DNA from: Alphaproteobacteria bacterium
Lineage (GTDB): Bacteria > Pseudomonadota > Alphaproteobacteria > MPNO01 > VGEU01
Reading direction: 5' to 3'
Length of the DNA: 64,000 nt
Assembly (NCBI GenBank): GCA_016869145.1
Contig: VGEU01000001.1
Coordinates: forward strand, 49,234-113,233
The position numbers were made by a program, and so were the translations under genes. The notes beneath the pieces were generated by a model. It was not told the DNA's origin, made no database searches, and saw only the letters and a list, made by a program, of their open reading frames with translations. How positions within the stretch are numbered: position 1 is the stretch's first letter; each line of letters begins with the position of its first letter. Positions 1-64,000 of this stretch are shown here, piece after piece.

Positions 1-2088
1 ATCGTAGACGATGTGCTCGAGCATCGCCTGGCCGATGCCCTGCGCGAGCCCGCCGTGCACCTGGCCCTCGACGATCATCGGGTTGATGATCCGGCCGGCG
101 TCGTCGGCGGTGAAGTAGTCGCGCACACGTATCGCGCCGGTCTCGATGTCGACGAAGACGACGGCGAGGTGCATCGCCTCGGGATCGTTGGTATCGGTCG
201 GCTCGTAGAATTCGGTCTCCTCGAGGCCGGGCGCGATCGAGCGGTCGGGAGGAAGCCGGGCCGCGTGATAGGCGATATCGGCGACCTCGGCGAAGCCGAC
301 CGCGCGGTCCGTGCCGCCGACGCGGAAGACGCCCGCCTCGTAGTCGAGATCTTCGGCCGCGCATTCGAGACGATGCGCCGCGATCCGCCGCGCCTTGTCG
401 CGGACCTTGCGGCAGGCGAGCGCGATCGCGACGCCACCGACGGAGGCCGAGCGCGAGCCCCAGGTGCCGTTGCCATAGGGCACCTGGTCGGTGTCGCCCT
501 CGACGAGGTCGATGTCGGCGATGTCGATGCCGAGCTCGTCGGCGGCGATCTGGCGAAAGGTGATGTTGTGGCCCTGGCCGTGGCTGTGACTGCCGGAGAA
601 CAGCGTCACCTTGCCGTCGCTGTGGACGCGGACGATCGCACTTTCATAGCCGCCATGTAGCCCGCCGCGCGTCGCGAGGTTGCGGCTCGATCCGGTCCCC
701 GACTTGTCGAGAAAGGCGGCGAGGCCGATCCCCATCCAGATGCCCGCGGCGCGGCAACGGGCCTGCTCGCGCCGGAGGGCCGCGTAGTCGGCGACCGCGA
801 GGAGCTTGTCGAGGAGTGCCGGCGGATCGCCGATATCGTAGGTCCGTCCGAGGAGGTTGGGATAAGGGAACTGGTCGGCCCGGATCAGGTTCTTCCGCCG
901 CACCTCGACCACATCGAGCCCCATCTCGCGCGCGCCGTTCTCGAGAAGCCGTTCGTTGACGAACGTCGCTTCCGGCCGCCCCGACCCGCGATAGGCATCG
1001 ACCGAGACCGTGTTGGTGTAGACCCCGCGCACGCGGAGATGCACGGCCGGCGTGGTGTAGAGCCCGGTCACCGTCTGCGGGTAGGAGTTGCCGGGGATCG
1101 ACGGCGCGAACTGGGTGAGATAGGCGCCGAGCGCGGCTATGGTGTCGACCTTCATGGCGACGATGCGCCCCTCGCGGTCGAAGGCCATCGCGGCCCTCGT
1201 ATGGTGGTCGCGCGCCTGGCTGTCGGACATGAACGCCTCCGACCGGCTCGACGTCCATTTGACCGGTCGGCCCATCAGCTTCGCGGCCCAGGTGACGACG
1301 GCACCCTCGGCGATGTGGATCTTGAGCCCGAAGCCGCCGCCCACGTCGGGCGCGACGACGCGGATGCGGTGCTCGGGCTCGAACAGGAGGAATTTGGCGA
1401 GCCAACGCCGGAAATAATGCGGGATCTGCGTCGTGCACCACAGCGTGAAGCGCTCGGTCTCGGCCTCGTATTGGGCGAGGAACGACCGCGTCTCCATCGG
1501 GTTGCCGAGGACGCGGTTGCTGACGAGGGTGAGCTCGGTGACGTGGTGGGCGTCGGCGAAGATCGCCTCGACCGCGGCCTGGTTCCCCTTCTCGATCTCG
1601 AACACGAGATTGGAGCCGATCTCGGTGTGAAGGACGAGCGCGTCGGTATCGAGCGCCCGCATCGTCTCGGTCACCGCCGGCAATGGCGCGTAGGCGACGG
1701 CGACCGCCTCGGCGCCGTCGAGCGCGGCATCGCGCGTCTCGCCGATCACGCATGCGACGACATCGCCGACATGGCAGACCTTGTCCTTGGCGAAGATCGG
1801 CTTGAGCTTCTCATTCATCGGCCGGCCGTCGCTGAACGGCATCGGATGAACGCAGACGAGCTTGCCGAGGCCCGCCTGTTCCCAGTCCGCGATGGTCAGA
1901 ACCCGGAGCACCCCGGCGTGCGCGCGCGCCGGGGACGCATCGACCGAGAGGATACGGGCGTGCGCGTGCGGGCTCCGGACGAAGGCCGCGTGCAGCATGT
2001 CGGGGAGCCGGATGTCGTCGACATAGCGGCCGCGGCCGGTGATGAAACGGCGGTCTTCCGGACGGCGCAGCGCCTTGCCGAAATACAT
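1..2088 (-). CDS. Xanthine dehydrogenase / CO dehydrogenase family molybdopterin-binding large subunit (CoxL-like). N-terminus is in the window; the gene runs off the window start.
   Basis: Manual minus-strand translation from ATG at 2086-2088 with a GGGGGA RBS. It gives MYFGKALRRPEDRRFITGRGRYVDDIRLPDMLHAAFVRSPHAHARI..., and further in GGGFG, GSGRPEA, SRSASVGG and QVHGG-type motifs typical of the Mo-hydroxylase large subunit. It is not in the ORF track because no stop lies inside the window. Confidence 0.75.
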   Translation of the reverse strand, partial: MYFGKALRRPEDRRFITGRGRYVDDIRLPDMLHAAFVRSPHAHARILSVDASPARAHAGVLRVLTIADWEQAGLGKLVCVHPMPFSDGRPMNEKLKPIFAKDKVCHVGDVVACVIGETRDAALDGAEAVAVAYAPLPAVTETMRALDTDALVLHTEIGSNLVFEIEKGNQAAVEAIFADAHHVTELTLVSNRVLGNPMETRSFLAQYEAETERFTLWCTTQIPHYFRRWLAKFLLFEPEHRIRVVAPDVGGGFGLKIHIAEGAVVTWAAKLMGRPVKWTSSRSEAFMSDSQARDHHTRAAMAFDREGRIVAMKVDTIAALGAYLTQFAPSIPGNSYPQTVTGLYTTPAVHLRVRGVYTNTVSVDAYRGSGRPEATFVNERLLENGAREMGLDVVEVRRKNLIRADQFPYPNLLGRTYDIGDPPALLDKLLAVADYAALRREQARCRAAGIWMGIGLAAFLDKSGTGSSRNLATRGGLHGGYESAIVRVHSDGKVTLFSGSHSHGQGHNITFRQIAADELGIDIADIDLVEGDTDQVPYGNGTWGSRSASVGGVAIALACRKVRDKARRIAAHRLECAAEDLDYEAGVFRVGGTDRAVGFAEVADIAYHAARLPPDRSIAPGLEETEFYEPTDTNDPEAMHLAVVFVDIETGAIRVRDYFTADDAGRIINPMIVEGQVHGGLAQGIGQAMLEHIVYD

Positions 2089-2231
2089 GCGTGATCCCCC
2101 TCCCGGTGGCGGCCTCCGTGAGCGTCGGATGGAACACCGACAGGTGTCAATCGGGCGTCGCGCCGGAGCTGCTTTCCTAAATCCGCGGCCGGCCCTACCT
2201 TGATGCCATCGACCTATGATGGGAGGAACGA

Positions 2232-3260
2232 ATGAAGATCACAGGGAGGCTTCCGGCGGCGGCCGCGGCGGCGGCGCTCGTCGCGACGCTCGGGCTCACG
2301 CAGGCGCGCGCCGATACGGCCGCGGACTTCTACCGCGGCAAGACGGTCACGCTCGTCGTCGCCTCGAGCCTCGGCGCCTCGCTCGGGCTCTACGGCCAGC
2401 TCGTCGTCGACCAGATCGGGAAATACATCCCCGGCAATCCGACCGTCATCATCCAGCCGCGTCCAGGCGGCGGCGGCACGGTCGGCGTCGCCCATGTCTT
2501 CAACGTCGCGCCCAAGGATGGGACGGTGTTCTGCCTCATCCTCGCCCCGAGCGTCGTGATGCCGCTCTTCCGCGACGTCAAGTTCGATGCCTCGAAGTTC
2601 CGCTGGGTCGGCTCGATCACGCAGCGCCCGGTGGTCGTCTCGGTGCTCGACAACGCGCCGGCCCGCACGCTCGCGGATGCGAGGAAGACCGAGGTGATCC
2701 TGGGCTCCTCCGGCAAGGGCTCGGAGACCTATCTCGCCCCGGCGCTGATGAACGAGATGCTCGGCACCAAGCTCAAGATCGTCACCGGCTATCAGGGCGG
2801 CGCCGATATCAACATCGCGATGGAACGCGGCGAGGTGCACGGCCGCATGCAGTATTGGGGCGGCTGGACCAGCGTGAAGGCCGACTGGCTCCGCGACGGC
2901 AAGCTCTTCCACTTCCTGCAATACGGGCCGAAGATCGCCGATCTCCCGAACGTGCCGAGCTTCCGTGACCTCGTGAAGACCGACGAGGAACGCCAGATCG
3001 TCGACCTCCTCGAGGTTTCGCCCAATATCGGCATGGCGTTCTTCATGGCCCCCGGCGTGCCCGACGATCGCTACAACGCGATGCGCAAGGCCTTCGAGGA
3101 CCTGATGAAGGATGCGGCCTTCAAGGAGTCCGTCGTCTCCAAGGGGCTCGAGTTCGGCCCGATCGCGGCCGACGAGCTTGCCCGCATCACCGAGCGCGCC
3201 TACCGGACACCGAAGCCGATCATCGAGCGCATGCGCGACATCTTCGGCTTTCCCGGCTGA
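2232..3260 (+). CDS. Periplasmic solute-binding protein, divergent TctC/Bug-like family (paralog 1 of 3)
   Basis: 342 aa with an N-terminal signal peptide (MKITGRLPAAAAAAALVATLGLTQARA). Motifs FYRGKTVTLVV, IPGNPTVIIQPRPGGGG and KIVTGYQGGADINIAMERGEVHG are shared with the paralogs at 5668-6747 and 50076-51113. The PGxGG...DGxT pattern resembles the TctC family. Confidence 0.8.
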   Translation: MKITGRLPAAAAAAALVATLGLTQARADTAADFYRGKTVTLVVASSLGASLGLYGQLVVDQIGKYIPGNPTVIIQPRPGGGGTVGVAHVFNVAPKDGTVFCLILAPSVVMPLFRDVKFDASKFRWVGSITQRPVVVSVLDNAPARTLADARKTEVILGSSGKGSETYLAPALMNEMLGTKLKIVTGYQGGADINIAMERGEVHGRMQYWGGWTSVKADWLRDGKLFHFLQYGPKIADLPNVPSFRDLVKTDEERQIVDLLEVSPNIGMAFFMAPGVPDDRYNAMRKAFEDLMKDAAFKESVVSKGLEFGPIAADELARITERAYRTPKPIIERMRDIFGFPG

Positions 3261-3317
3261 GCCTGTCGCAACGGAAGAGGGCCGCGGCGCGCGCCGCGAC
3301 CCTCGTCCTGTCGGGGT

Positions 3318-5411
3318 TCAGATCAGGTTGAGATAGAAGATCGAGCGGAGGCCCGGGAAGAGATCCCCCAGAAGCGTCTGCGGCCATGGCTGGACCAGGA
3401 TCAGATGGAACAGCACGTAGACGAAGATCCAGACAGGCACCACGATCTTGAGCGTCGTCACCAGGCTCTCTTTGCCCTGGATGTGCATGTAGGCGATCAG
3501 ATAGACGAGCATCCCCGGCAGGATCCCGATCGTCGCGGCGATCGCGAGATAGCCGAGAAGCCAGGCGAAGAACGCGAAGGTGCGCCCCCAGAACTGTTGC
3601 TTGGTGAGGCTGCTGTAGTCGGTCTGGAGGTCGAGGTGGCCGGTATCGACCTGCTGCTGGCGACGCGGATCGAAGGCGAGGAACGCCTCCTTGGGCTTGT
3701 CGGCCGGCACATCGCCGCGCACCGGCTTGAACAGAAACCCGATCGCGAGCATCGCGACGGTGAAGACGACGCCGGACCACGCGATCACCTGCGGCACGAG
3801 CCGCGCGCCGAACTCCCAGCCGCGCGAGGACCACAGCGCATAGGCGAAGAACAGGAACACGAGGAACGTGAACACGAGATCGGGCGAGATATTGCCCGGG
3901 CTCCAGCGCAGCCGGGGCCCGCCGCTGCCGCGCGCCATGAACGAGCGGATGATCGGCGACAGGATGCCGTAGAGCGTCAGCAGCAGCATGACGACGACGA
4001 CCGGCCGCCACATCCAGCTCGCGCCATAGCGCTCGACCGAGATGAACATGTAGCGCTCAATCAGGCCGCCCAGGATGAATCCGAGCAGCATCGGCGGCCG
4101 CGGCCATTTGAGAAGCTTCATGATCCAGGCGAGCACGCCGATGCCGAGGAGAACATAGAGGTCGCCCCACGACTTCGAGCCCTCCATCGCGCCGATATAG
4201 GTGATGCCCATGATCAGCGGCACGAGGATGCTGGCGCGCACCAGCGCGAGCTTGGCGAGCTGGTTGGCGAAGAAGAAGCAGATGCCGGCGCCGAAGATGT
4301 TGGCGACTGCGATCGACCACACCAGCGTGTAGGTGATGTTGAGATTCTTGGTCAGCATCTCCGGACCCGGCACGATGCCGTGGATCAGGAAGGCGCCGAG
4401 AATGAGGGCCTGCGAGGCCGATCCGGGCACGCCGAAGGCGACCGTCGGAACGAGCGCGCCGCCCTCGCGAGCGTTGTTGGACGCCTCGGAGGCGATCACG
4501 CCGCGGATATCGCCGCGGCCGAAGGTCTCCTGCGCGCCTTTCTCGGTCCGGGCGGCATGGCCGTAGGCGATCCAGTCGACGACCGAGGACGACATGCCGG
4601 GGACGGTGCCGAGGCCTGCGCCTATCGCCGAGCAGCGGCACATCAGGAACCAGTGCTTCATCACGTCCTTGAAGCCCTCAATCTGGGCCGCCTTGGTCGT
4701 GATCATCGCCTTCTTGGCAACCGTCGACTGGGTGATCGCGAGATCGGCGATCTCGGGGATCGCGAACACGCCGAGGGCGATCGGGACGACGGAGAGCCCG
4801 TCCCAGAGATAGAGGGTGTCGAAGGTCCAGCGCAGCGTTCCCGTCTGCGGGTCGTCACCGACGGTCGCGAGCAGGATGCCCATCGCCGCGGCCGAGAGGC
4901 CCTTGAGCGGCGAGGAGCCGCTGAGCACGGCGACCAGCGAGAGGCCGAACAGGCAGAACGACAAGAGCTCCGGCGAGCCGACCAGGAGCACGATCGGCCG
5001 GAGCACCGGCACGAGAAGGCCGAGGAGGAGCGCCCCGAACAGCCCGCCGAGAACCGACGCCCCGAAGGCGGCGCCGAAGGCACGGCCGGCCTCGCCCTTG
5101 CGCGCCAACGGATAGCCGTCGAGCACGGTCGCGGCACAGCCGACGCTGCCCGGGACCCCGAACAGGATCGCCGGAATGCTGTCGGAGGTGACGTTGACCG
5201 CGAGCACGCCCACCATCATCGCGAGCGCCGCATAGGGGTCCATGTCGAAGGAGAACGGCAGGAGGATCGACAGCGCGACGATGCCGCCGATGCCGGGGAC
5301 GATGCCGACGAAGAGGCCGATCGCGACGCCCAGCACCAGGAAGACGAGCCGGGGCGGATCGAACAGGATGCCGAGGGCCGTCAGCGCGGAACCCAGCATG
5401 TCGACTTCCAT
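3318..5411 (-). CDS. Tripartite tricarboxylate transporter large permease (TctA family) with a C-terminal TctB-like small-permease extension (fused TctA-TctB)
   Basis: Start chosen at MEVDMLGSALT (M46 of the 742-aa ORF; RBS GGAGAGG). The TctA signature GIVPGIGGIVALSILLPFSF is present. About 500 aa of TctA-like TM helices are followed by about 200 aa of an extra hydrophobic 4-TM domain. Confidence 0.8.
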   Translation of the reverse strand: MEVDMLGSALTALGILFDPPRLVFLVLGVAIGLFVGIVPGIGGIVALSILLPFSFDMDPYAALAMMVGVLAVNVTSDSIPAILFGVPGSVGCAATVLDGYPLARKGEAGRAFGAAFGASVLGGLFGALLLGLLVPVLRPIVLLVGSPELLSFCLFGLSLVAVLSGSSPLKGLSAAAMGILLATVGDDPQTGTLRWTFDTLYLWDGLSVVPIALGVFAIPEIADLAITQSTVAKKAMITTKAAQIEGFKDVMKHWFLMCRCSAIGAGLGTVPGMSSSVVDWIAYGHAARTEKGAQETFGRGDIRGVIASEASNNAREGGALVPTVAFGVPGSASQALILGAFLIHGIVPGPEMLTKNLNITYTLVWSIAVANIFGAGICFFFANQLAKLALVRASILVPLIMGITYIGAMEGSKSWGDLYVLLGIGVLAWIMKLLKWPRPPMLLGFILGGLIERYMFISVERYGASWMWRPVVVVMLLLTLYGILSPIIRSFMARGSGGPRLRWSPGNISPDLVFTFLVFLFFAYALWSSRGWEFGARLVPQVIAWSGVVFTVAMLAIGFLFKPVRGDVPADKPKEAFLAFDPRRQQQVDTGHLDLQTDYSSLTKQQFWGRTFAFFAWLLGYLAIAATIGILPGMLVYLIAYMHIQGKESLVTTLKIVVPVWIFVYVLFHLILVQPWPQTLLGDLFPGLRSIFYLNLI

Positions 5412-5620
5412 GAACCTCTCCCCGTTCCTGGCTGTGGCCATAGCCCTCTCGGCGGGACCTTTGGTCGGCGTCGATGTCGCCGTCGCGTATGGTCGCGCGC
5501 CGTTTTTGCGGCTCGCGATCCGAGCCGAAACACCCAGCGCTGTCAATACGCGGATATGAACGGCCCGGCGCTGCGACGTTCGGCGTCACCGGTCCAGGGC
5601 CCGCCGCGCGGCCCCGATCC

Positions 5621-5671
5621 GGGTCAGGTCACCGGGTCATGTCACCGGGCAAGATCACCGGGTCATGTCAC
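5621..5671. repeat. Short direct repeats (TCACCGGG x3; GGTCATGTCAC x2) overlapping the stop codon of the binding-protein gene and lying in the 256-nt gap before the tctA-like gene
   Basis: Sequence gggtcaggtcaccgggtcatgtcaccgggcaagatcaccgggtcatgtcac read directly. Confidence 0.6.
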
Positions 5672-6747
5672 TTGCGGCCGATCGCCTGCTTCACCGCGGC
5701 CTTGGCCTCCGGCGAGGTCTTGGCGAGCTGGGCGAGATAGCTCCGCCCATCCTCGGGGCTCACGAGCTCCGGCTGCACCCCGATCACCCGCACATGGTCG
5801 TCGAGGAAATCCTTGTCTTTCATGAGTGAAACAAACGCCTTGTAGAGCTCGTTTATGGGCTCCGCCGGCGTGTTGGGCGGCATCAGTATGCCGCGCGACA
5901 GCCGCGTCGAGACGTCGGTAATAACCCGGTAGGCCTCGTATTGCGGGCCGGACGGCTTCTTACCGTGCGCCTCGGCGTAGACATCGGCGAAGGATTTGAT
6001 CCCCTGCCGCTCGTGCTCGGCGCTGCCGATCTCGCGGCCGTCGGGCGTGGAGACGCCATAGACCCACATCGGCATCGCGTGGCCGGGCCGGATCAGGTTG
6101 GGAAGCACCTGGCTGTAGAACGCGGGCGCCGAGCTCGATGTGAAATTGATCTCGCGCCGCTCCATCGCCTGGTTCACCTCGCCCGCCGACTGGAACCCGG
6201 TCACGACCTTGAACTTGGCGCCCATCATGTCGAGCGTGAGATGGAGCCGGACATCGTGGTTCGAGGACGCGGCGTAGCCGGCGGCGAACACATCGAACCC
6301 TTTCGCCATGTCGGCGGGTTTGGCGATCCCCGGCTTGATGTCCTTCCGACCATAAGCGACGATCCAGCCGCCGAGACCGGCGACGAGCCCGAACTTCTCG
6401 TACGGCACGCGGAGCACCGGGTCGTCGACCATCGGGGCGATCGGGTTGAGCGTGACGAACCCGACGGTCAGCCCGTCCGGCTTGCCCAGCACCCCCATCC
6501 CGAGCTGGTTGATCGCCGACATGCCCCCGGCACCTGCCACGTTCTGAACGACGATGGTGGGATTGCCCGGGATGTGCTTGGCCAGATGGCGGACATAGAC
6601 GCGCGCCTCGGTGTCGATGTTGCCACCGGCGCCGTAGTTGACGACGACGGCGAGGATCTTGCCCTCGTAGAAATTGGCCGCGTTCGCGGGGCCGGCCATT
6701 GCAGCCAGCACCAACGCGAACGCCAGTACCGAACGACGCTTGGTCAT
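5668..6747 (-). CDS. Periplasmic solute-binding protein, divergent TctC/Bug-like family (paralog 2 of 3)
   Basis: 359 aa with signal peptide MTKRRSVLAFALVLAAMAGPANA. Motifs FYEGKILAVVV, IPGNPTIVVQNVAGAGG and KVVTGFQSAGEVNQAMERREI. It lies upstream of the fused tctA-like gene on the same strand. Confidence 0.85.
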   Translation of the reverse strand: MTKRRSVLAFALVLAAMAGPANAANFYEGKILAVVVNYGAGGNIDTEARVYVRHLAKHIPGNPTIVVQNVAGAGGMSAINQLGMGVLGKPDGLTVGFVTLNPIAPMVDDPVLRVPYEKFGLVAGLGGWIVAYGRKDIKPGIAKPADMAKGFDVFAAGYAASSNHDVRLHLTLDMMGAKFKVVTGFQSAGEVNQAMERREINFTSSSAPAFYSQVLPNLIRPGHAMPMWVYGVSTPDGREIGSAEHERQGIKSFADVYAEAHGKKPSGPQYEAYRVITDVSTRLSRGILMPPNTPAEPINELYKAFVSLMKDKDFLDDHVRVIGVQPELVSPEDGRSYLAQLAKTSPEAKAAVKQAIGRK

Positions 6748-6810
6748 GGAGCCTCCTCCCGGACGACGCCGACGCGCCGCCCGCCCGACGATGGGTTGAA
6801 CGCGACAGAC

Positions 6811-7983
6811 CTAGTCCGGCCAGGCCTCCAGAAGCTCGATCGGCTCGCCGTACTGGCGCGCGGCCTTGATCACGCGCTCGGTCCGGAGCGCGGTCAGGAA
6901 GCCGTCCCGGATCAGGACGTTGTTTCCGGCCGTGACGGTCGAATCGAGGCTGATGAGGTCCATGTGGACCGGCGGCTCCTCCCAGTGCGGAATCACCTTC
7001 TTGACGTACTCGGAGGGCTTGGCGAGCTCGATCCCCCAGTGCAACGCGCCGGTATTGTTCGAGCCCGCGGGATAGATGCCGGTGCGCGGCGCTTTCGGGT
7101 TGAAACCGCAGCCGAGCTCCTGCAACACGCCGCCGACCAGCATGTCGCGGAGGATCTCCGCCTCCTTCGAGCGTCCCTCGACGCGGGTGATCTTGTCCTT
7201 CTCGAAGATGACGGCGATCTTTTCCTTGAACGGCTCGGGGAAGCCGACCGCCCATTGCGGATAGAACACGCCCTCGACGTCGTTGACCGCGTGCTTGTCG
7301 GCCTTGGTCTGGCGGTCATAGACATTTGGCCCGTGCGTCGGCAGCCAGTGGACATAGGCGCCGGGCTCGTCCGCCGTCATGTGGCCGCGCCAGCGCGTCT
7401 GATCGAGCATCCGGTTCCGCATGTCGGGGGTGAACCGCGCCCGCCAGTCGGAACCGCGCGGATCGGTGATCTTCAGCTCGAAGTTCTCGTTCTCGGGATA
7501 CATGTCCCGCGTGGCGCGGATGATCTCTCCGACGAGATCGACCGGGAAGCGTGCCTGCGGCGTCTTCAGCATGTCGAGATTGCGGAAATACGTGATCTTG
7601 ACCGAGCGCTGACCGGTGTCGCGGCGGACCTTGAGGCAATAGTCGTCGCCGATCGAGGCGAACCAGGTCGTGACGACGAATGTCGCCTTCTCATAGGCCT
7701 GCTTGAGCTCGTCGGGAAACACGCCGGAGTTCCAGTCGTGGCGCATGTACTCGTCCGGCTGCACGCCGCGAGCCCGGCAAAGCCCGCGGATCGCGTGGAA
7801 CACGCGCGGATCGATCAGCGGGTCGGACAGGAAGACGACCTTGTCGCTGGGCCGGATCGCGAACACCTTGTTGAAATTGTCGATCGCCTGGAAGTACTCG
7901 GCGACGCGGGTCGTCTCGAACGGATTGGGCGGCGTGATCGCCGTCCCCATGATCTTATGCTGGTCGACCGGATATTCGATCAT
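6811..7983 (-). CDS. Hypothetical protein, M29 aminopeptidase-T / NicX (2,5-dihydroxypyridine dioxygenase)-like fold (tentative)
   Basis: Start at MIEYPVDQHK (M60 of the 449-aa ORF; RBS GGGAG; 4-nt ATGA overlap with the upstream ykgJ-like gene). The C-terminal region (GSNNTGALHWGIE ... VHMDLISLD) resembles the GxNxS/TxxHxD metal-site pattern of the M29/NicX family. This is a weak assignment made from memory. Confidence 0.5.
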   Translation of the reverse strand: MIEYPVDQHKIMGTAITPPNPFETTRVAEYFQAIDNFNKVFAIRPSDKVVFLSDPLIDPRVFHAIRGLCRARGVQPDEYMRHDWNSGVFPDELKQAYEKATFVVTTWFASIGDDYCLKVRRDTGQRSVKITYFRNLDMLKTPQARFPVDLVGEIIRATRDMYPENENFELKITDPRGSDWRARFTPDMRNRMLDQTRWRGHMTADEPGAYVHWLPTHGPNVYDRQTKADKHAVNDVEGVFYPQWAVGFPEPFKEKIAVIFEKDKITRVEGRSKEAEILRDMLVGGVLQELGCGFNPKAPRTGIYPAGSNNTGALHWGIELAKPSEYVKKVIPHWEEPPVHMDLISLDSTVTAGNNVLIRDGFLTALRTERVIKAARQYGEPIELLEAWPD

Positions 7984-8387
7984 CGCTTGCTCCCGATGCC
8001 CTTGGTGACGGACTGACGGTCGTGCGGCTCGCCCGCTTCGCGCGGGTCGAGGAGCTTGTAGCGGCGGGCGAGATCGTGACCGGCCGCGCGCGACAATGGC
8101 TCGAGTGGCCCGCGACCGTGCGGGCAACGCATGTCCTCGACGGCGCCGAACAATCGGCACATGAACGGTCGTCGATCGTGGATATCACAGCGGCCCTGGA
8201 GCGACAACGGGCAGCGCCCGTCGTCGGGGAGCGCGGGCACCGCGTCGAGACCGCCGCGGCGGAGCTCGTGCGCGGTCCACGGCACCGGCCCGCAGCAATC
8301 GGTGCAGCCCTCGATGCAGATGAAGGACGGGATCTTCTTGTACAGGCGCTCGTGGCGCTTCGCGTCCCTCGCCCGGTCGGCCATCAT
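7980..8387 (-). CDS. YkgJ-family (UPF0153) CxxCxxCC zinc/iron-sulfur cluster protein
   Basis: 135 aa; the CIEGCTDCC motif (CxxCxxCC) plus additional Cys residues. It is translationally coupled to the downstream gene. Confidence 0.7.
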   Translation of the reverse strand: MMADRARDAKRHERLYKKIPSFICIEGCTDCCGPVPWTAHELRRGGLDAVPALPDDGRCPLSLQGRCDIHDRRPFMCRLFGAVEDMRCPHGRGPLEPLSRAAGHDLARRYKLLDPREAGEPHDRQSVTKGIGSKR

Positions 8388-8451
8388 CGCCCCCCTCGCC
8401 GGTCGAGGCGACGGCGACCGCCGCGCGCCCCGGTCGCGTATGCCCTCCCGG

Positions 8452-9690
8452 TCACGCAGGCGGCTTGTAGCTCGGAAACCGCTCGCTGACGTCGAGGTTG
8501 AACAGCCGTCGCGCGTTCTCGCCGAGGATGTTGCGCTTGGCCTTCTCCGACAGGAACGGAAGGTCCCATACGGTGTTGGGCAGATCCATATCCCAGTGCG
8601 GATAGTCGGAGGCGTAGAGAAGTTGCGTCTCGGCGTTGATGGCCCGGAACGTCGCCTCGAGGAGGTAGGTGTCGTTGGCGTGGTCGGGCCGTTCCATCGG
8701 CTGGGTCGTATAATACATCTCGCGCATGTATTCGGACGGCAGCCGCTTGAGCGAGGGACACTCCGAGGAACGCATGCGGAACTCGGTGTCGATCCGCTGC
8801 ATCAGCCACGGCACCCAGGCGATCCCCGACTCGATCCAGATCGTCTTGAGCTTCGGGAACCGCTCGGGGAGCCCGTTGACCACCCAGTTGGTGCAGTGGA
8901 CGACATTGTGCCAGGTGAAGCCGAGGGCGTGGACGGCGATGAAGCGGTTGCAGTTCTTGAGCAGCGGATCGTCCCAATTGAAGCCGGAATGGAATCCGAT
9001 CGGCTTGCCCATCTCCTCGCAGAGCGCATAGATCTTCATGTAGTCGTTGTCGTGGATCGGCTTGTGGCGGACCGTCGTCACCATGAAGCCGATGACGCCC
9101 GGGCAGTCGCCGAAGTCCTGGACCATCCGATAGGCCGCCTCGTGGTCGTTGAGCGGGAGGAACAGCATGGTCTTTATGCGCGACGAGCCGGGCAGGACCT
9201 TCTCGACGAGCCAGCGGTTATAGGCGCGCGCCAGGTTGGCCTCGACCTCGGCCTGCGGGTGCATGGCGAGACCGAGCATCGGGGTCGGGAACATGCAGGT
9301 GTAGTCGACGCCCATCGCATCCATCCAGCGATGGGTCAGATGGACGTCGCGGTGGCGGCCGTCCTTGGGCGTCGGCTCGATCCGGCGCAACGGATAGCGC
9401 GTGACGCGCCCGCCGATGTCCTGATAGCCGACGCGGCCCATCGAGAACATGCCACCGCGCTGGTTGACCAGGCGGCTCGCCTCGGCGAGCTGCTTGAGGA
9501 CCGGGTCCTCGATGAACTCGATGATCTCGCCGTAGGAATCGCTCTCGTAATGGTGCGAGTCGACATCGATGATCAGGACGTCCTGGAACTTCCGCTCGTC
9601 GCGTTGGCGCGCGGCATTGGCGAGGAGCGTCGTGGTGTCGAAGCTCTCGACACTGTGCTTGTAGTACTGCTCGCTGGTCGGAAGGTCCAT
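8452..9690 (-). CDS. Amidohydrolase_2 (ACMSD/LigW-type metal-dependent decarboxylase/hydrolase family) protein
   Basis: 412 aa. The N-terminus has IIDVDSHHYES, an internal HSGF motif and a C-terminal SDYPHWD motif, all typical of PF04909 amidohydrolase 2. Confidence 0.85.
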   Translation of the reverse strand: MDLPTSEQYYKHSVESFDTTTLLANAARQRDERKFQDVLIIDVDSHHYESDSYGEIIEFIEDPVLKQLAEASRLVNQRGGMFSMGRVGYQDIGGRVTRYPLRRIEPTPKDGRHRDVHLTHRWMDAMGVDYTCMFPTPMLGLAMHPQAEVEANLARAYNRWLVEKVLPGSSRIKTMLFLPLNDHEAAYRMVQDFGDCPGVIGFMVTTVRHKPIHDNDYMKIYALCEEMGKPIGFHSGFNWDDPLLKNCNRFIAVHALGFTWHNVVHCTNWVVNGLPERFPKLKTIWIESGIAWVPWLMQRIDTEFRMRSSECPSLKRLPSEYMREMYYTTQPMERPDHANDTYLLEATFRAINAETQLLYASDYPHWDMDLPNTVWDLPFLSEKAKRNILGENARRLFNLDVSERFPSYKPPA

Positions 9691-9803
9691 GGCTCTCTCC
9701 CCGGGTCCTGGGCTCGGCGCAGTCTAGTGCAGGATGCCGCCGGAACGGAACGGGCCGCCGACTGTCGCCGGCGGCCCGCCTCGATCACGGTCGCATGACC
9801 GCT

Positions 9804-10790
9804 TTACTTCGTCAGATTGGCCTTGAGCGCGATCTCGCGAAGCTCCTTCGCACCGTCCGCGCAGCACTGTTTGGTCACTTCCCACAGGCTCTCCGACCAC
9901 ACCTTGTTGATGAGGTCGATCTTGTCCTTGGGCAGCATGACGTCCTTGACGCCGAGCTTCATGAGCTCGTCGTCCTCGAGCTTCTGGATCGCATCGCCTT
10001 GGGCGGGCATCTCCTTCTCGAGGCGGAGGCCGACGTCGAGGAGGATCTTCTGCTCCTCGGGCTTCAACCGGCCCCAGCGGGCGAGGTTGACGAAGATCGG
10101 CACGTTCGAGGTGCCGAAGGTCGGCCGCATGCGGAACTTCGCGACCTCGAAATGCTTCATCGTGAGCATTCCCGCGGCCGGCCAGGCCGCGCCGTCGATC
10201 ACACCCTTCTCGAGCGCCGTGTAGATCTCGCCGCCGGGCAGCACGACCGGCGAGCCGCCGAGCGCCCGGATGACACCGTGATAGCTCTGCGTGCCGCGGA
10301 CCTTGCGGCCCTTGAAATCGCCCTCGGCCGTGAGCGGCTCCTTGAGGAAGATGTGGTAGCCCTGGTTGCTGCTCGCCGGCAGGCTGACGAGCTTCAACCC
10401 GTGCTGCTTCTGATAATACTGGTCGATGAAGTTCCACACCCCGGCCGAACGGCGCTTATCGACATCATACTCGATGGCATCCATGACCAGCGCGATGCCC
10501 TTCGCGCCGGCATGGTAGACGCCGTGGGTGAAGAGCATGTCGAAGACGCCCGACGTCACGGGCTGGAGCTGCTGGAACGGCGGCACCACCTCTTCGGAGA
10601 AGATCTGGATCTCGAGCTGCCCCTTCGAGGTCTCGGCGACCCATTTCTGGTAGTTGTCGATCGGCACGTAGGTCGGCCAGTTGTTCTTGCCCCAGCTGCT
10701 CAGGAGCCGCAGCTTGGTCTGGGCGTCGGCCGACATTGGCAGGCCCACGAAGATGCAGAGCGCCAGTCCCAGCGCCAGCAGACGTCGCAT
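9804..10790 (-). CDS. TRAP transporter substrate-binding protein (DctP family), tandem copy A
   Basis: Start at MRRLLALGLALCIFVGLPMSADA (signal peptide) inside the 569-aa ORF. It is about 75% identical to the copy at 10880-11866 (RGTQSYHGVIRALGGSPVVLP and AAWPAAGML are shared). Confidence 0.85.
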   Translation of the reverse strand: MRRLLALGLALCIFVGLPMSADAQTKLRLLSSWGKNNWPTYVPIDNYQKWVAETSKGQLEIQIFSEEVVPPFQQLQPVTSGVFDMLFTHGVYHAGAKGIALVMDAIEYDVDKRRSAGVWNFIDQYYQKQHGLKLVSLPASSNQGYHIFLKEPLTAEGDFKGRKVRGTQSYHGVIRALGGSPVVLPGGEIYTALEKGVIDGAAWPAAGMLTMKHFEVAKFRMRPTFGTSNVPIFVNLARWGRLKPEEQKILLDVGLRLEKEMPAQGDAIQKLEDDELMKLGVKDVMLPKDKIDLINKVWSESLWEVTKQCCADGAKELREIALKANLTK

Positions 10791-10879
10791 CGTATTCACT
10801 CCCTGTTGGTCATATCGCGATGGTCCGCAGTCTAACCATGTGACCGCGGGCCGTACAATATCGGTCTCGGCGGTGGCCG

Positions 10880-11866
10880 CTACTTGGTCATGCCCGCCTT
10901 GAGCGCGATCTCGCGGAGCTCCGGCGCGCCGTCGCCACAGCACTGCTTGGCGAGCTCCCAGAGGCTCTCCGACCAGACCTTCTTCACGAGCTCCGCCTTC
11001 TCCGGCGAGAGCTGGAGGTCCTTCACGCCGAGCTTGGCGAGCTCGACATCCTCGTTCTTGAGGATCGCATCGCCGAGTGCCGGCATCTCTCGCTCGAGCC
11101 GCAGCCCGGCGTCGAGCAGAACCTGCTGCTCGGCCGGCGTGAGCGTGCCCCATTTCGCGATGTTGATCAGGATCGGCTCGTTCGAGGTGCCGAAGGTCGG
11201 CCGGACACGGAACTTCGCGACCTCGTAGTGCTTCATGCTGAGCATGCCGGCCGCCGGCCAGGCCGCTCCCTCGACGACACCCTTCTCGAGCGCGGTGTAG
11301 ATTTCGCCCGGCGGCAGCACGACCGGCGAACCGCCGAGCGCCCTGATGACGCCGTGATAGCTCTGCGTGCCGCGGATCTTCCGTCCCGCCCAGTCGCCGG
11401 CCGGAGACAGCGGCTCCCTGAGAAAGACGTGGTAGCCGTGATTGCTGGCCGCCGGTATGGCGACGGCACGCAGGTTGTGGTGCCGCTGGTAGTAGCGGCT
11501 GACGAACTCCCACACACCCGAGGCGCGCCGCTTGTCCGGATCGTGGTCGATCGCGTCGAGGACGAGCGCGATGCCCTTGGCGCCGGCGTGGTAGACGCCG
11601 TGGGTGAAGAGCATGTCGAACACGCCGGAGGAGACGGGCTGGAGCTGCTGGAACGGCGGCACGACGTCGTCGGCAAAGATCGTGATCTGGATCGCGCCCT
11701 TGCTCATCTCGTGGACGTATTTCTGGTAGTAGTCGACCGCCGCATAGGCCGGCCAGTTCGTCTTGTTCCAGCTCGACAGCAGACGGAGCTTGGTCTGGGC
11801 GTCGGCGCTCGACACGGCGCCGAACAGAACTGACAACACGAACCCCAACGCGATGATGATCCTCAT
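10880..11866 (-). CDS. TRAP transporter substrate-binding protein (DctP family), tandem copy B
   Basis: 328 aa with signal peptide MRIIIALGFVLSVLFGAVSSADA. It is a paralog of the 9804-10790 gene. No DctQ/DctM genes are in the window. Confidence 0.85.
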   Translation of the reverse strand: MRIIIALGFVLSVLFGAVSSADAQTKLRLLSSWNKTNWPAYAAVDYYQKYVHEMSKGAIQITIFADDVVPPFQQLQPVSSGVFDMLFTHGVYHAGAKGIALVLDAIDHDPDKRRASGVWEFVSRYYQRHHNLRAVAIPAASNHGYHVFLREPLSPAGDWAGRKIRGTQSYHGVIRALGGSPVVLPPGEIYTALEKGVVEGAAWPAAGMLSMKHYEVAKFRVRPTFGTSNEPILINIAKWGTLTPAEQQVLLDAGLRLEREMPALGDAILKNEDVELAKLGVKDLQLSPEKAELVKKVWSESLWELAKQCCGDGAPELREIALKAGMTK

Positions 11867-12014
11867 GATGGCGCTCCCCGAATCCGAACCGTCACGGTCG
11901 CCGACAGTTTAGCCGTTCGGCCGGTTTGCGCAATTCGCGATCGGCCCGGCCGCTTGCCCGCCTCCGCCGCCGCCGATAAGGTCTCGCCACCGGAACGCAG
12001 AGGGAGCAAGAACA

Positions 12015-12776
12015 ATGGCAAAGCCCGTCACCCGCATCGGCACGCCGACGTCGCGCACCGACGTCCTCAAGATGCGGGGCAAGGACACGCTCAGCGATAT
12101 CGTCGGCAAGCGGTCCTTCACCGAGACGTTCTATTTCATCGTGACCGGCAAGCTGCCTAATGCCATGCAGACCAAGGTCTTCGACGCCTGTCTGATCATT
12201 CTGATGGATCATGGCATCACGCCCAACGCGCTGGTCGCGCGGATGGTCGAGGAAGCCTGTCCGGAAGACGTCCAGATCCCGATCGCGGCCGGGCTCCTCA
12301 TGGTCGGCAACAAATATGCCGGCACGATGACCGGCGCGGCGGTGATGTTGAGCGAGGGGATCAAGGCGCCGGACCACCGGGCCTGGGCGGCCGACTATGT
12401 CGCCAAGGCGCGCGCCGCCAAGCGACGGATCGCGGGCTTCGGCCATCCCTATTATTTCCCCGACGATCCGCGCGCCGCGCGCCTGTTTGAGGTGGCGCGG
12501 GAAGCCGGTGTCGATGGAAAATACATACGGCTGATCAAGCTGGTGAGCGAGGAGATCGACAAGGGCGGCAAGCACCTCACGCTCAACGTCACCGGGGCGA
12601 TGGGCGCCCTTCTCTGCGAGATCGACTTCCCGATCCCGGTCATGCGCGGCGTCTCGGTGATCGGACGCGCGGCCGGCCTCGTCTCCCACATCTACGAGGA
12701 GAAGACCAACGGCAACGCGGTCGCCAACGCGGTCATCGACCTCGTCAACAACGTCGAGTATCAGGACCCGGCATGA
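12015..12776 (+). CDS. Citryl-CoA lyase-like protein (short citrate synthase-family protein)
   Basis: 253 aa. The GFGHPYYFPDDPRA motif matches the citrate-synthase catalytic region (GFGHRVY..DPR). Its length fits the citryl-CoA lyase subfamily. Confidence 0.65.
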   Translation: MAKPVTRIGTPTSRTDVLKMRGKDTLSDIVGKRSFTETFYFIVTGKLPNAMQTKVFDACLIILMDHGITPNALVARMVEEACPEDVQIPIAAGLLMVGNKYAGTMTGAAVMLSEGIKAPDHRAWAADYVAKARAAKRRIAGFGHPYYFPDDPRAARLFEVAREAGVDGKYIRLIKLVSEEIDKGGKHLTLNVTGAMGALLCEIDFPIPVMRGVSVIGRAAGLVSHIYEEKTNGNAVANAVIDLVNNVEYQDPA

Positions 12777-12783
12777 CGGCGAC

Positions 12784-12806
12784 GGGGCGGGCCATCGGCC
12801 CGCCCC
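12784..12806. terminator. GC-rich hairpin (GGGGCGGGCC-atc-GGCCCGCCCC) downstream of the citryl-CoA lyase-like gene
   Basis: Perfect 10-bp inverted repeat with a 3-nt loop, seen directly. Confidence 0.5.
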
Positions 12807-12808
12807 GG

Positions 12809-12888
12809 CCTTGTTTCCCGGCTGGCCTCATTTCCCGGCTGGTCTTATTTCCCGGCCGGCCTTGTTTCAGGAGCCTTATTTCAGGAGG
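12809..12888. repeat. Five tandem ~14-17 bp degenerate repeats (CCTYRTTTC + CCGGCYGG or AGGAG). The last unit contains the GST stop codon.
   Basis: Sequence ccttgtttcccggctgg cctcatttcccggctgg tcttatttcccggccgg ccttgtttcaggag ccttatttcaggagg. Confidence 0.7.
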
Positions 12889-13481
12889 CCTTCGGCTTTC
12901 ATCGCCTCCTGCACCTTCGGCCGCGCGCCGACGCGGGCGTGGTAGTCCTTAAGACGCTGGTCGTTGATCTCGACGCCGACGCGCGCGCTCCAGTTCATCA
13001 CCGTGAACAGATAGGCATCGGCGACCGAGAAGTTCTTCCCCATCAGGTAATCCTTGCCCGCGAGCTCGCCCGAGATATAGGCGTAGCGCTGCGCGAGCCG
13101 CTCCTTGACGGTCGCCTTCACAGAATCGGGCGCCGTCGGGTTGAAGAGCCACGAATAGTTCTTGTGGAGCTCCGAGGTGATGAAGTTGAGCCACTCCTGC
13201 ACGCGGTAGCGCTCGACGGTGCCGTTCGTCGGCGCGAGCCCGGACTGCGGCGCCTTGTCGGCGAGGTACTGGACGATCGCGGGGCCCTCGGTGAGGCGCT
13301 GACCGTCGTCGAGCTCGAGCGTCGGCACATAGCCCTTCTTCGAGATCGCCGTGTAGTCGCCGCCGTCCTCCATCTTCCTGGCGCGGATATCGACCTTCAC
13401 CAGCGACACCGGAATCCCGGCCTCGCGCATCACGATGTGCGGCGACAGCGAGCACGCGCCGGGTGAGTAATAGAGCTTCAT
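12876..13481 (-). CDS. Glutathione S-transferase
   Basis: Start at MKLYYSPGACS (strong RBS AGGGAGGAAG). The GST N-terminal thioredoxin-like motif and C-terminal helical domain are present. Confidence 0.85.
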   Translation of the reverse strand: MKLYYSPGACSLSPHIVMREAGIPVSLVKVDIRARKMEDGGDYTAISKKGYVPTLELDDGQRLTEGPAIVQYLADKAPQSGLAPTNGTVERYRVQEWLNFITSELHKNYSWLFNPTAPDSVKATVKERLAQRYAYISGELAGKDYLMGKNFSVADAYLFTVMNWSARVGVEINDQRLKDYHARVGARPKVQEAMKAEGLLK

Positions 13482-13515
13482 CGCTTCCTCCCTCTTGCTG
13501 CTTCGATCGATCCAG

Positions 13516-15867
13516 TCACGCACGCTTGGCCGCCTTCAACGCGGCCCAGATCTTGGCCGGCGTCGCCGGCGTGTCGAGATGGGTCACGCCGCGGGTCGCG
13601 AGCGCATCGAGCACGGCGTTCATCACCGCCGGCAGCGAGCCGGCATTGCCGCCCTCGCCGCAGCCCTTGACGCCGAGCGGATTGGTCCGCGCCGGCACCG
13701 CATGGGTCGAGAACGCGAAGCTCGACAGCGTATCGGCGCGTGGCATGGCGTAGTCCATGTAGGACCCGGTCAAAAGCTGGCCGTCTTCGTCGTAGACGGC
13801 GCCTTCCATCAGCGCCTGGCCGGCGCCTTGGGCGATGCCGCCGTGCACCTGTCCCTCGACGATCAGCGGATTGAGCATGGTTCCGAAGTCGTCGACGACG
13901 GTGTAGCGCAGCATGTCGACCTCGCCCGTCTCAGGATCGATCTCGACCTCGCAGGCATGGCAGCCATTGGGATAGGTCGCGGGCGCGGTGTCGTGCGCGA
14001 GCGCGACGTCGAGTGACGTCGGCAGGCCCTCGGGCACGGTCGCGAGCGTCTTCACCTTCTGGGCCAGCGCGATCAGCCCGATGGTGCGGTCGGTGCCGGC
14101 GACGTGGAACGCACCGCCCCGATACTCGATGTCCTCGACCGCCGCCTCGAGCACGTGTGCGGCGAGCTTCTTGCCGTTCTCGATCACCTTCTCGGAGGCG
14201 GCGAGGATTGCGGTGCCCGAATGGATCGCCGATTTCGATCCGCCCGAGCCGCCGCCGATCACCATCTGGTCGGAATCGTCCTGGCGGACCGTGATGCGGT
14301 CGAACGGAACCTGGAGCTTCTCGCAGAGGATCTGGGCGAAGGTGGTCGCGTGCCCCATGCCGAAATCCTTCGAGCCGGTCCACAGCGTGACGGTGCCGTC
14401 GGGCTCGAAGCGGATGTCCGCGAGCTCCTTGCCGGGCGGCGCGGTGAGCTCGAGATAGGCGCCGATGCCGAAGCCGCGGAGCCGGCCGCGGGCTTCGGAC
14501 TCGCGCCGGCGCGCGGCGAATCCCGCCCGGTCGGCGCGCTCCATCGTCTTGTCGAGGACAGCGACGAAATCACCCGAGTCGTAGGTCATGTCGAGCGGCG
14601 TCTTGTAGGGCATCTGATCCCGCCCGATCAGATTGCGTCGCCGCAGTGCGACCGGGTCGCTCCCGGTCTCGCGCGCGGCCTGATCGATCAGCCGCTCGAG
14701 GATGTATTTCGATTCGGGCCGCCCCGCGCCGCGATAAGGCCCGGTCGGCACCGTGTTGGTCATCACGCATTTCATCGCGACGGCGACCGCCGGCGTCTTG
14801 TAGACGCTCACGATATTGCGGCTCAGCACGTTGGTCGGCGGCGCCGGCCCCATCGAGGTGAGATAGGCGCCCATGTTGCCGTGCCCGGTGATCCGGATCG
14901 CGAGGAAGTTCCCGTCCTTGTCGAGGGCCAACGCGGCATCGACGATGCTGGCCCGCCCCTGGTGATCGGAGAGGAAGCTCTCGGTCCGGTCGGCACGCCA
15001 CTTGACCGGCCGCATCAGCTTGCGCGCGGCATAGAGCACCGAGACGGATTCCGAATAAGGCTGGCCCTTCATGCCGAACGACCCGCCGACGTCTTGGCTG
15101 ACGACGCGGAGCTTCTTGGGATCGATCTTGAACACGCTCTGGGCGATGTTGTTGCGGAGCCCGAACACACCCTGCGAGCCGGTCCAGAGCGTCATCTTGT
15201 CCGACGCGGCGTCATAGGTCGCGAGCGCCGCGCGGGGCTCCATCGCGTTGACGACGACGCGGTTGTTGTCGAGGCGAAGCCGCGTGACGTGCGCGGCCTT
15301 GGCGAAGGCGGCGTCGACGGCCGCCGGATCGCCGAGGAGCCAGTCGAGGCAGACATTGTTCGGCATCTCGGGGTAGATCTGCGGCGCGCCGGGCTTCGCC
15401 CCTTCGACCGCATCGGTGACCGCCGGCAAGGGCTCGATCTCGAGCACGACGAGCTCGGCCGCATCCTGCGCCTGGTCGCGCGTCGCGGCGACGACAACGG
15501 CGACCGCGTCGCCGACATGGCGGACCCGGTCGACGGCGAGCGCCGGCCGGTGCGGGATGATGAGGGGCGAGCCATCGCGGCTCTTGAGCGGCACGACGCA
15601 GGGGAAGCCGCCGAGGCCATCGGCCGCCATGTCGGCGCCGGTGAAGATGTCGACCACCCCCGGCGCGCGTTTCGCCGCCGCGAGGTCGAGCTTTCGGATG
15701 AGCCCGTGCGCCACCGTCGAACGGACCATGACGGCGTGAACCTGGCAGGGCAGGCTCTCGTCGTCGGAATAAAGCCCGCGCCCGGTGAGGAGCCGGGGGT
15801 CCTCGGTGCGGCGGACCGGCTGGCCGATGCCGAAGCGGACGAGATCCAGGGCGCTGTCGTCGGGCAT
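13516..15867 (-). CDS. Xanthine dehydrogenase family molybdopterin-binding large subunit (orphan, no adjacent FeS/FAD subunits)
   Basis: 783 aa, N-terminus FGIGQPVRRTEDPRLLTGRGLY, with GGSFG, GAGRPES and QVHGGIAQG motifs. Confidence 0.9.
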   Translation of the reverse strand: MPDDSALDLVRFGIGQPVRRTEDPRLLTGRGLYSDDESLPCQVHAVMVRSTVAHGLIRKLDLAAAKRAPGVVDIFTGADMAADGLGGFPCVVPLKSRDGSPLIIPHRPALAVDRVRHVGDAVAVVVAATRDQAQDAAELVVLEIEPLPAVTDAVEGAKPGAPQIYPEMPNNVCLDWLLGDPAAVDAAFAKAAHVTRLRLDNNRVVVNAMEPRAALATYDAASDKMTLWTGSQGVFGLRNNIAQSVFKIDPKKLRVVSQDVGGSFGMKGQPYSESVSVLYAARKLMRPVKWRADRTESFLSDHQGRASIVDAALALDKDGNFLAIRITGHGNMGAYLTSMGPAPPTNVLSRNIVSVYKTPAVAVAMKCVMTNTVPTGPYRGAGRPESKYILERLIDQAARETGSDPVALRRRNLIGRDQMPYKTPLDMTYDSGDFVAVLDKTMERADRAGFAARRRESEARGRLRGFGIGAYLELTAPPGKELADIRFEPDGTVTLWTGSKDFGMGHATTFAQILCEKLQVPFDRITVRQDDSDQMVIGGGSGGSKSAIHSGTAILAASEKVIENGKKLAAHVLEAAVEDIEYRGGAFHVAGTDRTIGLIALAQKVKTLATVPEGLPTSLDVALAHDTAPATYPNGCHACEVEIDPETGEVDMLRYTVVDDFGTMLNPLIVEGQVHGGIAQGAGQALMEGAVYDEDGQLLTGSYMDYAMPRADTLSSFAFSTHAVPARTNPLGVKGCGEGGNAGSLPAVMNAVLDALATRGVTHLDTPATPAKIWAALKAAKRA

Positions 15868-15954
15868 GCGATACCTCTGGCAAAAGCGGGTGGCGAAAGC
15901 GGGCGGAGCCGTCTCTTTACCCGAGGCGGCGCGGAACCGGAAGTGAGGAGGTTG

Positions 15955-18099
15955 TCAGCCCGTGGCGTGAAGGCCCCAGAACGGTTTGCTGTAGCCGGGC
16001 GAACGCGGCTCCGGCCACGCGCCGTAGTAGCGGACGACCTCGTCCGGCGGCTTCCGCTTCGACCAAGCCCTCATGAACGCATCGAACGGCTTGCCCTTGC
16101 GCCGCCGCTCGCGACGGAGCGCGGCGCGGGCCCGTTCGGTCGCCGCACGGTCGACGAGGCCGGTCTCGGGATCGATCAGGACGCGATAGATGTCGCGTGC
16201 GACGGCCTCGGTGATCATGCCGTCGCGGAGGTCGCGGACGACCGCCTCGGGCTCGCGCTCGAGCACATCGCCATAGCCGCCGCCACCGCCCATGCTGAAG
16301 ATCATTAAGTCGCCTTCCTCGAACTTTTCCGCGCGCTGGCCGGACGGCTCGATGCGGTAGGTGCCGGCCAGCTTCTGCTCGGTGAGGAGCGCGTAGTAGC
16401 TGAGATCGACGTCCTCGCCCTCTGCGATGCGCGCGAAGAAATCGGACCTCTTGATGATGATGCGCGGATTGGGCGGGCCGTAATAGCCGCCCATCAGGCC
16501 GGGATTGTGGCTCAGCTTGTCGGCGCTGCCCCATGAGCTCAGGACACAACCGAGATGACCGCACGCGGTCGACACCTCGACGAGCGGCGCGCCGCCGCGA
16601 TATCTGCCGTAGCCGTGATAGTTGCGGTCGATCCGCCGATCGAGCACGAAATGCGGCAGACGGGTGTCGGTCTCCTCGGTCTCGCCCGAATCGGTGAACG
16701 GTCCCCAGAAGAACCCGATCGCGCTCTCGCCGTCGGAATCGAAGCGCGCCCCCTGCCCGGCCGCATTTGTCGCACCCGAGAAGTTCGCCGCCATATAGCC
16801 GCGCCGGTTCTCGCCCGAGAACACGAAGACGTTCTGGTTCCGCGAATGCGGTGCCTGGACCGCCTCGCGATAGGCGCTGTCGAACAGGAGCTTCGAGCCG
16901 AGGACATGCGCGCCGTTGACCACGCAGGCCGCGATCGAGGTTCCCATGCCGTGCGCGACGTCGTAGCTCGAGTTCGCGATCGACGGCCCCTCGACGAGAT
17001 AGCGGATCGGCTGCAGAAGGCCGGCGTTCGGTTTGAGCCCGCGATAGAAGTAGGAGAAGAGGTATACGGCGCTCGCCGCACGGACGAGATGCCAGGTGCC
17101 GTGCATCGGCCCGACCTTGTTCTCGGGCGAGACGCCCTGGACCAGGATCGTGAGCCCGTCACCCTCCTTGATCATCGTCACGGGTATGCGCGTCAGCCCG
17201 AGCGCGCCGCCGAGATCGTCGTCGTTGAACATGACCGCGCGGAAGATCCCGTCGTTGAGCTCGGCGATCCGCGCGCGCGCCTCGATCTCCGCCCGCATCA
17301 GGATCCGCCGCATGCCGCCGACGACCATGTGGACACCGCGCCGCTCGACCTCGCGCATGAGGCGGTCGCGGATCAGCTTCAGGGTCGCGACGCGCGAGCG
17401 GAGATCGGCGGCGAAAACGAACGGGTTGCGGACCGACCCGGTCATCATGTCGAGGACGTCCTGGTTGAGAAGCCAGTCGCTCCCGATCCGCATCATCTGG
17501 ATGTGGAGACCCTCCTCGTAGCGCGAGCGAGCCTTCGAGTTGAAGCCGCCCGGCGTCGGCGAGCCGGAATCGCCCTGATGGCCGCCACAGCTCACCCAGC
17601 CGACCAGCTCCTCGCCGAAGAACACGGGTGCGGCGGTGAACATGTCGAAGGCGTGCACGCCGCCCGCGGTCTCGTCGTTGAAGAAATAGATGTCGCCGTC
17701 GCGGAGCCCGACGGTCGGATTGGGACGGTAGTACTTGTTGACGTATTTGAGCTGGGCGTTGTTGAGCATCGTGTGGAAATAGATGCCCGTCGCGACCGCC
17801 ACCGGATCGCCCGAGGCGGTGAAGAGGCCGCAATTCATGTCGCCGGTGATGACGCTCTCGGTGATCGAAAGCGCCATGTAGACATCGCGCGCCTCTTCGA
17901 CGATCGCGGTCAGCTTGTGGTGAAGGAGCTCGACGTCGAGATCGTTCACACGCCCGATGCCTTCGGCCTCGAGCGCCGTGACCGGCTCGAGGCCGTGGCA
18001 GATCAGATCGGGGTCGACGCCCGGCCCGCGCCCATAGGCGTCACGGTCATAAGTGAGCCCCGCGGTGAGCCGGACGTGATGATCGAACAGGGCGCCCAT
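15955..18099 (-). CDS. Hydantoinase B / oxoprolinase (HyuB) family protein, acetone-carboxylase-alpha-like, tandem copy 1
   Basis: 714 aa, with GDMNCGLFTASGDPVAVATGIYFH, a glycine-rich GGGGGYGDVLEREPEAV segment and a C-terminal extension. It is about 70% identical to the next gene. Confidence 0.85.
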   Translation of the reverse strand: MGALFDHHVRLTAGLTYDRDAYGRGPGVDPDLICHGLEPVTALEAEGIGRVNDLDVELLHHKLTAIVEEARDVYMALSITESVITGDMNCGLFTASGDPVAVATGIYFHTMLNNAQLKYVNKYYRPNPTVGLRDGDIYFFNDETAGGVHAFDMFTAAPVFFGEELVGWVSCGGHQGDSGSPTPGGFNSKARSRYEEGLHIQMMRIGSDWLLNQDVLDMMTGSVRNPFVFAADLRSRVATLKLIRDRLMREVERRGVHMVVGGMRRILMRAEIEARARIAELNDGIFRAVMFNDDDLGGALGLTRIPVTMIKEGDGLTILVQGVSPENKVGPMHGTWHLVRAASAVYLFSYFYRGLKPNAGLLQPIRYLVEGPSIANSSYDVAHGMGTSIAACVVNGAHVLGSKLLFDSAYREAVQAPHSRNQNVFVFSGENRRGYMAANFSGATNAAGQGARFDSDGESAIGFFWGPFTDSGETEETDTRLPHFVLDRRIDRNYHGYGRYRGGAPLVEVSTACGHLGCVLSSWGSADKLSHNPGLMGGYYGPPNPRIIIKRSDFFARIAEGEDVDLSYYALLTEQKLAGTYRIEPSGQRAEKFEEGDLMIFSMGGGGGYGDVLEREPEAVVRDLRDGMITEAVARDIYRVLIDPETGLVDRAATERARAALRRERRRKGKPFDAFMRAWSKRKPPDEVVRYYGAWPEPRSPGYSKPFWGLHATG

Positions 18100-18141
18100 G
18101 GTCCTCCCTCCCGGCCCGACGCTGCCCGCCGCACGGCGCGC

Positions 18142-20286
18142 TCACGCACCGTTGCGATACAATCCCCAGAACGGTTCCTTATAGGATTCGAGGCGCGGTT
18201 CCGGCCAATTGCCGTAATAGGTGAGCACATCCTTGGGCGGCTTGAGCTTCGACCACGACTTGATGAACTGGTCGAAGGTCTTTCCCTTGGTGAGCCGCTC
18301 GTGGCGCGCCTTGGCGCGGCGCTTCATGGTGGCTGCGGGATCGAGAAGGCCGGTCTCGGGGGTGATCGCGACCCGATAGACCTTCTCTGCGACGTCCGTG
18401 GTGATGATGCCGGCATCGAGGTCGGCGAGCACCGCCTCGGGCTCGCGCTCGAGCACGTCGCCGTAGCCGCCGCCGCCGCCGCAGGAGTGGATGAAGATGT
18501 CGGCATCCGTGAACCGCTCGGCGCCCTTGGCGCTCGAGGACAGGATGTACTCGCCCTCGACCGTCCGCTCGGTCAGGAGCTTGTACTGGCCGAGCTCGAT
18601 GTCCTCGCCGGCGGCGATCCGTTCCTGGATGTCCGATTTCTTGAGGACGAAACGCGGGTTGGGCGGCCCGGCATAGCCGCCGAACAGCCCCATATTGTGG
18701 CTCACCTTGTTGCCCTGCCCCCAGGTCGCGACCAGGCAATTGCGATCGACGCAGCCGATCCCGATCTCGACCAGCGGCGTGCCGCCGCGGAACTTGCCGA
18801 AGCCGTGGAAATTGGTATCGAGCTTGCGCGACAGGATGATGTGCGGCATGCGGTCGTCGGCGTCCTCGACCTCGCCCGCGTCGCAGAACGGGCCCCAGTA
18901 AAAGCCGACCGCGTCCTCGGCATCCATGTCGAAGCGTCCGCCGCCGCCGCCGGCATTGACCGTACCCGTCATGTTCGCCGCGTAGTAGCCGCGCCGGTTC
19001 TCGCCGCCGATCGACGGCACCACGTAGTTGCGCGAGTGCGAGGCCTGCACGGCCTCACGATACGGGCTCCCGAACAGCATCTTGGCGCCGGCGATGAAGA
19101 GGTTCTGCGTGATGAAGGCGCAGGCCGACGGCGAGTTGCCGTGCGCGACCTCATCGGTCGCATTCACCATCGACGGCCCTTCGATCAGATAGCGCACCGG
19201 CTCGAGAAGGCCGGCATTCGGCATCAGCCCGCGGAAGAAGTAGGAGAACAGGTAGACGCCCGTCACCGCACGGGCGAGATGCCAGGAGCCGTGGAACGGC
19301 CCGATCGAGTTCTGCGGCGAGGTGCCCTGGACGAGAACGGTGAGCCCGTCGCCCTCCTTGAAGACGGTGAGCGGCACCCGCGTCAGGCCGAGATAGTTGC
19401 CGTGCTCGTCGTTGAACACGACCGAGCGGAAGATGCCGTCGTTGATCTCGCGGAGCCGCCCGCGCGCCGACTGCTCGCCCTTGATCAGGATGCGGCGCAT
19501 GCAGCCGACCACGACCTCGACGCCGCGTCGCTCGACCTCGCGGATGAGCCGCTGGCGCATCTGGAACATGGTGGCGACGCGCGACTTGAGATCGGCAATG
19601 AACACGAACGGGTTGCGCACCGCGCCGCCCATCATGTCGAGGACGTCCTGGTTGAGGCGGAAGTCGGAGCCGATCCGCATCGCCGGGATGTGGAGCCCCT
19701 CCTCGTAGCGGGTCGAAGCCTTGGGCGCGAAGCCGCCCGGCGTCGTCGAGCCGGTCTCGCCCTGGTGGCCGCCGACCTCGGCCCAGGCGATCAGCTCGCC
19801 CTTGTAGAAGATCGGCATCGCCGTGAACATGTCGAAGACATGGATGCCGCCGCCGAGCTCGTCGTTGAAGAAATAGATGTCGCCGTCCTGAAGACCTACC
19901 GTCGGGTTCGGCCGGTAGTACTTGTTGATGTACTTGATCTGGCCGTTGTTGAGGAGCGTGTGGAAGTAGATCCCGGTCGCGACCGCGACGGGATCGCCCG
20001 AGGCGGTGAATATCCCGCAGTTCATGTCGCCGGTGATGATCCCTTCCGAGATCGACAGCGCCATATAGACGTCGCGCCCCTCCTCGACGATCGAGGAGAG
20101 CTTGTGGATCATCAGATCGGCGTCGATCTCGGATACGCGCTCCATGCCGCGGCGCTCGATCTCGGTCACGGGCTCGAGGCCGTGACAGATCAGCTCAGGA
20201 TCGCAGCCGGGCCGCTTGCCGTAGACGTCCATGTCGTAGGTGAGCCCGTCGAAGAGCCGGGCGTTTTGTTCGAACAGCAAGCCCAT
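18142..20286 (-). CDS. Hydantoinase B / oxoprolinase (HyuB) family protein, tandem copy 2
   Basis: 714 aa, paralog of the 15955-18099 gene. No HyuA-type (ATP-binding hydantoinase A) gene is adjacent. Confidence 0.85.
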   Translation of the reverse strand: MGLLFEQNARLFDGLTYDMDVYGKRPGCDPELICHGLEPVTEIERRGMERVSEIDADLMIHKLSSIVEEGRDVYMALSISEGIITGDMNCGIFTASGDPVAVATGIYFHTLLNNGQIKYINKYYRPNPTVGLQDGDIYFFNDELGGGIHVFDMFTAMPIFYKGELIAWAEVGGHQGETGSTTPGGFAPKASTRYEEGLHIPAMRIGSDFRLNQDVLDMMGGAVRNPFVFIADLKSRVATMFQMRQRLIREVERRGVEVVVGCMRRILIKGEQSARGRLREINDGIFRSVVFNDEHGNYLGLTRVPLTVFKEGDGLTVLVQGTSPQNSIGPFHGSWHLARAVTGVYLFSYFFRGLMPNAGLLEPVRYLIEGPSMVNATDEVAHGNSPSACAFITQNLFIAGAKMLFGSPYREAVQASHSRNYVVPSIGGENRRGYYAANMTGTVNAGGGGGRFDMDAEDAVGFYWGPFCDAGEVEDADDRMPHIILSRKLDTNFHGFGKFRGGTPLVEIGIGCVDRNCLVATWGQGNKVSHNMGLFGGYAGPPNPRFVLKKSDIQERIAAGEDIELGQYKLLTERTVEGEYILSSSAKGAERFTDADIFIHSCGGGGGYGDVLEREPEAVLADLDAGIITTDVAEKVYRVAITPETGLLDPAATMKRRAKARHERLTKGKTFDQFIKSWSKLKPPKDVLTYYGNWPEPRLESYKEPFWGLYRNGA

Positions 20287-20342
20287 TGATCGTCCTCCCG
20301 CGCCGGCAGGCTACAGGCCGCCGGCCCACGACGCAAACGCCC

Positions 20343-21248
20343 TCACGCCCGCGCCGCCCGACCGGAGAGGATCACCAGCACGATACCGGCGATGATGGTC
20401 GCCATGCCGGCGATGAGGTTCACCGACACCGGCTCGCCGAGCGCGACGATCCCGATGAGCATGGCGAGCACAGGCGCGGCAAGATAGCCGATCGAGGCGG
20501 TGATCGGCGACAGGTTGCGCGAGGCGACATTGACCGCCCAGATGCCGAGCCCCGTGCACACGGGGCCGGCGATCGTGATCAGACCCAGCATCTCGGTCGT
20601 CCAGGTCATGCCGCGGTCGCCGTCGAAGATGAAGGCCGCGCCATTGGTGACGATGATCGCGCAGATGAGCTGCCACGGGACGAGCTGGAGGGGCGTCAGG
20701 TTCCACTTGTGGACCCGAAGCTGGATCATCGCGATCGCCCAGCAGATCGCGCAGACGAGGAGGAGCGCGTTCCCGATCACGACGTTCCGGTCCGACCAGT
20801 CGAAGTCGAGCGGGTTGAACAGGATGACGAGCCCGACCATGCCGAGCGCGAGACCGGCCGCCTTCATCCGGTCGAGACGCTCGCCGAGGACGAAGATCGC
20901 GATCGGCGTGACCCAGAGCGTGGTCGTGTAGCCGAGGAGCGTCGCCCGCCCCGCCCCGACATATTGGAGACCCAGCATGCAGAGGCATAGATAGATCCCG
21001 AGCATGAACACGCCGACCGAGATGATCGCCGGCGCGTCCTGCCAGCGCGGCCAACGGAGCTGACCGATCGCCGCGAGCACGATGAAGAGAGCGGCGAAAC
21101 CGGTCGTCATCCGCCACGCGCCGAACCAGAGGGCGGGCGCGGTCACCGCCCCGACCCGCATGAGCGGCCACAGGATCGCATAGTTGAGTACGCTGATGAC
21201 GAGGCAAATCCAGCCCATCCGCGTCGCAGACTGGAGGGAGCGGTCCAT
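20343..21248 (-). CDS. DMT superfamily (EamA-like) transporter
   Basis: 301 aa with 10 predicted TM helices and two EamA-like halves. The start could instead be at the internal MGWICLV. Confidence 0.75.
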   Translation of the reverse strand: MDRSLQSATRMGWICLVISVLNYAILWPLMRVGAVTAPALWFGAWRMTTGFAALFIVLAAIGQLRWPRWQDAPAIISVGVFMLGIYLCLCMLGLQYVGAGRATLLGYTTTLWVTPIAIFVLGERLDRMKAAGLALGMVGLVILFNPLDFDWSDRNVVIGNALLLVCAICWAIAMIQLRVHKWNLTPLQLVPWQLICAIIVTNGAAFIFDGDRGMTWTTEMLGLITIAGPVCTGLGIWAVNVASRNLSPITASIGYLAAPVLAMLIGIVALGEPVSVNLIAGMATIIAGIVLVILSGRAARA

Positions 21249-21275
21249 GCCGGCACGCAGCGCTCGACGGCGGTC

Positions 21276-22043
21276 TCAGCCGTGCATCGTGAGGCCGCCC
21301 GAGACGCTGATGACCTGGCCGGTGATGAACCCCGCGTCCCGGCTGACCAGAAACGCGACGATGCCCTCGATGTCCTCGGGTTGGCCGACACGCTTCATCG
21401 GGATCGCGCGCTGCAGCGCGTCATAGACCTTCTTGCCCTGCTCGCCCTCGCCGACGAAGGAGCGGAGGATGGGCGTATCGGTCGGCCCCGGACAGACGCA
21501 GTTGACCGTGATGCTCCGCGTCGCCATCTCGCGCGCCAGCGTCTTCGTGAAGGCGATCATGCCGCCCTTGCAGGCGGAATAGACGGATTCTCCCGACGAG
21601 CCGACCCGGCCGGCGTCGGAGGCGATCGAGACGATCGCGCCGCGACCGCGCTCGGCCATCCGTTTCACCACGTGGTGGGTGACGTTGAGCGGCCCGCCCA
21701 GGTTGATCCCGATCACCTTGTCCCAGAACGCGGGATCGCTGTCGACGAAGTTGAGGAAGCGGTCCCAGCCGGCATTGTTGACCAGGATGTCGACCGGCCC
21801 GGCCGCGGCCTCAACGGCCGCGACCGCTGCGCCGACCGCGGCGTAGTCGGTGATGTCGACGGTCCGCGCGACGGCACGACCGCCCGTGCTTCCGATCAGC
21901 CGCGCCGTCTCGGCGGCGGCCGCTTCATCGATGTCGAGCACGGCGACCACCGCGCCCTCGCGCGCCAGACGCCGACAGATCGCCCGCCCGATCGCGCCGC
22001 CGCCGCCGGTGACGATCGCAACCTTGCCCGCAAGCCCTTCCAT
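21276..22043 (-). CDS. SDR family NAD(P)-dependent oxidoreductase
   Basis: 255 aa with TGGGGAIG Rossmann motif, NNAG and the YxxxK active site (YSACK). Confidence 0.85.
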   Translation of the reverse strand: MEGLAGKVAIVTGGGGAIGRAICRRLAREGAVVAVLDIDEAAAAETARLIGSTGGRAVARTVDITDYAAVGAAVAAVEAAAGPVDILVNNAGWDRFLNFVDSDPAFWDKVIGINLGGPLNVTHHVVKRMAERGRGAIVSIASDAGRVGSSGESVYSACKGGMIAFTKTLAREMATRSITVNCVCPGPTDTPILRSFVGEGEQGKKVYDALQRAIPMKRVGQPEDIEGIVAFLVSRDAGFITGQVISVSGGLTMHG

Positions 22044-22136
22044 GGTCCCCTTCCCTCGATTGACGCGGCGTACTCTCTACGCGGCGGCGCCCGAGAGCAA
22101 GCTTGACCCGGGCCGGCCCGGTTCCGACAATCCGGC

Positions 22137-23759
22137 ATGACCGCCGCACCCGTCACGACGACGGCCTGGCCGCCGGCCACGGAGCCGTTCCTCCCCTTCG
22201 AGTCCGTCCGCGCCCTCCTCCGGAAGTACCGCGACCGGCACCCGGCAAAGCTCGCGCTCTACTCCCTCGACGAGGAGCGCGGCATCGACTTCGCGACGCT
22301 CGATGCGCTCACCGAACGCGTGGTGTGCTTTCTCCACGCCGAGGGCATCGGCCGCGGCGACCGTGTGGTGGTTCTCGCCGACGAGCGGATCGAGAAGCTC
22401 GTCCTGATGATCGCGGCGTGGCGGCTCGGCGCCGTCGCCTGCCCGTTCCACACCGAGATCAACCTCGATCATCTCCGCTTCATCCTGACCACGATCGCGC
22501 CGAAGATCGTGTTCTGGCACGAGAGCGTCGACGGGCCGTCGCTCGCCGGCCATCTCCGTGTGCCGGTGGTCCGTTTCGACCGTTGGCCGGCCGCCGGCGC
22601 CGACGCGGCCGAGCTGTTCACCCGCCTCGCCCGCGAGCCAGCCGGCGCCGCCCCCGACGTCGAGAACGGGCCCGACGACATCGCCTGCATCTTCTCGACC
22701 TCGGGCACCACCGACAAGCCGAAATGCGTCGTCTGGGACCATCTCGCGCTCTGGCTCACCACGCTCAACACGATCGACTTCACCGGCCAGAACGCCGATG
22801 ACCGGATGCTCGAGTACCGAACGTTCTCGTGGCTGTCACCGCAGATCATCTCGCTGTCGCCGTTCGTGATGCTGGGCTTCTCGCTCTATCTCGCGAACGG
22901 CTTCTCGCGGAGCCGGTTCTTCGACTGGATCCGGAACCACCGGATCACCGTCGTCGCCGGCGTGCCGACCGTGATCAACATGCTGCTCAACCGCCCGGTC
23001 GAGATCGGCTCGAACGAGCTCGAGAGCGTCCGCATCATGACGTCGTCGACGGCGCCGCTCTCGCCCGAGCAATGGCAGCGCTTCGAGACGATGTACGGCA
23101 TCCGCCTCCTGCAATTCTTCGGCGCCTCCGAGGTCGGCTGGTTCACCGGCAATCGTCACTACAATTGGAAGTTCGGCACCGTCGGCCAGCCGGCGATGTA
23201 CACCGATTTTGCGATCCTCGACGACGCGGGCAATGTCGTGCCGCCCAGTGTCGAGGGCGAGGTCGGCTTTCGCGGCCGTTGCACGGCGAACGCCTCGATC
23301 TCGCCCGACGGGGCCTGGGAGGACCGCGTGCCGACGCGCGAGACCGAGTATTCGCGCGCGGGCGATCTCGCGGTGATGGACGCGGAGGGTTTCATCACCG
23401 TCACCGGCCGGACCAAGGACCTGATCATCCGCGGCGGGGTCAACATCGCGCCGCTCGAGATCGACCGCGTGCTGATGCGCCATCCGCAGATCCAGGAGGC
23501 AGCCGCCGTCGGTGTGCCCGATCCGATCTTCGGCGAGGAGGTCGTCGCCTATGTCGTGGCGCGCGCCGCGCTCACGACGGAGACGGTGAAGGCCCATTGC
23601 GCGACGAGCCTCCCGGCCTCCAAGGTGCCGAAGGAGGTCCACTTCGTCGACAGCCTGCCGCGCTCGGACCGCGGCAAGATCCGACGGGCCGCGCTCAAGG
23701 ATCACTGGCTCGCCGCGCGCCAGGGCATCAGCAACCCTGACAAGGAGACCCTACGATGA
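22137..23759 (+). CDS. AMP-dependent synthetase/ligase (acyl-CoA or aryl-CoA ligase, class I adenylate-forming)
   Basis: 540 aa with the STSGTTDKPK AMP-binding motif, plus GEVGFRGRC and a C-terminal PRSDRGKIRR. Confidence 0.85.
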   Translation: MTAAPVTTTAWPPATEPFLPFESVRALLRKYRDRHPAKLALYSLDEERGIDFATLDALTERVVCFLHAEGIGRGDRVVVLADERIEKLVLMIAAWRLGAVACPFHTEINLDHLRFILTTIAPKIVFWHESVDGPSLAGHLRVPVVRFDRWPAAGADAAELFTRLAREPAGAAPDVENGPDDIACIFSTSGTTDKPKCVVWDHLALWLTTLNTIDFTGQNADDRMLEYRTFSWLSPQIISLSPFVMLGFSLYLANGFSRSRFFDWIRNHRITVVAGVPTVINMLLNRPVEIGSNELESVRIMTSSTAPLSPEQWQRFETMYGIRLLQFFGASEVGWFTGNRHYNWKFGTVGQPAMYTDFAILDDAGNVVPPSVEGEVGFRGRCTANASISPDGAWEDRVPTRETEYSRAGDLAVMDAEGFITVTGRTKDLIIRGGVNIAPLEIDRVLMRHPQIQEAAAVGVPDPIFGEEVVAYVVARAALTTETVKAHCATSLPASKVPKEVHFVDSLPRSDRGKIRRAALKDHWLAARQGISNPDKETLR

Positions 23760-24496
23760 CCACCCAGACCGTCCTCGTCACCGGCGGCGCGAGCGGCATC
23801 GGCCTCGCAAGCGTCGGCCTCCTCAATGCCGCGGGCCACAACGTCGTCGCCTGCGACATCCAGGCCGACAAGCTCGCGCGCGACGTGCCGAAGGATCCGA
23901 AGATCGCGACCGTCGCCGGCGACGTGACGCGGAAGGCCGACTGCGACAAGGCGGTCGCCGTCGCGCTCGAGAAGTTCGGCCGCCTTGATGCGCTCCTCCA
24001 CTGGGCCGGCATCCACGATGGCGGCACGCTAGAGGACATGAGCGAGGCCGAGTGGGACCGCGTCATGGCGATCAACGTCAAGGCCGCGTTCCTGATCGCC
24101 CAGGCTGCCGCGCGCCCGATGGTACGCCAGGGCGCCGGTGCGATCGTGCTCACGAGCTCGACCTCGGTCCTGTTCGGCGGCGCCGGCGGCGAGGGCCAGG
24201 TCGGGCCGGCCTATGTCGCATCCAAGGCGGCCATCATCGGGCTCACCCGCTCGCTCGCCCGCGGCCTCGGGCCGAAAGGCGTGCGGGTCAATGCCGTCAG
24301 CCCCGGGATCACCGAGACGCCCATGATCGGCGTGTTCTCGGACAATTTGCGCCGCGAGGCGGTAAAGCGCTTCCCGCTCGGGCGTTTCGGCCGCGCCGAG
24401 GAGATCGCGGCCGTCGGCTGCTTCCTGATCTCGGACGGCGCGAGCTTCATGACCGGCGAGGTCGTCCACGTCAATGGCGGGTCCAATTTCGGCTGA
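23756..24496 (+). CDS. SDR family oxidoreductase
   Basis: 246 aa with TGGASGIG and YVASK motifs. It overlaps the ligase stop by 4 nt, indicating translational coupling. Confidence 0.85.
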   Translation: MTTQTVLVTGGASGIGLASVGLLNAAGHNVVACDIQADKLARDVPKDPKIATVAGDVTRKADCDKAVAVALEKFGRLDALLHWAGIHDGGTLEDMSEAEWDRVMAINVKAAFLIAQAAARPMVRQGAGAIVLTSSTSVLFGGAGGEGQVGPAYVASKAAIIGLTRSLARGLGPKGVRVNAVSPGITETPMIGVFSDNLRREAVKRFPLGRFGRAEEIAAVGCFLISDGASFMTGEVVHVNGGSNFG

Positions 24497-24594
24497 CGCC
24501 CGCCCTTGGCACGCTATAGTGCCGATAGCGCACAGCACACGCCGGGCCGGGCACACGCGGGGCCTGGCACACGCGACGAATGAGGGAGGCCAGA

Positions 24595-25299
24595 ATGCAC
24601 AAGTTCGAGATGCCCAAGGACTATGTCCAGCGCGTGATCGACCGCCAGGGTCGCGCCCACACGGTCGAGAGCTTCGACACCAAGCGCACCGCCCTCGTCG
24701 TCGTCGACATGCAGATCTATTTCATGCGCGAGGACCAGCTCGGTGCCAACCCGATAGCGCAGGAGATCGTGCCCAACGTCAACCGCCTCGCCGATGCGGT
24801 GCGGCGGTCGGGCGGCATCGTGATCTGGATCCAGAACCTCGCGCCCTATGAATCCCTCGAAAGCTGGGATGTGCTCCGCGAGCGCTTCACCGACGACAAG
24901 ATCGACCGCCGCTGGGCGGCGATGCAGCGCGATGCGGAGCCGTTCCAGCTATGGCCCGGCCTCGACGTGCGGCCCGAGGACAAGCGCGTCGTCAAGCGCC
25001 GCTTCAGCGCCTTCATCCAGGGCTCGTCCGACATCGAGAACGTGCTCCGCGACGCCAATATCAAGACCATCATCGTCACCGGCGTCGCGACCAATGTGTG
25101 CTGCGAGTCGACCGCGCGCGACGCGATGATGCTCAACTACCGCTCGATGATGGTCTCCGACGGCTGCGCCACGGCGACCGACGAGGAGCACCACGCCTCG
25201 CTCTCCAATTTCTACATCCAGTTCGGCGACGTGCAGACGACCGACGAGATCATCGCCCGCCTCGATGCCTCGGCGCGGCGCAACCAGGCGGCCGAGTAG
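24595..25299 (+). CDS. Isochorismatase-family cysteine hydrolase
   Basis: Start at MHKFEM. ALVVVDMQIYF (Asp) ... K ... VTGVATNVCCEST (the catalytic Cys region) matches the isochorismatase or N-carbamoylsarcosine amidase family. Confidence 0.8.
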   Translation: MHKFEMPKDYVQRVIDRQGRAHTVESFDTKRTALVVVDMQIYFMREDQLGANPIAQEIVPNVNRLADAVRRSGGIVIWIQNLAPYESLESWDVLRERFTDDKIDRRWAAMQRDAEPFQLWPGLDVRPEDKRVVKRRFSAFIQGSSDIENVLRDANIKTIIVTGVATNVCCESTARDAMMLNYRSMMVSDGCATATDEEHHASLSNFYIQFGDVQTTDEIIARLDASARRNQAAE

Positions 25300-25327
25300 G
25301 CTGGCCGCGACGACACGGAGAACGACG

Positions 25328-25720
25328 ATGGGCAAGCGCGCACTGAAGCCGTCCTCCGTTCGGGCGAAGGGGAGCTACAGCCCCGGCTGGGAGGTCTCGA
25401 ACGGCCGCCTCATCTTCGTCGCCGGCCAGATCCCGTGGGACGAAGAGGGCCGTGTCGTCGCCAAGGGCGACGTCGCGGGCCAGACCCGGCAGGTGTTCAA
25501 AAACATCGCCGCCGTCCTCGCCGAGGCCGGCGCGACGCTCGACGACGTGATCAAGATCACCGTCTTCGCCGCCGACATCCGGTTTCGCGACCAGATCAAC
25601 CAGGTTCGGACCGAGACCTTCAAGGCCCCCTACCCGGCGAGCACCCAGGTGGCGGTCGCGGCGCTGGTCGATTCCGAGTGGATGGTCGAGATCGAGGCGA
25701 TCGCGTTCGTGCCGAACTGA
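25328..25720 (+). CDS. RidA/YjgF family protein (reactive-intermediate deaminase)
   Basis: 130 aa from MGKRALKP. GQIPWDEEGRVVAKGDVAGQTRQVFKNI and the C-terminal VEIEAIAF are typical of RidA. Confidence 0.8.
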   Translation: MGKRALKPSSVRAKGSYSPGWEVSNGRLIFVAGQIPWDEEGRVVAKGDVAGQTRQVFKNIAAVLAEAGATLDDVIKITVFAADIRFRDQINQVRTETFKAPYPASTQVAVAALVDSEWMVEIEAIAFVPN

Positions 25721-25767
25721 CGCGCCGACGCGGACGGCGACACCAGGGGACCAGTGGAGAGGGCGTA

Positions 25768-26967
25768 GTGGCCACCAAGCTCGTCATCAGGAACGTCCGG
25801 ACCATGCTCTCGGGCCGGATGGAAAAACCGATCCTCGATGCCGATACGATCGTCGCCGTCGACGGCAAGATCGCAGCGATCGGGCGTGAGAAGGACGTCG
25901 ATACCGGCCATGCGACGACGGTCATCGACGCCAAGGGCTCGTCAATCGCGCCGGGGCTGATCGACAGCCACGTGCACCCGGTCGCCGGCGACTGGACACC
26001 GCGCCAGCGCCAGGTGGACTGGATCGAATCCTCGATGAACGGCGGCGTGACGACGATGATCTCGGCGGGCGAGGCGCATTTCCCCGGCCGCGCCCGCGAC
26101 CCGGTCGGCGTCAAGGCGCTCGCCATCACCGCGCAGCGCTCGTTCGATGCCTTCCGGCCGGGCGGCGTCAAGGTCCTGGCCGGCGCGCCGATCCTCGAGA
26201 AGGGTCTCGTCGAGGAGGACTTCGCCGAGATGGCGAAGGCCGGCGTCAAGCTCCTCGGCGAGGTCGGGCTCGGGGGCGTGAAGTCCGGCGACGAGGCCAA
26301 GAAGATGGTCGCCTGGGCGCGAAAATACGGCATCCAGAGCACCATCCACACCGGCGGGCCCTCGATCCCGGGCTCCGGCCTGATCGACAAGGACGTCGTG
26401 CTCGAGGCCGACGCCGATGTGATCGGCCACATCAACGGTGGTCACACCGCGTTGCCGCTGCCGCAGATCTGCGCGCTCTGCGAGCTCTCAGCGCGCGGCA
26501 TCGAGATCGTCCACAACGGCAACGAGCGCGCCGGGCTCTACGCGCTCCGGATCGCGCGCGAGCTCCGCCAGATGAACCGCGTGATCCTCGGCACCGACGG
26601 GCCGGCCGGATCGGGCGTGCAGCCGCTCGGCATCATCCGGCTGATCGCGCTCCTCTCCGCGCTCGGCGACGTGCCGGCCGAGATCGCGTTCTGCTTCGCG
26701 ACCGGCAACACAGCGCGGATGCGCAATCTCGACCAGGGGATTCTCGAGGTCGGCCGCCCGGCCGATTTCGTCTTCATCGATAAGGCGCAGCATTCGGCCG
26801 GCCGCGATCTCCTCGACTCGGTCCAGCTCGGCGACATCCCGGGCGTCGGCATGGTGGTGATCGACGGGATCGTCCGCTGCGCGCGGAGCCGGAACACACC
26901 GCCCGCCGAGAACGCGCCCGAGATCGTCTCGGGCGGCAGCGGCGGCGGCGGCGGCGGCGGCCACTGA
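25768..26967 (+). CDS. Metal-dependent amidohydrolase (enamidase-like, dihydroorotase/imidazolonepropionase superfamily)
   Basis: GTG start with RBS GGAGAGGG. The protein begins VATKLVIRNVRTML; GLIDSHVHP (HxH) and downstream His/Asp motifs match the amidohydrolase family. It has an unusual C-terminal SGGSGGGGGGGH tail. Confidence 0.7.
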   Translation: MATKLVIRNVRTMLSGRMEKPILDADTIVAVDGKIAAIGREKDVDTGHATTVIDAKGSSIAPGLIDSHVHPVAGDWTPRQRQVDWIESSMNGGVTTMISAGEAHFPGRARDPVGVKALAITAQRSFDAFRPGGVKVLAGAPILEKGLVEEDFAEMAKAGVKLLGEVGLGGVKSGDEAKKMVAWARKYGIQSTIHTGGPSIPGSGLIDKDVVLEADADVIGHINGGHTALPLPQICALCELSARGIEIVHNGNERAGLYALRIARELRQMNRVILGTDGPAGSGVQPLGIIRLIALLSALGDVPAEIAFCFATGNTARMRNLDQGILEVGRPADFVFIDKAQHSAGRDLLDSVQLGDIPGVGMVVIDGIVRCARSRNTPPAENAPEIVSGGSGGGGGGGH

Positions 26968-27021
26968 GCGGAACGCAGGCAGCGTCGCGCTGACGCGGTC
27001 CGCGATCAGCCGAAACGACAA

Positions 27022-27050
27022 AGGGCGGGCCGTGGCCCGCCCTTCGCCTT
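27022..27050. terminator. Bidirectional GC hairpin (AAGGGCGGGCC-gtg-GGCCCGCCCTT) between convergent genes
   Basis: Perfect 11-bp inverted repeat flanked by A/T runs (aaa ... ttcgcctt; on the minus strand it is followed by tttgtcgttt). Confidence 0.6.
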
Positions 27051-27064
27051 CGTCTCGAGGACGT

Positions 27065-27880
27065 TCAGCTCCAGAACGCCGGCACGAAATCGTAGCCCGA
27101 CGCGGTCTTGCTGATGAAGCCCGTCGCCGGGAAGATCGCGTGATAGAACGAGACCTGAATGCGGTCCGCCGCCGCCATGTCGAGGAGGCGCTTGCGGGTC
27201 GCGATCGCCTGGTCGCCGTCCATGTCGAACATCAGGCGCCACTCCGGGTTGCGGGCGAAGAGGAGCGGATTGTTCGTGGTGTCGGCGACGTAGAGGAGGC
27301 GCGCATTGCCGGAGGCGATCGTGATCGCGGTGTGGCCCGGCGTGTGGCCCTTGGCATCGACTGCGGTGATGCCGGGGACGAGCTCCTTGCCCCACTCGTA
27401 CTGCTTGACGTCCTTCGCCATCGGGGCGAACACGCGGCGGATGACGTTGAAGAGGGGCTTCATCGCGTCCGGCGCCGCGCTCATGCGCGCATCATCCATC
27501 CAGAACGCCCACTCCGCCGCCGGCACCATGATCTCGGCATTGGGATAGACCGCCGCGCCTTCCTTGGTGCGGAGCCCGTTGATGTGGTCGGGATGAAAGT
27601 GGCTGATGACCACGGTATTGATCGCGTTCGGATCGATGCCGGCCGCGCGCATGTTGGCGACGAGGTTGCCCGTTGTCGGTGCGCCGTTGTTCGAGAAGCC
27701 GCTGTCGATGAGAACGAGGCGCGAGCCATTGTTGACGACGAGCGGGGTGAAGGTATTGGACCACTGGTCGGTCGGCATGAAGATCGCGCCGAGCGCCTCC
27801 TGGAAGTCCTCCTTCGACACGTTGCGGACGAAACCGTCCGGGATCGGCCCGCGCGTCGTGCCGTCGTGGAGCTGGGTCAC
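27065..27880 (-). CDS. MBL-fold metallo-hydrolase (lactonase-like), tandem copy 1, lacking a signal peptide
   Basis: 271 aa from GTG, with the HFHPDH (HxHxDH) motif and downstream His ligands. No start codon lies upstream within the in-frame remnant of a signal-peptide-like region (AAPPATPAAAQPSQPGFFRFKLGDFQ). Confidence 0.75.
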   Translation of the reverse strand: MTQLHDGTTRGPIPDGFVRNVSKEDFQEALGAIFMPTDQWSNTFTPLVVNNGSRLVLIDSGFSNNGAPTTGNLVANMRAAGIDPNAINTVVISHFHPDHINGLRTKEGAAVYPNAEIMVPAAEWAFWMDDARMSAAPDAMKPLFNVIRRVFAPMAKDVKQYEWGKELVPGITAVDAKGHTPGHTAITIASGNARLLYVADTTNNPLLFARNPEWRLMFDMDGDQAIATRKRLLDMAAADRIQVSFYHAIFPATGFISKTASGYDFVPAFWS

Positions 27881-27984
27881 CTGGAAATCGCCGAGCTTGA
27901 AGCGGAAGAAGCCCGGCTGGCTCGGCTGGGCGGCGGCCGGCGTGGCCGGCGGCGCGGCAACCCGCCCCGCCGCCCGTTGTGGTC

Positions 27985-28961
27985 TCAGAGCGTCGAGCTC
28001 CAGCGTTCGGGGATGAAGTCATAGTCCGAAGCGCTCTTGGCGATATGGCCCGTCGCCGGGAACGGCGCATGATAGAAGGCGATCCGCATGCGGTCGGCGG
28101 CCACCATGTCGAGGACCCTCTTCCGCGCGGCGATTGCCTTGTCGGGGTCCTGGTCGCCGCGGAACTTCCACTCCGGATTGCGCGCGAAGATCAGCGGATT
28201 GTTGGTGAGATCGGCGACGAAGATCATCCGTCCGTTGCCCGACGCGATGACGAAGGCGGTGTGTCCCGGCGTGTGGCCGCTCGCATCGACCGTCGTGATC
28301 CCGGACACGATCTCCTTGCTCCACTCGTATTGCTTCACGTCCTTGGCGATCGGGCCGAAGACGCGGCGCACGTTGCGGAAGGCGGGCTTCTGCGCCTCGG
28401 GCGCGGCCTCCATGCGCGCATCATCCATCCAGAACGCCCATTCCTGCGCCGGCACCATGATCTCGGCGTTAGGATAGACAAGCGCGCCCGCCTTGTCGCG
28501 AACACCGCTGATGCGGTCGCCGTGGAAGTGGCTGATCACCACGGTCGTGATCGCCATGGGATCGATGCCGGCGGCCGCCATGTTGGTGCGGAGCGCGCCC
28601 GTGGTCGGAGCGCCGTTATCGGCGAACCCGGTATCGAGAAGGATGCGGCGCGTGCCGGTGTCGACCACGAGCGGCGTGAACGAATTGGTCCACACGTCGG
28701 TCGGCAGGAACAGGCTCTCCATCGCCTTCTGCACGTCGCCGAGCGCGACGTTGCGCACGAGGTCTGCGGGATCGGCGCGCTGCCCTGCCCGTCATAGAGC
28801 TGAGTCACGACGAAATCGCCGATCTTGCGGCGGTAGAACCCGGGTGCCTGGCCAGCCGCCGGCGCGCCCTGCGCCGCGGCGGTCGCGATCGTCGCGGATA
28901 GCGCCGAAGCGGCGAGCGCGGCAGCGCCGAGCGTGAAAGCATCGCGTCGCGTGATGTCCAT
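27985..28961 (-). pseudogene. MBL-fold metallo-hydrolase, tandem copy 2 with a Tat signal peptide, interrupted by a -1 frameshift near 28765 (or a sequencing error)
   Basis: The N-terminal part is in one frame (MDITRRDAFTLGAAALAASALSATIATAAAQGAPAAGQAPGFYRRKIGDFVVTQLYDGQGSAPIP) and the body is in another (VRNVALGDVQKAMESLFLPTD...HFHGDR...). Alignment to copy 1 (GPIPDGFVRNVS) places the shift at PIP|xDLVRNV. Confidence 0.6.
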
Positions 28962-29161
28962 GGTATCTCCCCGTGTTGCTGTTCTTTGCGTCCAACCGTG
29001 CGACAATATTCTGCGTAATCTTACGTGTCGAACCGAAGTGCCAAAGCGACTCACAAAGCCGCGATCGAATGAACATGCGATGGGGCGCGAATCGCCGTGC
29101 GATGAGGGCTGCGCAGACACGCGAAGGGGCGGCACGGATGGCCGCCCCCTTGTTTCGTGAT

Positions 29162-29180
29162 CGTCGACAATTTGTCGACG
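29162..29180. promoter_or_regulatory. 19-bp perfect palindrome CGTCGACAA-t-TTGTCGACG in the promoter region of the MBL copy-2 gene, just downstream of the nicotinate-type operon
   Basis: Seen directly. It is adjacent to the GC hairpin aaggggcggc-acggatg-gccgcccctt (about 29121-29150). Confidence 0.45.
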
Positions 29181-29183
29181 GGA

Positions 29184-29768
29184 TCAGCGCAATCCGTCCT
29201 CGCCCTTGATCTCCTCTTTCTTGAGGCCGCCGACGCGCGGCAGCGGTCGGCCCGAATCCGTAACGACGACGGCGACCAGGATCTCGTTGGCGCGCGGCGC
29301 GTCGGGGAGCCCGACCTCCATGGCGTCGAAATGGCTGCGCACGAAGGCCGCGTCCTTGTGCCCGAGGGGAACGTCGATGCGCGAGCCGGGTCCGCCCATC
29401 TTCTTGGCCGACGGCACCAGCGCCGCCCCCTTCTCGACCGCCTTGCGGAGCGGTGCGCCGAGCTTCGGGTGGAGGATCGCTGCGGCGTGCTCCCACTCGC
29501 CGTTCTCGCCCACGATCGCGGCCTTGCCGTAGCCCTCGGCCCGGCTCGGCTGGATGCCGAGCGCTTCGACCGCCATGCCGCCGAGAATGGCGCCGAGCTC
29601 CTCGCCGATCCCGATCAGCTCGTCGAGGTTCTCGACATAGCGACCGGCACAGGGGTTCTCAATCACCGCGATCGCCGCCGCCTTGCGCGTCGGTGTCGCG
29701 AGCGCCTTGCCCATCTCGCGCCGGGTCTCGTCGACCACGGTCACGAGGCGTCGGATCACCGCGCTCAT
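29184..29768 (-). CDS. Amino acid synthesis family protein (PF06684/DUF1185), tandem copy 1
   Basis: 194 aa from MSAVIRRLVTVVDETRRE. It is about 40% identical to the upstream copy (IVGENGEWEHAA; VRSHFDAMEV; DAPRANEI). A 4-nt ATGA overlap with the upstream gene indicates coupling. Confidence 0.8.
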   Translation of the reverse strand: MSAVIRRLVTVVDETRREMGKALATPTRKAAAIAVIENPCAGRYVENLDELIGIGEELGAILGGMAVEALGIQPSRAEGYGKAAIVGENGEWEHAAAILHPKLGAPLRKAVEKGAALVPSAKKMGGPGSRIDVPLGHKDAAFVRSHFDAMEVGLPDAPRANEILVAVVVTDSGRPLPRVGGLKKEEIKGEDGLR

Positions 29769-30394
29769 TTCAAGCCGTCCTCGCCCTTGACGTCCTTGTC
29801 CTCGAGCCCGCCCGCGCGCGCGTAGATCCGCGGCCCCGTCGCCATCGACTGGATCCAGACGATCTCGTTGGCCCGCGGCGCATCCGCGATGCGGCATTCG
29901 ATGCAGTCGAAATGGCTCCGCACATAAGCGGCATTCACATGCGCGAGCGGCACGTCGACAACCGTGCCGGGTCCGCCGACCTTCTTGGTCGACGGCACGA
30001 TCGCCTTCGACGGCTTGATGATCTGGCGCATGCCATAACCGCCGGGATCGTGCCACAGCGCGGCATGCTCGAGCTCGCCGTTCTCGCCGACGATCGCCGA
30101 TTTGCCGTAGGCCTTGATGCGCTCCTTGCCGCCGAGTGCCGCGATCAGGCGTTCGGCCATCTGGATGCCGAGCGGCTTCAACGCCTCCATCAGCGGCAGC
30201 AGGTCCTTCACATGGCGCCCGGCATAGGGGTTCGCGGTCACCGCGGCGATATAGCCCTTGAGCTGCGGCGGATCGGCCGACGGACCGAATTCGTGCAGCA
30301 CCTCCTCGACATGGAGCACGAACTTGCGGACCTTGACGAGCCCGCCCCCTTCGGTCGCCGACGCATCGCGCGCGACCGCTTTCACCTCGTTCAT
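29765..30394 (-). CDS. Amino acid synthesis family protein (PF06684/DUF1185), tandem copy 2
   Basis: 209 aa, MNEVKAVARDASATEGGGLVKVRKFVLHVEEV..., paralog of the 29184-29768 gene. Confidence 0.8.
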   Translation of the reverse strand: MNEVKAVARDASATEGGGLVKVRKFVLHVEEVLHEFGPSADPPQLKGYIAAVTANPYAGRHVKDLLPLMEALKPLGIQMAERLIAALGGKERIKAYGKSAIVGENGELEHAALWHDPGGYGMRQIIKPSKAIVPSTKKVGGPGTVVDVPLAHVNAAYVRSHFDCIECRIADAPRANEIVWIQSMATGPRIYARAGGLEDKDVKGEDGLK

Positions 30395-31260
30395 CGCTCT
30401 CCTCCGTTGTCGAGGGCCGCGGGCACCGTGCCGACGACCCTGTACCGCCGTTTCAATACCAGCACCGCGCCCGTGACGAGTCCAGCCCGACGGAGCCGAT
30501 CGGCCTCTGCGGCGCCCTGCCCCAGCGCCTCTTCGATCGAACGCGCATCGAGCGCACCGACCGAGACCGTGACGAGGCGATCGCCGAGATCGCTGTCGAG
30601 CTCGATCGTGCTCGCCGGCGCGCGCGCGATCGCAGGATGGTCGATCGCGGTCGCGTTCGCGATCATCGTCGCCGCCGCATCGGCCGCGGCTGCGTCGTCC
30701 GCGAGAACCGTCACCGCGTCGGCGATGCCGAGCGAGAAGCTCCGCCCCGACCAGCCGCTCGTTGCGATGCCGCGGATCGGGAGCGCCGCCGTGAGCCGCG
30801 CCGTCGTGTCGATCGAGGGATTGTCGATATCGCCGACGACGCCGAGCCGGAGCTCTTCGCCGGGCGCGAGATATATCGCGATGTCGCCGCCATTGTTGAC
30901 ATAGGCCCGCGACAGCGTGCGGCCGCCGACAAGCGCGGCGATCATCTCATCGGCGACGGCGCCGGCGACGGCCGCCATCGGCGTCACGAGCCGGTCGCGA
31001 TAGGGCCAGCACGCCGCCACCATCCGCCGCGCGACCGGCCCTTCCGGCTGCCAGCGCGGCTCGGCGAGCGGCGTGCGCAAGGCAGGGAGCTCGGCGACGA
31101 GCGTCGGCAGGATGTCGGCGAAGCGCGCGACGGCCTGGCGGTAGGCGGCCGCGATCTCGTCCGGCGCGCCGAACGCCTCGATGACGAGATCGATCGGGCC
31201 GTGCTGGAGGTGGAGGCGGCGGCCGTCCGGCAGCAGCGCCGCGACCGGCCCGCCCGCCAT
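30391..31260 (-). CDS. Hypothetical protein, UPF0280-like (commonly found next to 6-hydroxynicotinate reductase-like genes)
   Basis: 289 aa, MAGGPVAALLPDGRRLHLQHGPIDLVIEAF.... The family assignment is from memory of typical neighbourhood annotations and has low certainty. Confidence 0.5.
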   Translation of the reverse strand: MAGGPVAALLPDGRRLHLQHGPIDLVIEAFGAPDEIAAAYRQAVARFADILPTLVAELPALRTPLAEPRWQPEGPVARRMVAACWPYRDRLVTPMAAVAGAVADEMIAALVGGRTLSRAYVNNGGDIAIYLAPGEELRLGVVGDIDNPSIDTTARLTAALPIRGIATSGWSGRSFSLGIADAVTVLADDAAAADAAATMIANATAIDHPAIARAPASTIELDSDLGDRLVTVSVGALDARSIEEALGQGAAEADRLRRAGLVTGAVLVLKRRYRVVGTVPAALDNGGER

Positions 31261-31279
31261 CTCGCACTCGGGCTCAGAT

Positions 31280-32767
31280 CTAGGCGAGCGCGGCGCTCCG
31301 GTCGAATGGCCACGGATTGTCGGGCCGCCAGGCCGACGGCTTGGCGCGCGGCATCTGCAGGACCTCCTCGATCCGCTTCATCCGGTCGGTGTAGCCGCCG
31401 AGCTCGACATAGTCCTGGTACGGCAATGTGAACTCGATCGGCGCGACGAGGGCCGGCGTCGGCACGTAGCCGAAGGCGCGATCGGGAAGACGCGTCACGT
31501 CGACCATCACGGTGATGCCGCCGCCCGGCCACACATAGACCGGCGCGCCGCCGACCGTCACGCGGGTGCGGAGATGCTTGATCGACCGTGTGAGCCGGAC
31601 CGGGTTCACCGTGACGCCCGCGCGGAGGCTGCCGCCGGCGCCGCCCATGAAGAGGACCGTGCATAGCGCCGGCTCGCAGTTCTCGCCGATGCGGTCGACG
31701 ACGAGCCGGATCGGATCGGGCATCGCCGCCGGCTTCGGTTTGAGCTGGTCATCGAGCACGAAGAAGGCCGAGTCCTCGCCGGTCGTCGAAACCATCAGGA
31801 GCCGGAGACCGGGCCACGCGGTCTTGGTGTCGATCCTCTCGACGATGGTGAGCGGGTCCTTGACGTCGGTGCCGCCCCAGCCGCTGCCGGGCTCGGCGAC
31901 CTGGAAATAGCGGCCGGGTGTCGATTTCCGCCCGCGCACACGGATGCCGGCATGCGGCATGTCGAGGAAGCGGCCGGCCTGGTGCTCGGTGAGGACGCCG
32001 GTGATATGGTCGTCGACCACGATCACCTCGTCGACATGACCGTGCCATTGCGGCGCGAAGATGCCGAGCGTCGCCGAGCCGCAGCCGACGCGCATCCGCG
32101 CCTCCTGCACGCCGTTGATGATCGGCGGCTTGCCGGCCTGGACGACGATCGTCGCGCCGTCGTCGATCGTCATCTCGACGGCTTCCTTGTTGCAGAGCGC
32201 GAGGAGCGCTGCGCAGGTCACCGTCCCCTCCTTCTTGCTGCCGCCGGTGAGATGGCGGACGCCGCCGAGCGCCAGCATCTGCGAGCCGTACTCGGCGGTC
32301 GTGACGTGACCGATCTGCTCGCCGTCGACGCGCACCGCGGCCGGCTCCGGGCCGATATAGCGGTCGGTGTCGATCTTGACCTTGACGCCGCAATAGCTGA
32401 ACACGCCCTCGCTGACGACGGTGACCATGTCGACGCCGTCATGCCGCGAGGCGACGATGAAGGGCGCCGGCTTGTAATCGGGATAGGTGGTCGTCGCGCC
32501 GATGCCGGTGACGAAGACCGGCGCATCGGGGCGCACGAGCGAGCCGTCCCAACGCTCCGCCGCCTCGAGGAAGGGCACGACCGCGCCCTTGTCGTCGACC
32601 GCGCGCTGGGTCACGACCAGCGGGTCCATGCGGACGAGCACGCCCGCGCTATTGCCGTAGCGGTCGCAGGCGCCGGTCTTCTCCGGCCTGATCCGGCACA
32701 GGACCGGGCAGGCATCGCAGGTGATGATGCCGTCCGCCTTGCCGCCGCCTTCGGTGATGTCGTTCAT
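31280..32767 (-). CDS. 6-hydroxynicotinate reductase-like iron-sulfur protein
   Basis: Start at MNDITEGGGKADGIITCDACPVLCRIRPEKTGACDRYGN (an N-terminal Cys cluster). 495 aa. A 4-nt overlap with the upstream Mo-subunit gene places it in the same operon. Confidence 0.7.
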   Translation of the reverse strand: MNDITEGGGKADGIITCDACPVLCRIRPEKTGACDRYGNSAGVLVRMDPLVVTQRAVDDKGAVVPFLEAAERWDGSLVRPDAPVFVTGIGATTTYPDYKPAPFIVASRHDGVDMVTVVSEGVFSYCGVKVKIDTDRYIGPEPAAVRVDGEQIGHVTTAEYGSQMLALGGVRHLTGGSKKEGTVTCAALLALCNKEAVEMTIDDGATIVVQAGKPPIINGVQEARMRVGCGSATLGIFAPQWHGHVDEVIVVDDHITGVLTEHQAGRFLDMPHAGIRVRGRKSTPGRYFQVAEPGSGWGGTDVKDPLTIVERIDTKTAWPGLRLLMVSTTGEDSAFFVLDDQLKPKPAAMPDPIRLVVDRIGENCEPALCTVLFMGGAGGSLRAGVTVNPVRLTRSIKHLRTRVTVGGAPVYVWPGGGITVMVDVTRLPDRAFGYVPTPALVAPIEFTLPYQDYVELGGYTDRMKRIEEVLQMPRAKPSAWRPDNPWPFDRSAALA

Positions 32768-35520
32768 GGCCGTTGTTCCTTCCGCGCCAGGATCGCCGCG
32801 CGCACGCGATCCGGTGTCGCCGGCGCCCGCCGGATGCGGACGCCGGTCGCCTGGTAAATGCCGCCGAAGATCGCGGGCGCGGTCGCGCACAGGACGTGCT
32901 CGCCGACACCCTTGGCGCCATAGGGCCCGGTCGGCTCCGGATCCTCGACGAGGATGGTCTCGATCTCCGGCACGTCGCCGAAGGTCGGGATGAGGTAGTC
33001 GTGCAGGTTCTCGGTGCGGCCGGGGATGTATTCCTCCATCAGCGCGAGACCGAGGCCCTGCGCGACGCCGCCGTGGATCTGGCCCTCGACCTGGGTCGGG
33101 TTGAGCGAGCGGCCGACGTCATGCGCGGCGACGATGCGGCGGACCTTGACGGTGCCGAGCTCGACGTCGACCTCGACCTCGGCGATCTGCGCCGCGAAGC
33201 CGTAGGTCGCGTATGGCACGCCCTGGCCCTTCTCGTCGAGCGGCTCGGTCGGCGGATCGAAATAGCCCTCCGCCATGATGACGTCCCCGTTGGGCCCGCC
33301 GGCCTCGAGCCGCCGGAGGTCGATCGTCTGCATCCGTCCGCGGTCCTCGACCACGATCGCGCCCGGCTCGAAGCGAAGCCACGCGTCCTGGCCGGCATTG
33401 GCGAGGCGGAGGATCTCGGCGCGGAGGTTCTCGCCCGCGCGCTTGGCCGCGCCGCCGGATACATAGGCCTGGCGCGAGGCCGAGGTCTTGCCCGAATCCG
33501 GCGTCAGGTCGGTATCGCCCCAGACCAGACGGAGACGGTCGACCGCGATGCCGAGCCCGTCGGCCGCGACCTGGCTCATCGTCGTGTTGGTACCCTGGCC
33601 GATGTCCTGCGCGCCCGAATAGAGCGTCACCGTGCCGTCGGCGGCGACCCCCATGCGCATGGTCGAGGGATTGGGCGCCGAGGTCGCGCCGCAGCCATAC
33701 CAGATCGCGCCCACGCCGACGCCGCGCCGGCGCACGCCGTCGCCCGTGCGGTTGAAGGCCTCCGCCTCGGCACGCGCCTTCCGCCAGTGCGGCCGGAGCG
33801 CCGCGAGGCACTCGGCGAGGCCCGCGCTCGCCTTCAGCACCTGGCCCGACGCGGTCGGCTGGCCGACCCGGATCGCGTTCTTCCAGCGGAACTCGAGCGG
33901 GTCCATGCCGATGCGCTCGGCCATCTCGTCCATCAGCGCTTCGTGCGTGATCGCGGCCTGCGGCACGCCGAAGCCGCGGAACGCCCCGGCCGGTGTCTCG
34001 TTGGTGAAGACCGCGCGCGTCTTCGCCCGCACCGCTGGCACGTGATAGGGACCCATCGCGTGGATCGGCACGCGGTCCTTCACGGTGAGGCCCCAGGATG
34101 TGTAGGCGCCGGTGTTGAAGTCCCCGAAGAACGTGAAGCCGCTGAGCGCGCCGTCCTTGGTGCAGCCGTATCGCGCGGTCATCCGCGCCGGATGGCGCTT
34201 GGTGGTGGAGGACATCGACTCGATCCGGTGGTAGACGCAGCGCACCGGCCGGTCGAGATGCCAGGCCGCGAGCGCGACGAGCGGCTGGACGGAGATGTCG
34301 AGCTTGCCGCCGAAGCCGCCGCCGCATGCGGTCGGAATGATACGGACCGCCTCGTTGGCGATGCCGAGCACCTGCGCGACCTCGTCGCGATCCATATACG
34401 GCGTCTGGGTCGTCACCGTGACCTCGACCCGGTCGCCGACGCGCCGCGCCCAGCCGGCCTCGGGCTCGATATAGGCGTGCTCGACGAACGCGGTCTCGAA
34501 CGTCCCCTCGACGACGACATCGGCGGCCGCGAGCGCGGCATCGGCATCGCCCCGCTCGACATAGCCGAAGGCGAGGATGTTGCCGGGCTTGTCGGTGTGG
34601 AGGCGGTGCGCACCCTCGGCGAGCGCGCTATCGACGCCGACGAGTGCGGTGCGCGGGGTGTAGTGGATCGGCACCTCGTCGTCGCGGATCGTCATCACGG
34701 TGTCGCGGTCGCCGACCAGCGCCGCGACCGCCTCGCCGCGGAAACGCACATCGCCGTCCGCCAGCACCGGCTGGTCCTTCACCTGCGGATAGACGCCGAA
34801 GCCGTTATTGCCCGGAACGTCGCGTGCGGTGAAGACGCGGACAAGACCGGGATATTTGCGGTGGAGCGCATCGCACGCGCCCACGGTGAAGGTCGCGCTG
34901 AAATGGGGCGAGCGCACGGCACGGAGCCAGAGCGCGTCCGCGGGCGCCTGATCGGCGCCGAAGATCTCGCGGCCGTCGAGCTTCTGGAGACCATCGACCT
35001 TGGGAAAGCGCGCACCGACCGCGCGGCCCGCATCGGGCGTGTTGTCGAGCGCCGCCGCCGGCACGCGGCCGGCGACATGGAGAACGGCGTCCACGATCTT
35101 GCGATAGCCGGTGCAGCGGCAGAGGACGCCGCCGAGCGCGTCCATCACCTCGTCCTCGCTCGGGCGCGCGGTGCGCTGGAACAGATCCGCCGCCGCCATC
35201 AGCATGCCCGGCGTGCAGATGCCGCACTGCGCGGCGTTGAAATGGTGGAAGGCCTGTTGCAGCGCGGTGAGTTTGCCGTCCTTCGCCAGGCCCTCGACCG
35301 TCTCGATGCGCCGGCCGGCGACCTGGCCGGCGGGAACCATGCACGCGCACACCTGCGCGCCGTCGAGGAAAACGGTGCAGGCGCCGCAGTCGCCGGCATC
35401 GCAGCCCACCTTGGTTCCTGTGAATCCGAGATCCTCGCGCAGCACATGGGCGAGGCGGCGGACCGGCGACACCTCGACCGAGGTTGCGCGGCCGTTGAGC
35501 GTGAAGGCGATGGTGGTCAT
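32764..35520 (-). CDS. Fused (2Fe-2S)-binding small subunit plus molybdopterin-binding large subunit of a xanthine dehydrogenase/nicotinate dehydrogenase-family hydroxylase
   Basis: 918 aa. The N-terminal part has both 2Fe-2S motifs (CDAGDCGACTV; CGICTPGM...CRCTGY). The remainder is CoxL-like with GGGFGGK, GFGVPQA and QIHGGVAQG motifs. Confidence 0.9.
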   Translation of the reverse strand: MTTIAFTLNGRATSVEVSPVRRLAHVLREDLGFTGTKVGCDAGDCGACTVFLDGAQVCACMVPAGQVAGRRIETVEGLAKDGKLTALQQAFHHFNAAQCGICTPGMLMAAADLFQRTARPSEDEVMDALGGVLCRCTGYRKIVDAVLHVAGRVPAAALDNTPDAGRAVGARFPKVDGLQKLDGREIFGADQAPADALWLRAVRSPHFSATFTVGACDALHRKYPGLVRVFTARDVPGNNGFGVYPQVKDQPVLADGDVRFRGEAVAALVGDRDTVMTIRDDEVPIHYTPRTALVGVDSALAEGAHRLHTDKPGNILAFGYVERGDADAALAAADVVVEGTFETAFVEHAYIEPEAGWARRVGDRVEVTVTTQTPYMDRDEVAQVLGIANEAVRIIPTACGGGFGGKLDISVQPLVALAAWHLDRPVRCVYHRIESMSSTTKRHPARMTARYGCTKDGALSGFTFFGDFNTGAYTSWGLTVKDRVPIHAMGPYHVPAVRAKTRAVFTNETPAGAFRGFGVPQAAITHEALMDEMAERIGMDPLEFRWKNAIRVGQPTASGQVLKASAGLAECLAALRPHWRKARAEAEAFNRTGDGVRRRGVGVGAIWYGCGATSAPNPSTMRMGVAADGTVTLYSGAQDIGQGTNTTMSQVAADGLGIAVDRLRLVWGDTDLTPDSGKTSASRQAYVSGGAAKRAGENLRAEILRLANAGQDAWLRFEPGAIVVEDRGRMQTIDLRRLEAGGPNGDVIMAEGYFDPPTEPLDEKGQGVPYATYGFAAQIAEVEVDVELGTVKVRRIVAAHDVGRSLNPTQVEGQIHGGVAQGLGLALMEEYIPGRTENLHDYLIPTFGDVPEIETILVEDPEPTGPYGAKGVGEHVLCATAPAIFGGIYQATGVRIRRAPATPDRVRAAILARKEQRP

Positions 35521-36359
35521 GTGGCGGTCCCCAGCTCGGCAAGCGCACGGCGCACCAGCGTGAGCGCCGCGTCAAGGCGATAGTCCCTGGTGCCGCGCAC
35601 GTCGTCGATCGGCGCCAGAGGTTCGAGATGGCGTGCGGTCGCGACATCGGCAAGCGCGCGCCCGATCGGGCGGCCCGCGAGCGCGGCCTCAAGGAGTGGG
35701 AGCCGACGTGCGACCGGCGCGCAGGAGCCGACGGCGATGCGCGCGGCGCCGACCGTACCGTCCGCCGCGCGCTCGATCACGGCGGCCACCATCACGATCG
35801 AGATGACGAGATATCGTCGCGCGCCGAGCTTGAGGAACGTGCTCGTCGCGACCCCGCTCGGCTTCGGGATGCGGATCGCGGTGACGAGCTCGCCCGGCAT
35901 GCGGACCGTGCGCCGGTTGCCGATGATGAACTCGGTCAAGGGGACCCGGCGCGTCCCCCGCGCCGAGGCGAGCTCGACGGCGGCATCGAGCGCGATCAGG
36001 GCCGGCACGCCGTCGGCGGCCGGCGAGGCGTTGCAGATATTGCCCGCGATGGTGCCGGCGTTCTGGACTTGGATGCCCCCCACCTCGCGCGCGGCGAGCT
36101 TCAGGGTGCGAAACCAAGCCGGCAGGTCGGCCGCGATCAAGCCGCTCCAGGTGACCAGCGCGCCGATCCGGATGTGATCGCCGGCATCCTCGATCCGCCG
36201 GAGCTCGGCGAGCGCGGAGAGGTCGAGCACGTCCTCGTCGACCACGCGTCCGACCCGCGCCGGGTAGAAATCCGTGCCGCCCGCGACGATCGCCAACGGC
36301 CGTTCGCCGAGCGCGCGGACGGCCTCCTCGACAGCGGTGGGGCGGAGATAGAAACCCAT
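35517..36359 (-). CDS. FAD-binding medium subunit of a xanthine dehydrogenase-family hydroxylase (CoxM-like)
   Basis: Start at MGFYLRPTAVEEAVRALGERPLAIVAGGTDFYP. AGGTDF and GNICNASPAADG are typical FAD-binding motifs. It overlaps the next gene by 4 nt. Confidence 0.85.
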   Translation of the reverse strand: MGFYLRPTAVEEAVRALGERPLAIVAGGTDFYPARVGRVVDEDVLDLSALAELRRIEDAGDHIRIGALVTWSGLIAADLPAWFRTLKLAAREVGGIQVQNAGTIAGNICNASPAADGVPALIALDAAVELASARGTRRVPLTEFIIGNRRTVRMPGELVTAIRIPKPSGVATSTFLKLGARRYLVISIVMVAAVIERAADGTVGAARIAVGSCAPVARRLPLLEAALAGRPIGRALADVATARHLEPLAPIDDVRGTRDYRLDAALTLVRRALAELGTAT

Positions 36360-36369
36360 CCTCGGTGCG

Positions 36370-36535
36370 CTCCCGGCTTGAAAAATTTGTTTGTATACAT
36401 ACAATAGTTCCGCCCGGCTCGCCGGCTGTCAAGCGTTCGCGCCGGCAAACAAGGCAGGTTAGCTGAGCCGCCTTCGATTGGCTTTGGCAACCCTGCGCGG
36501 TATATAGCATTCCGGCCGCGGAGAACGGTCCGTTC
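36370..36535. promoter_or_regulatory. Divergent promoter region between the Mo-hydroxylase operon and korAB, with a local AT-rich patch and palindromes (TGTATACA; GAACGGTCCGTTC)
   Basis: Sequence cttgaaaaatttgtttgtatacatacaatagttcc (about 36378-36412) and gagaacggtccgttctaa (about 36521-36538), read directly. It is unusually AT-rich for this genome. Confidence 0.4.
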
Positions 36536-36621
36536 TAAAGACATCCGTTCACGGGAGACCCCAGACCGCCCGATCCGCGGCCATGCGGCAGAACGCGTAT
36601 TCATCGTAGCGGAGCCTAACG

Positions 36622-38490
36622 ATGGCCACCAAGCTCGCGTCAGAACCCTCGGAGCGCCCGGCGCGACGGACGGTCGAGTCCGTCGTCATCCGATTCGCCG
36701 GCGATTCGGGTGACGGCATGCAGATCACCGGGACCCAGTTCACCCAATCGACCGCCCTGATGGGCAACGACCTCGCGACCTTCCCCGACTTCCCGGCCGA
36801 GATCCGGGCGCCGGTCGGCACGACCTATGGCGTGTCCGCGTTCCAGATCAACTTCGCGTCCTACGACATCATGACGCCGGGCGATGCGCCCGACGTCCTG
36901 GTCGCGATGAACCCCGCCGCGCTCAAGGTCCACCTCAAGGACGTGCGCAAGGGCGGCACGCTGATCCTGAATACGGGCGCCTTCAACGACCGCAATTTCC
37001 AGAAGGCCGGCTACAAGGCGAACCCGCTCGAGGATGGCTCGCTCGGCGGCTTCCGCGTGCTCCCGATCGATGTCTCCAAGCTGACGCTGAATGCGGTCGA
37101 GAAGACCGGGCTGTCGCAGAAGGATGCGCTCCGCTGCAAGAACTTCTGGGCGCTCGGCCTGATGTGCTGGATGTATGGACGCGAGCTGCAGCCGACGGTC
37201 GAGTGGATCAACAAGCGGTTCGAGAAACGGCCCGAGCTCGCCGCCGCCAACCTCGCCGCGCTCAAGGCCGGCCACGCCTATGGCGAGACGGCGGAGCTCT
37301 CCGGCTTCGAATCCGTCGAGGTGCCGAAGGCGCGCTCGTCGCCCGGCATCTACCGCGCGGTGACGGGCACCGAGGCGGTCGCGTGGGGTCTCGTCTGCGG
37401 CGCGCACAAGGCGGGCCTCAAGCTCTTCTTCGGCTCCTACCCGATCACGCCCGCCTCCTCCCTCCTCCACACGCTCGCCAATCTCAAGCAATACGGCGTC
37501 ACGACCTTCCAGGCCGAGGACGAGATCGCGGCCGTCTGCTCGTCGATCGGCGCATCCTATGCCGGCCAGATCGGTGTCACCTCGTCGTCGGGCCCGGGCG
37601 TCGCGCTCAAGACCGAAGCGATCGGCCTCGCCTTCGCGACCGAATTGCCGCTGATCATCGTCAACAGCCAGCGCGGCGGACCGTCGACCGGGCTGCCGAC
37701 CAAGACCGAGCAGTCCGACCTCTACCAGGCCGTGTTCGGCCGGAACGCCGATACGCCCGTTCCCGTCATCGCCTCGTCGACGCCCGGCGACTGCTTCTAT
37801 GTCGGCGTCGAGGCGGTGCGGCTCGCGACCAAGTACATGACGCCGGTGATCCTCCTCACCGACGGCTATCTCGCCAACGCGGCCGAGCCGTGGCTGATCC
37901 CCAATGTCGACGACATCGAACCGTTCCCCGTCAGCTTCGACATCGATCCCGAGGGGTTCCATCCGTTCCGGCGCGACGAGACGACGCTCGGGCGCAACTG
38001 GGCGACGCCCGGCATGCCGGGGCTGATGCACCGCATCGGCGGCATCGAGAAGGACTACAACTCGGGCCACATCTCCTACGAGTCGAACAACCACCACCAC
38101 ATGACCAAGGTCCGCGCGGCCAAGGTCAACGGCATCGCCAACGACATCCCGCTGCAGAAAGTCGCGAGCGGCACCGAGCGCGGCAAGCTCGCGGTCGTCG
38201 GCTGGGGCTCGACCTTCGGGGCGATCAACCAGGCCGTGGCGCGGAGCCGCGCGCGCGGGCTCGACGTCTCGCACATCCAGATCCGCCACATCTGGCCGCT
38301 GCCGCGCAATCTCGGCGCGCTCCTCGAGGGCTACGACAAGATCATCGTTCCCGAGATGAACAACGGCCAGCTCGTTACGCTCTTGCGGGCGCAGTATCTG
38401 GTGCCGGCCGAGGGCATCAACCAGATTTCCGGACTGCCATTCAAGGTCGCCGATCTCGAGGCCGAGATCAGCGCTCGCCTGGAGAAGTGA
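36622..38490 (+). CDS. korA: 2-oxoglutarate:ferredoxin (2-oxoacid:acceptor) oxidoreductase alpha subunit
   Basis: 622 aa, with GDSGDGMQITGTQF, the TPP-domain motif GSYPITPASS and the pyruvate/2-oxoacid ferredoxin oxidoreductase domain order. Confidence 0.9.
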   Translation: MATKLASEPSERPARRTVESVVIRFAGDSGDGMQITGTQFTQSTALMGNDLATFPDFPAEIRAPVGTTYGVSAFQINFASYDIMTPGDAPDVLVAMNPAALKVHLKDVRKGGTLILNTGAFNDRNFQKAGYKANPLEDGSLGGFRVLPIDVSKLTLNAVEKTGLSQKDALRCKNFWALGLMCWMYGRELQPTVEWINKRFEKRPELAAANLAALKAGHAYGETAELSGFESVEVPKARSSPGIYRAVTGTEAVAWGLVCGAHKAGLKLFFGSYPITPASSLLHTLANLKQYGVTTFQAEDEIAAVCSSIGASYAGQIGVTSSSGPGVALKTEAIGLAFATELPLIIVNSQRGGPSTGLPTKTEQSDLYQAVFGRNADTPVPVIASSTPGDCFYVGVEAVRLATKYMTPVILLTDGYLANAAEPWLIPNVDDIEPFPVSFDIDPEGFHPFRRDETTLGRNWATPGMPGLMHRIGGIEKDYNSGHISYESNNHHHMTKVRAAKVNGIANDIPLQKVASGTERGKLAVVGWGSTFGAINQAVARSRARGLDVSHIQIRHIWPLPRNLGALLEGYDKIIVPEMNNGQLVTLLRAQYLVPAEGINQISGLPFKVADLEAEISARLEK

Positions 38491-38491
38491 G

Positions 38492-39520
38492 ATGAACGTT
38501 CAGACCCCCGTCGCGAAGCTCACGCCCAACGACTACGCCTCCGATCAGGACGTCCGCTGGTGCCCCGGCTGCGGCGACTACGCGATCCTGAAATCCGTAC
38601 ACAAGGCGCTCGCCGACCTGCAGGCCCCGCTCGACACGACGGTGTTCATCTCGGGCATTGGCTGCGCCGCGCGCTTCCCCTATTACATGGCGACCTACGG
38701 CTTCCACACGATCCATGGCCGCGCGCCGGCGATCGCGACCGGCACCAAGCTCGCCAATCCCGATCTCGATGTCTGGGTCGTCATGGGTGACGGCGATGCG
38801 CTCTCGATCGGCGGCAATCACACGCTGCACGCGATCCGGCGCAACGTCGATCTCAACCTCCTGATGTTCAACAACGCGATCTACGGGCTGACCAAGGGCC
38901 AGTACTCGCCGACTTCGAAGGTCGGCACGCGCTCGCCCTCGACGCCTCAGGGCTCGGTCGACCAGCCGGTCAACGCGATCCTGTTCGCGCTCGGCGCCGG
39001 TGCGCGCTTCGTCGCCCGTTCGGTCGACACCAACCAGAAGCACTTGCCGGAGATGCTGAAGCGCGCGCACGCGCACAAGGGCGCCTCGTTCGTCGAGATC
39101 CTGCAGAACTGCATCGTCTACAACGACGGGGCCTTCTCCGACGTGACCGAGCGCGACGTCGCGCCCGACCGTCAGGTCGTGGTCGAGCACGGCAAGAAGC
39201 TCGTGTTCGGCAAGGACGGGAAGAAGGGTGTGCGCATGAAGCCGGGCGCGCTCGAGCTCGAGGTCGTGACGATCGGCGAGAACGGCGTAACCGAGGCCGA
39301 CATCCTGGTCCACGACGAGAAGAACCGCGCCATGGCGCTCCTCCTCGCAGGCATGGACGGCGGGGCGCTCCCGGTCGCGATGGGGGTCATCTACTGCAAT
39401 CCGGTCGAGAGCTATGACGTCGCGGTCCACAAGCAGATGCGCGAGGTGATCGAGAAGACACCGGCGATCGAATTCAACAAACTCCTCCGCCGCGGCAATA
39501 CCTGGACGGTGAACACCTGA
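38492..39520 (+). CDS. korB: 2-oxoglutarate:ferredoxin oxidoreductase beta subunit (TPP-binding)
   Basis: 342 aa, with WCPGCGDYAIL and the GDGD...N TPP-binding signature (VMGDGDALSIGGNH). Its start overlaps the korA stop. Confidence 0.9.
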   Translation: MNVQTPVAKLTPNDYASDQDVRWCPGCGDYAILKSVHKALADLQAPLDTTVFISGIGCAARFPYYMATYGFHTIHGRAPAIATGTKLANPDLDVWVVMGDGDALSIGGNHTLHAIRRNVDLNLLMFNNAIYGLTKGQYSPTSKVGTRSPSTPQGSVDQPVNAILFALGAGARFVARSVDTNQKHLPEMLKRAHAHKGASFVEILQNCIVYNDGAFSDVTERDVAPDRQVVVEHGKKLVFGKDGKKGVRMKPGALELEVVTIGENGVTEADILVHDEKNRAMALLLAGMDGGALPVAMGVIYCNPVESYDVAVHKQMREVIEKTPAIEFNKLLRRGNTWTVNT

Positions 39521-39548
39521 CCGTCGCGCGGCGGCCGGCGATGCGATC

Positions 39549-39578
39549 GGGCGGGTCCTCGACCCGCCCTTTTCGTTT
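39549..39578 (+). terminator. Rho-independent terminator after korB (GGGCGGGTC-ctc-GACCCGCCC followed by TTTTCGTTT)
   Basis: Perfect 9-bp stem, 3-nt loop and a T-tract, seen directly. Confidence 0.7.
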
Positions 39579-39679
39579 CCGGCCGACCGGAGACCGCTTG
39601 ATGCCCCGAAGGCCTTCGCTATCATGCGCGCGGGCCGATGCCAGACAGCAAGGAACGGCTCGCGTCTGGGGAGGCGAGA

Positions 39680-40999
39680 ATGGGCCGTAGCGTCGCGGTG
39701 GTCGGGTCTGGTCCGGGCGGCATGTACGCCGTCCAGCGCGTGCTCGACGAATGCGGCGACTGCCGCATCGACGTGATCGAGCGGCTGCCTTCTCCCTTCG
39801 GACTGATCCGCGGCGGCGTCGCGCCGGATCACCAGACCACCAAGAACGTGAGCCGCGCGTTCGAGAAGACCCTCCGGGATCCGCGCGTGCGCTATCTCGG
39901 CAATGTCGCGATGGGTCACGACGTGAGCCTCGCCGAGCTCGAGATCATCTACGACGCCGTCATCCTCGCCTATGGCGCGCCGTGGGACCGGAAGCTCGGC
40001 ATCCCCGGCGAGGACAAGAAGAACGTCTTCGGTTCCAACGCCTTTGTCGGCTGGTACAACTGCCATCCCGATTTCAAGGACCTCGACCCCGATCTCGACG
40101 TCGCAGGCGTTGCGGTCGTCGGCGTCGGCAACGTCGCCGTCGACTGCGCCCGCGTTCTCGCCAAGACGCCAAAGGAGATGGCGACGACCGATCTCGCCAC
40201 CTACGCGGCCGCGCGTATCCACGCGGCGCCGATCAAGGACATCTGGATGTTCGGCCGGCGCGGTCCGGCCGAGGCGGCGTTCACCAATGTCGAGCTCCGC
40301 GAGCTCGGCAAGCTCGAGGACTGCGCCACGCTCGTCGATCAGGCGCATCTTCCGGCCGCGATCGATTCGGTCGGCATGGACGACAAGGATTTTCGCGTCC
40401 GCTCGAAGAACCTCGAGACCATGCGCGGCTTCACCGGCGCCGACGCCGGCAGCAAGAAGAAGCGCATGCACATCGCCTTCTTCGCCTCACCCGTCGCCGT
40501 TCTCGGCGGCGAGCGCGTCGAGGGTATCCGGATGGAGAAGACCCGGATCGAGAAGGGACGCGCGATCGGGACCGGCGAGACCTTCGATGTGCCGTGCGGC
40601 CTCGTGATCACCTGCATCGGCTCGCGCGCGGAGGCGATCGAATCGGTTCCGTTCGACGAAAAGGCCGGCATCGTCCGCCACGAGCAGGGGCGCGTCCGGC
40701 CCGGTCTCTACGCCGTTGGCTGGGTGAAGCGCGGCGCCACCGGGACGATCGGCACGAACCGGCTCGATTCCTACGACGTCGTCGATCTGATGCTGAAGGA
40801 GATGGCCGCGCCCGACAAGCCGGGCGCGGCCGCGCTCGACCGGCTTCTGGCCGCGCGCAAGGTGCGCGTCGTCGGGCTCGCGGACTGGCAGAAGATCCAG
40901 AAGCTCGAAGAAGCGAACGCGCCCAAGGGCGCACCGCGGCGGAAATTCATCACGCCGGCGGAGATGCTGGCCGCGCTCGACAAGGCATCGGCGGCCTGA
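39680..40999 (+). CDS. FprA-type NADPH:ferredoxin (adrenodoxin) reductase
   Basis: Start at MGRSVAVVGSGPGGMY (dinucleotide-binding GxGxxG), with a second GVGNVAVD motif. The 440-aa length is typical of adrenodoxin-reductase-like FprA. Confidence 0.8.
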   Translation: MGRSVAVVGSGPGGMYAVQRVLDECGDCRIDVIERLPSPFGLIRGGVAPDHQTTKNVSRAFEKTLRDPRVRYLGNVAMGHDVSLAELEIIYDAVILAYGAPWDRKLGIPGEDKKNVFGSNAFVGWYNCHPDFKDLDPDLDVAGVAVVGVGNVAVDCARVLAKTPKEMATTDLATYAAARIHAAPIKDIWMFGRRGPAEAAFTNVELRELGKLEDCATLVDQAHLPAAIDSVGMDDKDFRVRSKNLETMRGFTGADAGSKKKRMHIAFFASPVAVLGGERVEGIRMEKTRIEKGRAIGTGETFDVPCGLVITCIGSRAEAIESVPFDEKAGIVRHEQGRVRPGLYAVGWVKRGATGTIGTNRLDSYDVVDLMLKEMAAPDKPGAAALDRLLAARKVRVVGLADWQKIQKLEEANAPKGAPRRKFITPAEMLAALDKASAA

Positions 41000-41063
41000 T
41001 CGCGCCGGAGGGCGCAACCGCTGCGAGCCGACCGGACCATTGGCGCAGCTCAGATGGCGCGGC

Positions 41064-42491
41064 TCAGATCGAGAATCCGCCGAGCTTGGTCTCGAGATAT
41101 TCCGCGATGCCGTCGTGGCCGCCCTCGCGGCCGAGCCCGCTCTCCTTCGCGCCGCCGAACGGCGCCGCCGCAGCAGTCGGGTTGATGTCGTTGATTCCGA
41201 CGATCCCGAAACGAAGCCCCTCGAACATCCGGAACGCGCGGCCGATATCGCGGGTGTAGATATAGGACGCGAGCCCGTAATGGGTGTCGTTCGCCATGGC
41301 GAGCGCATCCTCCTCGGTTTCGAAGGTGATTACCGGGGCGACCGGGCCGAAGGTCTCCTCGCGGTAGATCAGCATGTCCGGACGCACCTCGGCGAGGACG
41401 GTCGGTGCATAGAACGTGCCCTTGTCGAGGCCGTTCGAGATCAGCCGATGGCCGCCGCAGAGGAGCTTCGCGCCCTTGCCGACCGCGTCCTGAACCTGGC
41501 GATCCACCTTTGCGATCGCATCGGCATCGACTAGCGGGCCGATCGCGACGTTCTCCTCCATGCCGTCGCCGGCGCGCATCTTCTCGACCCGCGCGGTCAA
41601 CTCGCGCGTGAACGGCTCGGCGATCGAGCGGTGGACGAAGATCCGGTTCGGGCTGATGCAGGCTTGGCCCGTGTTGAGGAACTTCACGAGCGAGGCGCCG
41701 CGCGCGGCGTGGAGCGGATCGGCGTCGTCGAAGACGAGGAAGGGCGCATGGCCGCCGAGCTCGAGGCTGACGCGCTTCATCTGCGCCGCGGCGCGCGCGG
41801 CGATCATCTTGCCGATCTCGGTCGAGCCGGTGAAGGCGAGCTTGCGGATGCGCGGATCGGTGAGAAAGACATCGCCGACCGGCGCCGGGTCGAGCGCTGT
41901 GACGAGGTTCACGACGCCCTTGGGAATGCCGGCATCTGCGAATACGCGAAACATCTCGACCGCGCAGAGTGGCGTCGCCTCGGCCGGCTTCAGGACGATC
42001 GTGCAGCCGGCGGCGAGCGCCGGCCCGATCTTCCGCGTCAGCATCGAGATGGGATAGTTCCACGGCGTGATCGCGCCGACCGGGCCGACCGGCTGCTTCG
42101 CGACGATGAAACGCTGATCGCTGCGCGGCGCGGGAATGGTCTCGCCATAGACGCGCTTGGCCTCCTCCGCGTACCAGAGGAGGAAATCGGCGCCGTACTG
42201 CACCTCGTTGCGCGCGGCCCGGATCGGCTTGCCCTGCTCGGCGGTCATGGTCTTCGCGAGCTCTTCCTTGCGCTCGACCATCAGGGTCCAGGCCTTGTAG
42301 AGGAATTCCGAGCGCTGATAGGCGGTGAGCCGCGACCAGGTCGCGAAGGCGCGTGTCGCGGCGGCGACCGCATCGAGCGTGTCCTCGCGCCCACCGGCCG
42401 GCACCGTGCCGATGACCGCGCCGTTGGCGGGGTTGGTCACCTCGAACACGCCACCGTTCCGCGCCTTCCGCCACTCGCCGTCGATGTACAT
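41064..42491 (-). CDS. NAD(P)-dependent aldehyde dehydrogenase (succinate-semialdehyde dehydrogenase-like)
   Basis: 475 aa, with ELGGHAP (the catalytic Glu region), FLNTGQACISPNR (the catalytic Cys) and GxxxxG. Confidence 0.9.
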   Translation of the reverse strand: MYIDGEWRKARNGGVFEVTNPANGAVIGTVPAGGREDTLDAVAAATRAFATWSRLTAYQRSEFLYKAWTLMVERKEELAKTMTAEQGKPIRAARNEVQYGADFLLWYAEEAKRVYGETIPAPRSDQRFIVAKQPVGPVGAITPWNYPISMLTRKIGPALAAGCTIVLKPAEATPLCAVEMFRVFADAGIPKGVVNLVTALDPAPVGDVFLTDPRIRKLAFTGSTEIGKMIAARAAAQMKRVSLELGGHAPFLVFDDADPLHAARGASLVKFLNTGQACISPNRIFVHRSIAEPFTRELTARVEKMRAGDGMEENVAIGPLVDADAIAKVDRQVQDAVGKGAKLLCGGHRLISNGLDKGTFYAPTVLAEVRPDMLIYREETFGPVAPVITFETEEDALAMANDTHYGLASYIYTRDIGRAFRMFEGLRFGIVGINDINPTAAAAPFGGAKESGLGREGGHDGIAEYLETKLGGFSI

Positions 42492-42598
42492 CGCCCTCTC
42501 CCCGGTTCGATCCGATCTCCATACACCGGCCGGCGCGGTTTGACACCTGTCGGCGCCGCTGCCTACCGTTGCCCGTATCGCCAGAGGGAGACCGCGCG

Positions 42599-43003
42599 AT
42601 GGAACGCCAGCACATCAATCCGCCCGCGCTCTTCAAGCATCCGAGCTATACCCGCGTGGTCACCGTCCAGGGACCGAGCAAGCTCGTCTTCATCGCCGGC
42701 CAGACACCGTCCGACGAGACCTACCGTCCAATCGGCAAGGGCGATCTCAAGCGTCAGTACGAGCGCGTCATGGAGGCACTCGATCTCCAACTCCGGGCCG
42801 CCGGCGCGGGCTGGGACGACGTCGTCTTCCGCCGCATCTTCGTCCTCGACATGGACGCCTTCATCAAGGTCCAGACCGATCCGTCGACGACCTATCCGTG
42901 GCACCCCGACCGGCCGCCGCCCTCGACGCTGGTCGGCGTGACGAGGCTGTCGCACCCGGACTTCATGATCGAGATCGACCTGATGGCCGTCGTCGCAGCC
43001 TGA
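42599..43003 (+). CDS. RidA/YjgF-family protein (second copy)
   Basis: From MERQHINPPALFKHPSYTRVVTV... The alternative start at 42569 cannot be excluded. Confidence 0.7.
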   Translation: MERQHINPPALFKHPSYTRVVTVQGPSKLVFIAGQTPSDETYRPIGKGDLKRQYERVMEALDLQLRAAGAGWDDVVFRRIFVLDMDAFIKVQTDPSTTYPWHPDRPPPSTLVGVTRLSHPDFMIEIDLMAVVAA

Positions 43004-43006
43004 GCC

Positions 43007-43465
43007 CTATTCCGCGATCCGGGCGAGGAGGCGGACGAGCGTCTTCCGCTCCGCCGGGTCGAGGGGGCCGAGCGTCCGTTCGCTGATCGCCCGCGCGCCC
43101 TCGATCGCCGCCGTCATGAGCGCGTGGCCCGCCTCGGTCAGCGACAGGATGAGCCGCCGCCGGTCGTCGGGGTCGGGCCGGCGCGCGATGAGGCCGCGGG
43201 CGGCGAGACGCTGGATCACGCCCTGCATGGTGGCGGCGTCCATCGCGGTGAGCCGGCCCAGCTGGTTCTGCGAGGTTTCACCGACGTCGCGGAGCTTGAC
43301 CAGCGCCGCGAACTGGAGCGGCGTCAGCTGCGCGGCGCCGATGTTCTCGAGGAAGATCGCCGCGTGGCGCTGATGGGCGCGGCGGAGCAGATGCCCCACC
43401 TGCGCCTCGAGCCGGTATCCGGCCTCGGCCACGGCCTTGCCGGTCGGTCGTCCCGCCCCGTCCAT
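43007..43465 (-). CDS. MarR family transcriptional regulator
   Basis: 152 aa with a winged-helix region LTPLQFAALVKL...SQNQLGRLTAMDAATMQGVIQRLAARGLIAR. Confidence 0.85.
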   Translation of the reverse strand: MDGAGRPTGKAVAEAGYRLEAQVGHLLRRAHQRHAAIFLENIGAAQLTPLQFAALVKLRDVGETSQNQLGRLTAMDAATMQGVIQRLAARGLIARRPDPDDRRRLILSLTEAGHALMTAAIEGARAISERTLGPLDPAERKTLVRLLARIAE

Positions 43466-43523
43466 CGCGCCGCCAATCGTTCGTACACGAACGATGTCGG
43501 AGCCGGACCCGGCCTGTCAAGGA

Positions 43524-44747
43524 TCAGACGATGCTTTTGGACCGGAGCGCCGCGATCTCGGCTGGCGAGAGGCCCGCGAGACCGCGCAGCACCTCCTCGG
43601 TGTGCTGGCCGAGGGTCGGGGATGCGCGCTCATAGGCGATCGGCGTGCCGGAGAGCTTGATCGGGTTGGCCACCCCCGGCACCGAGCCGGCGGTCGGGTG
43701 CGGCAACTCGATCCGCAGCCCGCGCGCGGCGACCTGGGGATCGGCGAAGACCTGGGCGAGATCGTTGATCGGGCCGCACGGCACGCCTGCCTTGTCGAGG
43801 AGATCGATCCAGACCTGGCGCGGCCGCGTCCGCATGAAGTCGGTGATGATGGCGACGAGGGCGTCGCGATTGGCAACGCGCGAGACATTGTCCTTGAAGC
43901 GCGGATCGGCCGGGACCTCGGGACGGCCGGCGATCTCGCAGAAGCGGCGGAACTGGCCCTCGTTACCGATCGCGATGATGAGATAGTGATCCGCGGTCGG
44001 GAACGCCTGGTAGGGCACGATGTTGGGATGGGCGTTTCCCATCCGCACCGGTGCGACGCCGGTGACGAGGTAGTTGAGCGCCTGGTTCGCCATGCACGCG
44101 GTCGTCACGTCGAACAGCGCCATATCGACGTGCTGGCCTTCGCCGGTCTCAGCACGGCTGCGGAGCGCGGCGAGCGCGGCCACGGCCGTGTAGAGCCCGG
44201 TCAGGATGTCTGAGAGCGCGACGCCGATCTTCTGCGGCCCGCCGCCCGGCTTGTCGTCGGCCTCGCCCGTCACGCTCATCATGCCGGCGAGGCCCTGGAT
44301 CATGAAGTCGTAGCCGGCGCGCTCGGCGTTGGGGCCGGTCTGCCCGAAGCCGGTGATCGAGCAGTAGATGAGGCCGCGGTTCAGCTTGCGGAGGTCGTCA
44401 TAGCCGAGGCCGTAGCGGGCGAGACCGCCGACCTTGTAGTTCTCGATCAGGATGTCGGACGTCGCGGCGAGACGACGGATGACGTCCTGGCCTTCGGGTG
44501 TCGCGATGTCGAGCGTGACCGAGCGCTTGCCGCGGTTCGTCGACTGGAAATAGGCCGCCTCGGTCGTCGGCCGTCCGTCCGGCCCCTTGAGGAAAGGCGG
44601 GCCCCACGCGCGGGTGTCGTCGCCGGCGCCGGGGCGCTCGATCTTGATCACGTCGGCGCCGAGATCGGCCAACAGCTGACCGCACCACGGGCCTGCGAGA
44701 ACGCGGCTCAGATCGAGCACGCGAATGCCGACGAGGGGACCGCTCAT
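43524..44747 (-). CDS. CoA-transferase family III (CaiB/BaiF) protein, a candidate glutarate or dicarboxylate CoA-transferase
   Basis: Start at [37 protein letters not shown], a typical family III N-terminus, with the conserved Asp region (GYDFMIQ). Confidence 0.85.
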   Translation of the reverse strand: MSGPLVGIRVLDLSRVLAGPWCGQLLADLGADVIKIERPGAGDDTRAWGPPFLKGPDGRPTTEAAYFQSTNRGKRSVTLDIATPEGQDVIRRLAATSDILIENYKVGGLARYGLGYDDLRKLNRGLIYCSITGFGQTGPNAERAGYDFMIQGLAGMMSVTGEADDKPGGGPQKIGVALSDILTGLYTAVAALAALRSRAETGEGQHVDMALFDVTTACMANQALNYLVTGVAPVRMGNAHPNIVPYQAFPTADHYLIIAIGNEGQFRRFCEIAGRPEVPADPRFKDNVSRVANRDALVAIITDFMRTRPRQVWIDLLDKAGVPCGPINDLAQVFADPQVAARGLRIELPHPTAGSVPGVANPIKLSGTPIAYERASPTLGQHTEEVLRGLAGLSPAEIAALRSKSIV

Positions 44748-45961
44748 CAGCCGGTGAACGCCTGGATGCCGGTCTGTGCGCGGCCGAGGATGAGCGCGTG
44801 GATGTCGTGCGTGCCCTCGTAGGTGTTGATGGTCTCGAGATTCATCATGTGGCGGATGACGTGGTACTCGTCGACGATGCCGTTGCCGCCGTGCATGTCG
44901 CGGGCCAAGCGCGCGATGTCGAGCGCCTTGCCGGTCGAATTGCGCTTGACGAGCGAGATCGCCTCGGGCGCGCATTTGCCCTCGTCCATCAGCCGTCCGA
45001 GACGGAGACACGCGTGCAGCCCGAGCGTGATCTCGGTCTGCATGTCGGCGAGCTTCTTCTGGATGAGCTGGTTGGCCGCGAGCGGGCGACCGAACTGGCT
45101 GCGGTCGAGCGTGTACTGGCGCGCGGCGTGCCAGCAGAACTCGGCCGCGCCGAGAGCGCCCCAGCAGATGCCGTAGCGGGCGTTGTTGAGGCAGCCGAAC
45201 GGTCCGCCGAGCCCGCGCGCTTCGGGCAGCATGTTCTCCGCAGGCACGAACACGTCATCGAGCGCGATCGTGCCGGTCTGCGAGGCGCGGAGCGAGAACT
45301 TGCCGTCGATCTTGACGGTCGAGAGCCCTTTCATGCCGCGCTCGAGGATGAAACCGCGGATCGTGCCCTCGTCGTCCTTGGCCCAGATCACGAACACGTC
45401 GGCGAAGGGCGCATTCGAGATCCAGGTCTTCGATCCCTTGAGCACAAAGCCGCCGTCGACCTTGCGGGCACGGGTCTTCATGCCACCGGGATCGGAGCCA
45501 TGGTCCGGCTCGGTGAGGCCGAAGCATCCGGCGAGCTCGCCGGTCGCGAGACGCGGTAGGTATTTCACCCGATGCGCCTCGGTGCCATAGGTGTAGATCG
45601 GCCACATCACGAGCGAGGACTGGACCGAGAGCGTCGAGCGGTAGGCACCGTCCACCCGCTCGATCTCGCGCGCGATCAGCCCGTAGGCGACATAGCTCGC
45701 GCCGGCACAGCCATAGCCGTCGAGCGTCGAGCCGAGGAAGCCCATCTCGCCCATCTGGTTGAGGAGCGCGCGATCGAAGGTCTCGTGGCGGTTGGCCTGG
45801 ACGATGCCGGGCATCAGCTTCTCGGCCGCGAACTCGCGCGCGGCATCGCGGATCAGCTTCTCGTCCTCGCCGAGGAGATCGTCGAAGAGGAGCGGATCCT
45901 CCCACTGGAAATTCGCCCACTTCTTGACCTTGGGGCCGGCCGTCGCGGCGTCTAGTGCCAT
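44747..45961 (-). CDS. gcdH: Glutaryl-CoA dehydrogenase (acyl-CoA dehydrogenase family)
   Basis: Start at MALDAATAG; 404 aa. It has the typical GcdH N-terminus ([17 protein letters not shown]) and the C-terminal [14 protein letters not shown] motif. Confidence 0.85.
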
Positions 45962-46001
45962 CGCGTGCTCCTTTGGTGCGCGTGGTGCGCGGCGGATCCG
46001 G

Positions 46002-47060
46002 TCAGCCGAACTTCTTCTTGGCCGCATCGAGGAAGCTGAGGTCGACCATGGTCTCGTAGGTCTGCGTCTTGACCTTGGTCGCCTCGCTGAACCAGACCTT
46101 GCCGCCATTCTCGAACTGAGCCCGCGTGATCACGCCGTTGTAGTCGTAGATCGGCTTGAGATACGCGATCTCGCGCATCGCCACCTCGGGCTTAAAGTTG
46201 CCCATGAACCGGCCCTCGACGGTCTTGTAGAGCTGCTCGGGCGTGCTGTTCTTGATCAACTGGAGGGCGCGATAGACGGCGTTGACGATGCCTTGGGTCA
46301 GCGCGGGCTTGGCCTTGATCTGCTCCTCGAGCGCGAACAGGCACTGGCCCGCGAAGGCGGAGCCGAAGAACTTGTTCCACAGCGCATCGTCGGTGGCGTT
46401 GAACGCGGCCTCGCCCAGCTTCTCGTCGGCGATGGCGAAGAAGATCAGGGTGTTCGCCATGCAGGCGTCGACCTTGCCGCTCTTGAAGGCCCCGATCATC
46501 GGCGCGCCGTCGCCGGTCGAGACGAAGTTGACGTTGTCGAGGAGACCGGCCTTCAGAAACATGTGGGAGCCATAGAGCCAGCTCTGCGCGCCGACGCGCG
46601 TGACGGCGATCTGCGGCTTGGTGCCGTCGGGCTTCTTCAGATTGCCGAGCGCCTCGACGGTGCGGATACCCTTCTCCCACAACTCGTTCCGAACCATCAG
46701 GGTCATCGTGGCGCGGGTGTCGAGGCCCATCATGATCTTGGCCGACTTGCCGGCGCCGGTGAGATAGAGCGGATGGATCACGTCGCCCTGGGCATACGGC
46801 ATCTGCCCGGCCGCGACCATCTGGCGGGTGTTGGTGCCGGCGGCGCCGGTGACGACGCGGCCGTTGATGCCCTCGTCCTTGAAGTAGCCGGCGGCGGAAG
46901 CGACCATGAACTGGAGGCTGTTCGAGGTCTCGACCGGGATGCCGAGCAGCATCTCCTCCGCCTGCGCCCGGGCCGCACCGGCCCAGGTGAACGAGTAAAG
47001 CTTGGTCGCGGCCACGGCCCCGGTGCCGGCCAACATCGTCCGGCGATTGATCCCACTCAT
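46002..47060 (-). CDS. ABC-transporter-type periplasmic substrate-binding protein (NMT1/SsuA/TauA-like) with a Tat signal
   Basis: Start at [32 protein letters not shown] (twin-arginine motif). No ABC permease or ATPase genes are adjacent. Confidence 0.75.
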
Positions 47061-47279
47061 CGTCGCGCTCTCCCTTGGTCGATGCGAGCCGCGTCGGTAT
47101 GGCGGCGGCCCTGGCAGCCAGTCCAACTCATGTTCTCGAAGGCCGGACTATAACGTCTCATCGGCCTCGGGCAACGCCAAACGGCCGGCGATCGGCCGCG
47201 CCGAGCCGATCAAGTTGACTCGCTCAAGCGGCCCCTGCGATGGTGGCGACGCCGCCAACCGACAAGCTTGGAGTTCGCC

Positions 47280-48686
47280 ATGCCGCATACGCTCCGGTCG
47301 TTCCTCGACAACATCCATAACCGGATTCTCAACATCCACGATCCGGTGCGCCCGGAAACGCAGATCGGCATCCTGTGCTCGGAGAGCCGGAGCCCGCTGA
47401 TGTTCCACAATCTCGTCGGCTATCCCGGCTTCAAGCTGACCGACATCTTGATCAAGGACCGGCGCGGCCAGGCCGCCGCTCTTGGCCTCGACAACATCAA
47501 GGAGGTCTGCCCGTTCCTCGCCAAGCAGATGTCGGCCGGCCCCGGACGCTCCACCATCGTCAAAGACGGTCCGGTGAAGGAGGTCAAGCTGATCGGCAAG
47601 AACGCCGATATCCGTAAGCTTCCCATCCCGCAGCACAGCCACGGCGATGCCGGGCGCTATCTCGGCTCCGGCATCACGATCACCAAGGACCCCGAGACCG
47701 GCATCCGGAACGAGTCCATTCTCCGGATGCAGCTCACCGACGATCCGCACAAATGCCCGTTCTGGATGGCGGCACGACACAACTATAGCCACTATCTGAA
47801 ATACGTCGCGCGCGGGGAATCGATGCCGATGGCGTTCGCGATCGGCCTCCACCCGGTCTACGAGATCATTGCCAACTGGTCGGGTCGGCACGAGGACTTC
47901 GACGAGCTCGAATATGCGGCCGGCGTCCTCGGCGAGACGGTCGAGCTCGTGAAATGCGAGACCATCGACCTCGAGGTTCCGGCGCATGCCGAGATCGTCA
48001 TCGAAGGCCTCGTCCATCCGACCGAGCGCATGCCCGAGGGTCCGTTCGGCGAGTTCACCACCCTCGGCACCGGCGCCGAGGGACCGGCCCCGGTGTTCAC
48101 CGTGACCGCGATCACCCACCGCAAAGACCCGATCTTCCGCCACATGCAGGCGACGTGGTTCACCGACCACCAGCCGTTGATCACGCTTCCCATGGAGGCC
48201 GCCTATTACAACCGGCTGCGCGACACCCACGGCAACACCAAGGTCCTCGACGTGTTCGTGCCGCCCTGGGCGTCGCAGTTCATGATGGTGGTCCAGGTCG
48301 AGGCGAAATGGGACGGCCAGGTCACCGATATGCTCATGTCGGCGCTGTCGGGCCCCAACCTCCACGTCAAGGTCGCGATCGCCGTCGACGAGGACGTCGA
48401 TCTCTACAACGCCGAGGACGTCCTGTGGGCGATCGCCGCCCGCTGCAACCCGCAGACCGATGTCTGGGTGCATCCGAACTCGCGGCTCCACCCGCTCGAC
48501 GTCTCGATCCCGCAGATCGGCGACGAGTACACGGTGATGCGCGTCGGCGGCAAGCTCGCGATCGATGCGACCCGTCCGCCGACCTGGCGCAAGAAGGAGC
48601 GTGACAGTCTCGGCCGCGTCGATCCGATGGGCAAGCACGACCCGGCGATACAGAAGATCCTCGAGATGGTGCGCCTGCCGCGCTGA
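47280..48686 (+). CDS. UbiD-family (prFMN-dependent) decarboxylase, type B paralog
   Basis: Start at MPHTLRSF (RBS TTGGAG); 468 aa, with GRYLGSG, EGPFGEFTT and the UbiD fold. It is about 35% identical to the 55853-57295 gene. Confidence 0.85.
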   Translation: MPHTLRSFLDNIHNRILNIHDPVRPETQIGILCSESRSPLMFHNLVGYPGFKLTDILIKDRRGQAAALGLDNIKEVCPFLAKQMSAGPGRSTIVKDGPVKEVKLIGKNADIRKLPIPQHSHGDAGRYLGSGITITKDPETGIRNESILRMQLTDDPHKCPFWMAARHNYSHYLKYVARGESMPMAFAIGLHPVYEIIANWSGRHEDFDELEYAAGVLGETVELVKCETIDLEVPAHAEIVIEGLVHPTERMPEGPFGEFTTLGTGAEGPAPVFTVTAITHRKDPIFRHMQATWFTDHQPLITLPMEAAYYNRLRDTHGNTKVLDVFVPPWASQFMMVVQVEAKWDGQVTDMLMSALSGPNLHVKVAIAVDEDVDLYNAEDVLWAIAARCNPQTDVWVHPNSRLHPLDVSIPQIGDEYTVMRVGGKLAIDATRPPTWRKKERDSLGRVDPMGKHDPAIQKILEMVRLPR

Positions 48687-48739
48687 CGGCCTTCCGCCAG
48701 CACAGGCACCGGCACCGGCACCAGCAGCATCGTGCCCGC

Positions 48740-49957
48740 ATGACCTCGGCCGTCGCCCACGCCGACCATCGGGTCGAGAACAAGACGATCGGGTTCATCT
48801 CGATCGGGCATGCGATCAGCCATTTCTACATGCTGGTGCTGCCGCCGCTGTTCCCGGTCCTCAAGACCGAGTTCGACGTGAGCTGGGCGTGGCTCGGCGG
48901 CATCCTCACGCTCTCGGGCGTCGCGATGGGCGTGGCCCAGGTTCCGCTCGGGTTCCTGGTCGACAAGATCGGCGCGCGGCCGGTGCTGTTCTGGGGCTTC
49001 GGCATCATGGCCGGCGCGACGATGCTGTCGGGCTTCGCCGACACTTTCGTGCTCCTCCTCGTCCTCACCGTGATCGCCGGGCTCGGCAACTCGGTGTTCC
49101 ATCCGGCGGACTACGCGATCCTGTCGGCACGGATCCGTGGGCCCCGTCTCGGCCGCGCGTTCTCGGTTCATCTGTTCGCGTCCTATATCGGCTGGATGAT
49201 CGCGCCGGCGGTCATGATCGCCCTCAACGAGATCGTCGGCTGGCGCAACGCGCTGATCGTGACCGGCGCCGCCGGTCTCGTCTTCCTCGCCGTCATGATC
49301 TGGCAGCGCGACTGCGTCGACGACCGCAAGAACGTCGTCGCGCGCGGCAAGGACGCACCGGCGCCGATGACGCCGTTCGAGATGGTGCGCAACCCGCCCA
49401 TCCTTCTGTTCTTCCTGTTCTTCCTTCTGCTCGCACTCGGCGGCACCGGGCTCCACAGCTTCATCGTCACCTCGCTGGTCGAGCTCTACGGCGCCGATCT
49501 CCGCGTCGCCAACATCGCGCTCGCCGGTTTCTTCGCGGCCGGCGGCATCGGCATCCTCATCGGCGGCTACATCGCCGACAAGACCGACCGCCACGAGGAC
49601 GCGACCGCGATCGCCTATGTGATCGGCGCGGTCCTGATCGCCGCCGTCGCGTTTCCCGTGGTCGGCATCTGGGGTGCGGTCGCCCTCCTCTTCCTCGGCG
49701 GCCTCTTCAACGCCTGCGTCAGCCCCTCGCGCGACATCATGGTGCGGAACATCTCGCCACCGGGCCAGGTCGGGGCCGTGTTCGGGCTCGTCACCACCGG
49801 CTTCTCGGTCGGTGGCGCGATCGCCCCGGCGCTGTTCGGGTGGTTCAACGACATCGGCCATCCGCAATGGGTGTTCTGGTTCTCGGCGTTGACCTCGCTG
49901 CTCTCCATCCTCGCCGTCTATGCCGCCCAGATCGCGCACCGGCGCTCGCTCCGCTGA
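48740..49957 (+). CDS. MFS transporter
   Basis: 405 aa with 12 predicted TM helices and MFS motifs (GFLVDKIGARP). Confidence 0.85.
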   Translation: MTSAVAHADHRVENKTIGFISIGHAISHFYMLVLPPLFPVLKTEFDVSWAWLGGILTLSGVAMGVAQVPLGFLVDKIGARPVLFWGFGIMAGATMLSGFADTFVLLLVLTVIAGLGNSVFHPADYAILSARIRGPRLGRAFSVHLFASYIGWMIAPAVMIALNEIVGWRNALIVTGAAGLVFLAVMIWQRDCVDDRKNVVARGKDAPAPMTPFEMVRNPPILLFFLFFLLLALGGTGLHSFIVTSLVELYGADLRVANIALAGFFAAGGIGILIGGYIADKTDRHEDATAIAYVIGAVLIAAVAFPVVGIWGAVALLFLGGLFNACVSPSRDIMVRNISPPGQVGAVFGLVTTGFSVGGAIAPALFGWFNDIGHPQWVFWFSALTSLLSILAVYAAQIAHRRSLR

Positions 49958-50010
49958 TCGCGCCACCACTTGGCCGCTGACAAGCCCGGCCGAATCCCGC
50001 ACACTTCCGC

Positions 50011-50052
50011 GTCGTCCTGTGCCCGTCGTCCTGTGCCCGTCGTCCTGTGCCC
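50011..50052. repeat. Perfect tandem repeat 3 x 14 bp (GTCGTCCTGTGCCC) immediately upstream of the RBS of the TctC-like gene
   Basis: gtcgtcctgtgccc gtcgtcctgtgccc gtcgtcctgtgccc gtcatcc, read directly. The RBS GAGGAG is at about 50063. Confidence 0.85.
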
Positions 50053-50075
50053 GTCATCCGGTCGAGGAGTCCGTC

Positions 50076-51113
50076 ATGCGCCGCGCCTCTGCGTCGTTCA
50101 TCGCCGTCACCGCCTTGCTGAGCGGCGCCCTCGCGGCCGCCCCGCGTGCAGAGGCCGACGAGATCGCCGACTTCTTCAAGGGCAAGATCATCCGGATCAT
50201 CGTCGGCTTCGGCGAAGGCGGCGGCTACGATCTCTACGCCCGCTTCGCCTCCGAGCACATGGGCCGGTTCATCCCCGGCAACCCGACCATCGTCACCCAG
50301 AACATGCCGGGTGCAGGCAGCAAGCGCGCGGCGAAATTCGTCTACTCGGTCGCGCCCAAGGACGGCACCGTGTGGGGCATGGTGGCGCAATCGGTGCCGC
50401 ACGAGGCCGCGCTCGGCGACGCCGAGTTCGACTACGACGTCAACAAGTTCCAGTGGCTCGGCCGCATCACCTCGAACGTCGACGTCGGTGTCACTTGGCA
50501 CACCACCAATGTCCGGACCATCGCCGACGCCCAGGCGCGCCAGGTCGTCGTCGGCGGCACCGGCGCCGCCTCACCCTCGGTCCAGGTGCCCAAGGCGCTC
50601 AACCACATCCTCGGCACCCAGTTCAAGATCGTCACCGGCTACAAGGGCTCGGCCGATATCTCGCTCGCCATGGAGCGCGGCGAGGTCGACATGGTGGCCT
50701 CCATCGGCTGGCCGTCGATCAAGTCGACGCGGCCGCAATGGGTGCGTGACAAGCAGGTGAACTTCATCTATCAGACCGCGGTCGAGAAGCACCCCGAGCT
50801 TCCCAACATTCCGGCGCTCGGCGAGCTCGGCCGCAATGCCGACGAGACCGCGGTGCTCCACTTCATTGCCTCCTCTGCCGATATCGGCCGCGCGCTGTTC
50901 GCGCCCCCCGACACGCATCCGGGCCGGCTCGCGGCGCTGCGCAAGGCCTTCGACGCGATGGTCGCCGATCCCGTCGTCAAGGCCGACGCCGAGCGGCGGA
51001 ATGTCGACTTCGACACCGCGACCTGGCAGAAGCTGCAACAGCTCACCACCCAGATCGTAACGACGAAGCCCGAGGTGCTGGCCAAGGTGAAGGTCGCGCT
51101 TGACCAGAAATAG
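50076..51113 (+). CDS. Periplasmic solute-binding protein, divergent TctC/Bug-like family (paralog 3 of 3)
   Basis: Start at MRRASASFIAVTALLSGALAAAPRAEA (signal peptide). FFKGKIIRIIVGF, IPGNPTIVTQNMPGAGS and KIVTGYKGSADISLAMERGEVDM are shared with paralogs 1 and 2. Confidence 0.85.
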   Translation: MRRASASFIAVTALLSGALAAAPRAEADEIADFFKGKIIRIIVGFGEGGGYDLYARFASEHMGRFIPGNPTIVTQNMPGAGSKRAAKFVYSVAPKDGTVWGMVAQSVPHEAALGDAEFDYDVNKFQWLGRITSNVDVGVTWHTTNVRTIADAQARQVVVGGTGAASPSVQVPKALNHILGTQFKIVTGYKGSADISLAMERGEVDMVASIGWPSIKSTRPQWVRDKQVNFIYQTAVEKHPELPNIPALGELGRNADETAVLHFIASSADIGRALFAPPDTHPGRLAALRKAFDAMVADPVVKADAERRNVDFDTATWQKLQQLTTQIVTTKPEVLAKVKVALDQK

Positions 51114-51159
51114 GCCTGTCCGACACCGGCCGCGACAACCGCAGAAAGGAGCCCGGACC

Positions 51160-52053
51160 ATGTCCGCGACATTGTCCGACCGACCGAACGACGCCGATCT
51201 GAAGTCCCTCATGCCGCCACGCGCCGCACTGCACGCCCAGATCGATGCGTGGCTCAGGGAGGACATCGGCCGGCTCGACATCACGACCGAGTACATGATC
51301 CCGCGCGATGCGCGGGCCGAGTTCGTGATGAACACCCGCCACGACATCGTCGTCTGCGGCATCGACATCGCGGCGGAGGTGTTCCGCTTTCACGTGCCGG
51401 AGGCCGCGATCCAGATCCTGATGACGGATGGCACACGCGCGACCAAGGGCCAGGCGCTCTTGAAGGTGAGCGGGCCGGCACGCGGGCTTCTCACCGCCGA
51501 GCGGACCGCGCTCAACGTCCTCCAGTTCCTGACCGGGATCGCGACCCTGACGGCGCGCTATGCCGATCTCGTCAAGGGCACGCCGGCGACCCTCATCGAC
51601 ACCCGGAAGACGCTCCCCGGCTATCGCGCGCTCTCCAAATACGCGACCGTCGTCGGCGGCGCGCGGAACCATCGCATCCGCCTCGACGACGGCATCATCA
51701 TCAAGGACAACCACATCGCGGTGTGCGGCTCGATCACCGCCGCCGTCGCCCGCGCCCGCGCGCTGACGCCCTCGCTCACCAAGATCGAAGTCGAGTGCGA
51801 CACGCTCGCGCAGGTCGCCGAGGCCGCCGCCGCCAAGGCCGACGTCATCATGCTCGACAACATGGACGCCGCCATGATGCGCGAGGCGGTGAAGATCGTC
51901 GCCGGCCGCGCCGAGCTCGAGGCCTCGGGCGGCATCACGCTCGAGACCATCCGCGACAAGGCGATGACGGGCGTCGACTACATCTCGGTCGGACGCATGA
52001 CCCAGTCGGCGCCGGCCGCCGACATCGGGCTCGATGTGCATCTGATGGTGTGA
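51160..52053 (+). CDS. nadC: Nicotinate-nucleotide pyrophosphorylase [carboxylating] (quinolinate phosphoribosyltransferase)-family protein
   Basis: Start at MSATLSDRP (RBS AAAGGAG); 297 aa. The NadC signature LREDIGRLDITTEYMI is present, plus the KDNH catalytic region (IIIKDNHIAVCG) and GGITLETI. It is not flanked by nadA or nadB. Confidence 0.85.
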   Translation: MSATLSDRPNDADLKSLMPPRAALHAQIDAWLREDIGRLDITTEYMIPRDARAEFVMNTRHDIVVCGIDIAAEVFRFHVPEAAIQILMTDGTRATKGQALLKVSGPARGLLTAERTALNVLQFLTGIATLTARYADLVKGTPATLIDTRKTLPGYRALSKYATVVGGARNHRIRLDDGIIIKDNHIAVCGSITAAVARARALTPSLTKIEVECDTLAQVAEAAAAKADVIMLDNMDAAMMREAVKIVAGRAELEASGGITLETIRDKAMTGVDYISVGRMTQSAPAADIGLDVHLMV

Positions 52054-52058
52054 GCCCC

Positions 52059-52625
52059 ATGGCGTCATCGCGTCTGCCGCGCCGGCGCGCGCTCTGCCTG
52101 TTCTGCGGCGCCTCGGAGAAGTTCCCGCCGAGCTTCCGTGCCGCCGCCGAGGCGCTCGGCGCTGGCTCTGTCCGGAACGGCTGGCGGCTCGTCTATGGCG
52201 GCAGCCGGTCCGGGCTGATGGGCGCCGCGGCGCGCGCGGCGATGGCGGCGGGCGGCGAGGTGATCGGCGTCCGCCCGCGCGGCCTCATCGCGGCGGAAAT
52301 GCCGGCCGCCGAGATCACCGAGCAGATCCACGTCGACACATTCCATGAGCGCAAGGCCGTGATGGCGGCGCTCGCCGACCACTTCGTCGCGCTGCCGGGC
52401 GGGCTCGGCACGCTCGATGAGGTGAGCGAGATGATGAACCTCGCCGTCACCGGCATCCAGGCCCAGCGAACCTGGTTCCTCGATATCGATTCCTATTGGC
52501 GCCCGCTGATGGCGCTGTTCGCCCACTTCGATTCCTACGGCGCGTCGCGGCCGGGCTTCGAGGCCACCTATGCCGCCGTCGAGAGCGTCGATGCGCTGTT
52601 CGCCGCGCTCGACCCGAAACGCTGA
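52059..52625 (+). CDS. LOG-family nucleotide 5'-monophosphate phosphoribohydrolase (TIGR00730 Rossmann-fold protein)
   Basis: Start at MASSRLPRRRALCLFCGAS, 5 nt after the nadC stop. VYGGSRSGLMGAAA...PGGLGTLDE matches LOG-family motifs (GGGxxGLMG; PGGxGTxEE). Confidence 0.8.
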   Translation: MASSRLPRRRALCLFCGASEKFPPSFRAAAEALGAGSVRNGWRLVYGGSRSGLMGAAARAAMAAGGEVIGVRPRGLIAAEMPAAEITEQIHVDTFHERKAVMAALADHFVALPGGLGTLDEVSEMMNLAVTGIQAQRTWFLDIDSYWRPLMALFAHFDSYGASRPGFEATYAAVESVDALFAALDPKR

Positions 52626-52643
52626 CCGAGGGAACGAGACGCC

Positions 52644-53621
52644 ATGGTCCGACGTCGGTTGTTGCTCGCCGTGCTCGCGCTCGCAGGCGGTCTTGCCGTC
52701 GCCGGCGCGGCGAACGCCCAGGCCTATCCGACCAAGCCGGTCCGCATCCTCAACGGCTTCGCCGCCGGCGGCGCGCAGGACCTCCTCGGGCGGATCATCG
52801 CCGATCATCTGTCGAAGGCGCTCGGCCAGCCCTTCATCGTCGAGGCCAAGCCCGGCGCCGGCGGGATCGTCGCCGGCCAGATCCTGATCGCCTCGCCCGC
52901 GGACGGCCACACGCTCTATGTCGTGAGCCCCGGCATCATCGCGACCGCCCGGGCGATGAACGACAACATGACCTATGACCCGGCGACCGCCTTCGCGCCG
53001 GTCACCGTCCTCGCCGAAGCGCCGATGATCATCCAGATCGCCGCCGACATTGCGATGACGACCGTCAAGGACTTCATCGCCTATGGCAAGGCCAACCCGA
53101 CCAGGCTCAATCACGGTTCGCCCGGCGTCGGCACGGTGCCGCATCTCGCCGCCGAGCTGTTCCGCGCGCGCCTGGGGTTCGAGAGCGTCCATATTCCGTT
53201 CCGCGGCCAGGGGCCCTTCACCCAGGCCATCCTCCAGCGCGAGGTGCAATGGGGGTTCGGCGCGCCGATCTCGGCCCTCGCCGCGCTCCGCGGCAATAAT
53301 GGGCGGCTGATCGCCGTCACCAGCCGGACCCGCTGGTCGGCCGCGCCCGACGTGCCGACGCTCGCCGAGCTCGGCTTCGAGGACAGCGTGTGGTCGGTGT
53401 GGAACGGCCTTGTCGCGCCGGCCGGAACCCCGACCGCGATCATCGACCGCCTCGCCGGCGAGATCGCCCTCGCGATGAAGGACCCGGCCACCATCACGCG
53501 CATCCAGAACTCGGGCTACGAGCCGTGGACGCTGAGCCCGGCCGAGACGGCGCGGTTCTTCGAGGCCGAGCGGGCGCGCTGGTCGGCGGTCGCGAAGGCC
53601 AACAATATCAAGGCGGAATAG
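52644..53621 (+). CDS. Tripartite tricarboxylate transporter substrate-binding protein (canonical TctC/Bug family)
   Basis: 325 aa with a signal peptide; AYPTKPVRILNGFAAGGAQDLLGRIIADHLSKALGQPFIVEAKPGAGG is the typical Bug/TctC signature. Confidence 0.9.
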   Translation: MVRRRLLLAVLALAGGLAVAGAANAQAYPTKPVRILNGFAAGGAQDLLGRIIADHLSKALGQPFIVEAKPGAGGIVAGQILIASPADGHTLYVVSPGIIATARAMNDNMTYDPATAFAPVTVLAEAPMIIQIAADIAMTTVKDFIAYGKANPTRLNHGSPGVGTVPHLAAELFRARLGFESVHIPFRGQGPFTQAILQREVQWGFGAPISALAALRGNNGRLIAVTSRTRWSAAPDVPTLAELGFEDSVWSVWNGLVAPAGTPTAIIDRLAGEIALAMKDPATITRIQNSGYEPWTLSPAETARFFEAERARWSAVAKANNIKAE

Positions 53622-53692
53622 ACTATCATTTGACACCGACCGCCGACTGACGCATGTGAGGCGGGCACGGATCGACACTTTGGGAGAGAGCG

Positions 53693-55204
53693 ATGGCGAA
53701 GTCCCTGCGGGACATAGTCCCCGGCGGCAAGTCTGCGAGCAACCTTCAAGCTGTCCTGCCGTACAAGGACTTGCGGCAATGGCTTGAGGAAGCGAAGAAG
53801 CTCGGCGAGGTCGTCATCGCCAAGGGCCTCGGTGTCGAGGAGGAGATCGGCGCCGCCGCCGAGATGGTGATGCAGCGCGACGATGCGCCTTGCGTCGTGT
53901 TCGACGAGATCCCGGGCTACCCCAAGGGCCATCGCGTGCTCGTCAATTTCTTCGGCGGCAAGCGCAAGAACATGACGCTCGGCTTCCCAACCGAGCTTTC
54001 GAAGATCGACCTCTCGGAGGCCTACTACTCCAGCCAGATCAAGGAATTGCCGTCGATCCCTCACGTTATCGTCGAGAGCGGTCCGGTGACCGAGAACATC
54101 AAGGAGGGCGATGCGATCGACGTCACGGCCTTCCCGGCGCCGATGTGGCATCCGGCCGATGGCGGCCGCTATCTTGGCACCGGTTCATATGACGTCACCA
54201 TCGATCCCGATTCGCGGTGGATGAACCTCGGCACCTACCGCGTCATGGTGATGGATAAGAAGACGGTCGGCTTCTACATCTCGCCGGGCAAGCACGGCCG
54301 GGTCCATCGAGACAAGTGGATGGCGCGCGGCGAGCCGATGCCGGCGGTGATCGTCTGCGGCGGTGACCCGATGACCTTCCTCGCCGCCTGCACCGAGATG
54401 CCGCAGGGTCAGTGCGAGTACGACATCGTCGGCGGCATGCGCGGCGAGGCGCTCAAGTGCATCAAGGGCAAATACACCGGCATTCCCTTCCCGGCCGACG
54501 CCGAGATCGTGATCGAGGGCTTCGTCGACCCCAGGGAGCGCCGCCCCGAAGGGCCGTTCGGCGAGTGGACCGGCTATTACGGCTCCGACATGCGCGACGA
54601 GCCGGTGATGCATGTGAAGGCGGTCTATCACCGCAACAACCCGATCATCCTCGGCTGCCCGCCGCAGCGCCCGCCCGACGAGATGTGCCGCTATCGCGCC
54701 ATCACGCGCTCGGCGATGCTCCGCTCCAATGTCGAGAAGGCGGGTGTGCCCGATGTCGCCGCCGCCTGGGCGCATGAGGTCGGCAACGCGCGGATGCTCC
54801 TCGGCATCGCGATCAGGCAGCGTTATCCCGGCCACGCCAAGCAGGCCGGCCATGTCGCCGCGATGTGTCATGTCGGCGCCTATGCCGGCAAATATGTCGT
54901 GGTGACCGACGAGGACATCGACGTGTCGAACCTCGAGGAGCTCACCTGGGCGATGCTCACCCGCTCCGATCCCGCGACCTCGATCGACATCATCCATGGC
55001 GCCTGGTCGACGCCGCTCGATCCGCGCATTCCGCCCGACGAAAAGAAGAAGGGTAACATGACCAACAGCCGGGCGATCATCGACGCCTGCCGGCCCTTCC
55101 ATTGGCGGAACGAGTTCCCCAAGGTCAACGCCCCCTCGCCCGAGGAGGCGCGCCGGGCGCGCGAGCGCTTCGGCTATCTCCTCGAGGGCAAGGACAAGCC
55201 CTAG
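53693..55204 (+). CDS. UbiD-family (prFMN-dependent) decarboxylase, type A paralog 1
   Basis: 503 aa, with GGRYLGTGSY, EGPFGEWTGYYG and the C-terminal HAKQAGH...TDEDIDV. It is about 70% identical to the 57376-58884 gene, with long stretches identical at the DNA level in inverted orientation. Confidence 0.9.
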   Translation: MAKSLRDIVPGGKSASNLQAVLPYKDLRQWLEEAKKLGEVVIAKGLGVEEEIGAAAEMVMQRDDAPCVVFDEIPGYPKGHRVLVNFFGGKRKNMTLGFPTELSKIDLSEAYYSSQIKELPSIPHVIVESGPVTENIKEGDAIDVTAFPAPMWHPADGGRYLGTGSYDVTIDPDSRWMNLGTYRVMVMDKKTVGFYISPGKHGRVHRDKWMARGEPMPAVIVCGGDPMTFLAACTEMPQGQCEYDIVGGMRGEALKCIKGKYTGIPFPADAEIVIEGFVDPRERRPEGPFGEWTGYYGSDMRDEPVMHVKAVYHRNNPIILGCPPQRPPDEMCRYRAITRSAMLRSNVEKAGVPDVAAAWAHEVGNARMLLGIAIRQRYPGHAKQAGHVAAMCHVGAYAGKYVVVTDEDIDVSNLEELTWAMLTRSDPATSIDIIHGAWSTPLDPRIPPDEKKKGNMTNSRAIIDACRPFHWRNEFPKVNAPSPEEARRARERFGYLLEGKDKP

Positions 55205-55228
55205 GCCATCGACCGGACGGCCCAAGGC

Positions 55229-55254
55229 AAAGGGCGGCCCGCGGGCCGCCCTTT
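55229..55254. terminator. Bidirectional GC hairpin (AAAGGGCGGCCC-gc-GGGCCGCCCTTT) between the convergent UbiD and rhodanese genes
   Basis: Perfect 12-bp inverted repeat with flanking T-rich sequence (tttgtcgtt). Confidence 0.65.
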
Positions 55255-55278
55255 GTCGTTCCGGTTCGCGGCCGCGAC

Positions 55279-55653
55279 CTATTTGTCGACCGCGCCGCCG
55301 CCCTCGGCCCAGTCCTTGAACGCGCCGAGATTGAAGACCCGGCCATAGCCCATCTCCTTGAGGACATGGCCGGCGAGCGCCGAGCGCCCGCCGGAGGCGC
55401 AATAGACGAGGACCGTCTTGGCCCGGTCGAAATTCTTGTCGTGATAGGGCGAATCCGGATCGGCGCGGAACTCGAGCATGCCGCGCGAAACATGGACCGC
55501 GCCGGCCACCTTGCCGGTGTTGGCGACCTCGGCCGCATCGCGGACGTCGACGACGAGCGTCCCGCCTTTGGCGATCATCGCCTGCGCGTCCGCCGGCGTG
55601 ACCCGCGGCACCGCGGCATTGGCCGCCTCCATCATCGACTCCACCGTCTTCAT
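55279..55653 (-). CDS. Single-domain rhodanese-like sulfurtransferase
   Basis: Start at MKTVESMMEAANA (RBS GGAGGGA); 124 aa, with the active-site loop CASGGRS (CxxGxR). Confidence 0.8.
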   Translation of the reverse strand: MKTVESMMEAANAAVPRVTPADAQAMIAKGGTLVVDVRDAAEVANTGKVAGAVHVSRGMLEFRADPDSPYHDKNFDRAKTVLVYCASGGRSALAGHVLKEMGYGRVFNLGAFKDWAEGGGAVDK

Positions 55654-55852
55654 CGTGTCCCTCCGGTCTGGTTGATCATCAACGGGAGAATATGGTGCGC
55701 CGGCGCGGCTGCGAATAGCCCGAGCGGCCGCGAACGTGATCTGGTGCACGGTCTCCCGGTCAGAACACGGCGTCCCGGTTCGCGATGCGACCCGATGAAC
55801 GCCCGGAGACGGCGTCGATGCATGTCGGGTCGCCGCATCGTGCGAGCGCCGT

Positions 55853-57295
55853 TCACCCGAACACGTCGGGGAACTTGGCACGCACCGCTCGGGCGAGCTC
55901 GGGCGAGGTCTGGGCGACCTTTGGGAAGGTCTCGAGCCGCTCATAGGGGATGCAGGCGTCGATGACGGCGCGGCTGTTGTAGAGCTCCTTCCCCGTCACC
56001 ATCGGGTCGAGGCGCGAGGACCAGGTCTTGGTCAGGATCTGGATGTCCTGTTTCGGGTCCGAGCGCGTCCCCATCGCCCAGATGACGTCGTGGATGTCGG
56101 AGGGGTCGATATCTTCGTCGACGACGACGATGTAGCGCCCGACATAGCCGACCGGGTTGACCTGCGAGGCGACCATGCCGACCTGGGTCGAGTGGCCGAA
56201 ATAGCGCTGGCGGATCGCGACGACGACGAAGGTGCGCCCCGAGCCCGCCTGGTGCACCCACACGCCCTTGACGTCGGGAATGCCCGCGCCCTCGAGCGAG
56301 TCCATCAACGCCGCCGAGCGGATGAAGCAACGCTCGAACAGATGCGAGTGCGGCGGCTTCTGGCTCGCGGCGCAGGTGAGGATCGGGTCGTTCCGCCAAT
56401 AGGCCGCTTTGATCCGGATCAGCGGCTCCATCTTGGCGTCGCCCGCGTAATAGCCGGTCCATTCGCCGAACGGACCTTCCAGCACCTGCTCGTCCGGAAC
56501 GCACTCGCCCTCCAGCACGATCTCGGACTGCGCCGGGATCGGCAGACCCGTGATCGGGCCGGGCACGCAATCGATCGGCGCGCCGGCGATGCCACCCGCC
56601 CAATCGAGCTCGGCAACCGTGTCGGCGAGCGTGTAGCGCGCGGCGATGTAGCTCACGGGATCGATGCCGACCACGATCGCCATCGGGCACGGCTTGCCGC
56701 TCTTGAAGTATTTGTCGCGATGGATGCGGCCCTGCTTGCCGTTCGAGATGTAGGACGCGCAGCTATTGCCCGAGATCACCTGCACGCGATAGGTGCCCAT
56801 GTTGATGCGCCCGGTATCCGGATCGCGGGTGATGACGGCGCACGCGGTCCCGATATAGCGCCCGCCGTCGAGCTCGTGGTGGATCGGCACCGGAAACTTG
56901 AGGAGATCGACCGCCGCGCCTTCGGCGATGTTCTCCATCACCGGGCCGCGCTCGACCATGCGTGGCGGGATCGGCTTGTTGGTCTTGATCTGCTTGCGGA
57001 ACTGGTCGAGGAGCGCCATGCGGTCGCGGCTCGCGACGCTCGCATCGAGACCGAAGCCGAGCGCGAGCCGGAAGGGCGAGCCGAGCATGCCGTAGATGCA
57101 GCGGAAGCCCTTGGGATAGCCCGGAATGTCGTCGAAGAGTAGGAGCGGCGAGCGATCGACCTTCTCGCGGTAGAGCACCTCGGTGACCGCACCCATCTCC
57201 TTGTCCCAATGGGCCCGGTTCACCGTCTTGAGCTCGCCGCCCTTCTCGACCGCGGCGAGAAAGGCGCGGAGATCGGTTTGCACCGCGTTGCTCAT
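55853..57295 (-). CDS. UbiD-family (prFMN-dependent) decarboxylase, type B paralog
   Basis: 480 aa, with GGRYIGTACAV, EGPFGEWTGYYAG and the UbiD fold. Confidence 0.9.
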   Translation of the reverse strand: MSNAVQTDLRAFLAAVEKGGELKTVNRAHWDKEMGAVTEVLYREKVDRSPLLLFDDIPGYPKGFRCIYGMLGSPFRLALGFGLDASVASRDRMALLDQFRKQIKTNKPIPPRMVERGPVMENIAEGAAVDLLKFPVPIHHELDGGRYIGTACAVITRDPDTGRINMGTYRVQVISGNSCASYISNGKQGRIHRDKYFKSGKPCPMAIVVGIDPVSYIAARYTLADTVAELDWAGGIAGAPIDCVPGPITGLPIPAQSEIVLEGECVPDEQVLEGPFGEWTGYYAGDAKMEPLIRIKAAYWRNDPILTCAASQKPPHSHLFERCFIRSAALMDSLEGAGIPDVKGVWVHQAGSGRTFVVVAIRQRYFGHSTQVGMVASQVNPVGYVGRYIVVVDEDIDPSDIHDVIWAMGTRSDPKQDIQILTKTWSSRLDPMVTGKELYNSRAVIDACIPYERLETFPKVAQTSPELARAVRAKFPDVFG

Positions 57296-57375
57296 GGGCT
57301 CGTCCTCCCTCGACTACGCGAAGGGGCGGATCGACGACCCGCCCCTCCCGGTCCCATCGCCTGCACCGCGCCGGC

Positions 57376-58884
57376 TCACTTGGTGAGCCAGCCCCATTTC
57401 TCGCGCGCTTCCTTGGCGAGCTCGGGCGACGGCGCGTTGACCTTCGGGAACTCGTTCCGCCAATGGAAGGGGCGACAGGCGTCGATCACGGCGCGGCTGT
57501 TGGTGAAATTGCCCTTCGCCTTGTCCTCCGGCGAGATGCGCGGATCGAGCGGCGTCGACCAGGCGCCATGGATGATGTCGATCGAGGTCGCGGGATCGGA
57601 GCGGGTGAGCATCGCCCAGGTCAGCTCCTCGAGGTTCGACACGTCGATGTCGTCGTCGGTGACGACGATGTATTTCCCGGCATAGGCGCCGACGTGACAC
57701 ATCGCGGCGATGTGCCCAGCCTGCTTGGCGTGACCGGGATAACGCTGCTTGATCGACACCGCGACCAGCATGCGCGCGGTGCCGACCTCGTGCAGCCAGG
57801 CGGCGGTGACATCGGGAACGCCGGACTTGGCGATGTTCTCCTTGAGGAGCGCCGAGCGGGTGACCGCGCGATAGCGCGCGAGCTCGTCGGGCGGGCGCTG
57901 CGGCGGGCAGCCGAGAATGATCGGGTTGTTGCGGTAATAGATCGCCTTGATGTCGAGCACTGGCTCCTCGCGGTGCTTGGAGCCGTAATAGCCCGTCCAC
58001 TCGCCGAACGGCCCCTCTTCGCGCATGTTGCCCGGGCGCACGAAGCCCTCGATCACGATCTCGGCGTTGGCCGGGAACGGCAGCCCGGTATGCTTGCCGA
58101 GAACGACGTCGATCGGCTTGCCGCGGAAGCCGCCGACCACGTCGTACTCGCAGACATTCGGCGGTATCTCGCTGCAGCCCATGAGGAACGTCATCGGATC
58201 GCCGCCGCACACGATCACCGCCGGCATCGCCTCGTTGCGCTGCATGTACTTGTCGCGGTGGATGCGGCCGTGCTTGCCGGGCGAGATGTAGAACCCGACC
58301 GATTTCTTGTCGTGGATCATCACCCGGTAGGTGCCGAGATTGAGCCAGCCGGTGTCGGGGTCCTTGGTGACGTTGTAGCTGCCGGTGCCGATATAGCGGC
58401 CGCCGTCGTCGTCGTGCCAGAGCGGCGTCGGGAACGCGTTCACGTCGACCGCATCGCCCTCCATGATGTTCTCGGTCACCGGGCCCGCTGCGACCACGCG
58501 CGGCGGAATCAGCCGGAGATCCTCCATGTAGTTGTGCCGGAACGCATCCGTGAGCTCGATCTTGTTGAGCTCGGACGGGAAGCCGAGCGTCATGTTCATG
58601 CGCCGGCCGGAGAAGAAGTTGCACAGAACGCGCGAGCCCTTGATCGTGCCGGGCACGTCCTCGAACACGACGCAGGGCGCCTTCTCATCGTGCAGGATCA
58701 CCTCGGCCGCCATGCCGATGTCGCGCTGCCAGGACGCGCCCTTGACGAACTTCACCTCGCCGAGCTTCTCGGCCTCGGTCAGCCAGCCGCGAAGATCGTC
58801 ATAGGGAATGCGGAGCTCGTTGGCCCGATCGCTGCTGCCGGTCGCGGCGAGCTTGCCGATCGCGTTGCCCATGTCGTCGACCAT
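57376..58884 (-). CDS. UbiD-family (prFMN-dependent) decarboxylase, type A paralog 2 (inverted duplicate of the 53693-55204 gene)
   Basis: 502 aa. Its C-terminal half is nearly identical to that of the 53693-55204 gene (PAVIVCGGDPMTFL ... GHAKQAGH ... RPFHWRNEFPKVNAPSPE). Confidence 0.9.
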   Translation of the reverse strand: MVDDMGNAIGKLAATGSSDRANELRIPYDDLRGWLTEAEKLGEVKFVKGASWQRDIGMAAEVILHDEKAPCVVFEDVPGTIKGSRVLCNFFSGRRMNMTLGFPSELNKIELTDAFRHNYMEDLRLIPPRVVAAGPVTENIMEGDAVDVNAFPTPLWHDDDGGRYIGTGSYNVTKDPDTGWLNLGTYRVMIHDKKSVGFYISPGKHGRIHRDKYMQRNEAMPAVIVCGGDPMTFLMGCSEIPPNVCEYDVVGGFRGKPIDVVLGKHTGLPFPANAEIVIEGFVRPGNMREEGPFGEWTGYYGSKHREEPVLDIKAIYYRNNPIILGCPPQRPPDELARYRAVTRSALLKENIAKSGVPDVTAAWLHEVGTARMLVAVSIKQRYPGHAKQAGHIAAMCHVGAYAGKYIVVTDDDIDVSNLEELTWAMLTRSDPATSIDIIHGAWSTPLDPRISPEDKAKGNFTNSRAVIDACRPFHWRNEFPKVNAPSPELAKEAREKWGWLTK

Positions 58885-59080
58885 GTCCGTTCCTCCGCTC
58901 CGCTGTTGAAAGAGCCCGTTGTCGTGCCTGCGCCGTCGTTGTCGAGGTCTGAGGATGGCGGGCTCGCACCCGCCTCGATACCCCGGCCGACACCGTATTT
59001 CCAGCGTTTCCGCACCCGCCGCGGCCGGTCGATGCGCGCCGCTATTGCCACGGGCGCCTCGGGCCCCGATCGCCGCCCGC

Positions 59081-59320
59081 TCAGCGCCGCTTGAGCCAGC
59101 GGAAGAGGCGGATCACCGCGAGCACCGGCAGCACGATCGCCGCGCCGAGGAGAACATAGGAGCCGATCTTGATCCCGATCTCGGCGATGCGGTCCCAGCC
59201 GTCGCGGACCATGGCGACGATCCCCTTCCAGAACTCGACCGCGTCGATCCCGAAGAACGCGAGGACGAGACCGACGACGAAACAGATCAAGACGATCTTG
59301 AGTACCCAGGCCAGGTTCAT
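59081..59320 (-). CDS. Small hypothetical membrane protein (2 TM)
   Basis: From MNLAWVLKIVLICFVVGLVLAFFGIDAV...; a hydrophobic ORF sitting between annotated genes. No family assigned. Confidence 0.4.
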   Translation of the reverse strand: MNLAWVLKIVLICFVVGLVLAFFGIDAVEFWKGIVAMVRDGWDRIAEIGIKIGSYVLLGAAIVLPVLAVIRLFRWLKRR

Positions 59321-59374
59321 TCCGCCTCTCCGCCGCGCCGGCACCCCGCGTGTCTGCGCCATCCGTCGCTTCCC

Positions 59375-61711
59375 TCAAGCCGCGCGCTCTGCCGCGGCGA
59401 TGGCCCGCCACACGGTCTCGGCCGTGACCGGCATGTCGATCGCCGTGATCCCGAGCGGCGCGAGCGCATCGATCACCGCGTGGACGACCGCCGGCAATGC
59501 CCCGACGGTTCCGGCCTCGCCGGCCCCCTTGAGGCCGAGCGGATTGGTGCGGCACGGCACCTCGTTGGTCTCGATCGTGATCGGGCAGAAATCATCGGCG
59601 CGCGGCATCGCGTAGTCCATGAACGATCCCGAGAGCAGCTGACCGCTCGCCGGGTCGTAGGCGACGGTCTCCATCAGGGCTTGGCCGACGCCCTGCGCGA
59701 TGCCGCCGTGCACCTGGCCGTGGAGGAGAAGCGGGTTGACGACGCGCCCGACATCGTCGACCGCCGCGTAGCGGACGATCTCGATGCGGCCCGTCTCGGG
59801 GTCGATCTCGACCTCGACGATGTGGCAGCCATTGGGAAAGCTCGGCGGGCCGGTCACGAACGTGCCGGCCTCGTCGAGGCCCGGCTCCATGTCGCCCGGC
59901 AGGAGATCGGGGCGATAGGCGGCACGGGCAATCTCGGTGATCGCGATCGCGCGATCTGTTCCCGCAACCGTGAACCGGCCGGCGTCGTAGACGATGTCCT
60001 CGGGCGCCGCCTCGAGCCGGTGCGCCGCGATCCGGCCGGCCTTCGCCACCATCTTGGCGACGGCGTTCGCGATCGCGTTTCCGATCAGCGTCATCGAACG
60101 CGAGCCACCGGTGCCGCGCCCGAACGAGACGATATCGGTATCGCCCTGGACGAACCGGATCGCGTTCATCGGCACCCCGAACGCGGCCGCGACCATTTGC
60201 GGAAACACGGTCTCGTGCCCCTGACCGTTCGACATCGAGCCGACGATCAGCGTGATGTGGCCGGACGGGTCGAAGCGGATCTGGGCGCGGTCGTCGGTCT
60301 GGCCGGCGCAGCGCTCGATATAGTTCGCGATGCCGATGCCGCGGAGCCGCCCGCGTTCGCGCGCTTCGGTGCGGCGCGCGGGGAAGCCGTCCCAGTCTGC
60401 GATCGTCTTGGCGCGCGCCATGTTGGCCGCGAACTCGCCCGAGTCGTAGGTGAAGATCAACCCGGTCTTGAACGGCATCGCCTCGGGTGGGATGCAGTTC
60501 CGCCGGCGCAGCTCCGACGGATCGAGGCCGAGCTCGCGCGCCGCCTGGTCGACGACGCGCTCGATCACGTAGATCGCCTCCGGGCGGCCGGCACCGCGAT
60601 AGGGACAGGTCGAGTTGTTGTTGGTGAGGACGCCCGTCACCGCGACCGTGATCGCGGGTGTCGTGTAGACACCGGCGAGCATGCCGAGGCCGGTGACCGG
60701 CACGAAGGCGCCGAGATTGGCCACATAGGCCCCGACCGAGGCGAGCGTCGCGACGCGGAGCGCGAGGAACCGGCCGTCGGCATCGAGCGCGAGCTCGGCG
60801 GTCGAGACGTTGTCGCGCGCGTGGGCATCGCTCATCAGCGATTCCGATCGGTCGGCGATCCATTTGACCGGCCGCCCGCCGATCCGCCGCGAGGCGAGGA
60901 GGAGAAGGGGATACTCGGCATACATGTTGCCGCCCTTCATCCCGAACGAGCCGCCGAAATCGCGGCAGATGATGCGGATGCGGTTCTCCGCGATCTTCAG
61001 GATGTCCTGGGCGAGTTGCTGACGCGTGCGGTGCGGCCCCTGCAGCGGCGCATGCAGAAGATAGCGGTCCTCGGCCGCGTCCCACACGCCGATCGCGCCA
61101 CGCGTCTCCATCGGGTTGGCCGAGACACGGTTGTTGACGATCCGAACGCGCGTCACGTGCGCGGCGCGTGCGAAGGCGGCGTCGACCTTGGCGACATCGC
61201 CGGCGACGTGCTCGAAGGCGATGTTGCGCGGCGCCTCGTCCCAGACCAGCGGCCGGCCCGGATCGGTCGCGGTCGCCGTGTCGGTGACGGCGGGCAGCGG
61301 CGCATAGTCGACCTCGACCCACTCGGCGGCATCGCGCGCCGCCTCGGCCGTCTCGGCGACGATGCAGGCAAGCGCGTCGCCGACATGGCGCACCCGGTCG
61401 CCGGCGAGCAGCGGGCGGGTCGGGAGAATGCTCGTGGTCCCCGGCTTGGGTCGCGGGGCGACCTGGACCGGGATGTGCCCGAGACCCTCGGCCTCGACAT
61501 CGGCCGCGGTCAGCACCAGGAGGACACCGGGCGCCGTCGCGGCGCGTTCGGTGCGGAGCGCACGGACCCGGGCGTGGGCGTGCGGCGAGCGGACGAACAC
61601 GGCATGGGTCATGGCGGGCATGCGGACATCATCGACATAGAGCCCGCGTCCGGTCAGGAGCCTCGGGTCCTCGGTCCGCGGGACCGGCTGCCCGAACCCG
61701 AACTTCTCCAT
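59375..61711 (-). CDS. Xanthine dehydrogenase family molybdopterin-binding large subunit (orphan)
   Basis: Start at MEKFGFGQPVPRTEDPRLLTGRGLYVDD; 778 aa, with GGSFGMKG, GAGRPEA and QVHGGIAQG motifs. Confidence 0.85.
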   Translation of the reverse strand: MEKFGFGQPVPRTEDPRLLTGRGLYVDDVRMPAMTHAVFVRSPHAHARVRALRTERAATAPGVLLVLTAADVEAEGLGHIPVQVAPRPKPGTTSILPTRPLLAGDRVRHVGDALACIVAETAEAARDAAEWVEVDYAPLPAVTDTATATDPGRPLVWDEAPRNIAFEHVAGDVAKVDAAFARAAHVTRVRIVNNRVSANPMETRGAIGVWDAAEDRYLLHAPLQGPHRTRQQLAQDILKIAENRIRIICRDFGGSFGMKGGNMYAEYPLLLLASRRIGGRPVKWIADRSESLMSDAHARDNVSTAELALDADGRFLALRVATLASVGAYVANLGAFVPVTGLGMLAGVYTTPAITVAVTGVLTNNNSTCPYRGAGRPEAIYVIERVVDQAARELGLDPSELRRRNCIPPEAMPFKTGLIFTYDSGEFAANMARAKTIADWDGFPARRTEARERGRLRGIGIANYIERCAGQTDDRAQIRFDPSGHITLIVGSMSNGQGHETVFPQMVAAAFGVPMNAIRFVQGDTDIVSFGRGTGGSRSMTLIGNAIANAVAKMVAKAGRIAAHRLEAAPEDIVYDAGRFTVAGTDRAIAITEIARAAYRPDLLPGDMEPGLDEAGTFVTGPPSFPNGCHIVEVEIDPETGRIEIVRYAAVDDVGRVVNPLLLHGQVHGGIAQGVGQALMETVAYDPASGQLLSGSFMDYAMPRADDFCPITIETNEVPCRTNPLGLKGAGEAGTVGALPAVVHAVIDALAPLGITAIDMPVTAETVWRAIAAAERAA

Positions 61712-61788
61712 GCCCCGCCCTTCGTCCCGCCGGTGGTCTGATGCCACGGCGCATTGTACGGTGGCCGCCGCGTCGGGAGGAAGAACGC

Positions 61789-62925
61789 ATGACGGAGGTC
61801 GATCGCGGCGGCGGCCTGCTCCGGGCCGCGGCGCGGGCGCGCGAGGCGCATGGCTTCGCCGCGCGCCGCCTCGTCGATGCCGATCTCCGCCTCGTCGAGC
61901 TCGCGTTCTGGGACGAGATCGGCGATTTCGTCCCCGACCGCGTGATGCGCAACCTCGCGCTGGTGCGCCGCCCCGGCCGACCCGGGCTCCTGCCCCCGCC
62001 GGCGGGTTGGACCGATCTCGCCGGCCGCATGGTGCGGGAGGACGTGGCCGCGGCGCGCGCCGCCTGGCAGGGCAATGGCCACGCCGCGCCCGGCCTCCTC
62101 CGCCGCACCATGGCGGCCTTCGGCGTCGAGGCCGCGATCGTCGTGCCGACCGCCCTTCTCTTCCTCGGCGTCCACCCGCAGCCCGAGGTCGAGGTCAACC
62201 TCGCCCGTGCCTATAACCGCTGGGCCGTCGCGCGCCTCGCCGGCGAGGCCGGGCTCCGGCCGTTCCTGATCCTGCCATTCAACGTGCCGGAGGCGTGCGC
62301 GGCGATCGTGGCGGAGTTCGGCGCCGCCGACGGGATCGCCGGCTTCCTGGTCCCCGTGATGCGCACGCGTGGCATCCACGACAACGCCTACGCCCGCGCC
62401 TATGCCGCGATCGAGGAACGCGCGCTCCCGCTCGCCTTCCACGCCGCGTGGCACTGGACCGAGAGCGCGACACACCAGGCGAACCGTTTCCTCTCGGTCT
62501 ACGCGACCCAGCCGGCGCAGACGCTCGCGGTGCAGGCCACGCACTGGATCGTCAACGCGGTGCCCGAGCGTTTCCCCCGGCTCCGCGTGGTGTGGATGGA
62601 AGGCGGCCTCGCCTGGATCCCGTTCCTCGCCCAGCGCCTCGACACCGCCTACCGCGCACGCCCGTCGGAGGCACCCGGCCTGACGCGGCTCCCGAGCGAA
62701 TATCTCTGCGCCATGCATTTCGCGACACACCCGTGCGACGTCGACGAAGCGGGCCTCGCCGATGTCGTCGCCCGTGTCGGCGTCGATACGCTCCTCTGGT
62801 CGTCCGGCTATCCGCAGTGGAACTTCGATGGGCCGGCCTGGATCGACGGGGCCGCCGCGCTCGACGAGGCCGCGCGCGCGGCGATCCTCGGCGGCAACGC
62901 CCGGCGGCTGTTCGGCCTCGCCTGA
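61789..62925 (+). CDS. Amidohydrolase_2 (ACMSD-family)-like protein with substituted metal-binding and catalytic residues; a putative non-catalytic paralog
   Basis: From MTEVDRGG. It aligns along its length with the 8452-9690 protein (PEVEVNLARAYNRW; GIHDNAYARAY; PERFPRLRVVWMEGGLAWIPFLAQRLD; LPSEYL). However, the N-terminal D-S-H-H is replaced by D-L-R-L, and SDYPHWD by SGYPQWN. Confidence 0.65.
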   Translation: MTEVDRGGGLLRAAARAREAHGFAARRLVDADLRLVELAFWDEIGDFVPDRVMRNLALVRRPGRPGLLPPPAGWTDLAGRMVREDVAAARAAWQGNGHAAPGLLRRTMAAFGVEAAIVVPTALLFLGVHPQPEVEVNLARAYNRWAVARLAGEAGLRPFLILPFNVPEACAAIVAEFGAADGIAGFLVPVMRTRGIHDNAYARAYAAIEERALPLAFHAAWHWTESATHQANRFLSVYATQPAQTLAVQATHWIVNAVPERFPRLRVVWMEGGLAWIPFLAQRLDTAYRARPSEAPGLTRLPSEYLCAMHFATHPCDVDEAGLADVVARVGVDTLLWSSGYPQWNFDGPAWIDGAAALDEAARAAILGGNARRLFGLA

Positions 62926-62928
62926 GGT

Positions 62929-63738
62929 TCAGGCGAAGCGGATCGCGATCCCCTCGAGCGGCAGGCCGTGGAGACGGGTCGACCAGCTTTCCACGGACCG
63001 CACCGGGAACGCACGCGTCACGGTTCCGGTCGTCACGATCTCGCCGGCCGCAAGCGGTGGATTGTCCGGATCGCGGTCCAGGAGCGCCACGAGATGGCCG
63101 AGCGCGCGGAGCGGCCCGTCGAGTACATTGCGGGCATGGCCGCGGTCCATCCGCTCCGCGCCGCGGACGAGCTCGATCTCAAAGTCGCCGAGCGCCGCGA
63201 TCCAGTCGGTCCGCCCCTCATGCGCGGAGAGACGCGGGCCGATGAAATAGGCGCCATGCAGCCCATAGCCCGCGACCGCGTCGGGTGCGGCGAATTTCCC
63301 GCCGGGAAAGACCGACTGCACGATCTCGAAGCCGTGGCCGACCGAGTCGATGCAGCCGAGGAGGGCCTTTTCGTCCATGTCGGGTCGCGGCGCGGCGCGG
63401 AGCCCGAACACGATCTCAGGCTCGATCAGCGGCTCCGACAGCTCGGCGAGCCCGACGCCGTCGCGCGCGGCAGCGCCGTCGCGCACCGTGCGGTCGTACA
63501 TGTAGCCCCAGATCGGGGCGTCGACCTGGTATTCCGGCCAGATCGTCCGGTTTGAGAATCCGATCTTGCGCCCGACGACGCGCTCGCGCTTCGCCTCGCG
63601 CCGCGCGCGCACCCGCGCGGTGACGCGATAGGCCTCGGCGAGGCCGAATGCGGGAACGCAGCTCGTGAGCGGCCTCGTGCTGCCACCGGTTCCGAGAAGG
63701 CCGACCATCTCGGCTGCGATCACATCGACATCGACCAT
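62929..63738 (-). CDS. 2-keto-4-pentenoate hydratase / 2-oxohepta-3-ene-1,7-dioate hydratase family (MhpD/HpaH-like, FAH fold)
   Basis: Start at MVDVDVIAAEMVGLL; 269 aa. Conserved hydratase-family stretches include GRKIGFSNRTIWPEYQVDAPIWGYMYD and EPEIVFGL. Confidence 0.75.
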   Translation of the reverse strand: MVDVDVIAAEMVGLLGTGGSTRPLTSCVPAFGLAEAYRVTARVRARREAKRERVVGRKIGFSNRTIWPEYQVDAPIWGYMYDRTVRDGAAARDGVGLAELSEPLIEPEIVFGLRAAPRPDMDEKALLGCIDSVGHGFEIVQSVFPGGKFAAPDAVAGYGLHGAYFIGPRLSAHEGRTDWIAALGDFEIELVRGAERMDRGHARNVLDGPLRALGHLVALLDRDPDNPPLAAGEIVTTGTVTRAFPVRSVESWSTRLHGLPLEGIAIRFA

Positions 63739-63748
63739 GGTGGGCTCC

Positions 63749-64000
63749 TCAGACCTTGAAGACGCTCTGCACCTCCGGTGCGAAGAGTTCCTCGGGCGAG
63801 ACCTTGCGATGGCAGACACCCTGCTCGTGCGCATAGCGCAGAAACGCCTCGAGCGTGGTCCGGTTCTTCTCGATCCCGTAGGGGAAGAAGTCCTCGCCGA
63901 CCAGCGCCTTGGTCTTCTGTGCGGCGTCGTAGCACCAGGCGAACGGAAACCGCGTCGCGGTGATCTCGAGCGCGCGCGCCATCGAGCGGTTCTTCGCCTC
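63749..64000 (-). CDS. Hypothetical protein, C-terminal fragment (the gene starts beyond the window end)
   Basis: The minus-strand ORF continues to the window edge, ending ...EAFLRYAHEQGVCHRKVSPEELFAPEVQSVFKV-stop. The codon usage is consistent with neighbouring genes. No family assigned. Confidence 0.4.
   Translation of the reverse strand, partial: EAKNRSMARALEITATRFPFAWCYDAAQKTKALVGEDFFPYGIEKNRTTLEAFLRYAHEQGVCHRKVSPEELFAPEVQSVFKV

Follow-up and report, generated by a model that had tools for sequence, protein, structure and literature searches.

A fused TctA-TctB permease and adjoining divergent TctC-type binding proteins in an alphaproteobacterial gene neighbourhood

To our knowledge, no binding-protein-dependent uptake systems have been studied less than the tripartite tricarboxylate transporters (TTT), and we know of no structure of any of their membrane components. 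In the citrate transporter TctCBA of Salmonella enterica and in BctCBA of Bordetella, a TctC-fold receptor is combined with a 12-helix TctA bearing the family motif and a four-helix TctB. The same modules were found in the locus described here, which lies in a 64-kb stretch of alphaproteobacterial DNA, analysed as a whole and called the window below. However, the TctCBA genes are ordered C-B-A with separate membrane genes, whereas here the membrane components are fused and, unlike in TctCBA, no TctDE two-component regulator was seen next to the locus. In the sulfolactate transporter SlcHFG of Roseovarius nubinhibens and Chromohalobacter salexigens, another TTT, the gene for the small subunit follows that for the large one (PMC5812351), which is the order needed to yield the fusion seen here; its membrane genes are separate, and the likeness is one of gene order only.

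A fused TctAB has already been noted in Paraburkholderia caribensis by Rosa et al. in 2018 (PMC5812351), the sole report on such a fusion that our literature searches yielded. As in the window, TctA is followed by TctB in one polypeptide, and the gene of P. caribensis MBA4 matches residues 12-681 of the window permease with 45% identity. This organism belongs to another class, the Betaproteobacteria, and whereas the review presents a rare single case, we find the fusion across numerous Alpha- and Betaproteobacteria, accompanied by a binding-protein clade of its own. The fused DctQM of the TAXI-TRAP transporters, an unrelated family, offers an analogy only: there too, the fusion of the membrane subunits comes with a distinct clade of binding proteins, but the small subunit precedes the large one and an extra linker helix joins them, whereas here the large part comes first and the linker consists of 16 residues predicted to be cytoplasmic.

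Architecture and spread of the fused permease

The permease gene occupies positions 3318 to 5411 on the reverse strand and encodes 697 amino acids, starting with the ATG at 5411, just before which GGAGAGG is found. The exact protein is present in public collections as MBM3485057.1, 'tripartite tricarboxylate transporter permease', for which NCBI places the start four codons later; the naming of fused TctAB proteins by NCBI is routine. The sequence-only reading had described a single open reading frame of 698 residues with a TctA part and a C-terminal domain of four transmembrane segments, and this architecture was borne out, with the length corrected to 697. The TctA domain extends from residue 1 to about 495 (3927 to 5411, reverse strand) and matches Pfam PF01970 (TctA, TC 2.A.80) with 405.6 bits (cut-off 28.9), residues 22-443 covering profile positions 1-423 of 423. 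In the AlphaFold model its last helices are 439-468 and 470-493. The TctA hallmark, as the 2018 review gives it after Winnen 2003, is G-x3-G-x3-G-x2-P-G-x-G in TM1, with a related motif in TM7 (PMC5812351). The corresponding residues G28, G32, G36, P39, G40 and G42 in TM1, and G264, G268, P271 and G272 in TM7, are unchanged across 54 permease orthologs.

The remaining part, residues 499-697 (3321 to 3917, reverse strand), forms a TctB-like four-helix domain. As anticipated, the last 199 residues resemble TctB: they match Pfam PF07331 over practically the full profile (5-137 of 137; E 3.7e-5), and while their 24.4 bits lie below the cut-off of 29.1, the orthologs P0009, P0016 and P0044 score 36.9, 36.4 and 29.3 bits. 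The expected topology was also recovered, with four hydrophobic segments (507-530, 537-566, 610-644 and 648-676) and four confident AlphaFold helices (510-529, 534-560, 604-645 and 650-671; pLDDT 82-93). Helices 2 and 3 are separated by a disordered loop of about 45 residues, with pLDDT below 50 at 564-596, and 19 residues of the domain are invariant among the 54 orthologs. Direct reading of the sequence revealed stretches rich in Arg and Lys in the linker (494-509) and in the loop (561-603), from which the N-terminus of the domain is predicted to be cytoplasmic. An NCBIfam scan gave no match for the permease or for any of the four binding proteins described below and was thus of no help in naming them, and a PDB sequence search with the permease gave no matches.

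That tctB and tctA are normally separate genes, as the sequence-only reading had it, does not make the fusion a novelty, since it has been known since Rosa et al. 2018 and recurs widely. At least 119 non-identical clusters at 90% identity were found among the 120 permease matches listed, with lengths of 692-965 amino acids, nearly all of them about 700, and most of these matches, which come from independent assemblies, bear both PF01970 and PF07331. About 28 of 35 genome or metagenome loci bear fused TctAB, and so do 35 plasmid or chromid records, about 4% of the plasmid records bearing TctA, the carriers including P. caribensis MBA4, S. fredii NGR234, S. meliloti and Paracoccus denitrificans. 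Locus L034 of the Actinomycetota has tctA unfused, and behind it a distinct open reading frame that weakly resembles the TctB domain, which speaks for this gene order as the ancestral one. The fusion is uncommon yet widespread, mainly in Alpha- and Betaproteobacteria, and is no discovery in itself.

Binding proteins beside the permease and beside nadC

The first binding protein, SBP1 (2232 to 3260, forward strand), is a divergent TctC-type periplasmic protein with a signal peptide, called 'hypothetical protein FJX67_00255' by NCBI. It scores 49.9 bits against Pfam TctC (PF03401; cut-off 27), and in the PDB it matches nothing but structures of the TctC family (best E 4e-10). Binding proteins had been said to flank the permease, which they do, but SBP1 lies outside the permease operon: its gene is convergent with that of the permease and therefore a separate transcription unit, only SBP2 being on the permease strand. 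An SBP1 ortholog with 67% identity keeps this convergent position in locus L001, and another, 54-56% identical, lies 5.7 kb from TctAB in locus L040; by this synteny SBP1 is the likely cognate partner of the fused permease. The 57-bp spacer between the convergent genes (3261 to 3317) contains a G+C-rich palindrome, GGGCCGCGGCGCGCGCCGCGACCC, read directly from the sequence, which is probably a bidirectional terminator. A consensus terminator scan did not flag this spacer because the palindrome has no T tract.

SBP2 (5668 to 6747, reverse strand; 'hypothetical protein FJX67_00265' in NCBI) also has a signal peptide and is a very divergent protein of the TctC fold. With Pfam TctC it reaches 12.6 bits, below the 27-bit cut-off, and most of its relatives likewise have no Pfam match. 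Its assignment comes from profile and fold comparisons: the SBP2 family aligned with the SBP1/3 family over the full length in hhalign (probability 100%, E 4.4e-50, 311 columns), its profile matched only TctC/Bug structures in the PDB (best E 3e-17), and the top 17 PDB fold matches of the SBP2 model (pLDDT 93.6) were all TctC/Bug proteins (E 1e-14 to 3e-10, target TM-score 0.69-0.78), the next class being ArrX with E 2e-7. Between SBP2 and the permease lie 256 bp (5412 to 5667), with tandem 13-nt repeats at the SBP2-proximal end, at 5619 to 5670. On its other side, a gene for a 391-aa protein (6811 to 7986, reverse strand) is a conserved partner of SBP2-type genes: in loci L037 and L038, homologs with 52% identity are encoded directly upstream of the SBP2 homologs. 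The SBP2-type genes in other loci have no TctA nearby. The 391-aa protein had no Pfam or NCBIfam match. The sole support for regarding it as a NicX-like 2,5-dihydroxypyridine dioxygenase was a PDB match with E 1.3, which we treat as a lead and not as a finding. No promoters were found in a sigma-70 promoter scan of positions 1900 to 8500.

Some 45 kb away, SBP3 (50076 to 51113, forward strand), a paralog of the SBP1 clade, matches Pfam TctC with 36.7 bits and Bug27 with E 2.7e-4; NCBI lists it as 'hypothetical protein FJX67_00450' with 397 aa, from a different start site. It is encoded directly upstream of nadC (51160 to 52053, forward strand), the quinolinate phosphoribosyltransferase gene, whose product matches the NCBIfam equivalog TIGR00078 with 306 bits (cut-off 198) as well as Pfam QRPTase_N and QRPTase_C. 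About 600 bp downstream of nadC follows a canonical TctC/Bug protein (52644 to 53621, forward strand; Pfam TctC 208 bits), with AdpC 5oei (E 5e-52) and Bug27 (E 4e-43) as PDB matches. No second TctA was detected in the 64-kb window besides that of the fused permease, which leaves the canonical TctC an orphan there, as had been proposed. A TctC-family gene adjoining nadC has a precedent in bug69-nadC, with quinolinate binding by Bug69 and Bug27 (PMC11452294), and the position of SBP3 directly 5' of nadC parallels it, as does the adjoining canonical TctC; SBP3 itself belongs to a divergent clade, and its likeness to Bug27/Bug69 is one of gene position.

Pairwise identity amounts to 33% between SBP1 and SBP3, 26% between SBP2 and either of them, and about 23% between any of the three and the canonical TctC. 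All three are exported, divergent TctC/Bug members with PDB matches to TctC/Bug structures only, and the motifs listed in the sequence-only reading, F-Y/F-x-G-K ... IPGNPT ... KIVTGYxG ... AMERGEV, were confirmed. The claim of three paralogs which share motifs and are distinct from canonical TctC is upheld by these identities and by Pfam scores of 12.6-49.9 versus 208 bits. They had further been taken for one sub-family, and a divergent TctC/Bug branch they are, but not a homogeneous one: SBP1 and SBP3 belong to a large clade, and SBP2 to a separate small one whose members accompany the 391-aa protein and not TctAB. The motif AGGxxD after strand 1 is what we take, from the BugD and Bug27 structures, to be the conserved carboxylate-clamp loop. 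At this site SBP2 has GAGGNID and SBP3 GEGGGYD, while SBP1 has SLGASLG without the Asp, so its ligand chemistry may differ.

Gene partners and alternative explanations

At 8452 to 9690 on the reverse strand lies a gene for an Amidohydrolase_2-fold protein (Pfam Amidohydro_2) which resembles the dinuclear oxygenases of the ARO class. Its best PDB matches are 8sm7 (E 2e-39), SfbO 8sm6, AibH 6m1w and PtmU3 (PMC10811679). We had considered an ACMSD/LigW-type decarboxylase, a candidate discarded because the best solved relatives are dinuclear oxygenases. The protein is 77-83% identical to its counterpart encoded immediately 5' of TctAB in L040 and L001, loci which share with L041 and L042 a conserved operon, DctP-DctQ-DctM-amidohydrolase_2-TctAB, with no tctC within it. 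Binding-protein genes do adjoin other fused permeases. In 19 loci the adjoining protein matches SBP1/SBP3 with a far higher score than canonical TctC, and none is itself canonical; in P. caribensis and Neorhizobium an SBP1/3-type gene lies 1-3 kb from the fused TctAB, in the former about 1.1 kb upstream. About a third of the fused TctAB genes, among them those of L041 and L042, the closest orthologs from large genomes, lack an adjoining binding protein, which makes the pairing frequent and not obligatory. A more divergent binding protein hidden in these loci was sought with a family HMM of 25 SBP1/3-type open reading frames, which found none.

It could be argued that the flanking binding proteins are chance neighbours and that TctAB works alone, as has been proposed for archaeal TctA, or with any orphan binding protein, its conserved partners being the upstream oxygenase-like gene and the TRAP system. 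This would agree with the lack of tctC in the operon shared by the four loci, with the absence of an SBP1-type gene within 7 kb in L041 and L042 and of an adjoining one in eleven further fused loci, and with the orphan state of the SBP2 relatives. However, an SBP1/3-type gene adjoins in 19 loci and other types in none, the exact convergent position of SBP1 is kept in the closest relative (L001), and the characterised TTT systems need their binding protein (PMC5812351), and we consider chance neighbourhood rather unlikely. Far more doubtful still, to the point of being hardly credible, is a scenario in which an ancestral DctP-DctQ-DctM-oxygenase-TctAB operon lost its TRAP membrane genes and kept and duplicated DctP, so that TctAB now serves DctP too. 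It would amount to cross-family binding-protein use by a TTT permease, an idea which the 2018 review puts forward as speculation (PMC5812351).

The permease itself admits two other explanations. The C-terminal 200 residues might be an unrelated four-helix membrane extension and no TctB homolog, in line with their 24.4 bits against the Pfam cut-off of 29.1 and with a library search in which the TctB domain alone recovered only 292 representatives at E <= 1e-3, a sign of poor conservation; the hits were mostly short fragments, which makes this search unusable for counting fused versus free-standing TctB. Yet the match spans the entire TctB profile, orthologs exceed the cut-off, most homologs carry a precomputed PF07331 match, the four helices and the positive stretches on the predicted cytoplasmic side give a TctB-like topology, and TctB is poorly conserved anyway (PMC5812351), all of which makes an unrelated extension very improbable. 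Alternatively, a frameshift or assembly error may have joined separate tctA and tctB genes. The window does come from a MAG contig, and the TctAB frame is broken into pieces in L027 and L035, so errors or pseudogenes occur in the family. Against this, the uninterrupted architecture recurs at 57-67% identity in more than 100 independent clusters, in complete genomes and in finished plasmids of cultured strains, and linker and TctB domain are conserved in register. This conservation, over many independent assemblies, has already refuted an artefact, to which we give practically no credence, and the fusion is not sequencing-derived.

Proposed mechanism and significance

The explanation we prefer, and hold as a whole to be quite probable, is that the locus encodes a TTT-type carboxylate uptake system in which TctA and TctB form one polypeptide and in which the fused permeases pair, as a lineage, with their own divergent SBP1/SBP3-type clade. 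The domain identities, the fold, the conservation of the fusion and the co-occurrence of the clades are established by the data; the direction of transport, the energy coupling, the choice of docking binding proteins and the substrate are inferred. Periplasmic TctC-type proteins would bind an organic carboxylate and hand it over to the TctA domain, which would carry it across the membrane on an ion gradient, with the TctB domain serving as an accessory or scaffold that is permanently attached. The fusion would most likely have originated from a tctC-tctA-tctB gene order, and no extra linker helix would be needed because the C-terminus of TctA and the N-terminus of TctB are both predicted to be cytoplasmic. 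SBP2 may have come as a two-gene module with the 391-aa protein, and SBP3 and the canonical TctC are part of the nadC/UbiD cluster at a distance of 45 kb. Permease sharing has been suggested for orphan Bug proteins, and the window's only permease may likewise serve any of SBP1, SBP2, SBP3 and the canonical TctC.

As for the substrate, for which the sequence-only reading proposed particular heteroaromatic carboxylates, the evidence is gene context. The gene for a molybdenum-hydroxylase large subunit is divergent from SBP1 and also adjoins TctAB in L003-L005, and UbiD decarboxylases and molybdenum hydroxylases are found nearby as well. Together with nadC beside SBP3, this makes aromatic or N-heteroaromatic carboxylates the favoured candidates, and for SBP3 quinolinate-like ligands; citrate can almost certainly be discounted as the substrate.

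Since the fusion was previously noted, current understanding is not overturned, and we regard the observation as a sound improvement of annotation of modest interest. A single-chain TctA-TctB fixes a 1:1 stoichiometry and is a handy target for structural work. Recognition of the SBP1/3 clade improves the annotation of proteins which NCBI often labels 'hypothetical protein', and the link between clade and permease would provide a rule for matching some 'orphan' binding proteins to their permease.

The permease and its C-terminal domain

In the window, with a G+C content of 67.6%, third-position G+C marks a single coding frame for each gene. The permease is encoded at 3318-5411 on the minus strand, from an ATG at 5411 preceded by GGAGAGG to a stop codon at 3318-3320, giving 697 aa. 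The NCBI call, named "tripartite tricarboxylate transporter permease", is 4 codons shorter at the start (5399-5411; 693 aa), and the longer form is better supported. Public collections contain an identical protein, encoded on a 193-kb contig from an "Alphaproteobacteria bacterium" MAG.

The sequence-only reading had described this protein as a TctA-TctB fusion, which was borne out by the TctA and TctB profile matches and four helices. Pfam TctA covers its entire profile with 405.6 bits. When the last 199 residues were scanned alone, they matched positions 5-137 of the 137 in Pfam TctB (E 3.7e-5) with 24.4 bits, under the cut-off of 29.1 bits, and orthologs 60% identical to the permease scored 36.4-36.9 bits. 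Hydropathy indicates four hydrophobic segments in this domain, and an AlphaFold model built from 54 orthologs (mean pLDDT 75, pTM 0.76) places helices at 510-529, 534-560, 604-645 and 650-671 (pLDDT 82-93), with a disordered loop of ~45 residues between helices 2 and 3. Since 19 residues of the domain are invariant across the 54 orthologs, it is under selection. Only 16 residues, rich in arginine, link it to the final TctA helix (470-493), which would suit a cytoplasmic junction and make an extra helix unnecessary.

A TctAB fusion is not new, as it was reported in Paraburkholderia caribensis (Rosa et al. 2018, PMC5812351). In a search of a 5.8-billion-protein database, the majority of the best matches listed carry PF01970 and PF07331 and come from many independent assemblies; among those listed, the 119 non-identical ones have 692-965 aa, nearly all ~700 aa. 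A one-genome-per-species scan gave 35 loci, with a fused gene in ~28 of them, mainly in Rhodospirillales, Xanthobacteraceae and Rhizobiales and in a few Gammaproteobacteria MAGs. In the plasmid collection, TctA was matched in 822 records, 35 of which covered at least 80% of the permease query and were therefore counted as fused. They include P. caribensis MBA4, Caballeronia and Burkholderia species, Sinorhizobium fredii NGR234, S. meliloti, Paracoccus denitrificans and Neorhizobium, so that fused genes are a minority (roughly 4% of the 822 TctA-bearing records), yet widespread. In an Actinomycetota locus (L034), an unfused tctA is followed at once by a separate ORF weakly similar to the TctB domain, the gene order that would give rise to the fusion. 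In two long-read MAG contigs (L027, ~9914-12067; L035, ~9516-12050), the fused frame is split into several overlapping ORFs, a sign of either pseudogenes or homopolymer errors in sequencing.

The binding proteins and the likely partner of the permease

Three divergent binding proteins, all labelled "hypothetical protein" by NCBI, are encoded in the window. SBP1 (2232-3260, plus strand) and the permease gene are convergent, their 3' ends separated by a 57-bp spacer that includes a G+C-rich palindrome. SBP2 (5668-6747) shares the minus strand with the permease, which follows it after 256 bp, and SBP3 (50076-51113, plus strand) and the canonical TctC (52644-53621, plus strand) are 45 kb away. The NCBI version of SBP3 is 52 codons too long (49920-50075; 397 aa); the 345-aa form is better supported and opens with a proper signal peptide. 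The motifs noted from the sequence were found in these proteins, and each of the three signal peptides stops just short of the FYxGK motif. The GGxxD loop of canonical TctC is kept in SBP2 and SBP3 and missing from SBP1.

The claim that the paralogs diverge from canonical TctC held, as Pfam TctC gives 49.9 bits for SBP1, 36.7 for SBP3 and 12.6 for SBP2 versus 208 for the canonical protein. That they form one homogeneous family did not hold, since SBP2 falls in a small clade of its own (288 database hits, most without a Pfam hit). The SBP1 clade is large, with 5527 hits, nearly all Pfam-recognised and some named Bug-family proteins. Aligned to each other, the two clade profiles match over 311 columns (probability 100%, E 4.4e-50), and the PDB matches of both are TctC/Bug structures only. 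In PDB searches with each of the three proteins, TctC/Bug structures were likewise the sole family matched with a meaningful E-value. For the SBP2 structure model (pLDDT 93.6), each of the 17 best-ranked fold matches in the PDB is a TctC/Bug protein, and the best other fold class is weaker by seven orders of magnitude.

Both SBP1 and SBP2 adjoin the permease gene. Among the fetched loci, a binding-protein gene lies beside fused TctAB in 19 cases, and for all 19 products the score with SBP1/SBP3 is much above that with canonical TctC; eleven fused loci, as well as L041 and L042, have no such adjacent gene. P. caribensis and Neorhizobium carry an SBP1/SBP3-type gene within 1-3 kb of fused TctAB. 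In the closest relative (L001), TctAB is 67% identical to the window permease and an SBP1 ortholog, also 67% identical, keeps the convergent position; in L040, the SBP1 ortholog (54-56% identical) is 5.7 kb distant. No SBP2 ortholog was found near fused TctAB, and the SBP2 homologs in L036-L039 are orphans. Because of this pairing, the L001 and L040 orthologs and the location of SBP2 orthologs away from TctAB, SBP1 is the likely cognate partner of the permease.

SBP2 most probably arrived as a module with a 391-aa protein (6811-7986, minus strand) that has no Pfam or NCBIfam hit. In L036, L037 and L038, the SBP2 homolog directly follows a gene without a Pfam hit, with identical gene order in L036 and L037. 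The upstream products in L037 (4658-5851) and L038 (4772-5965) are 52% identical to the 391-aa protein, making this a conserved pair in at least three genomes. Against solved structures, the sole hint for the 391-aa protein was the 2,5-dihydroxypyridine dioxygenase NicX, which is not significant (E 1.3). A tandem array of a 13-nt repeat (5619-5670; TGACNTGACCCGG on the minus strand) has three exact copies and one degenerate fourth between them; it overlaps the SBP2 stop codon and precedes the permease start by ~210-260 bp. The repeat does not occur elsewhere in the window, where 0.46 chance matches are expected, and the array could bind a regulator.

Gene neighbourhood and substrate context

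In L001, L040, L041 and L042, the TctAB ortholog is the last gene of a DctP-DctQ-DctM-Amidohydrolase_2-TctAB operon, with a citryl-CoA-lyase-like gene divergently upstream in L001, L040 and L042. The window retains TctAB, the lyase-like gene (11913-12776, plus strand; short and citrate-synthase-like, NCBIfam citryl-CoA lyase subfamily, 270 bits versus a cut-off of 193) and the Amidohydrolase_2 gene (8452-9690, minus strand). The latter shares 77-83% identity with the gene that immediately precedes TctAB in L040 and L001; in L041 and L042, a gene of the same size and family holds that position. Two tandem TRAP-type DctP genes (9804-10790 and 10880-11866, minus strand) are 72% identical to each other, one of them standing in place of the DctQ and DctM of the four related genomes, both absent across the whole 64-kb window. 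Three genes, encoding a CxxCxxCC protein, the 391-aa protein and SBP2, are inserted ahead of TctAB. A decarboxylase role was considered for the Amidohydrolase_2 protein and rejected, as its best solved relatives (8sm7, E 2e-39; SfbO, AibH and PtmU3) are instead amidohydrolase-related dinuclear oxygenases (PMC10811679). A paralog 38% identical to it lies near the window end (~61852-62919, plus strand).

The sequence-only reading had also proposed heteroaromatic carboxylates as ligands, for which the gene context of hydroxylases, UbiD and nadC is suggestive only. Three large subunits of molybdenum hydroxylases (xanthine dehydrogenase family) are encoded on the minus strand (1-2089, 13516-15954 and 59375-62194), the first divergent from SBP1 with a spacer of ~142 bp, and similar genes adjoin fused TctAB in L003-L005. 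A seven-gene array on the plus strand (47268-55204) comprises UbiD, an MFS transporter, SBP3, nadC, a LOG/lysine-decarboxylase-like gene, canonical TctC and UbiD; after it, two further UbiD genes (55853-59112, minus strand) bring the UbiD decarboxylases to four. The array resembles a module for pyridine dicarboxylates or aromatic acids. The nadC directly downstream of SBP3 is an equivalog match (306 bits versus a cut-off of 198), and this adjacency echoes the bug69-nadC pairing, quinolinate being bound by Bug27 and Bug69 (PMC11452294). By this analogy, a heteroaromatic-carboxylate ligand is reasonable for SBP3; for SBP1 and SBP2 it is unproven.

The original observation is confirmed and its interpretation partly supported. 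The gain is that three binding proteins labelled "hypothetical", SBP1, SBP2 and SBP3, can be named correctly, together with a pairing rule that links fused permeases with SBP1/SBP3-type proteins.

Follow-up and report, generated by a model that had tools for sequence, protein, structure and literature searches.

An unannotated sister family of NicX, paired with a YkgJ-type protein, in a composite alphaproteobacterial gene cluster

The window analysed here, a 64,000-nucleotide stretch of an alphaproteobacterial contig, contains a run of minus-strand genes that had been described from the letters alone as a five-gene ring-processing operon: two DctP-type binding proteins, a PF04909 protein, a small cysteine-rich YkgJ-type protein, and a 390-aa protein, here called X390 (Table 1). 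All five ORFs were confirmed with their coordinates and strand. Their GC content at third codon positions (GC3, 0.85–0.91) is typical of real genes in 67% GC DNA, and a GGAG-type ribosome site precedes each start. In gene order from 11866 to 6811 the gaps are 89, 113, 64, and −4 nt, the last being an ATGA overlap between the YkgJ gene end and the X390 gene start that is read directly in the sequence. No minus-strand terminator-like sites were found between 11866 and 5600, and the co-directional run is longer than previously described, extending through the genes for a Bug/TctC-family binding protein (63-nt gap) and TctA (256-nt gap). The two DctP paralogues are 71% identical; no DctQ or DctM membrane subunits of a DctPQM TRAP transporter were found among the window genes scanned. 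As had also been noted, the window is rich in N-heterocycle-type genes; it encodes Mo-hydroxylases and UbiD and carries one gene resembling QPRTase and another resembling isochorismatase.

Table 1. Features of the gene cluster and its flanks (positions in the window)
Feature	Position	Strand	Evidence
TctA-family membrane transporter	3318..5411	-	PF01970, 406 bits
Four tandem 13-nt units, TGACATGACCCGG-like	5619..5670	-	pattern matching
Divergent Bug/TctC-family periplasmic solute-binding protein, signal peptide	5668..6747	-	BugE 2DVZ, E 1.4e-6
X390, 390 aa, unannotated NicX sister family (M29 clan)	6811..7983	-	profile and structural match
YkgJ-type protein, 135 aa, PF03692	7980..8387	-	24.0 bits against a cut-off of 23
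ARO-type protein (amidohydrolase-related dinuclear oxygenase), PF04909, 412 aa	8452..9690	-	PF04909, 84 bits; ARO motifs
DctP-family (TRAP-type) solute-binding protein, paralogue 1	9804..10790	-	PF03480, NF037995; start refined
DctP-family solute-binding protein, paralogue 2	10880..11866	-	PF03480, NF037995
Citryl-CoA-lyase-like (CitE-like) gene, divergent from the cluster	12015..12776	+	NF004868, 271 bits

The best match of X390, by structure and by profile alike, is the 2,5-dihydroxypyridine 5,6-dioxygenase NicX (also Hpo or PicD; PDB 7CN3), which is clearly nearer than any peptidase. The M29/NicX resemblance first noticed at the C-terminus is real, but the two-domain fold spans the full length of X390, all 390 aa. 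Homology to NicX is detectable in sequence with profiles only, and an ADEPG..HW motif is common to both proteins. A Pfam scan of X390 gave no matches at E ≤ 0.01, M29 (PF02073) included, and identity to the M29 aminopeptidases (AmpS, AmpT, PepS) is about 12%; a distant X390 relative, P0220, reaches 24.5 bits against PF02073, below the cut-off. The family is large: it has more than 1,100 sequence clusters and members in 282 species genomes of Proteobacteria from soil, freshwater, and the sea, the named hosts being aerobic Alpha-, Beta-, and Gammaproteobacteria. Until now NicX has counted among the non-heme iron dioxygenases as an isolated subclass without close structural relatives. The X390 family, labelled “hypothetical” in every source, can now be placed beside it: it is an unannotated, widespread family and the closest known relative of NicX, a real and new sister with a new partner.

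We take the ligands of the M29 two-metal site to be Glu253, Glu319, His348, His381, and Asp383, with positions read off the PepS alignment. The last four align with E289, H315, H340, and D342 of X390, whereas Glu253 aligns with Tyr210 in the profile alignment and the acidic residue preceding His348 becomes Asn. These four X390 residues are invariant or nearly so in the family and its distant relatives, and are the predicted metal ligands. In NicX the Fe(II) ligands are His265, Ser302, His318, and Asp320, each essential by mutagenesis (PMC7910607). The H-x-D metal motif is kept, H340 and D342 aligning with H318 and D320 in the profile alignment; His265 and Ser302 are replaced by E289 and G317, and an extra invariant His, H315, sits at the position of Leu300. 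As for the residues that bind substrate in NicX (Glu177, His189, and His105; PMC7910607), His189 aligns with the invariant H212, His105 is replaced by I111, and the Glu177 region is gapped, with an unreliable alignment there. With different residues at two of the four NicX iron-ligand positions, the NicX-type dioxygenase step proposed in the sequence-only reading is not established for X390, and the match of E289 and H315 to M29 peptidase ligands leaves room for a hydrolytic or binuclear site. With a ligand set between peptidase and dioxygenase, the family lends itself to asking how an oxygenase arose from a hydrolase scaffold.

The commonest neighbour of X390 is a TctC-type solute-binding protein (SBP), present in 44 of the 85 loci analysed, window included; among operonic neighbours, a binding protein is the only one to recur from one X390 clade to another. 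The binding protein encoded beside X390 shares 24% identity, along its entire length, with a canonical TctC of the window, and its orthologues (46%–50% identity) adjoin X390 in four loci (L012, L018, L030, L086). A solute-binding protein as constant companion sets X390 apart from NicX, as does the YkgJ partner in one clade, and ligand screening of the SBP would be a direct way to find the substrate. Many X390 loci consist of just the binding protein, X390, and a GntR regulator, and, as a difference from NicX, downstream enzymes of the NicD/NicF/NicE type do not recur beside X390 in the X390 loci; such an arrangement fits one-step hydrolysis to central metabolites better than ring cleavage. Elsewhere in the family, X390 has as operonic neighbours soxBDAG-like (sarcosine-oxidase-like) genes at a 4-nt gap (L001), a DMGDH-like gene (L020, L031, L058, L087), a HyuA-HyuB (hydantoinase/oxoprolinase) fusion (L050, L066), DHDPS-like and OCD-like genes, and, in L085, GGT, Amidohydro_3, and D-Ser-dehydratase-like genes. 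The Sox-like, DMGDH-like, and hydantoinase/oxoprolinase neighbours, found in other clades, suggest amino-acid-derivative chemistry.

This neighbour pattern, which recalls the creatinine/hydantoin-to-sarcosine route or related ones for amino-acid derivatives, joins the short binding-protein loci and the four retained M29 positions in favouring a metallohydrolase. X390 would then hydrolyse an imported N-substituted amino-acid-like carboxylate, as an M29-style amidase, peptidase, or carbamoyl-hydrolase, and YkgJ would be an accessory, for metal or Fe-S handling or for a separate step, required in one clade only. We regard this reading as possible but somewhat unlikely, given the missing Pfam M29 match, the loss of Glu253 and of the acidic position ahead of His348, the closer kinship with NicX, and a redox-type Cys-rich partner that would be unexpected for a hydrolase. 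The M29 aminopeptidases are housekeeping peptidases, whereas X390 occurs with solute transporters. An oxygenase is weakly favoured over a hydrolase.

The sequence-only reading had joined all five genes in a single operon; on such a model a DctP-imported pyridine carboxylate would undergo ACMSD-type decarboxylation and then NicX-like cleavage. The shared direction, short gaps, and lack of a detected terminator-like site between the genes agree with this, as do the Mo-hydroxylase, UbiD decarboxylase, QPRTase-like, and isochorismatase-family genes of the window; the Alcaligenes pic pathway likewise joins a PF04909 decarboxylase and a NicX homologue (bioRxiv 10.1101/530550). The PF04909 protein of the window, however, has the motifs of AROs, and its best matches are AROs. 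The best PDB matches are 8SM7 (E 2e-39), SfbO, AibH (AibH2), and PtmU3, all AROs, against E values of 2e-8 to 4e-6 for the decarboxylases LigW, gamma-resorcylate decarboxylase, and ACMSD. The ARO signature combines an N-terminal D-x-H on strand 1 with a C-terminal D-x-P-H-x-[D/E] that has at least 200 residues before it (PMC13154177). Both motifs are present: IIDVDSHH aligns with IIDVDVHN of 8SM7, and DYPHWD, at about residue 361 of 412 (index 372 of the stop-to-stop ORF) and so at least 200 residues in, aligns with SDYPHWDFD. On these motifs and matches the protein is assigned as an ARO-type enzyme, and an ACMSD/LigW-type decarboxylase was rejected; annotation from the Pfam name alone had misled the pathway reading. 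The gene differs from those of known AROs in lying amid two DctP genes and TctA without a Rieske ferredoxin neighbour, and no coding Rieske-motif ORF was found in the window or in 80 ARO orthologue loci. It would add a transporter-linked, Rieske-less subgroup to the newly defined oxygenase superfamily.

Synteny divides the run in two. The closest ARO orthologue loci have the order DctP-DctP-ARO-TctA with nothing between; TctA, a conserved neighbour there alongside two DctP genes, lies 1270–1390 nt past the ARO start, directly after ARO, in L092–L096, the DctP genes are conserved upstream of ARO in L093, L095, and L096, and the CitE-like gene holds an equal relative position in L091, L093–L095, and L097. 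X390 and YkgJ are found in none of the 80 ARO loci, and neither ARO nor DctP genes lie beside X390 in any of about 84–90 X390 loci. From the order in the orthologous loci, the YkgJ, X390, and binding-protein genes are therefore a 2.9-kb inserted module, and the region combines two modules, the second of which interrupts the first between ARO and TctA. The 13-nt repeat units start at the binding-protein stop codon, at the edge of the inserted module; their pattern has three exact matches where 0.1 are expected and occurs nowhere else in the window. Module 1 comprises the divergent CitE-like gene followed by DctP, DctP, ARO, and TctA, an arrangement conserved elsewhere; in it, transport proteins would be paired with a dinuclear (Fe/Fe or Mn/Fe) hydroxylase that activates O2 and has the amidohydrolase-2 fold. 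The second module runs from about 8451 to 5547, with YkgJ, X390, and the Bug-type binding protein. With orthologous loci that carry the cluster without the X390 module, and halves that never occur together elsewhere (0/80 ARO loci and 0/84 X390 loci), the five-gene ring-processing operon is largely refuted by synteny and, as a reading of the region, improbable.

The pairing of the NicX-like protein with YkgJ, by contrast with the five-gene grouping, is real and conserved: YkgJ adjoins X390 in all 21 loci of the closest clade, clade A (L005–L019, L030, L085, L086, L171, L172, and the window). The gene order may be either, and YkgJ is a conserved partner of X390 in this clade. It is missing from about 65 X390 loci of other clades. 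Within clade A the YkgJ gene is mostly downstream of X390 and is upstream in the window and in L085. The 4-nt overlap is present here but peculiar to the window, the two genes lying 4–134 nt apart elsewhere, usually in reversed order. The pairwise distances among X390 proteins correlate with those among their YkgJ partners (r = 0.88). The Cys motif reads CxxxCxxCC here and, with four further Cys, makes up eight positions that are invariant in 36 sequences (C24, C28, C31, C32, C59, C67, C77, and C88). No solved structural relatives of the protein were found. The flagellin methylase FliB and phage DpdM also have eight conserved Cys and a motif of the form Cys-x(2-4)-Cys-x(2-3)-Cys-Cys, and in FliB a related motif binds an O2-sensitive [4Fe-4S] cluster (FliB paper); by analogy, YkgJ is probably a [4Fe-4S] protein.

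FliB and DpdM, the two experimentally studied relatives in the CxxCxxCC group, are both N-methyltransferases, and clades without YkgJ have N-demethylating neighbours, namely Sox-like and DMGDH-like proteins and the VanA/LigXa-type Rieske proteins that adjoin X390 there. YkgJ might on these grounds be a [4Fe-4S], SAM-dependent methyl-transfer or demethylating enzyme for the substrate or product of X390, but the prospect is poor: it is a minimal form of just 113–135 aa in which neither a catalytic extension nor a SAM-binding element is evident, the FliB paper likens only the N-terminal Cys motif of FliB to PF03692, and DpdM belongs to a different family, DUF3109. That YkgJ is instead the electron mediator of the neighbouring ARO, in place of the usual Rieske ferredoxin, is very improbable: AROs depend on a reductant from outside, their genes often adjoin that of a small Fe-S protein, the YkgJ gene lies 64 nt downstream of ARO, and the window has no Rieske-motif ORF, but neither YkgJ nor a small Rieske ORF occurs in any of the 80 ARO orthologue loci, and YkgJ tracks X390, not ARO.

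The account we tentatively prefer is that of two modules, with X390 as an Fe(II)-type oxygenase, YkgJ as its [4Fe-4S] helper, and a TTT-imported acid as substrate. In this account module 2 resembles a self-contained unit for uptake and conversion, in which the periplasmic Bug protein would capture a carboxylated solute, a TTT membrane protein (TctA is immediately downstream here) would import it, and X390, as a cytoplasmic metal enzyme, would convert it. E289, H315, H340, and D342 may hold a mononuclear metal in X390, most likely Fe(II), and the enzyme may use O2 to cleave or oxidise an N-heterocyclic or aromatic acid that carries a hydroxyl group, with the small [4Fe-4S] protein YkgJ keeping the X390 metal reduced or supplying electrons. 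The XylT-type ferredoxins, plant-type [2Fe-2S] proteins, reactivate extradiol dioxygenases, and YkgJ could be their functional analogue, as in each case the gene of a small Fe-S protein would lie beside, and be dedicated to, a non-heme-iron ring-cleavage enzyme. XylT is unrelated to YkgJ, an eight-Cys PF03692 protein, and the analogy is functional only. The more specific proposal that X390 and YkgJ form a new two-component redox enzyme, a non-heme-metal oxygenase on the M29/NicX scaffold with a Glu-His-His-Asp site and YkgJ as dedicated electron donor or reactivase, its substrate being a heterocyclic or aromatic acid brought in by a TTT system, is doubtful as it stands; if true, it would provide the first metabolic role for the YkgJ family and a second reaction type in the NicX lineage.

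Counting against the preferred account, most of the X390 family operates without YkgJ, one YkgJ homologue, 59% identical, is encoded without X390 (L173), and homologues at greater distance are found in phage or mobile-element settings. The strict pairing in clade A is a tractable handle on YkgJ, a very widespread protein family of obscure role.

The window has a GC content of ~67%, and its genuine genes are recognisable by a GC3 of 0.85–0.91. Seven of them form an unbroken co-directional run on the minus strand, from 11866 down to 3318. The sequence-only reading had placed five genes here, and their coordinates and strand are correct, but the run does not end with them, as genes for a second kind of binding protein and a TctA-family membrane protein follow. 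Every start in the run is preceded by a GGAG-type ribosome-binding site, and the successive gaps from DctP paralogue 2 to TctA are 89, 113, 64, -4, 63, and 256 nt. No terminator-like site was found on the minus strand from 11866 to 5600, and the genes of this composite cluster may be co-transcribed in the window organism.

Genes of the minus-strand run and its two flanking genes (window positions)
Gene	Position	Strand	Remarks
CitE-like (citryl-CoA-lyase-like) gene	12015-12776	+	divergent from run
DctP paralogue 2	10880-11866	-	
DctP paralogue 1	9804-10790	-	refined start; 71% identity with paralogue 2
PF04909 protein (ARO)	8452-9690	-	
PF03692 Cys-rich protein (YkgJ)	7980-8387	-	135 aa
390-aa protein (X390)	6811-7983	-	
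Binding protein with signal peptide	5668-6747	-	359 aa
TctA-family membrane protein	3318-5411	-	
TctC gene	2232-3260	+	converges on end of run

The run had also been read as one five-gene pathway, a decarboxylase followed by a dioxygenase in a single operon. Comparative evidence gives this no support, as the half containing X390 and the half containing the PF04909 gene (ARO, for amidohydrolase-related dinuclear oxygenase) never co-occur elsewhere. We fetched 80 metagenomic loci of ARO relatives and searched them with all window genes; X390 or YkgJ was found in none (0/80), and none of the 84 X390 loci has ARO or DctP genes. The seven loci with the closest ARO orthologues (L091–L097, 70%–76% identity) have DctP genes directly upstream of ARO (L093, L095, and L096), TctA directly after it, beginning 1270–1390 nt past the ARO start (L092–L096), a divergent CitE-like gene upstream (L091, L093–L095, and L097), and a convergent TctC gene downstream (L092 and L093). 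This is the arrangement of the window minus YkgJ, X390, and the 359-aa protein. The last is a divergent Bug/TctC binding protein (E-value 1.4e-6 to BugE, 2DVZ; 24% identity to canonical TctC over its full length), and its orthologues, at 46%–50% identity, adjoin X390 in L012, L018, L030, and L086. Because ARO loci occur without this 2.9-kb segment (~8451–5547) and the orthologues of the 359-aa protein adjoin X390, the segment is an independently conserved three-gene module inserted in the ARO–TctA intergenic region.

No convincing direct or inverted repeats were found at the two ends of the module. The sole feature is at one edge, where the 256-nt gap before TctA contains four tandem 13-nt units (5619–5670, minus strand; TGACATGACCCGG-like) that start directly at the TGA stop codon of the 359-aa binding-protein gene. 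The pattern is absent from the rest of the window (three exact matches versus 0.1 expected), and the array could be a regulator-binding array or an insertion scar. The TctA ORF has ~250 residues outside its Pfam domain. Two DctP (TRAP-type) binding proteins are kept beside TctA (TTT-type) in the window and in L092–L096, and the window genes scanned included neither DctQ nor DctM; the DctP pair and TctA may form a hybrid transporter.

The PF04909 protein had been read as an ACMSD-family, decarboxylase-type amidohydrolase. Its closest solved relatives are instead 8SM7 (E-value 2e-39), SfbO 8SM6, 8SM9, AibH (6M1W/8FUL), 8SM8, and PtmU3, with LigW, gamma-resorcylate decarboxylase, and ACMSD matching at only 2e-8 to 4e-6. 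AROs were described by Rittle and co-workers as O2-dependent enzymes that hydroxylate C-H bonds and use Fe2 or Mn/Fe cofactors (PMC10811679), and a 2026 analysis gives their signatures as an N-terminal D-x-H and a C-terminal D-x-P-H-x-[D/E], both missing from every characterised PF04909 hydrolase or decarboxylase (PMC13154177). The window protein bears both (IIDVDSHH and DYPHWD), which, with the far better matches to AROs, replaces the decarboxylase reading by that of an oxygenase-type enzyme, an ARO. It differs from known AROs, whose usual neighbour is a Rieske ferredoxin, in having none in the window; the ferredoxin is likewise absent from all 80 orthologue loci. A second PF04909 protein (61741–62925, plus strand) is clearly ARO-related and has degenerate motifs (GYPQWN for D-x-P-H-x-D, and no D-x-H), recalling AibH1, the non-catalytic partner of AibH2. 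Tandem ARO paralogues lie 1.2–2 kb apart in L102, L104, L106–L109, L112, L123, and L135, which suggests AibH1H2-like heteromers in this ARO subfamily.

Neither Pfam nor NCBIfam has a match to X390. A collection of 5.8 billion proteins contains 1135 relatives (E ≤ 1e-3), and all those with names are labelled 'hypothetical protein', as they are in a second large homologue search with a broadened profile (A2). Relatives are present in 282 of 185,579 species genomes, nearly all Alpha-, Beta-, and Gammaproteobacteria, with hosts among Polaromonas, Pigmentiphaga, Variovorax, Ottowia, Devosia, Rhizobium, Acetobacteraceae, and marine lineages. The family is tight, with 54%–74% identity to the window protein and ~110 invariant columns. 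Paralogue pairs (48%–53% identical to the window protein) lie within 5–10 kb of one another in L030, L057, L062, and L069, and in L030 each paralogue has its own TctC-type binding protein.

The sequence-only reading had proposed that the C-terminus of X390 resembles the M29 aminopeptidase/NicX fold. PepS is among the PDB matches of its AlphaFold2 model (pLDDT 85, pTM 0.85), at about 5e-7. Profile A2, built from the family and distant relatives collected by an exhaustive HMM search, matches NicX over its full length among PDB sequences (E-value 2e-13), and PepS at 1e-3; the single sequence and the family-only profile (A1) gave nothing significant there, and two distant relatives used as queries (P0220 and P0155) gave no informative match. 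Hence the resemblance is present, and it covers both domains rather than the C-terminus alone.

The NicX iron ligands are His265, Ser302, His318, and Asp320, each of them essential, and its substrate is bound by Glu177, His189, and His105 (PMC7910607). We took residue correspondences among NicX, X390, and M29 (PepS) from the profile A2 alignment. The M29 ligands are given their usual numbers (Glu253, Glu319, and His348), with positions from the PepS alignment. X390 keeps the NicX pair H318/D320 as H340/D342, the conserved H-x-D (VHVD) of M29, and H189 as the invariant H212 within the common motif ADEPG..HW. It differs from NicX at H265, replaced by E289 (M29 Glu319), and at S302, replaced by G317, and has gained an invariant His, H315 (M29 His348), at NicX L300. 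It differs from the M29 peptidases at Glu253, where Y210 leaves the fifth M29 ligand unmatched. E289, H315, H340, and D342 are still conserved in relatives at 21%–28% identity, and the most economical reading is a Glu-His-His-Asp metal site, intermediate between those of the peptidases and of NicX. Because the defining NicX ligands, which we tested, are only partly matched, we do not file X390 as NicX; it represents a sister family within the clan of NicX.

The Cys-rich protein scores only just above the PF03692 cut-off (24.0 versus 23 bits). Its C-x3-C-x2-CC motif and four further Cys make eight, all invariant in 36 homologues. We searched 84 loci of X390 relatives by tblastn with every window cluster gene and scanned their ORFs for the Cys motif. 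YkgJ lies beside X390 in 21/21 loci of clade A, defined by an X390 identity of ≥64% to the window protein (L005–L019, L030, L085, L086, L171, L172, and the window), and in none of the ~65 loci of other clades, where the motif scan ruled out concealed divergent copies. The pairing is obligate in clade A. In most loci, a binding-protein gene comes first, followed by X390 and then YkgJ, with the latter two 4–35 nt apart (134 nt for L012); YkgJ precedes X390 in the window and its nearest relative, L085. The ATGA overlap of the two genes, from which co-translation had been proposed, is seen directly in the sequence, but is peculiar to the window. Adjacency outlasts the change in gene order, and the divergences of the two proteins are correlated (r = 0.88 over 91 pairs), which argues for a functional link. 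A few conserved positions flanking the active-site motifs separate clade A from the other clades (A109/C, W213/Y, E319/D, T127/W, and R159/A), which fits a clade-specific adaptation accompanying YkgJ.

More distant YkgJ homologues were considered as further partners of M29-like proteins and rejected; those at 37%–46% identity (tblastn; L088–L090) lie among ParB, SSB, integrase, and terminase genes without X390, and one 59% identical (L173, 9001–9360) has no X390 within 9 kb. From these contexts, the X390-linked YkgJ proteins seem to form one branch within a family whose other members are common on phages and mobile elements. No structural relative of its model (pLDDT 82.5) was found in the PDB. 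Two relatives of the Cys-motif group have been studied experimentally: FliB, whose related motif holds an O2-sensitive [4Fe-4S] cluster (PMC8598068), and DpdM, a phage preQ1 methyltransferase (PMC10516641). By analogy with these, YkgJ is most likely a small [4Fe-4S] protein.

For 85 loci, we grouped every ORF lying up to 6 kb from X390 by clustering and counted operonic neighbours. A solute-binding protein is the sole partner recurring across clades: a TctC-type protein is near X390 in 44 loci and operonic in 29 (five clades), and an ABC-type one adjoins it in three further clades. A single enzymatic partner common to the clades was sought and did not emerge. GntR regulators are frequent. Clade-specific neighbours include two kinds of Rieske oxygenase (six loci each), a HyuA-HyuB fusion, a GMC oxidoreductase, and genes of DHDPS-like and OCD-like type. 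Outside clade A, a soxBDAG-like (heterotetrameric sarcosine-oxidase-like) operon begins 4 nt after X390 (L001, 9166–14254), and a DMGDH-like DAO-FAO_M-GCV_T gene lies directly upstream in a marine clade (L087, 5484–7919), a hint of chemistry on N-methylated or N-alkylated amino acids in those clades. GGT, Amidohydro_3, and D-Ser-dehydratase-like genes are near X390 in L085. In L171/L172, a widespread X390–YkgJ module sits beside a triazine- or barbiturate-like N-heterocycle context (9389–15141), with an AtzD/TrzD ring-opening amidohydrolase, cyanase, RidA-domain and MOSC proteins, and a TauD-type dioxygenase. Taken with the numerous invariant Arg and Lys residues of the family, these neighbourhoods point to an imported anionic small molecule as what X390 converts.

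We would suggest that a carboxylated heterocyclic or aromatic solute is taken up through the Bug protein and a TTT membrane protein, that Fe(II) bound at E289/H315/H340/D342 lets X390 cleave it oxidatively or oxidise it, and that YkgJ, as a [4Fe-4S] protein, reduces or reactivates the metal centre, much as XylT ferredoxins serve extradiol dioxygenases. As a whole, this scheme has in our view slightly less than an even chance of being right. The oxygenase role within it is a more tentative choice; it is favoured in that X390 is closer kin to NicX, has an Fe-S-type partner, occurs in oxygenase-rich contexts, and is confined to aerobic lineages. X390 could otherwise be a hydrolase, a reading that we consider only a little less probable and that has the amino-acid-derivative contexts and the lack of recurrent NicD/F/E-like follow-up enzymes near X390 in its favour. 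The fold and clan of X390 are already known; the novelty lies in a NicX-sister family that is large, unannotated, and equipped with a hybrid ligand set, and in its pairing with a minimal YkgJ-type protein. Neither is described in the literature searched, in keeping with the earlier view that the pairing is undescribed.

Two tandem 714-aa proteins with only a Hydantoinase_B domain (15955–18099 and 18142–20286, minus strand) have no detected HyuA partner nearby. Taken as a whole, the window resembles a catabolic island for N-heterocycles or aromatic acids. It encodes at least four xanthine-dehydrogenase-type Mo-hydroxylase large subunits (1–2238, 13516–15867, 32764–35520, and 59375–61747), four UbiD-family decarboxylase paralogues (47268–48686, 53693–55204, 55853–57295, and 57376–58884), a quinolinate-phosphoribosyltransferase-like gene (51100–52053), and several TctC genes.

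Follow-up and report, generated by a model that had tools for sequence, protein, structure and literature searches.

The B1–B2 operon and its boundaries

The window analysed here is a 64-kb stretch of an alphaproteobacterial MAG (locus tags FJX67). Within it, two genes for 714-aa HyuB-fold proteins lie head to tail on the minus strand, B1 (18142–20286; MBM3485068.1, FJX67_00315) upstream and B2 (15955–18099; MBM3485067.1) downstream, with a 42-nt spacer (18100–18141) between them. Both are ATG-started ORFs, and, as read from the DNA, each has a Shine–Dalgarno site of its own: GGGAGGA.. for B1 and, inside the spacer and ahead of the ATG, GGGAGGGAGGA.. for B2. A sequence-only reading of the window had described this pair and its gap correctly and had put the identity of the two proteins at about 70%, which proved too high; by BLASTP it is 63% (447/714, with one gap and 77% positives).

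The minus-strand operon has the order SDR–EamA–B1–B2–Mo–GST. Its first gene (21276–22043; Pfam adh_short) encodes a BadH-like short-chain dehydrogenase (SDR) that scores 347 bits against NCBIfam BadH, below the cutoff of 431. The EamA/DMT transporter gene (20343–21248; Pfam EamA, E = 3e-30) stands 56 nt upstream of B1, and its ortholog, at 65% identity, is present in loci L006 and L027 of the survey described below. Starting 87 nt downstream of B2 is the gene for the large subunit of a Mo-hydroxylase of the xanthine dehydrogenase family (13516–15867; Pfam Ald_Xan_dh_C, MoCoBD_1 and MoCoBD_2), for which every NCBIfam match is below cutoff and which no small or FAD subunit gene adjoins. Both neighbours named in the earlier reading, the orphan Mo-hydroxylase large subunit and the DMT transporter, are therefore present. 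The last gene, which shares 8 nt with the Mo gene, encodes a GstA-like glutathione S-transferase (12876–13523; Pfam GST_N/GST_C; 252 bits against NCBIfam GstA, for which the cutoff is 198).

Upstream, a divergent intergenic (promoter) region, 22044–22136 on the gene map, separates this operon from a plus-strand operon (22137–26967) encoding, by Pfam, an AMP-forming acyl-CoA ligase, an SDR, an isochorismatase-family hydrolase and an amidohydrolase; the latter operon is syntenic in L006, with orthologs of 74–89% identity. The promoter region contains a single sigma-70-like match (22103–22131, plus strand), which is not above chance expectation. The other boundary, at about 12780–12810, is formed by a convergent, plus-strand citryl-CoA-lyase-like gene (12015–12776; 271 bits against NCBIfam NF004868, for which the cutoff is 193) and, between the convergent genes, by a GC-rich hairpin with an 11-bp stem (12783–12807, plus strand) that is likely a terminator; terminator-like sites as a whole are not enriched relative to shuffles.

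The absence of a HyuA-type partner nearby, on which the earlier reading had laid stress, was borne out. When every high-GC3 ORF in the window was scanned against Pfam, no Hydantoinase_A domain came up, and tblastn of all six frames, with five HyuA-type, three γ and three ε-like proteins from related loci as queries, found no HyuA-type, γ or ε gene in the 64 kb (best HyuA match, E > 0.2). One γ-like match at E = 0.004 runs antisense within B1 and is noise, and a HyuA-sized ORF of 691 aa (5941–8016, plus strand) has no Pfam match, lies antisense to two high-GC3 ORFs and was judged spurious. Neither B1 nor B2 has a HyuA domain, and a HyuA gene just outside the window in the same operon can be discounted, since both operon boundaries lie inside the window and the operon is HyuA-free. 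A cluster of the acetophenone carboxylase (Apc) type, with α′, γ, α, β and (ε) together, is found neither in the operon nor in the window.

B1, B2 and the Mo-hydroxylase gene are all in one frame, B1 and B2 being divided by a single stop codon. Stop-codon readthrough fusing the three products was rejected: the chance of two genes falling in the frame of B1 is 1/9, and a fusion is unnecessary because each gene has its own ribosome-binding site. Nor is the adjacency of B1 and B2 an artefact of a chimeric contig, because the B1–B2–Mo stretch of the window is matched at 100% identity by two other contigs, one from a JGI metagenome and one from a Logan assembly.

Family placement and the metal site

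B1 and B2 match Pfam Hydantoinase_B (PF02538) over the full profile (positions 3–518 of 519), with 247.6 bits (E = 3e-73) and 260.4 bits (E = 4e-77), respectively, against a gathering threshold of 26.8 bits. The earlier label of acetone-carboxylase-α-like or hydantoinase B, however, has to be replaced. The best PDB match of B2 is Apc-β (5L9W_A, E = 1e-95 over residues 39–699); acetone carboxylase (Acx) α, at E = 7e-45, and the caprolactamase β subunit CapB, at E = 4e-28, are weaker, and the best NCBIfam model is ApcD (NF042976; 368 bits for B1, 356 bits for B2). The likeness to Apc runs along the full length and includes the N-terminal extension and the C-terminal arm, which in Apc embraces γ (PMC5214803). 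By these comparisons, B1 and B2 are acetophenone-carboxylase-β-like, not acetone-carboxylase-α-like or hydantoinase-like. Acetophenone itself is probably not their substrate, because both ApcD scores lie far below the equivalog cutoff of 1500 bits, which places the two proteins outside that equivalog. The reaction of Apc proper is the carboxylation of acetophenone to benzoylacetate, in which 2 ATP are converted to 2 ADP. The same low scores were counted against the reading of an Apc-like carboxylase.

Acx α subunits (AcxB-type; 5SVB, 5M45) share the PF02538 fold family with B1 and B2, and in Acx, as with Apc-like β subunits, the HyuB-type subunits make the dimer core. However, Acx α has 776 aa rather than 714, its similarity is limited to two partial stretches, and the enzyme has a γ subunit of 168 aa, no α′ or ε, and the gene order acxABC; tblastn found no acxA- or acxC-like genes near B1 and B2. 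The HyuB-type subunits of hydantoinase, 5-oxoprolinase and caprolactamase (HyuB, OplB, CapB; 6YRA_B, 7HK5) likewise combine Hydantoinase_B with an ASKHA HyuA-type partner, but they have about 580 aa (584 aa in the example used), lack the C-terminal arm and work without γ. B1 and B2 are just 24–25% identical to this type and, whereas HyuB is encoded directly after hyuA, no hyuA adjoins them.

The metal-site residues D87, H149, D152 and H174 are invariant and present in both proteins, as are the glycine-rich polyproline-II segments that, with the metal-binding Asp/His/Asp/His set, mark an Apc-type β subunit. The corresponding residues of Apc-β are D65, H123, D126 and H148 (PMC5214803), and the Mn ligands of Acx, E89/H150/D153/H175, align with them (PMC5543143). 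B1 and B2 retain all 158 positions that are invariant across 43 operon-encoded β subunits; for the C-terminal arm the count is 17/17, and in region 385–615 all 43 family-invariant positions are kept. A hydantoinase-type β, in comparison, retains 39% of the Apc-like-β invariant positions. Conservation of this kind does not by itself prove that B1 and B2 still bind α and γ.

It is hardly credible, then, that B1 and B2 are non-functional leftovers, that is, decaying duplicates, or unrelated β genes joined in a chimeric contig. They do stand apart from all partner genes, and misjoins are possible in MAGs. Against this, the two reading frames are unbroken, each has its ribosome-binding site, GC3 is high (0.88–0.90), no invariant position is lost, the junctions recur in the two other assemblies, and neither gene is a recombinant mosaic, as the nearest relative never switches along either one in sliding-window identities. 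A long C-terminal tail of protein P0037 that aligned beyond the B2 stop codon was dismissed as low-complexity noise.

Paralog lineages X, Y and X′

Roughly 60 loci were compared with the B1–B2 locus. On tree evidence, the β subunit in this alphaproteobacterial group is split into two old paralog lineages, X and Y, with B1 in clade X and B2 in clade Y. Inside clade X, B1 clusters with the solitary genes of two related MAGs, L006 (83% amino acid identity) and L027 (89%), and this grouping indicates that B1 is of a third, X-derived lineage, X′. Of 32 positions that tell the clades apart, B2 agrees with clade Y at 29, and it is 82–83% identical to the second-position β of the canonical operons L004 and L008. 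In the syntenic locus L006, the B1 ortholog is solitary and stands directly before a Mo-hydroxylase ortholog (69% identity over the Mo N-terminus), and B2 is a 2.3-kb insertion relative to it; L027 has a partial, solitary B1 ortholog and the upstream EamA gene in common. As judged from these comparisons, B2 is a Y ortholog that has moved to its present place, 42 nt behind B1. The tandem did not arise by duplication on the spot; it brings together the old lineages X′ and Y.

Relatives have either an X–Y tandem in the operon, with X-then-Y adjacency in at least six operons, or X in the operon and a solitary Y elsewhere. In the other genomes surveyed with a solitary Y, the canonical operon is X-only (11/11), and each of the 14 genomes in which any β stands alone also has a canonical operon. 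Genomes with X and no Y seem to occur (L007, L017, L022), so an X–Y heteromer is not obligatory across the clade.

Do B1 and B2 belong together at all? They might be unpaired, each forming a β2 core with shared α/α′/γ/ε, so that up to three homomeric isoenzymes (X, X′ and Y) with differing ketone specificities would exist and the adjacency of B1 and B2 would be incidental. The characterised Apc core is a β2 homodimer (PMC5214803), other genomes have X′ (L006) or Y (Type II loci) as a solitary gene apart from the other, and the metal site is complete in both proteins. We nevertheless regard this arrangement as quite improbable. Wherever Y exists, X co-occurs in the genome, the two are neighbours in the order given above in at least six operons, and in the MAG, Y landed directly behind an X-type gene, recreating that order; one would sooner expect such a pattern of paralogs that form an obligate pair.

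The Mo-hydroxylase offers a different lead. In Type II loci, its gene is 5–8 kb off, on the other strand and among unrelated catabolic genes, and the tight link to solitary β genes once considered there was dropped; the link remains for B1-type genes and, more loosely, for the Type III solitary β genes, 2–3 kb from a Mo-hydroxylase. B1-type genes, consistently tied to a Mo-hydroxylase away from the carboxylase operon, could have a different job. One such job would be that of a kinase-free, ATP-independent metal enzyme, B1 or perhaps a B1–B2 heterodimer, in the pathway of the adjacent Mo-hydroxylase, for example decarboxylating a β-keto acid (the reverse half-reaction) or hydrolysing or tautomerising a hydroxylated heterocycle. 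The want of HyuA, γ and ε genes in the operon and the window, the L006 and L027 arrangements and the Type III loci all suit it, and the intact metal site would make catalysis at the β subunit conceivable.

We judge a stand-alone enzyme unlikely all the same. Every characterised family member requires an ASKHA subunit to phosphorylate its substrate (PMC5214803, PMC5543143, PMC8453981). A β subunit freed from contacts with α and γ would be expected to drift, and the 158 invariant positions, with the γ-embracing arm, show no relaxation. Moreover, B2 is orthologous to an in-operon subunit, no surveyed genome has a solitary β without a canonical operon, and the Type II spacing amounts to loose linkage in catabolic islands where such genes abound. 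Less likely still is the general form of this idea, that solitary Apc-β-like proteins, B1 alone or B1–B2, are ATP-independent metalloenzymes that, together with the neighbouring Mo-hydroxylase, take part in the breakdown of heterocycles or aromatic acids. If any stand-alone role did hold, the activity would be new to the fold, and the protein would be the first HyuB-fold enzyme with no ASKHA kinase partner.

Candidate partners encoded in trans

Another contig of the same MAG carries an Apc-like operon with the order γ, α, β (X), ε, α′. Its β is P0049 (MBM3485210.1, FJX67_01040; 711 aa), between a HyuA of 709 aa and a URO-D-like gene that a HyuA-like gene follows; the second β, Y, which close relatives encode right behind X, is missing. 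The MAG α matches Apc-α (5L9W_B) at 2e-158, γ matches Apc-γ (5L9W_C) at 8e-41 with four Cys retained, and ε matches Apc-ε (9FOU_A) at 1e-7; for α′, whose MAG copy is truncated, the query was the full-length ortholog from L004 (78% identity to the MAG copy), which matches Apc-α′ (5L9W_b) at 2e-115. X, α and α′ are 78–88% identical to the L004 proteins, γ 75% and the ε-like protein 55%, a distance broadly similar to that of B2 from its Y orthologs. The assignment of both loci to a single genome depends on their binning in one MAG and on agreement in composition and in level of divergence; in tetranucleotide composition, locus L001 correlates best with the window (r = 0.988), which was counted for a common genome.

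All five Apc subunits thus have homologs in the MAG in nearly the same order, with α′ moved to the end. The differences lie in the β subunits: Apc has one β gene, within its operon, whereas the β paralogs of this clade number two or three (X, Y, X′), two of which stand away from the kinase genes in the MAG. The Apc-like operon is followed by a CoA-transferase instead of a CoA ligase. Apc α and α′ are HyuA-type subunits, not HyuB-type paralogs. In the literature searched, we found no report of duplicated or trans-encoded Apc-β subunits; to our knowledge, a single enzyme, with a single β subunit, has been characterised in the acetophenone-carboxylase branch.

Of the two possibilities raised by the earlier reading, the first, a B–B′ heteromer recruiting a distant HyuA, fits the comparative evidence; the second, an ATP-independent function, found no positive support. 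B1 and B2 are, on balance, rather probably trans-encoded, possibly alternative β subunits of a ketone carboxylase that is Apc-like and ATP-dependent. As partners in trans they would have the ASKHA kinase subunits α and α′, the Zn-finger γ and ε. On the model of Apc and acetone carboxylase, the α-type subunits would phosphorylate ketone and bicarbonate, and the intermediates would react at or near β, where the Asp/His/Asp/His site would be the counterpart of the catalytic Mn site of acetone carboxylase. The Apc protomer interface consists of β–β contacts alone (PMC5214803). Since the dimer interface at the centre of the complex is built from β subunits, the most economical model would be an X–Y core, here X′–Y, with a single α/α′/γ/ε set. 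For the canonical operons of Defluviicoccus-type genomes, no γ was detected within 10 kb, which makes the subunit composition of these enzymes itself uncertain.

B1 would then supply an isoenzyme co-expressed with the other genes of the local catabolic operon (SDR, transporter, Mo-hydroxylase and GST), near which CoA ligase and citryl-CoA-lyase-like genes also lie. Homologs of the latter (35–56% identity) end the canonical Apc-like operons L007, L022, L025 and L026, and the presence of such a gene next to the B1–B2 operon supports partners in trans. If these β subunits do assemble in trans, the annotation "orphan hydantoinase B" misleads, and pathways have to be reconstructed across distant loci. 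This reading also takes in a modular system in which one α/α′/γ/ε kinase set serves exchangeable β subunits of different catabolic operons, a proposal that we hold as plausible but somewhat doubtful. With exchangeable β subunits, a single ATP-activating module could be retargeted from one ketone to another, which bears on the understanding and engineering of ATP-dependent, biotin-independent carboxylation.

Taking this locus with those compared, a large uncultured alphaproteobacterial group has duplicated a catalytic-core subunit into stable paralog lineages, and the duplicated subunits are often encoded apart from the kinase genes. The Rubrobacter marinus protein P0050 is encoded at locus L028.

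Gene structure of the B1–B2 tandem

The sequence-only reading had described two 714-aa HyuB-type genes in tandem with a 42-nt gap, and the minus strand holds such a pair. B1 (18142-20286; MBM3485068.1, FJX67_00315) and B2 (15955-18099; MBM3485067.1), whose accessions come from exact-sequence look-up, are ORFs of 714 codons with ATG starts, separated by 42 nt, and both match Pfam Hydantoinase_B over their full length (E=3e-73 for B1, 4e-77 for B2). A strong Shine-Dalgarno sequence lies a few bases 5′ of each ATG, and the GC3 values, 0.88-0.90, are at the level of real genes for a window of 67% GC. The two proteins are colinear with one gap; their identity is 63%, so the earlier figure of about 70% was slightly high. 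The window agrees at 100% identity with two other assemblies of its source material over a stretch that takes in part of B1, B2 and the beginning of the Mo-hydroxylase gene, and therefore the arrangement is not a misjoin; misassembly is thereby ruled out.

The operon runs on the minus strand from an SDR gene (21276-22043) through an EamA transporter (20343-21248), B1, B2 and a Mo-hydroxylase large subunit (13516-15867) to a GST (12876-13523), the transporter and Mo-hydroxylase being the neighbours already recognised. It is bounded on one side by a divergent intergenic region (22044-22136) and on the other by a GC-rich hairpin (12783-12807) together with a convergent gene. As had been proposed, no HyuA partner lies nearby: a Pfam scan of every high-GC3 ORF in the window gave no Hydantoinase_A domain, and six-frame tblastn of the window with HyuA-type, gamma-type and epsilon-like queries from related loci gave no match. 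Since both operon boundaries fall inside the window, a HyuA gene of the same operon hidden just beyond it is excluded.

B1, B2 and the Mo-hydroxylase gene (13516-20286, minus strand) share one reading frame; a single stop codon ends B1, and likewise B2, with no further in-frame stop ahead of the next start codon. The common frame is probably due to chance (1/9), each gene having its own ribosome-binding site.

Resemblance to acetophenone carboxylase and partner genes in trans

The nearest solved structure to B1 and B2 is the HyuB-type beta subunit of acetophenone carboxylase, Apc (5L9W chain A, residues 39-699, E=1e-95), in an alignment that covers the YYG-WP region at the C-terminus. Similarity to acetone carboxylase alpha reaches no more than 7e-45, in two pieces, and that to caprolactamase beta 4e-28. 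The top NCBIfam model is ApcD, with 356-368 bits versus an equivalog cutoff of 1500; because this is far under the cutoff, B1 and B2 are best classed, by sequence, as Apc-like proteins rather than as acetophenone carboxylase proper.

In Apc, the paralogous pair alpha and alpha′ are HyuA-type ASKHA kinases, gamma is embraced by the C-terminal arm of beta, and the beta metal site consists of Asp65, His123, Asp126 and His148 (PMC5214803). In acetone carboxylase, the equivalents E89, H150, D153 and H175 are ligands of the catalytic Mn, which lies 40 Å away from the site of the nucleotide (PMC5543143). The corresponding residues of B1 and B2, D87, H149, D152 and H174, are invariant in a subfamily alignment (n=16). 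Moreover, B1 and B2 retain 158/158 positions invariant among 43 operon-encoded betas, including 17/17 in the C-terminal arm, against a leave-one-out expectation of 99.4% and a retention of 39% in a hydantoinase-type beta. The two genes thus show no relaxation of constraint at these positions. The possibility that they are pseudogenes is contradicted by these invariant positions, the intact ORFs, their own ribosome-binding sites and the high GC3.

The homolog search assigned the window to a 193-kb contig of a MAG with FJX67_ tags, and a third paralog of that MAG, P0049 (62% identity to B2), was placed by exact-sequence look-up (MBM3485210.1, FJX67_01040) on a 116.7-kb contig. At this locus, L001, a gene for a 156-aa Acetone_carb_G protein is followed by those for a Hydantoinase_A (709 aa), for P0049 itself (711 aa) and for a URO-D-like protein (293 aa); last comes another HyuA-like gene, interrupted by the contig end. 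The 709-aa HyuA matches Apc-alpha (5L9W_B, E=2e-158); the second HyuA-like gene, queried through its complete 654-aa ortholog in the related locus L004, matches Apc-alpha′ (5L9W_b, E=2e-115); the first gene matches Apc-gamma (5L9W_C, E=8e-41) with both Cys pairs kept; and the URO-D-like gene matches Apc-epsilon (9FOU_A, E=1e-7). Among the compared loci, L001 has the highest tetranucleotide correlation with the window (r=0.988), and GC is nearly equal. A partner set for B1 and B2 is encoded in trans in the same MAG, the same-genome claim depending on MAG binning.

The URO-D-like gene lies after the beta gene(s) in L001 (6810-7691), in L004 (12139-13017) and at equivalent places in ~35 loci. Given its match to Apc-epsilon, epsilon homologs appear to occur far more widely among Apc-like operons than was described in the 2017 paper.

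Beta lineages and the origin of the tandem

The nearest relatives of B2 lie in operons ordered gamma, alpha, beta, beta, epsilon-like, alpha′, CoA-transferase (83% identity in L004, 74% in L005), and three consecutive betas occur on one contig. Neighbour-joining trees of ~115 and then 65 family members, built without support values, both gave two sister clades: X, with the first-position betas, P0049 and B1, and Y, with the second-position betas and B2. Of the 32 positions that discriminate X from Y, 29 are in the Y state in B2. In B1 the count is 18 X, 7 Y and 7 other states, as would fit an early X offshoot, here named X′. Neither X nor Y is systematically more derived relative to single-beta lineages (7 vs 7). 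The tandem unites two old paralog lineages; no mosaicism was found in either gene.

A scan of species-representative genomes, which recovers only betas with one of two peptide patterns, gave 50 loci, then mapped by tblastn. In ~35 of them, from Proteobacteria, Actinomycetota, Chloroflexota, Bacillota and Binataceae, the canonical order is (gamma)-alpha-beta-(beta)-epsilon-like-alpha′-(CoA-transferase). Solitary Y-clade betas occur in 11 genomes (L030-L039, L048; L048 and L002 are one locus), solitary X-clade betas have a Mo-hydroxylase, an ADP-forming acyl-CoA synthetase and a TctC binding protein in their vicinity (L009, L010, L012), and solitary B1-type betas have EamA upstream (L006, L027) and, where the contig reaches that far (L006), a Mo-hydroxylase directly downstream. 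All 11 solitary-Y genomes have a canonical operon with an X-clade beta only. The distribution of Y is complementary: in the operon or solitary. X-only genomes seem to exist as well (L007, L017, L022).

Beside every solitary Y beta stand one or two hydantoinase-type HyuA(689)/HyuB(584) pairs in divergent orientation, a neighbourhood kept in all 11 genomes (for example L036, 3551-7449). In Defluviicoccus-type canonical operons (alpha, X, epsilon-like, alpha′; L011, L013-L016, L018, L023, L049, L051, L052), no gamma gene was detected within 10 kb, even with the threshold relaxed to E<5; either there is no gamma, or its gene too lies elsewhere.

A stand-alone, ATP-independent role, above all for the Mo-hydroxylase-linked B1 lineage, has gene position as its sole positive support. 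We consider it unlikely, since the gamma-binding arm is fully retained in B1 and B2 and none of the surveyed genomes has a solitary beta but no canonical operon: counting this MAG, 14 genomes carry a solitary beta of some kind, and the operon is present in all of them.

The locus L006, from a Rhodospirillales MAG (GCA_050187845.1), is syntenic with the window, with protein identities of 89% for an amidohydrolase, 78% for a ligase, 75% for an SDR, 74% for an isochorismatase and 65% for EamA. Its B1 ortholog, P0037 (83%), has no second beta beside it and is directly followed by the Mo-hydroxylase ortholog (69%). The B2 ortholog of that genome, P0002 (82%), lies in the canonical operon L008 between X and the epsilon-like gene, and a third MAG has the same split (L027, L029, L047, L058). 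DNA homology between the window and L006 breaks at 18157 and restarts at 15869, so that B2 is a 2.3-kb insertion relative to L006. In the MAG's own canonical operon, only 100 nt stand at the place of the relatives' Y. B2 is 82-83% identical to the relatives' operon Y, and X, alpha and alpha′ of the MAG are 78-88% identical to their orthologs (gamma 75%, epsilon-like 55%). By this comparable divergence, B2 is a relocated Y ortholog of the in-operon subunits rather than an old extra copy. In L006, the spacer between P0037 and the Mo-hydroxylase gene (~11390-11480) carries a long near-perfect, REP-like palindrome, which is missing from the window; B2 occupies that place.

Proposed role and other features of the window

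The simplest account of B1 and B2 is that of trans-supplied subunits of an Apc-like carboxylase. Both would still belong to an ATP-dependent ketone carboxylase and would physically assemble with kinase, gamma and epsilon subunits whose genes lie at the other locus of the MAG. The core may be an X–Y or X′–Y heterodimer, as the recurrent order of X before Y and the beta–beta interface of Apc suggest; that B1 and B2 form separate homomeric isoenzymes seems still more doubtful to us than a stand-alone role. Within the trans-supplied carboxylase, B1 might give rise to an isoenzyme that goes with the catabolic operon around it. No account of duplicated or trans-encoded Apc beta subunits was found in the searchable literature, and Apc of A. 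aromaticum is the sole characterised member of this branch found there. What is new is best read as an Apc-like carboxylase whose several beta subunits are dispersed, and not as a partnerless HyuB enzyme.

As context only, nearby genes fit a route from carboxylated product to CoA thioester to cleavage: an acyl-CoA ligase, a BadH-like SDR, a citryl-CoA-lyase-like gene and a family III CoA-transferase (43581-44747). The citryl-CoA-lyase-like gene (12015-12776, plus strand; NCBIfam NF004868 above cutoff) is short and convergent with the B1–B2 operon. Homologs with 35-56% identity lie at the ends of canonical Apc-like operons in L007 (16235-16984), L022 (5694-6389), L025 (13032-13703) and L026 (15109-15825); this recurrence hints at a shared downstream step.

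Four Mo-hydroxylase (xanthine dehydrogenase family) large subunits lie within the 64 kb (1-2238, 13516-15867, 32764-35571 and 59375-62194, all minus strand); the observation also takes in 35517-36428 on the same strand. Because no more than a single FAD-subunit gene and a single fused 2Fe-2S domain were recognised, several large subunits look orphaned from their electron-transfer partners. The high-GC3 ORFs at 5668-6810, 6811-8184 and 30391-31377 (380, 457 and 328 aa, all minus strand) have no Pfam match; of these, the first and second are direct neighbours and lie against a TctA transporter gene. A 12-kb stretch contains four paralogous decarboxylases of the UbiD family (prenylated-FMN; 47154-48686 and 53660-55204, plus strand; 55853-57313 and 57376-59112, minus strand), interspersed with TctC-type binding proteins and a quinolinate phosphoribosyltransferase (51091-52053).
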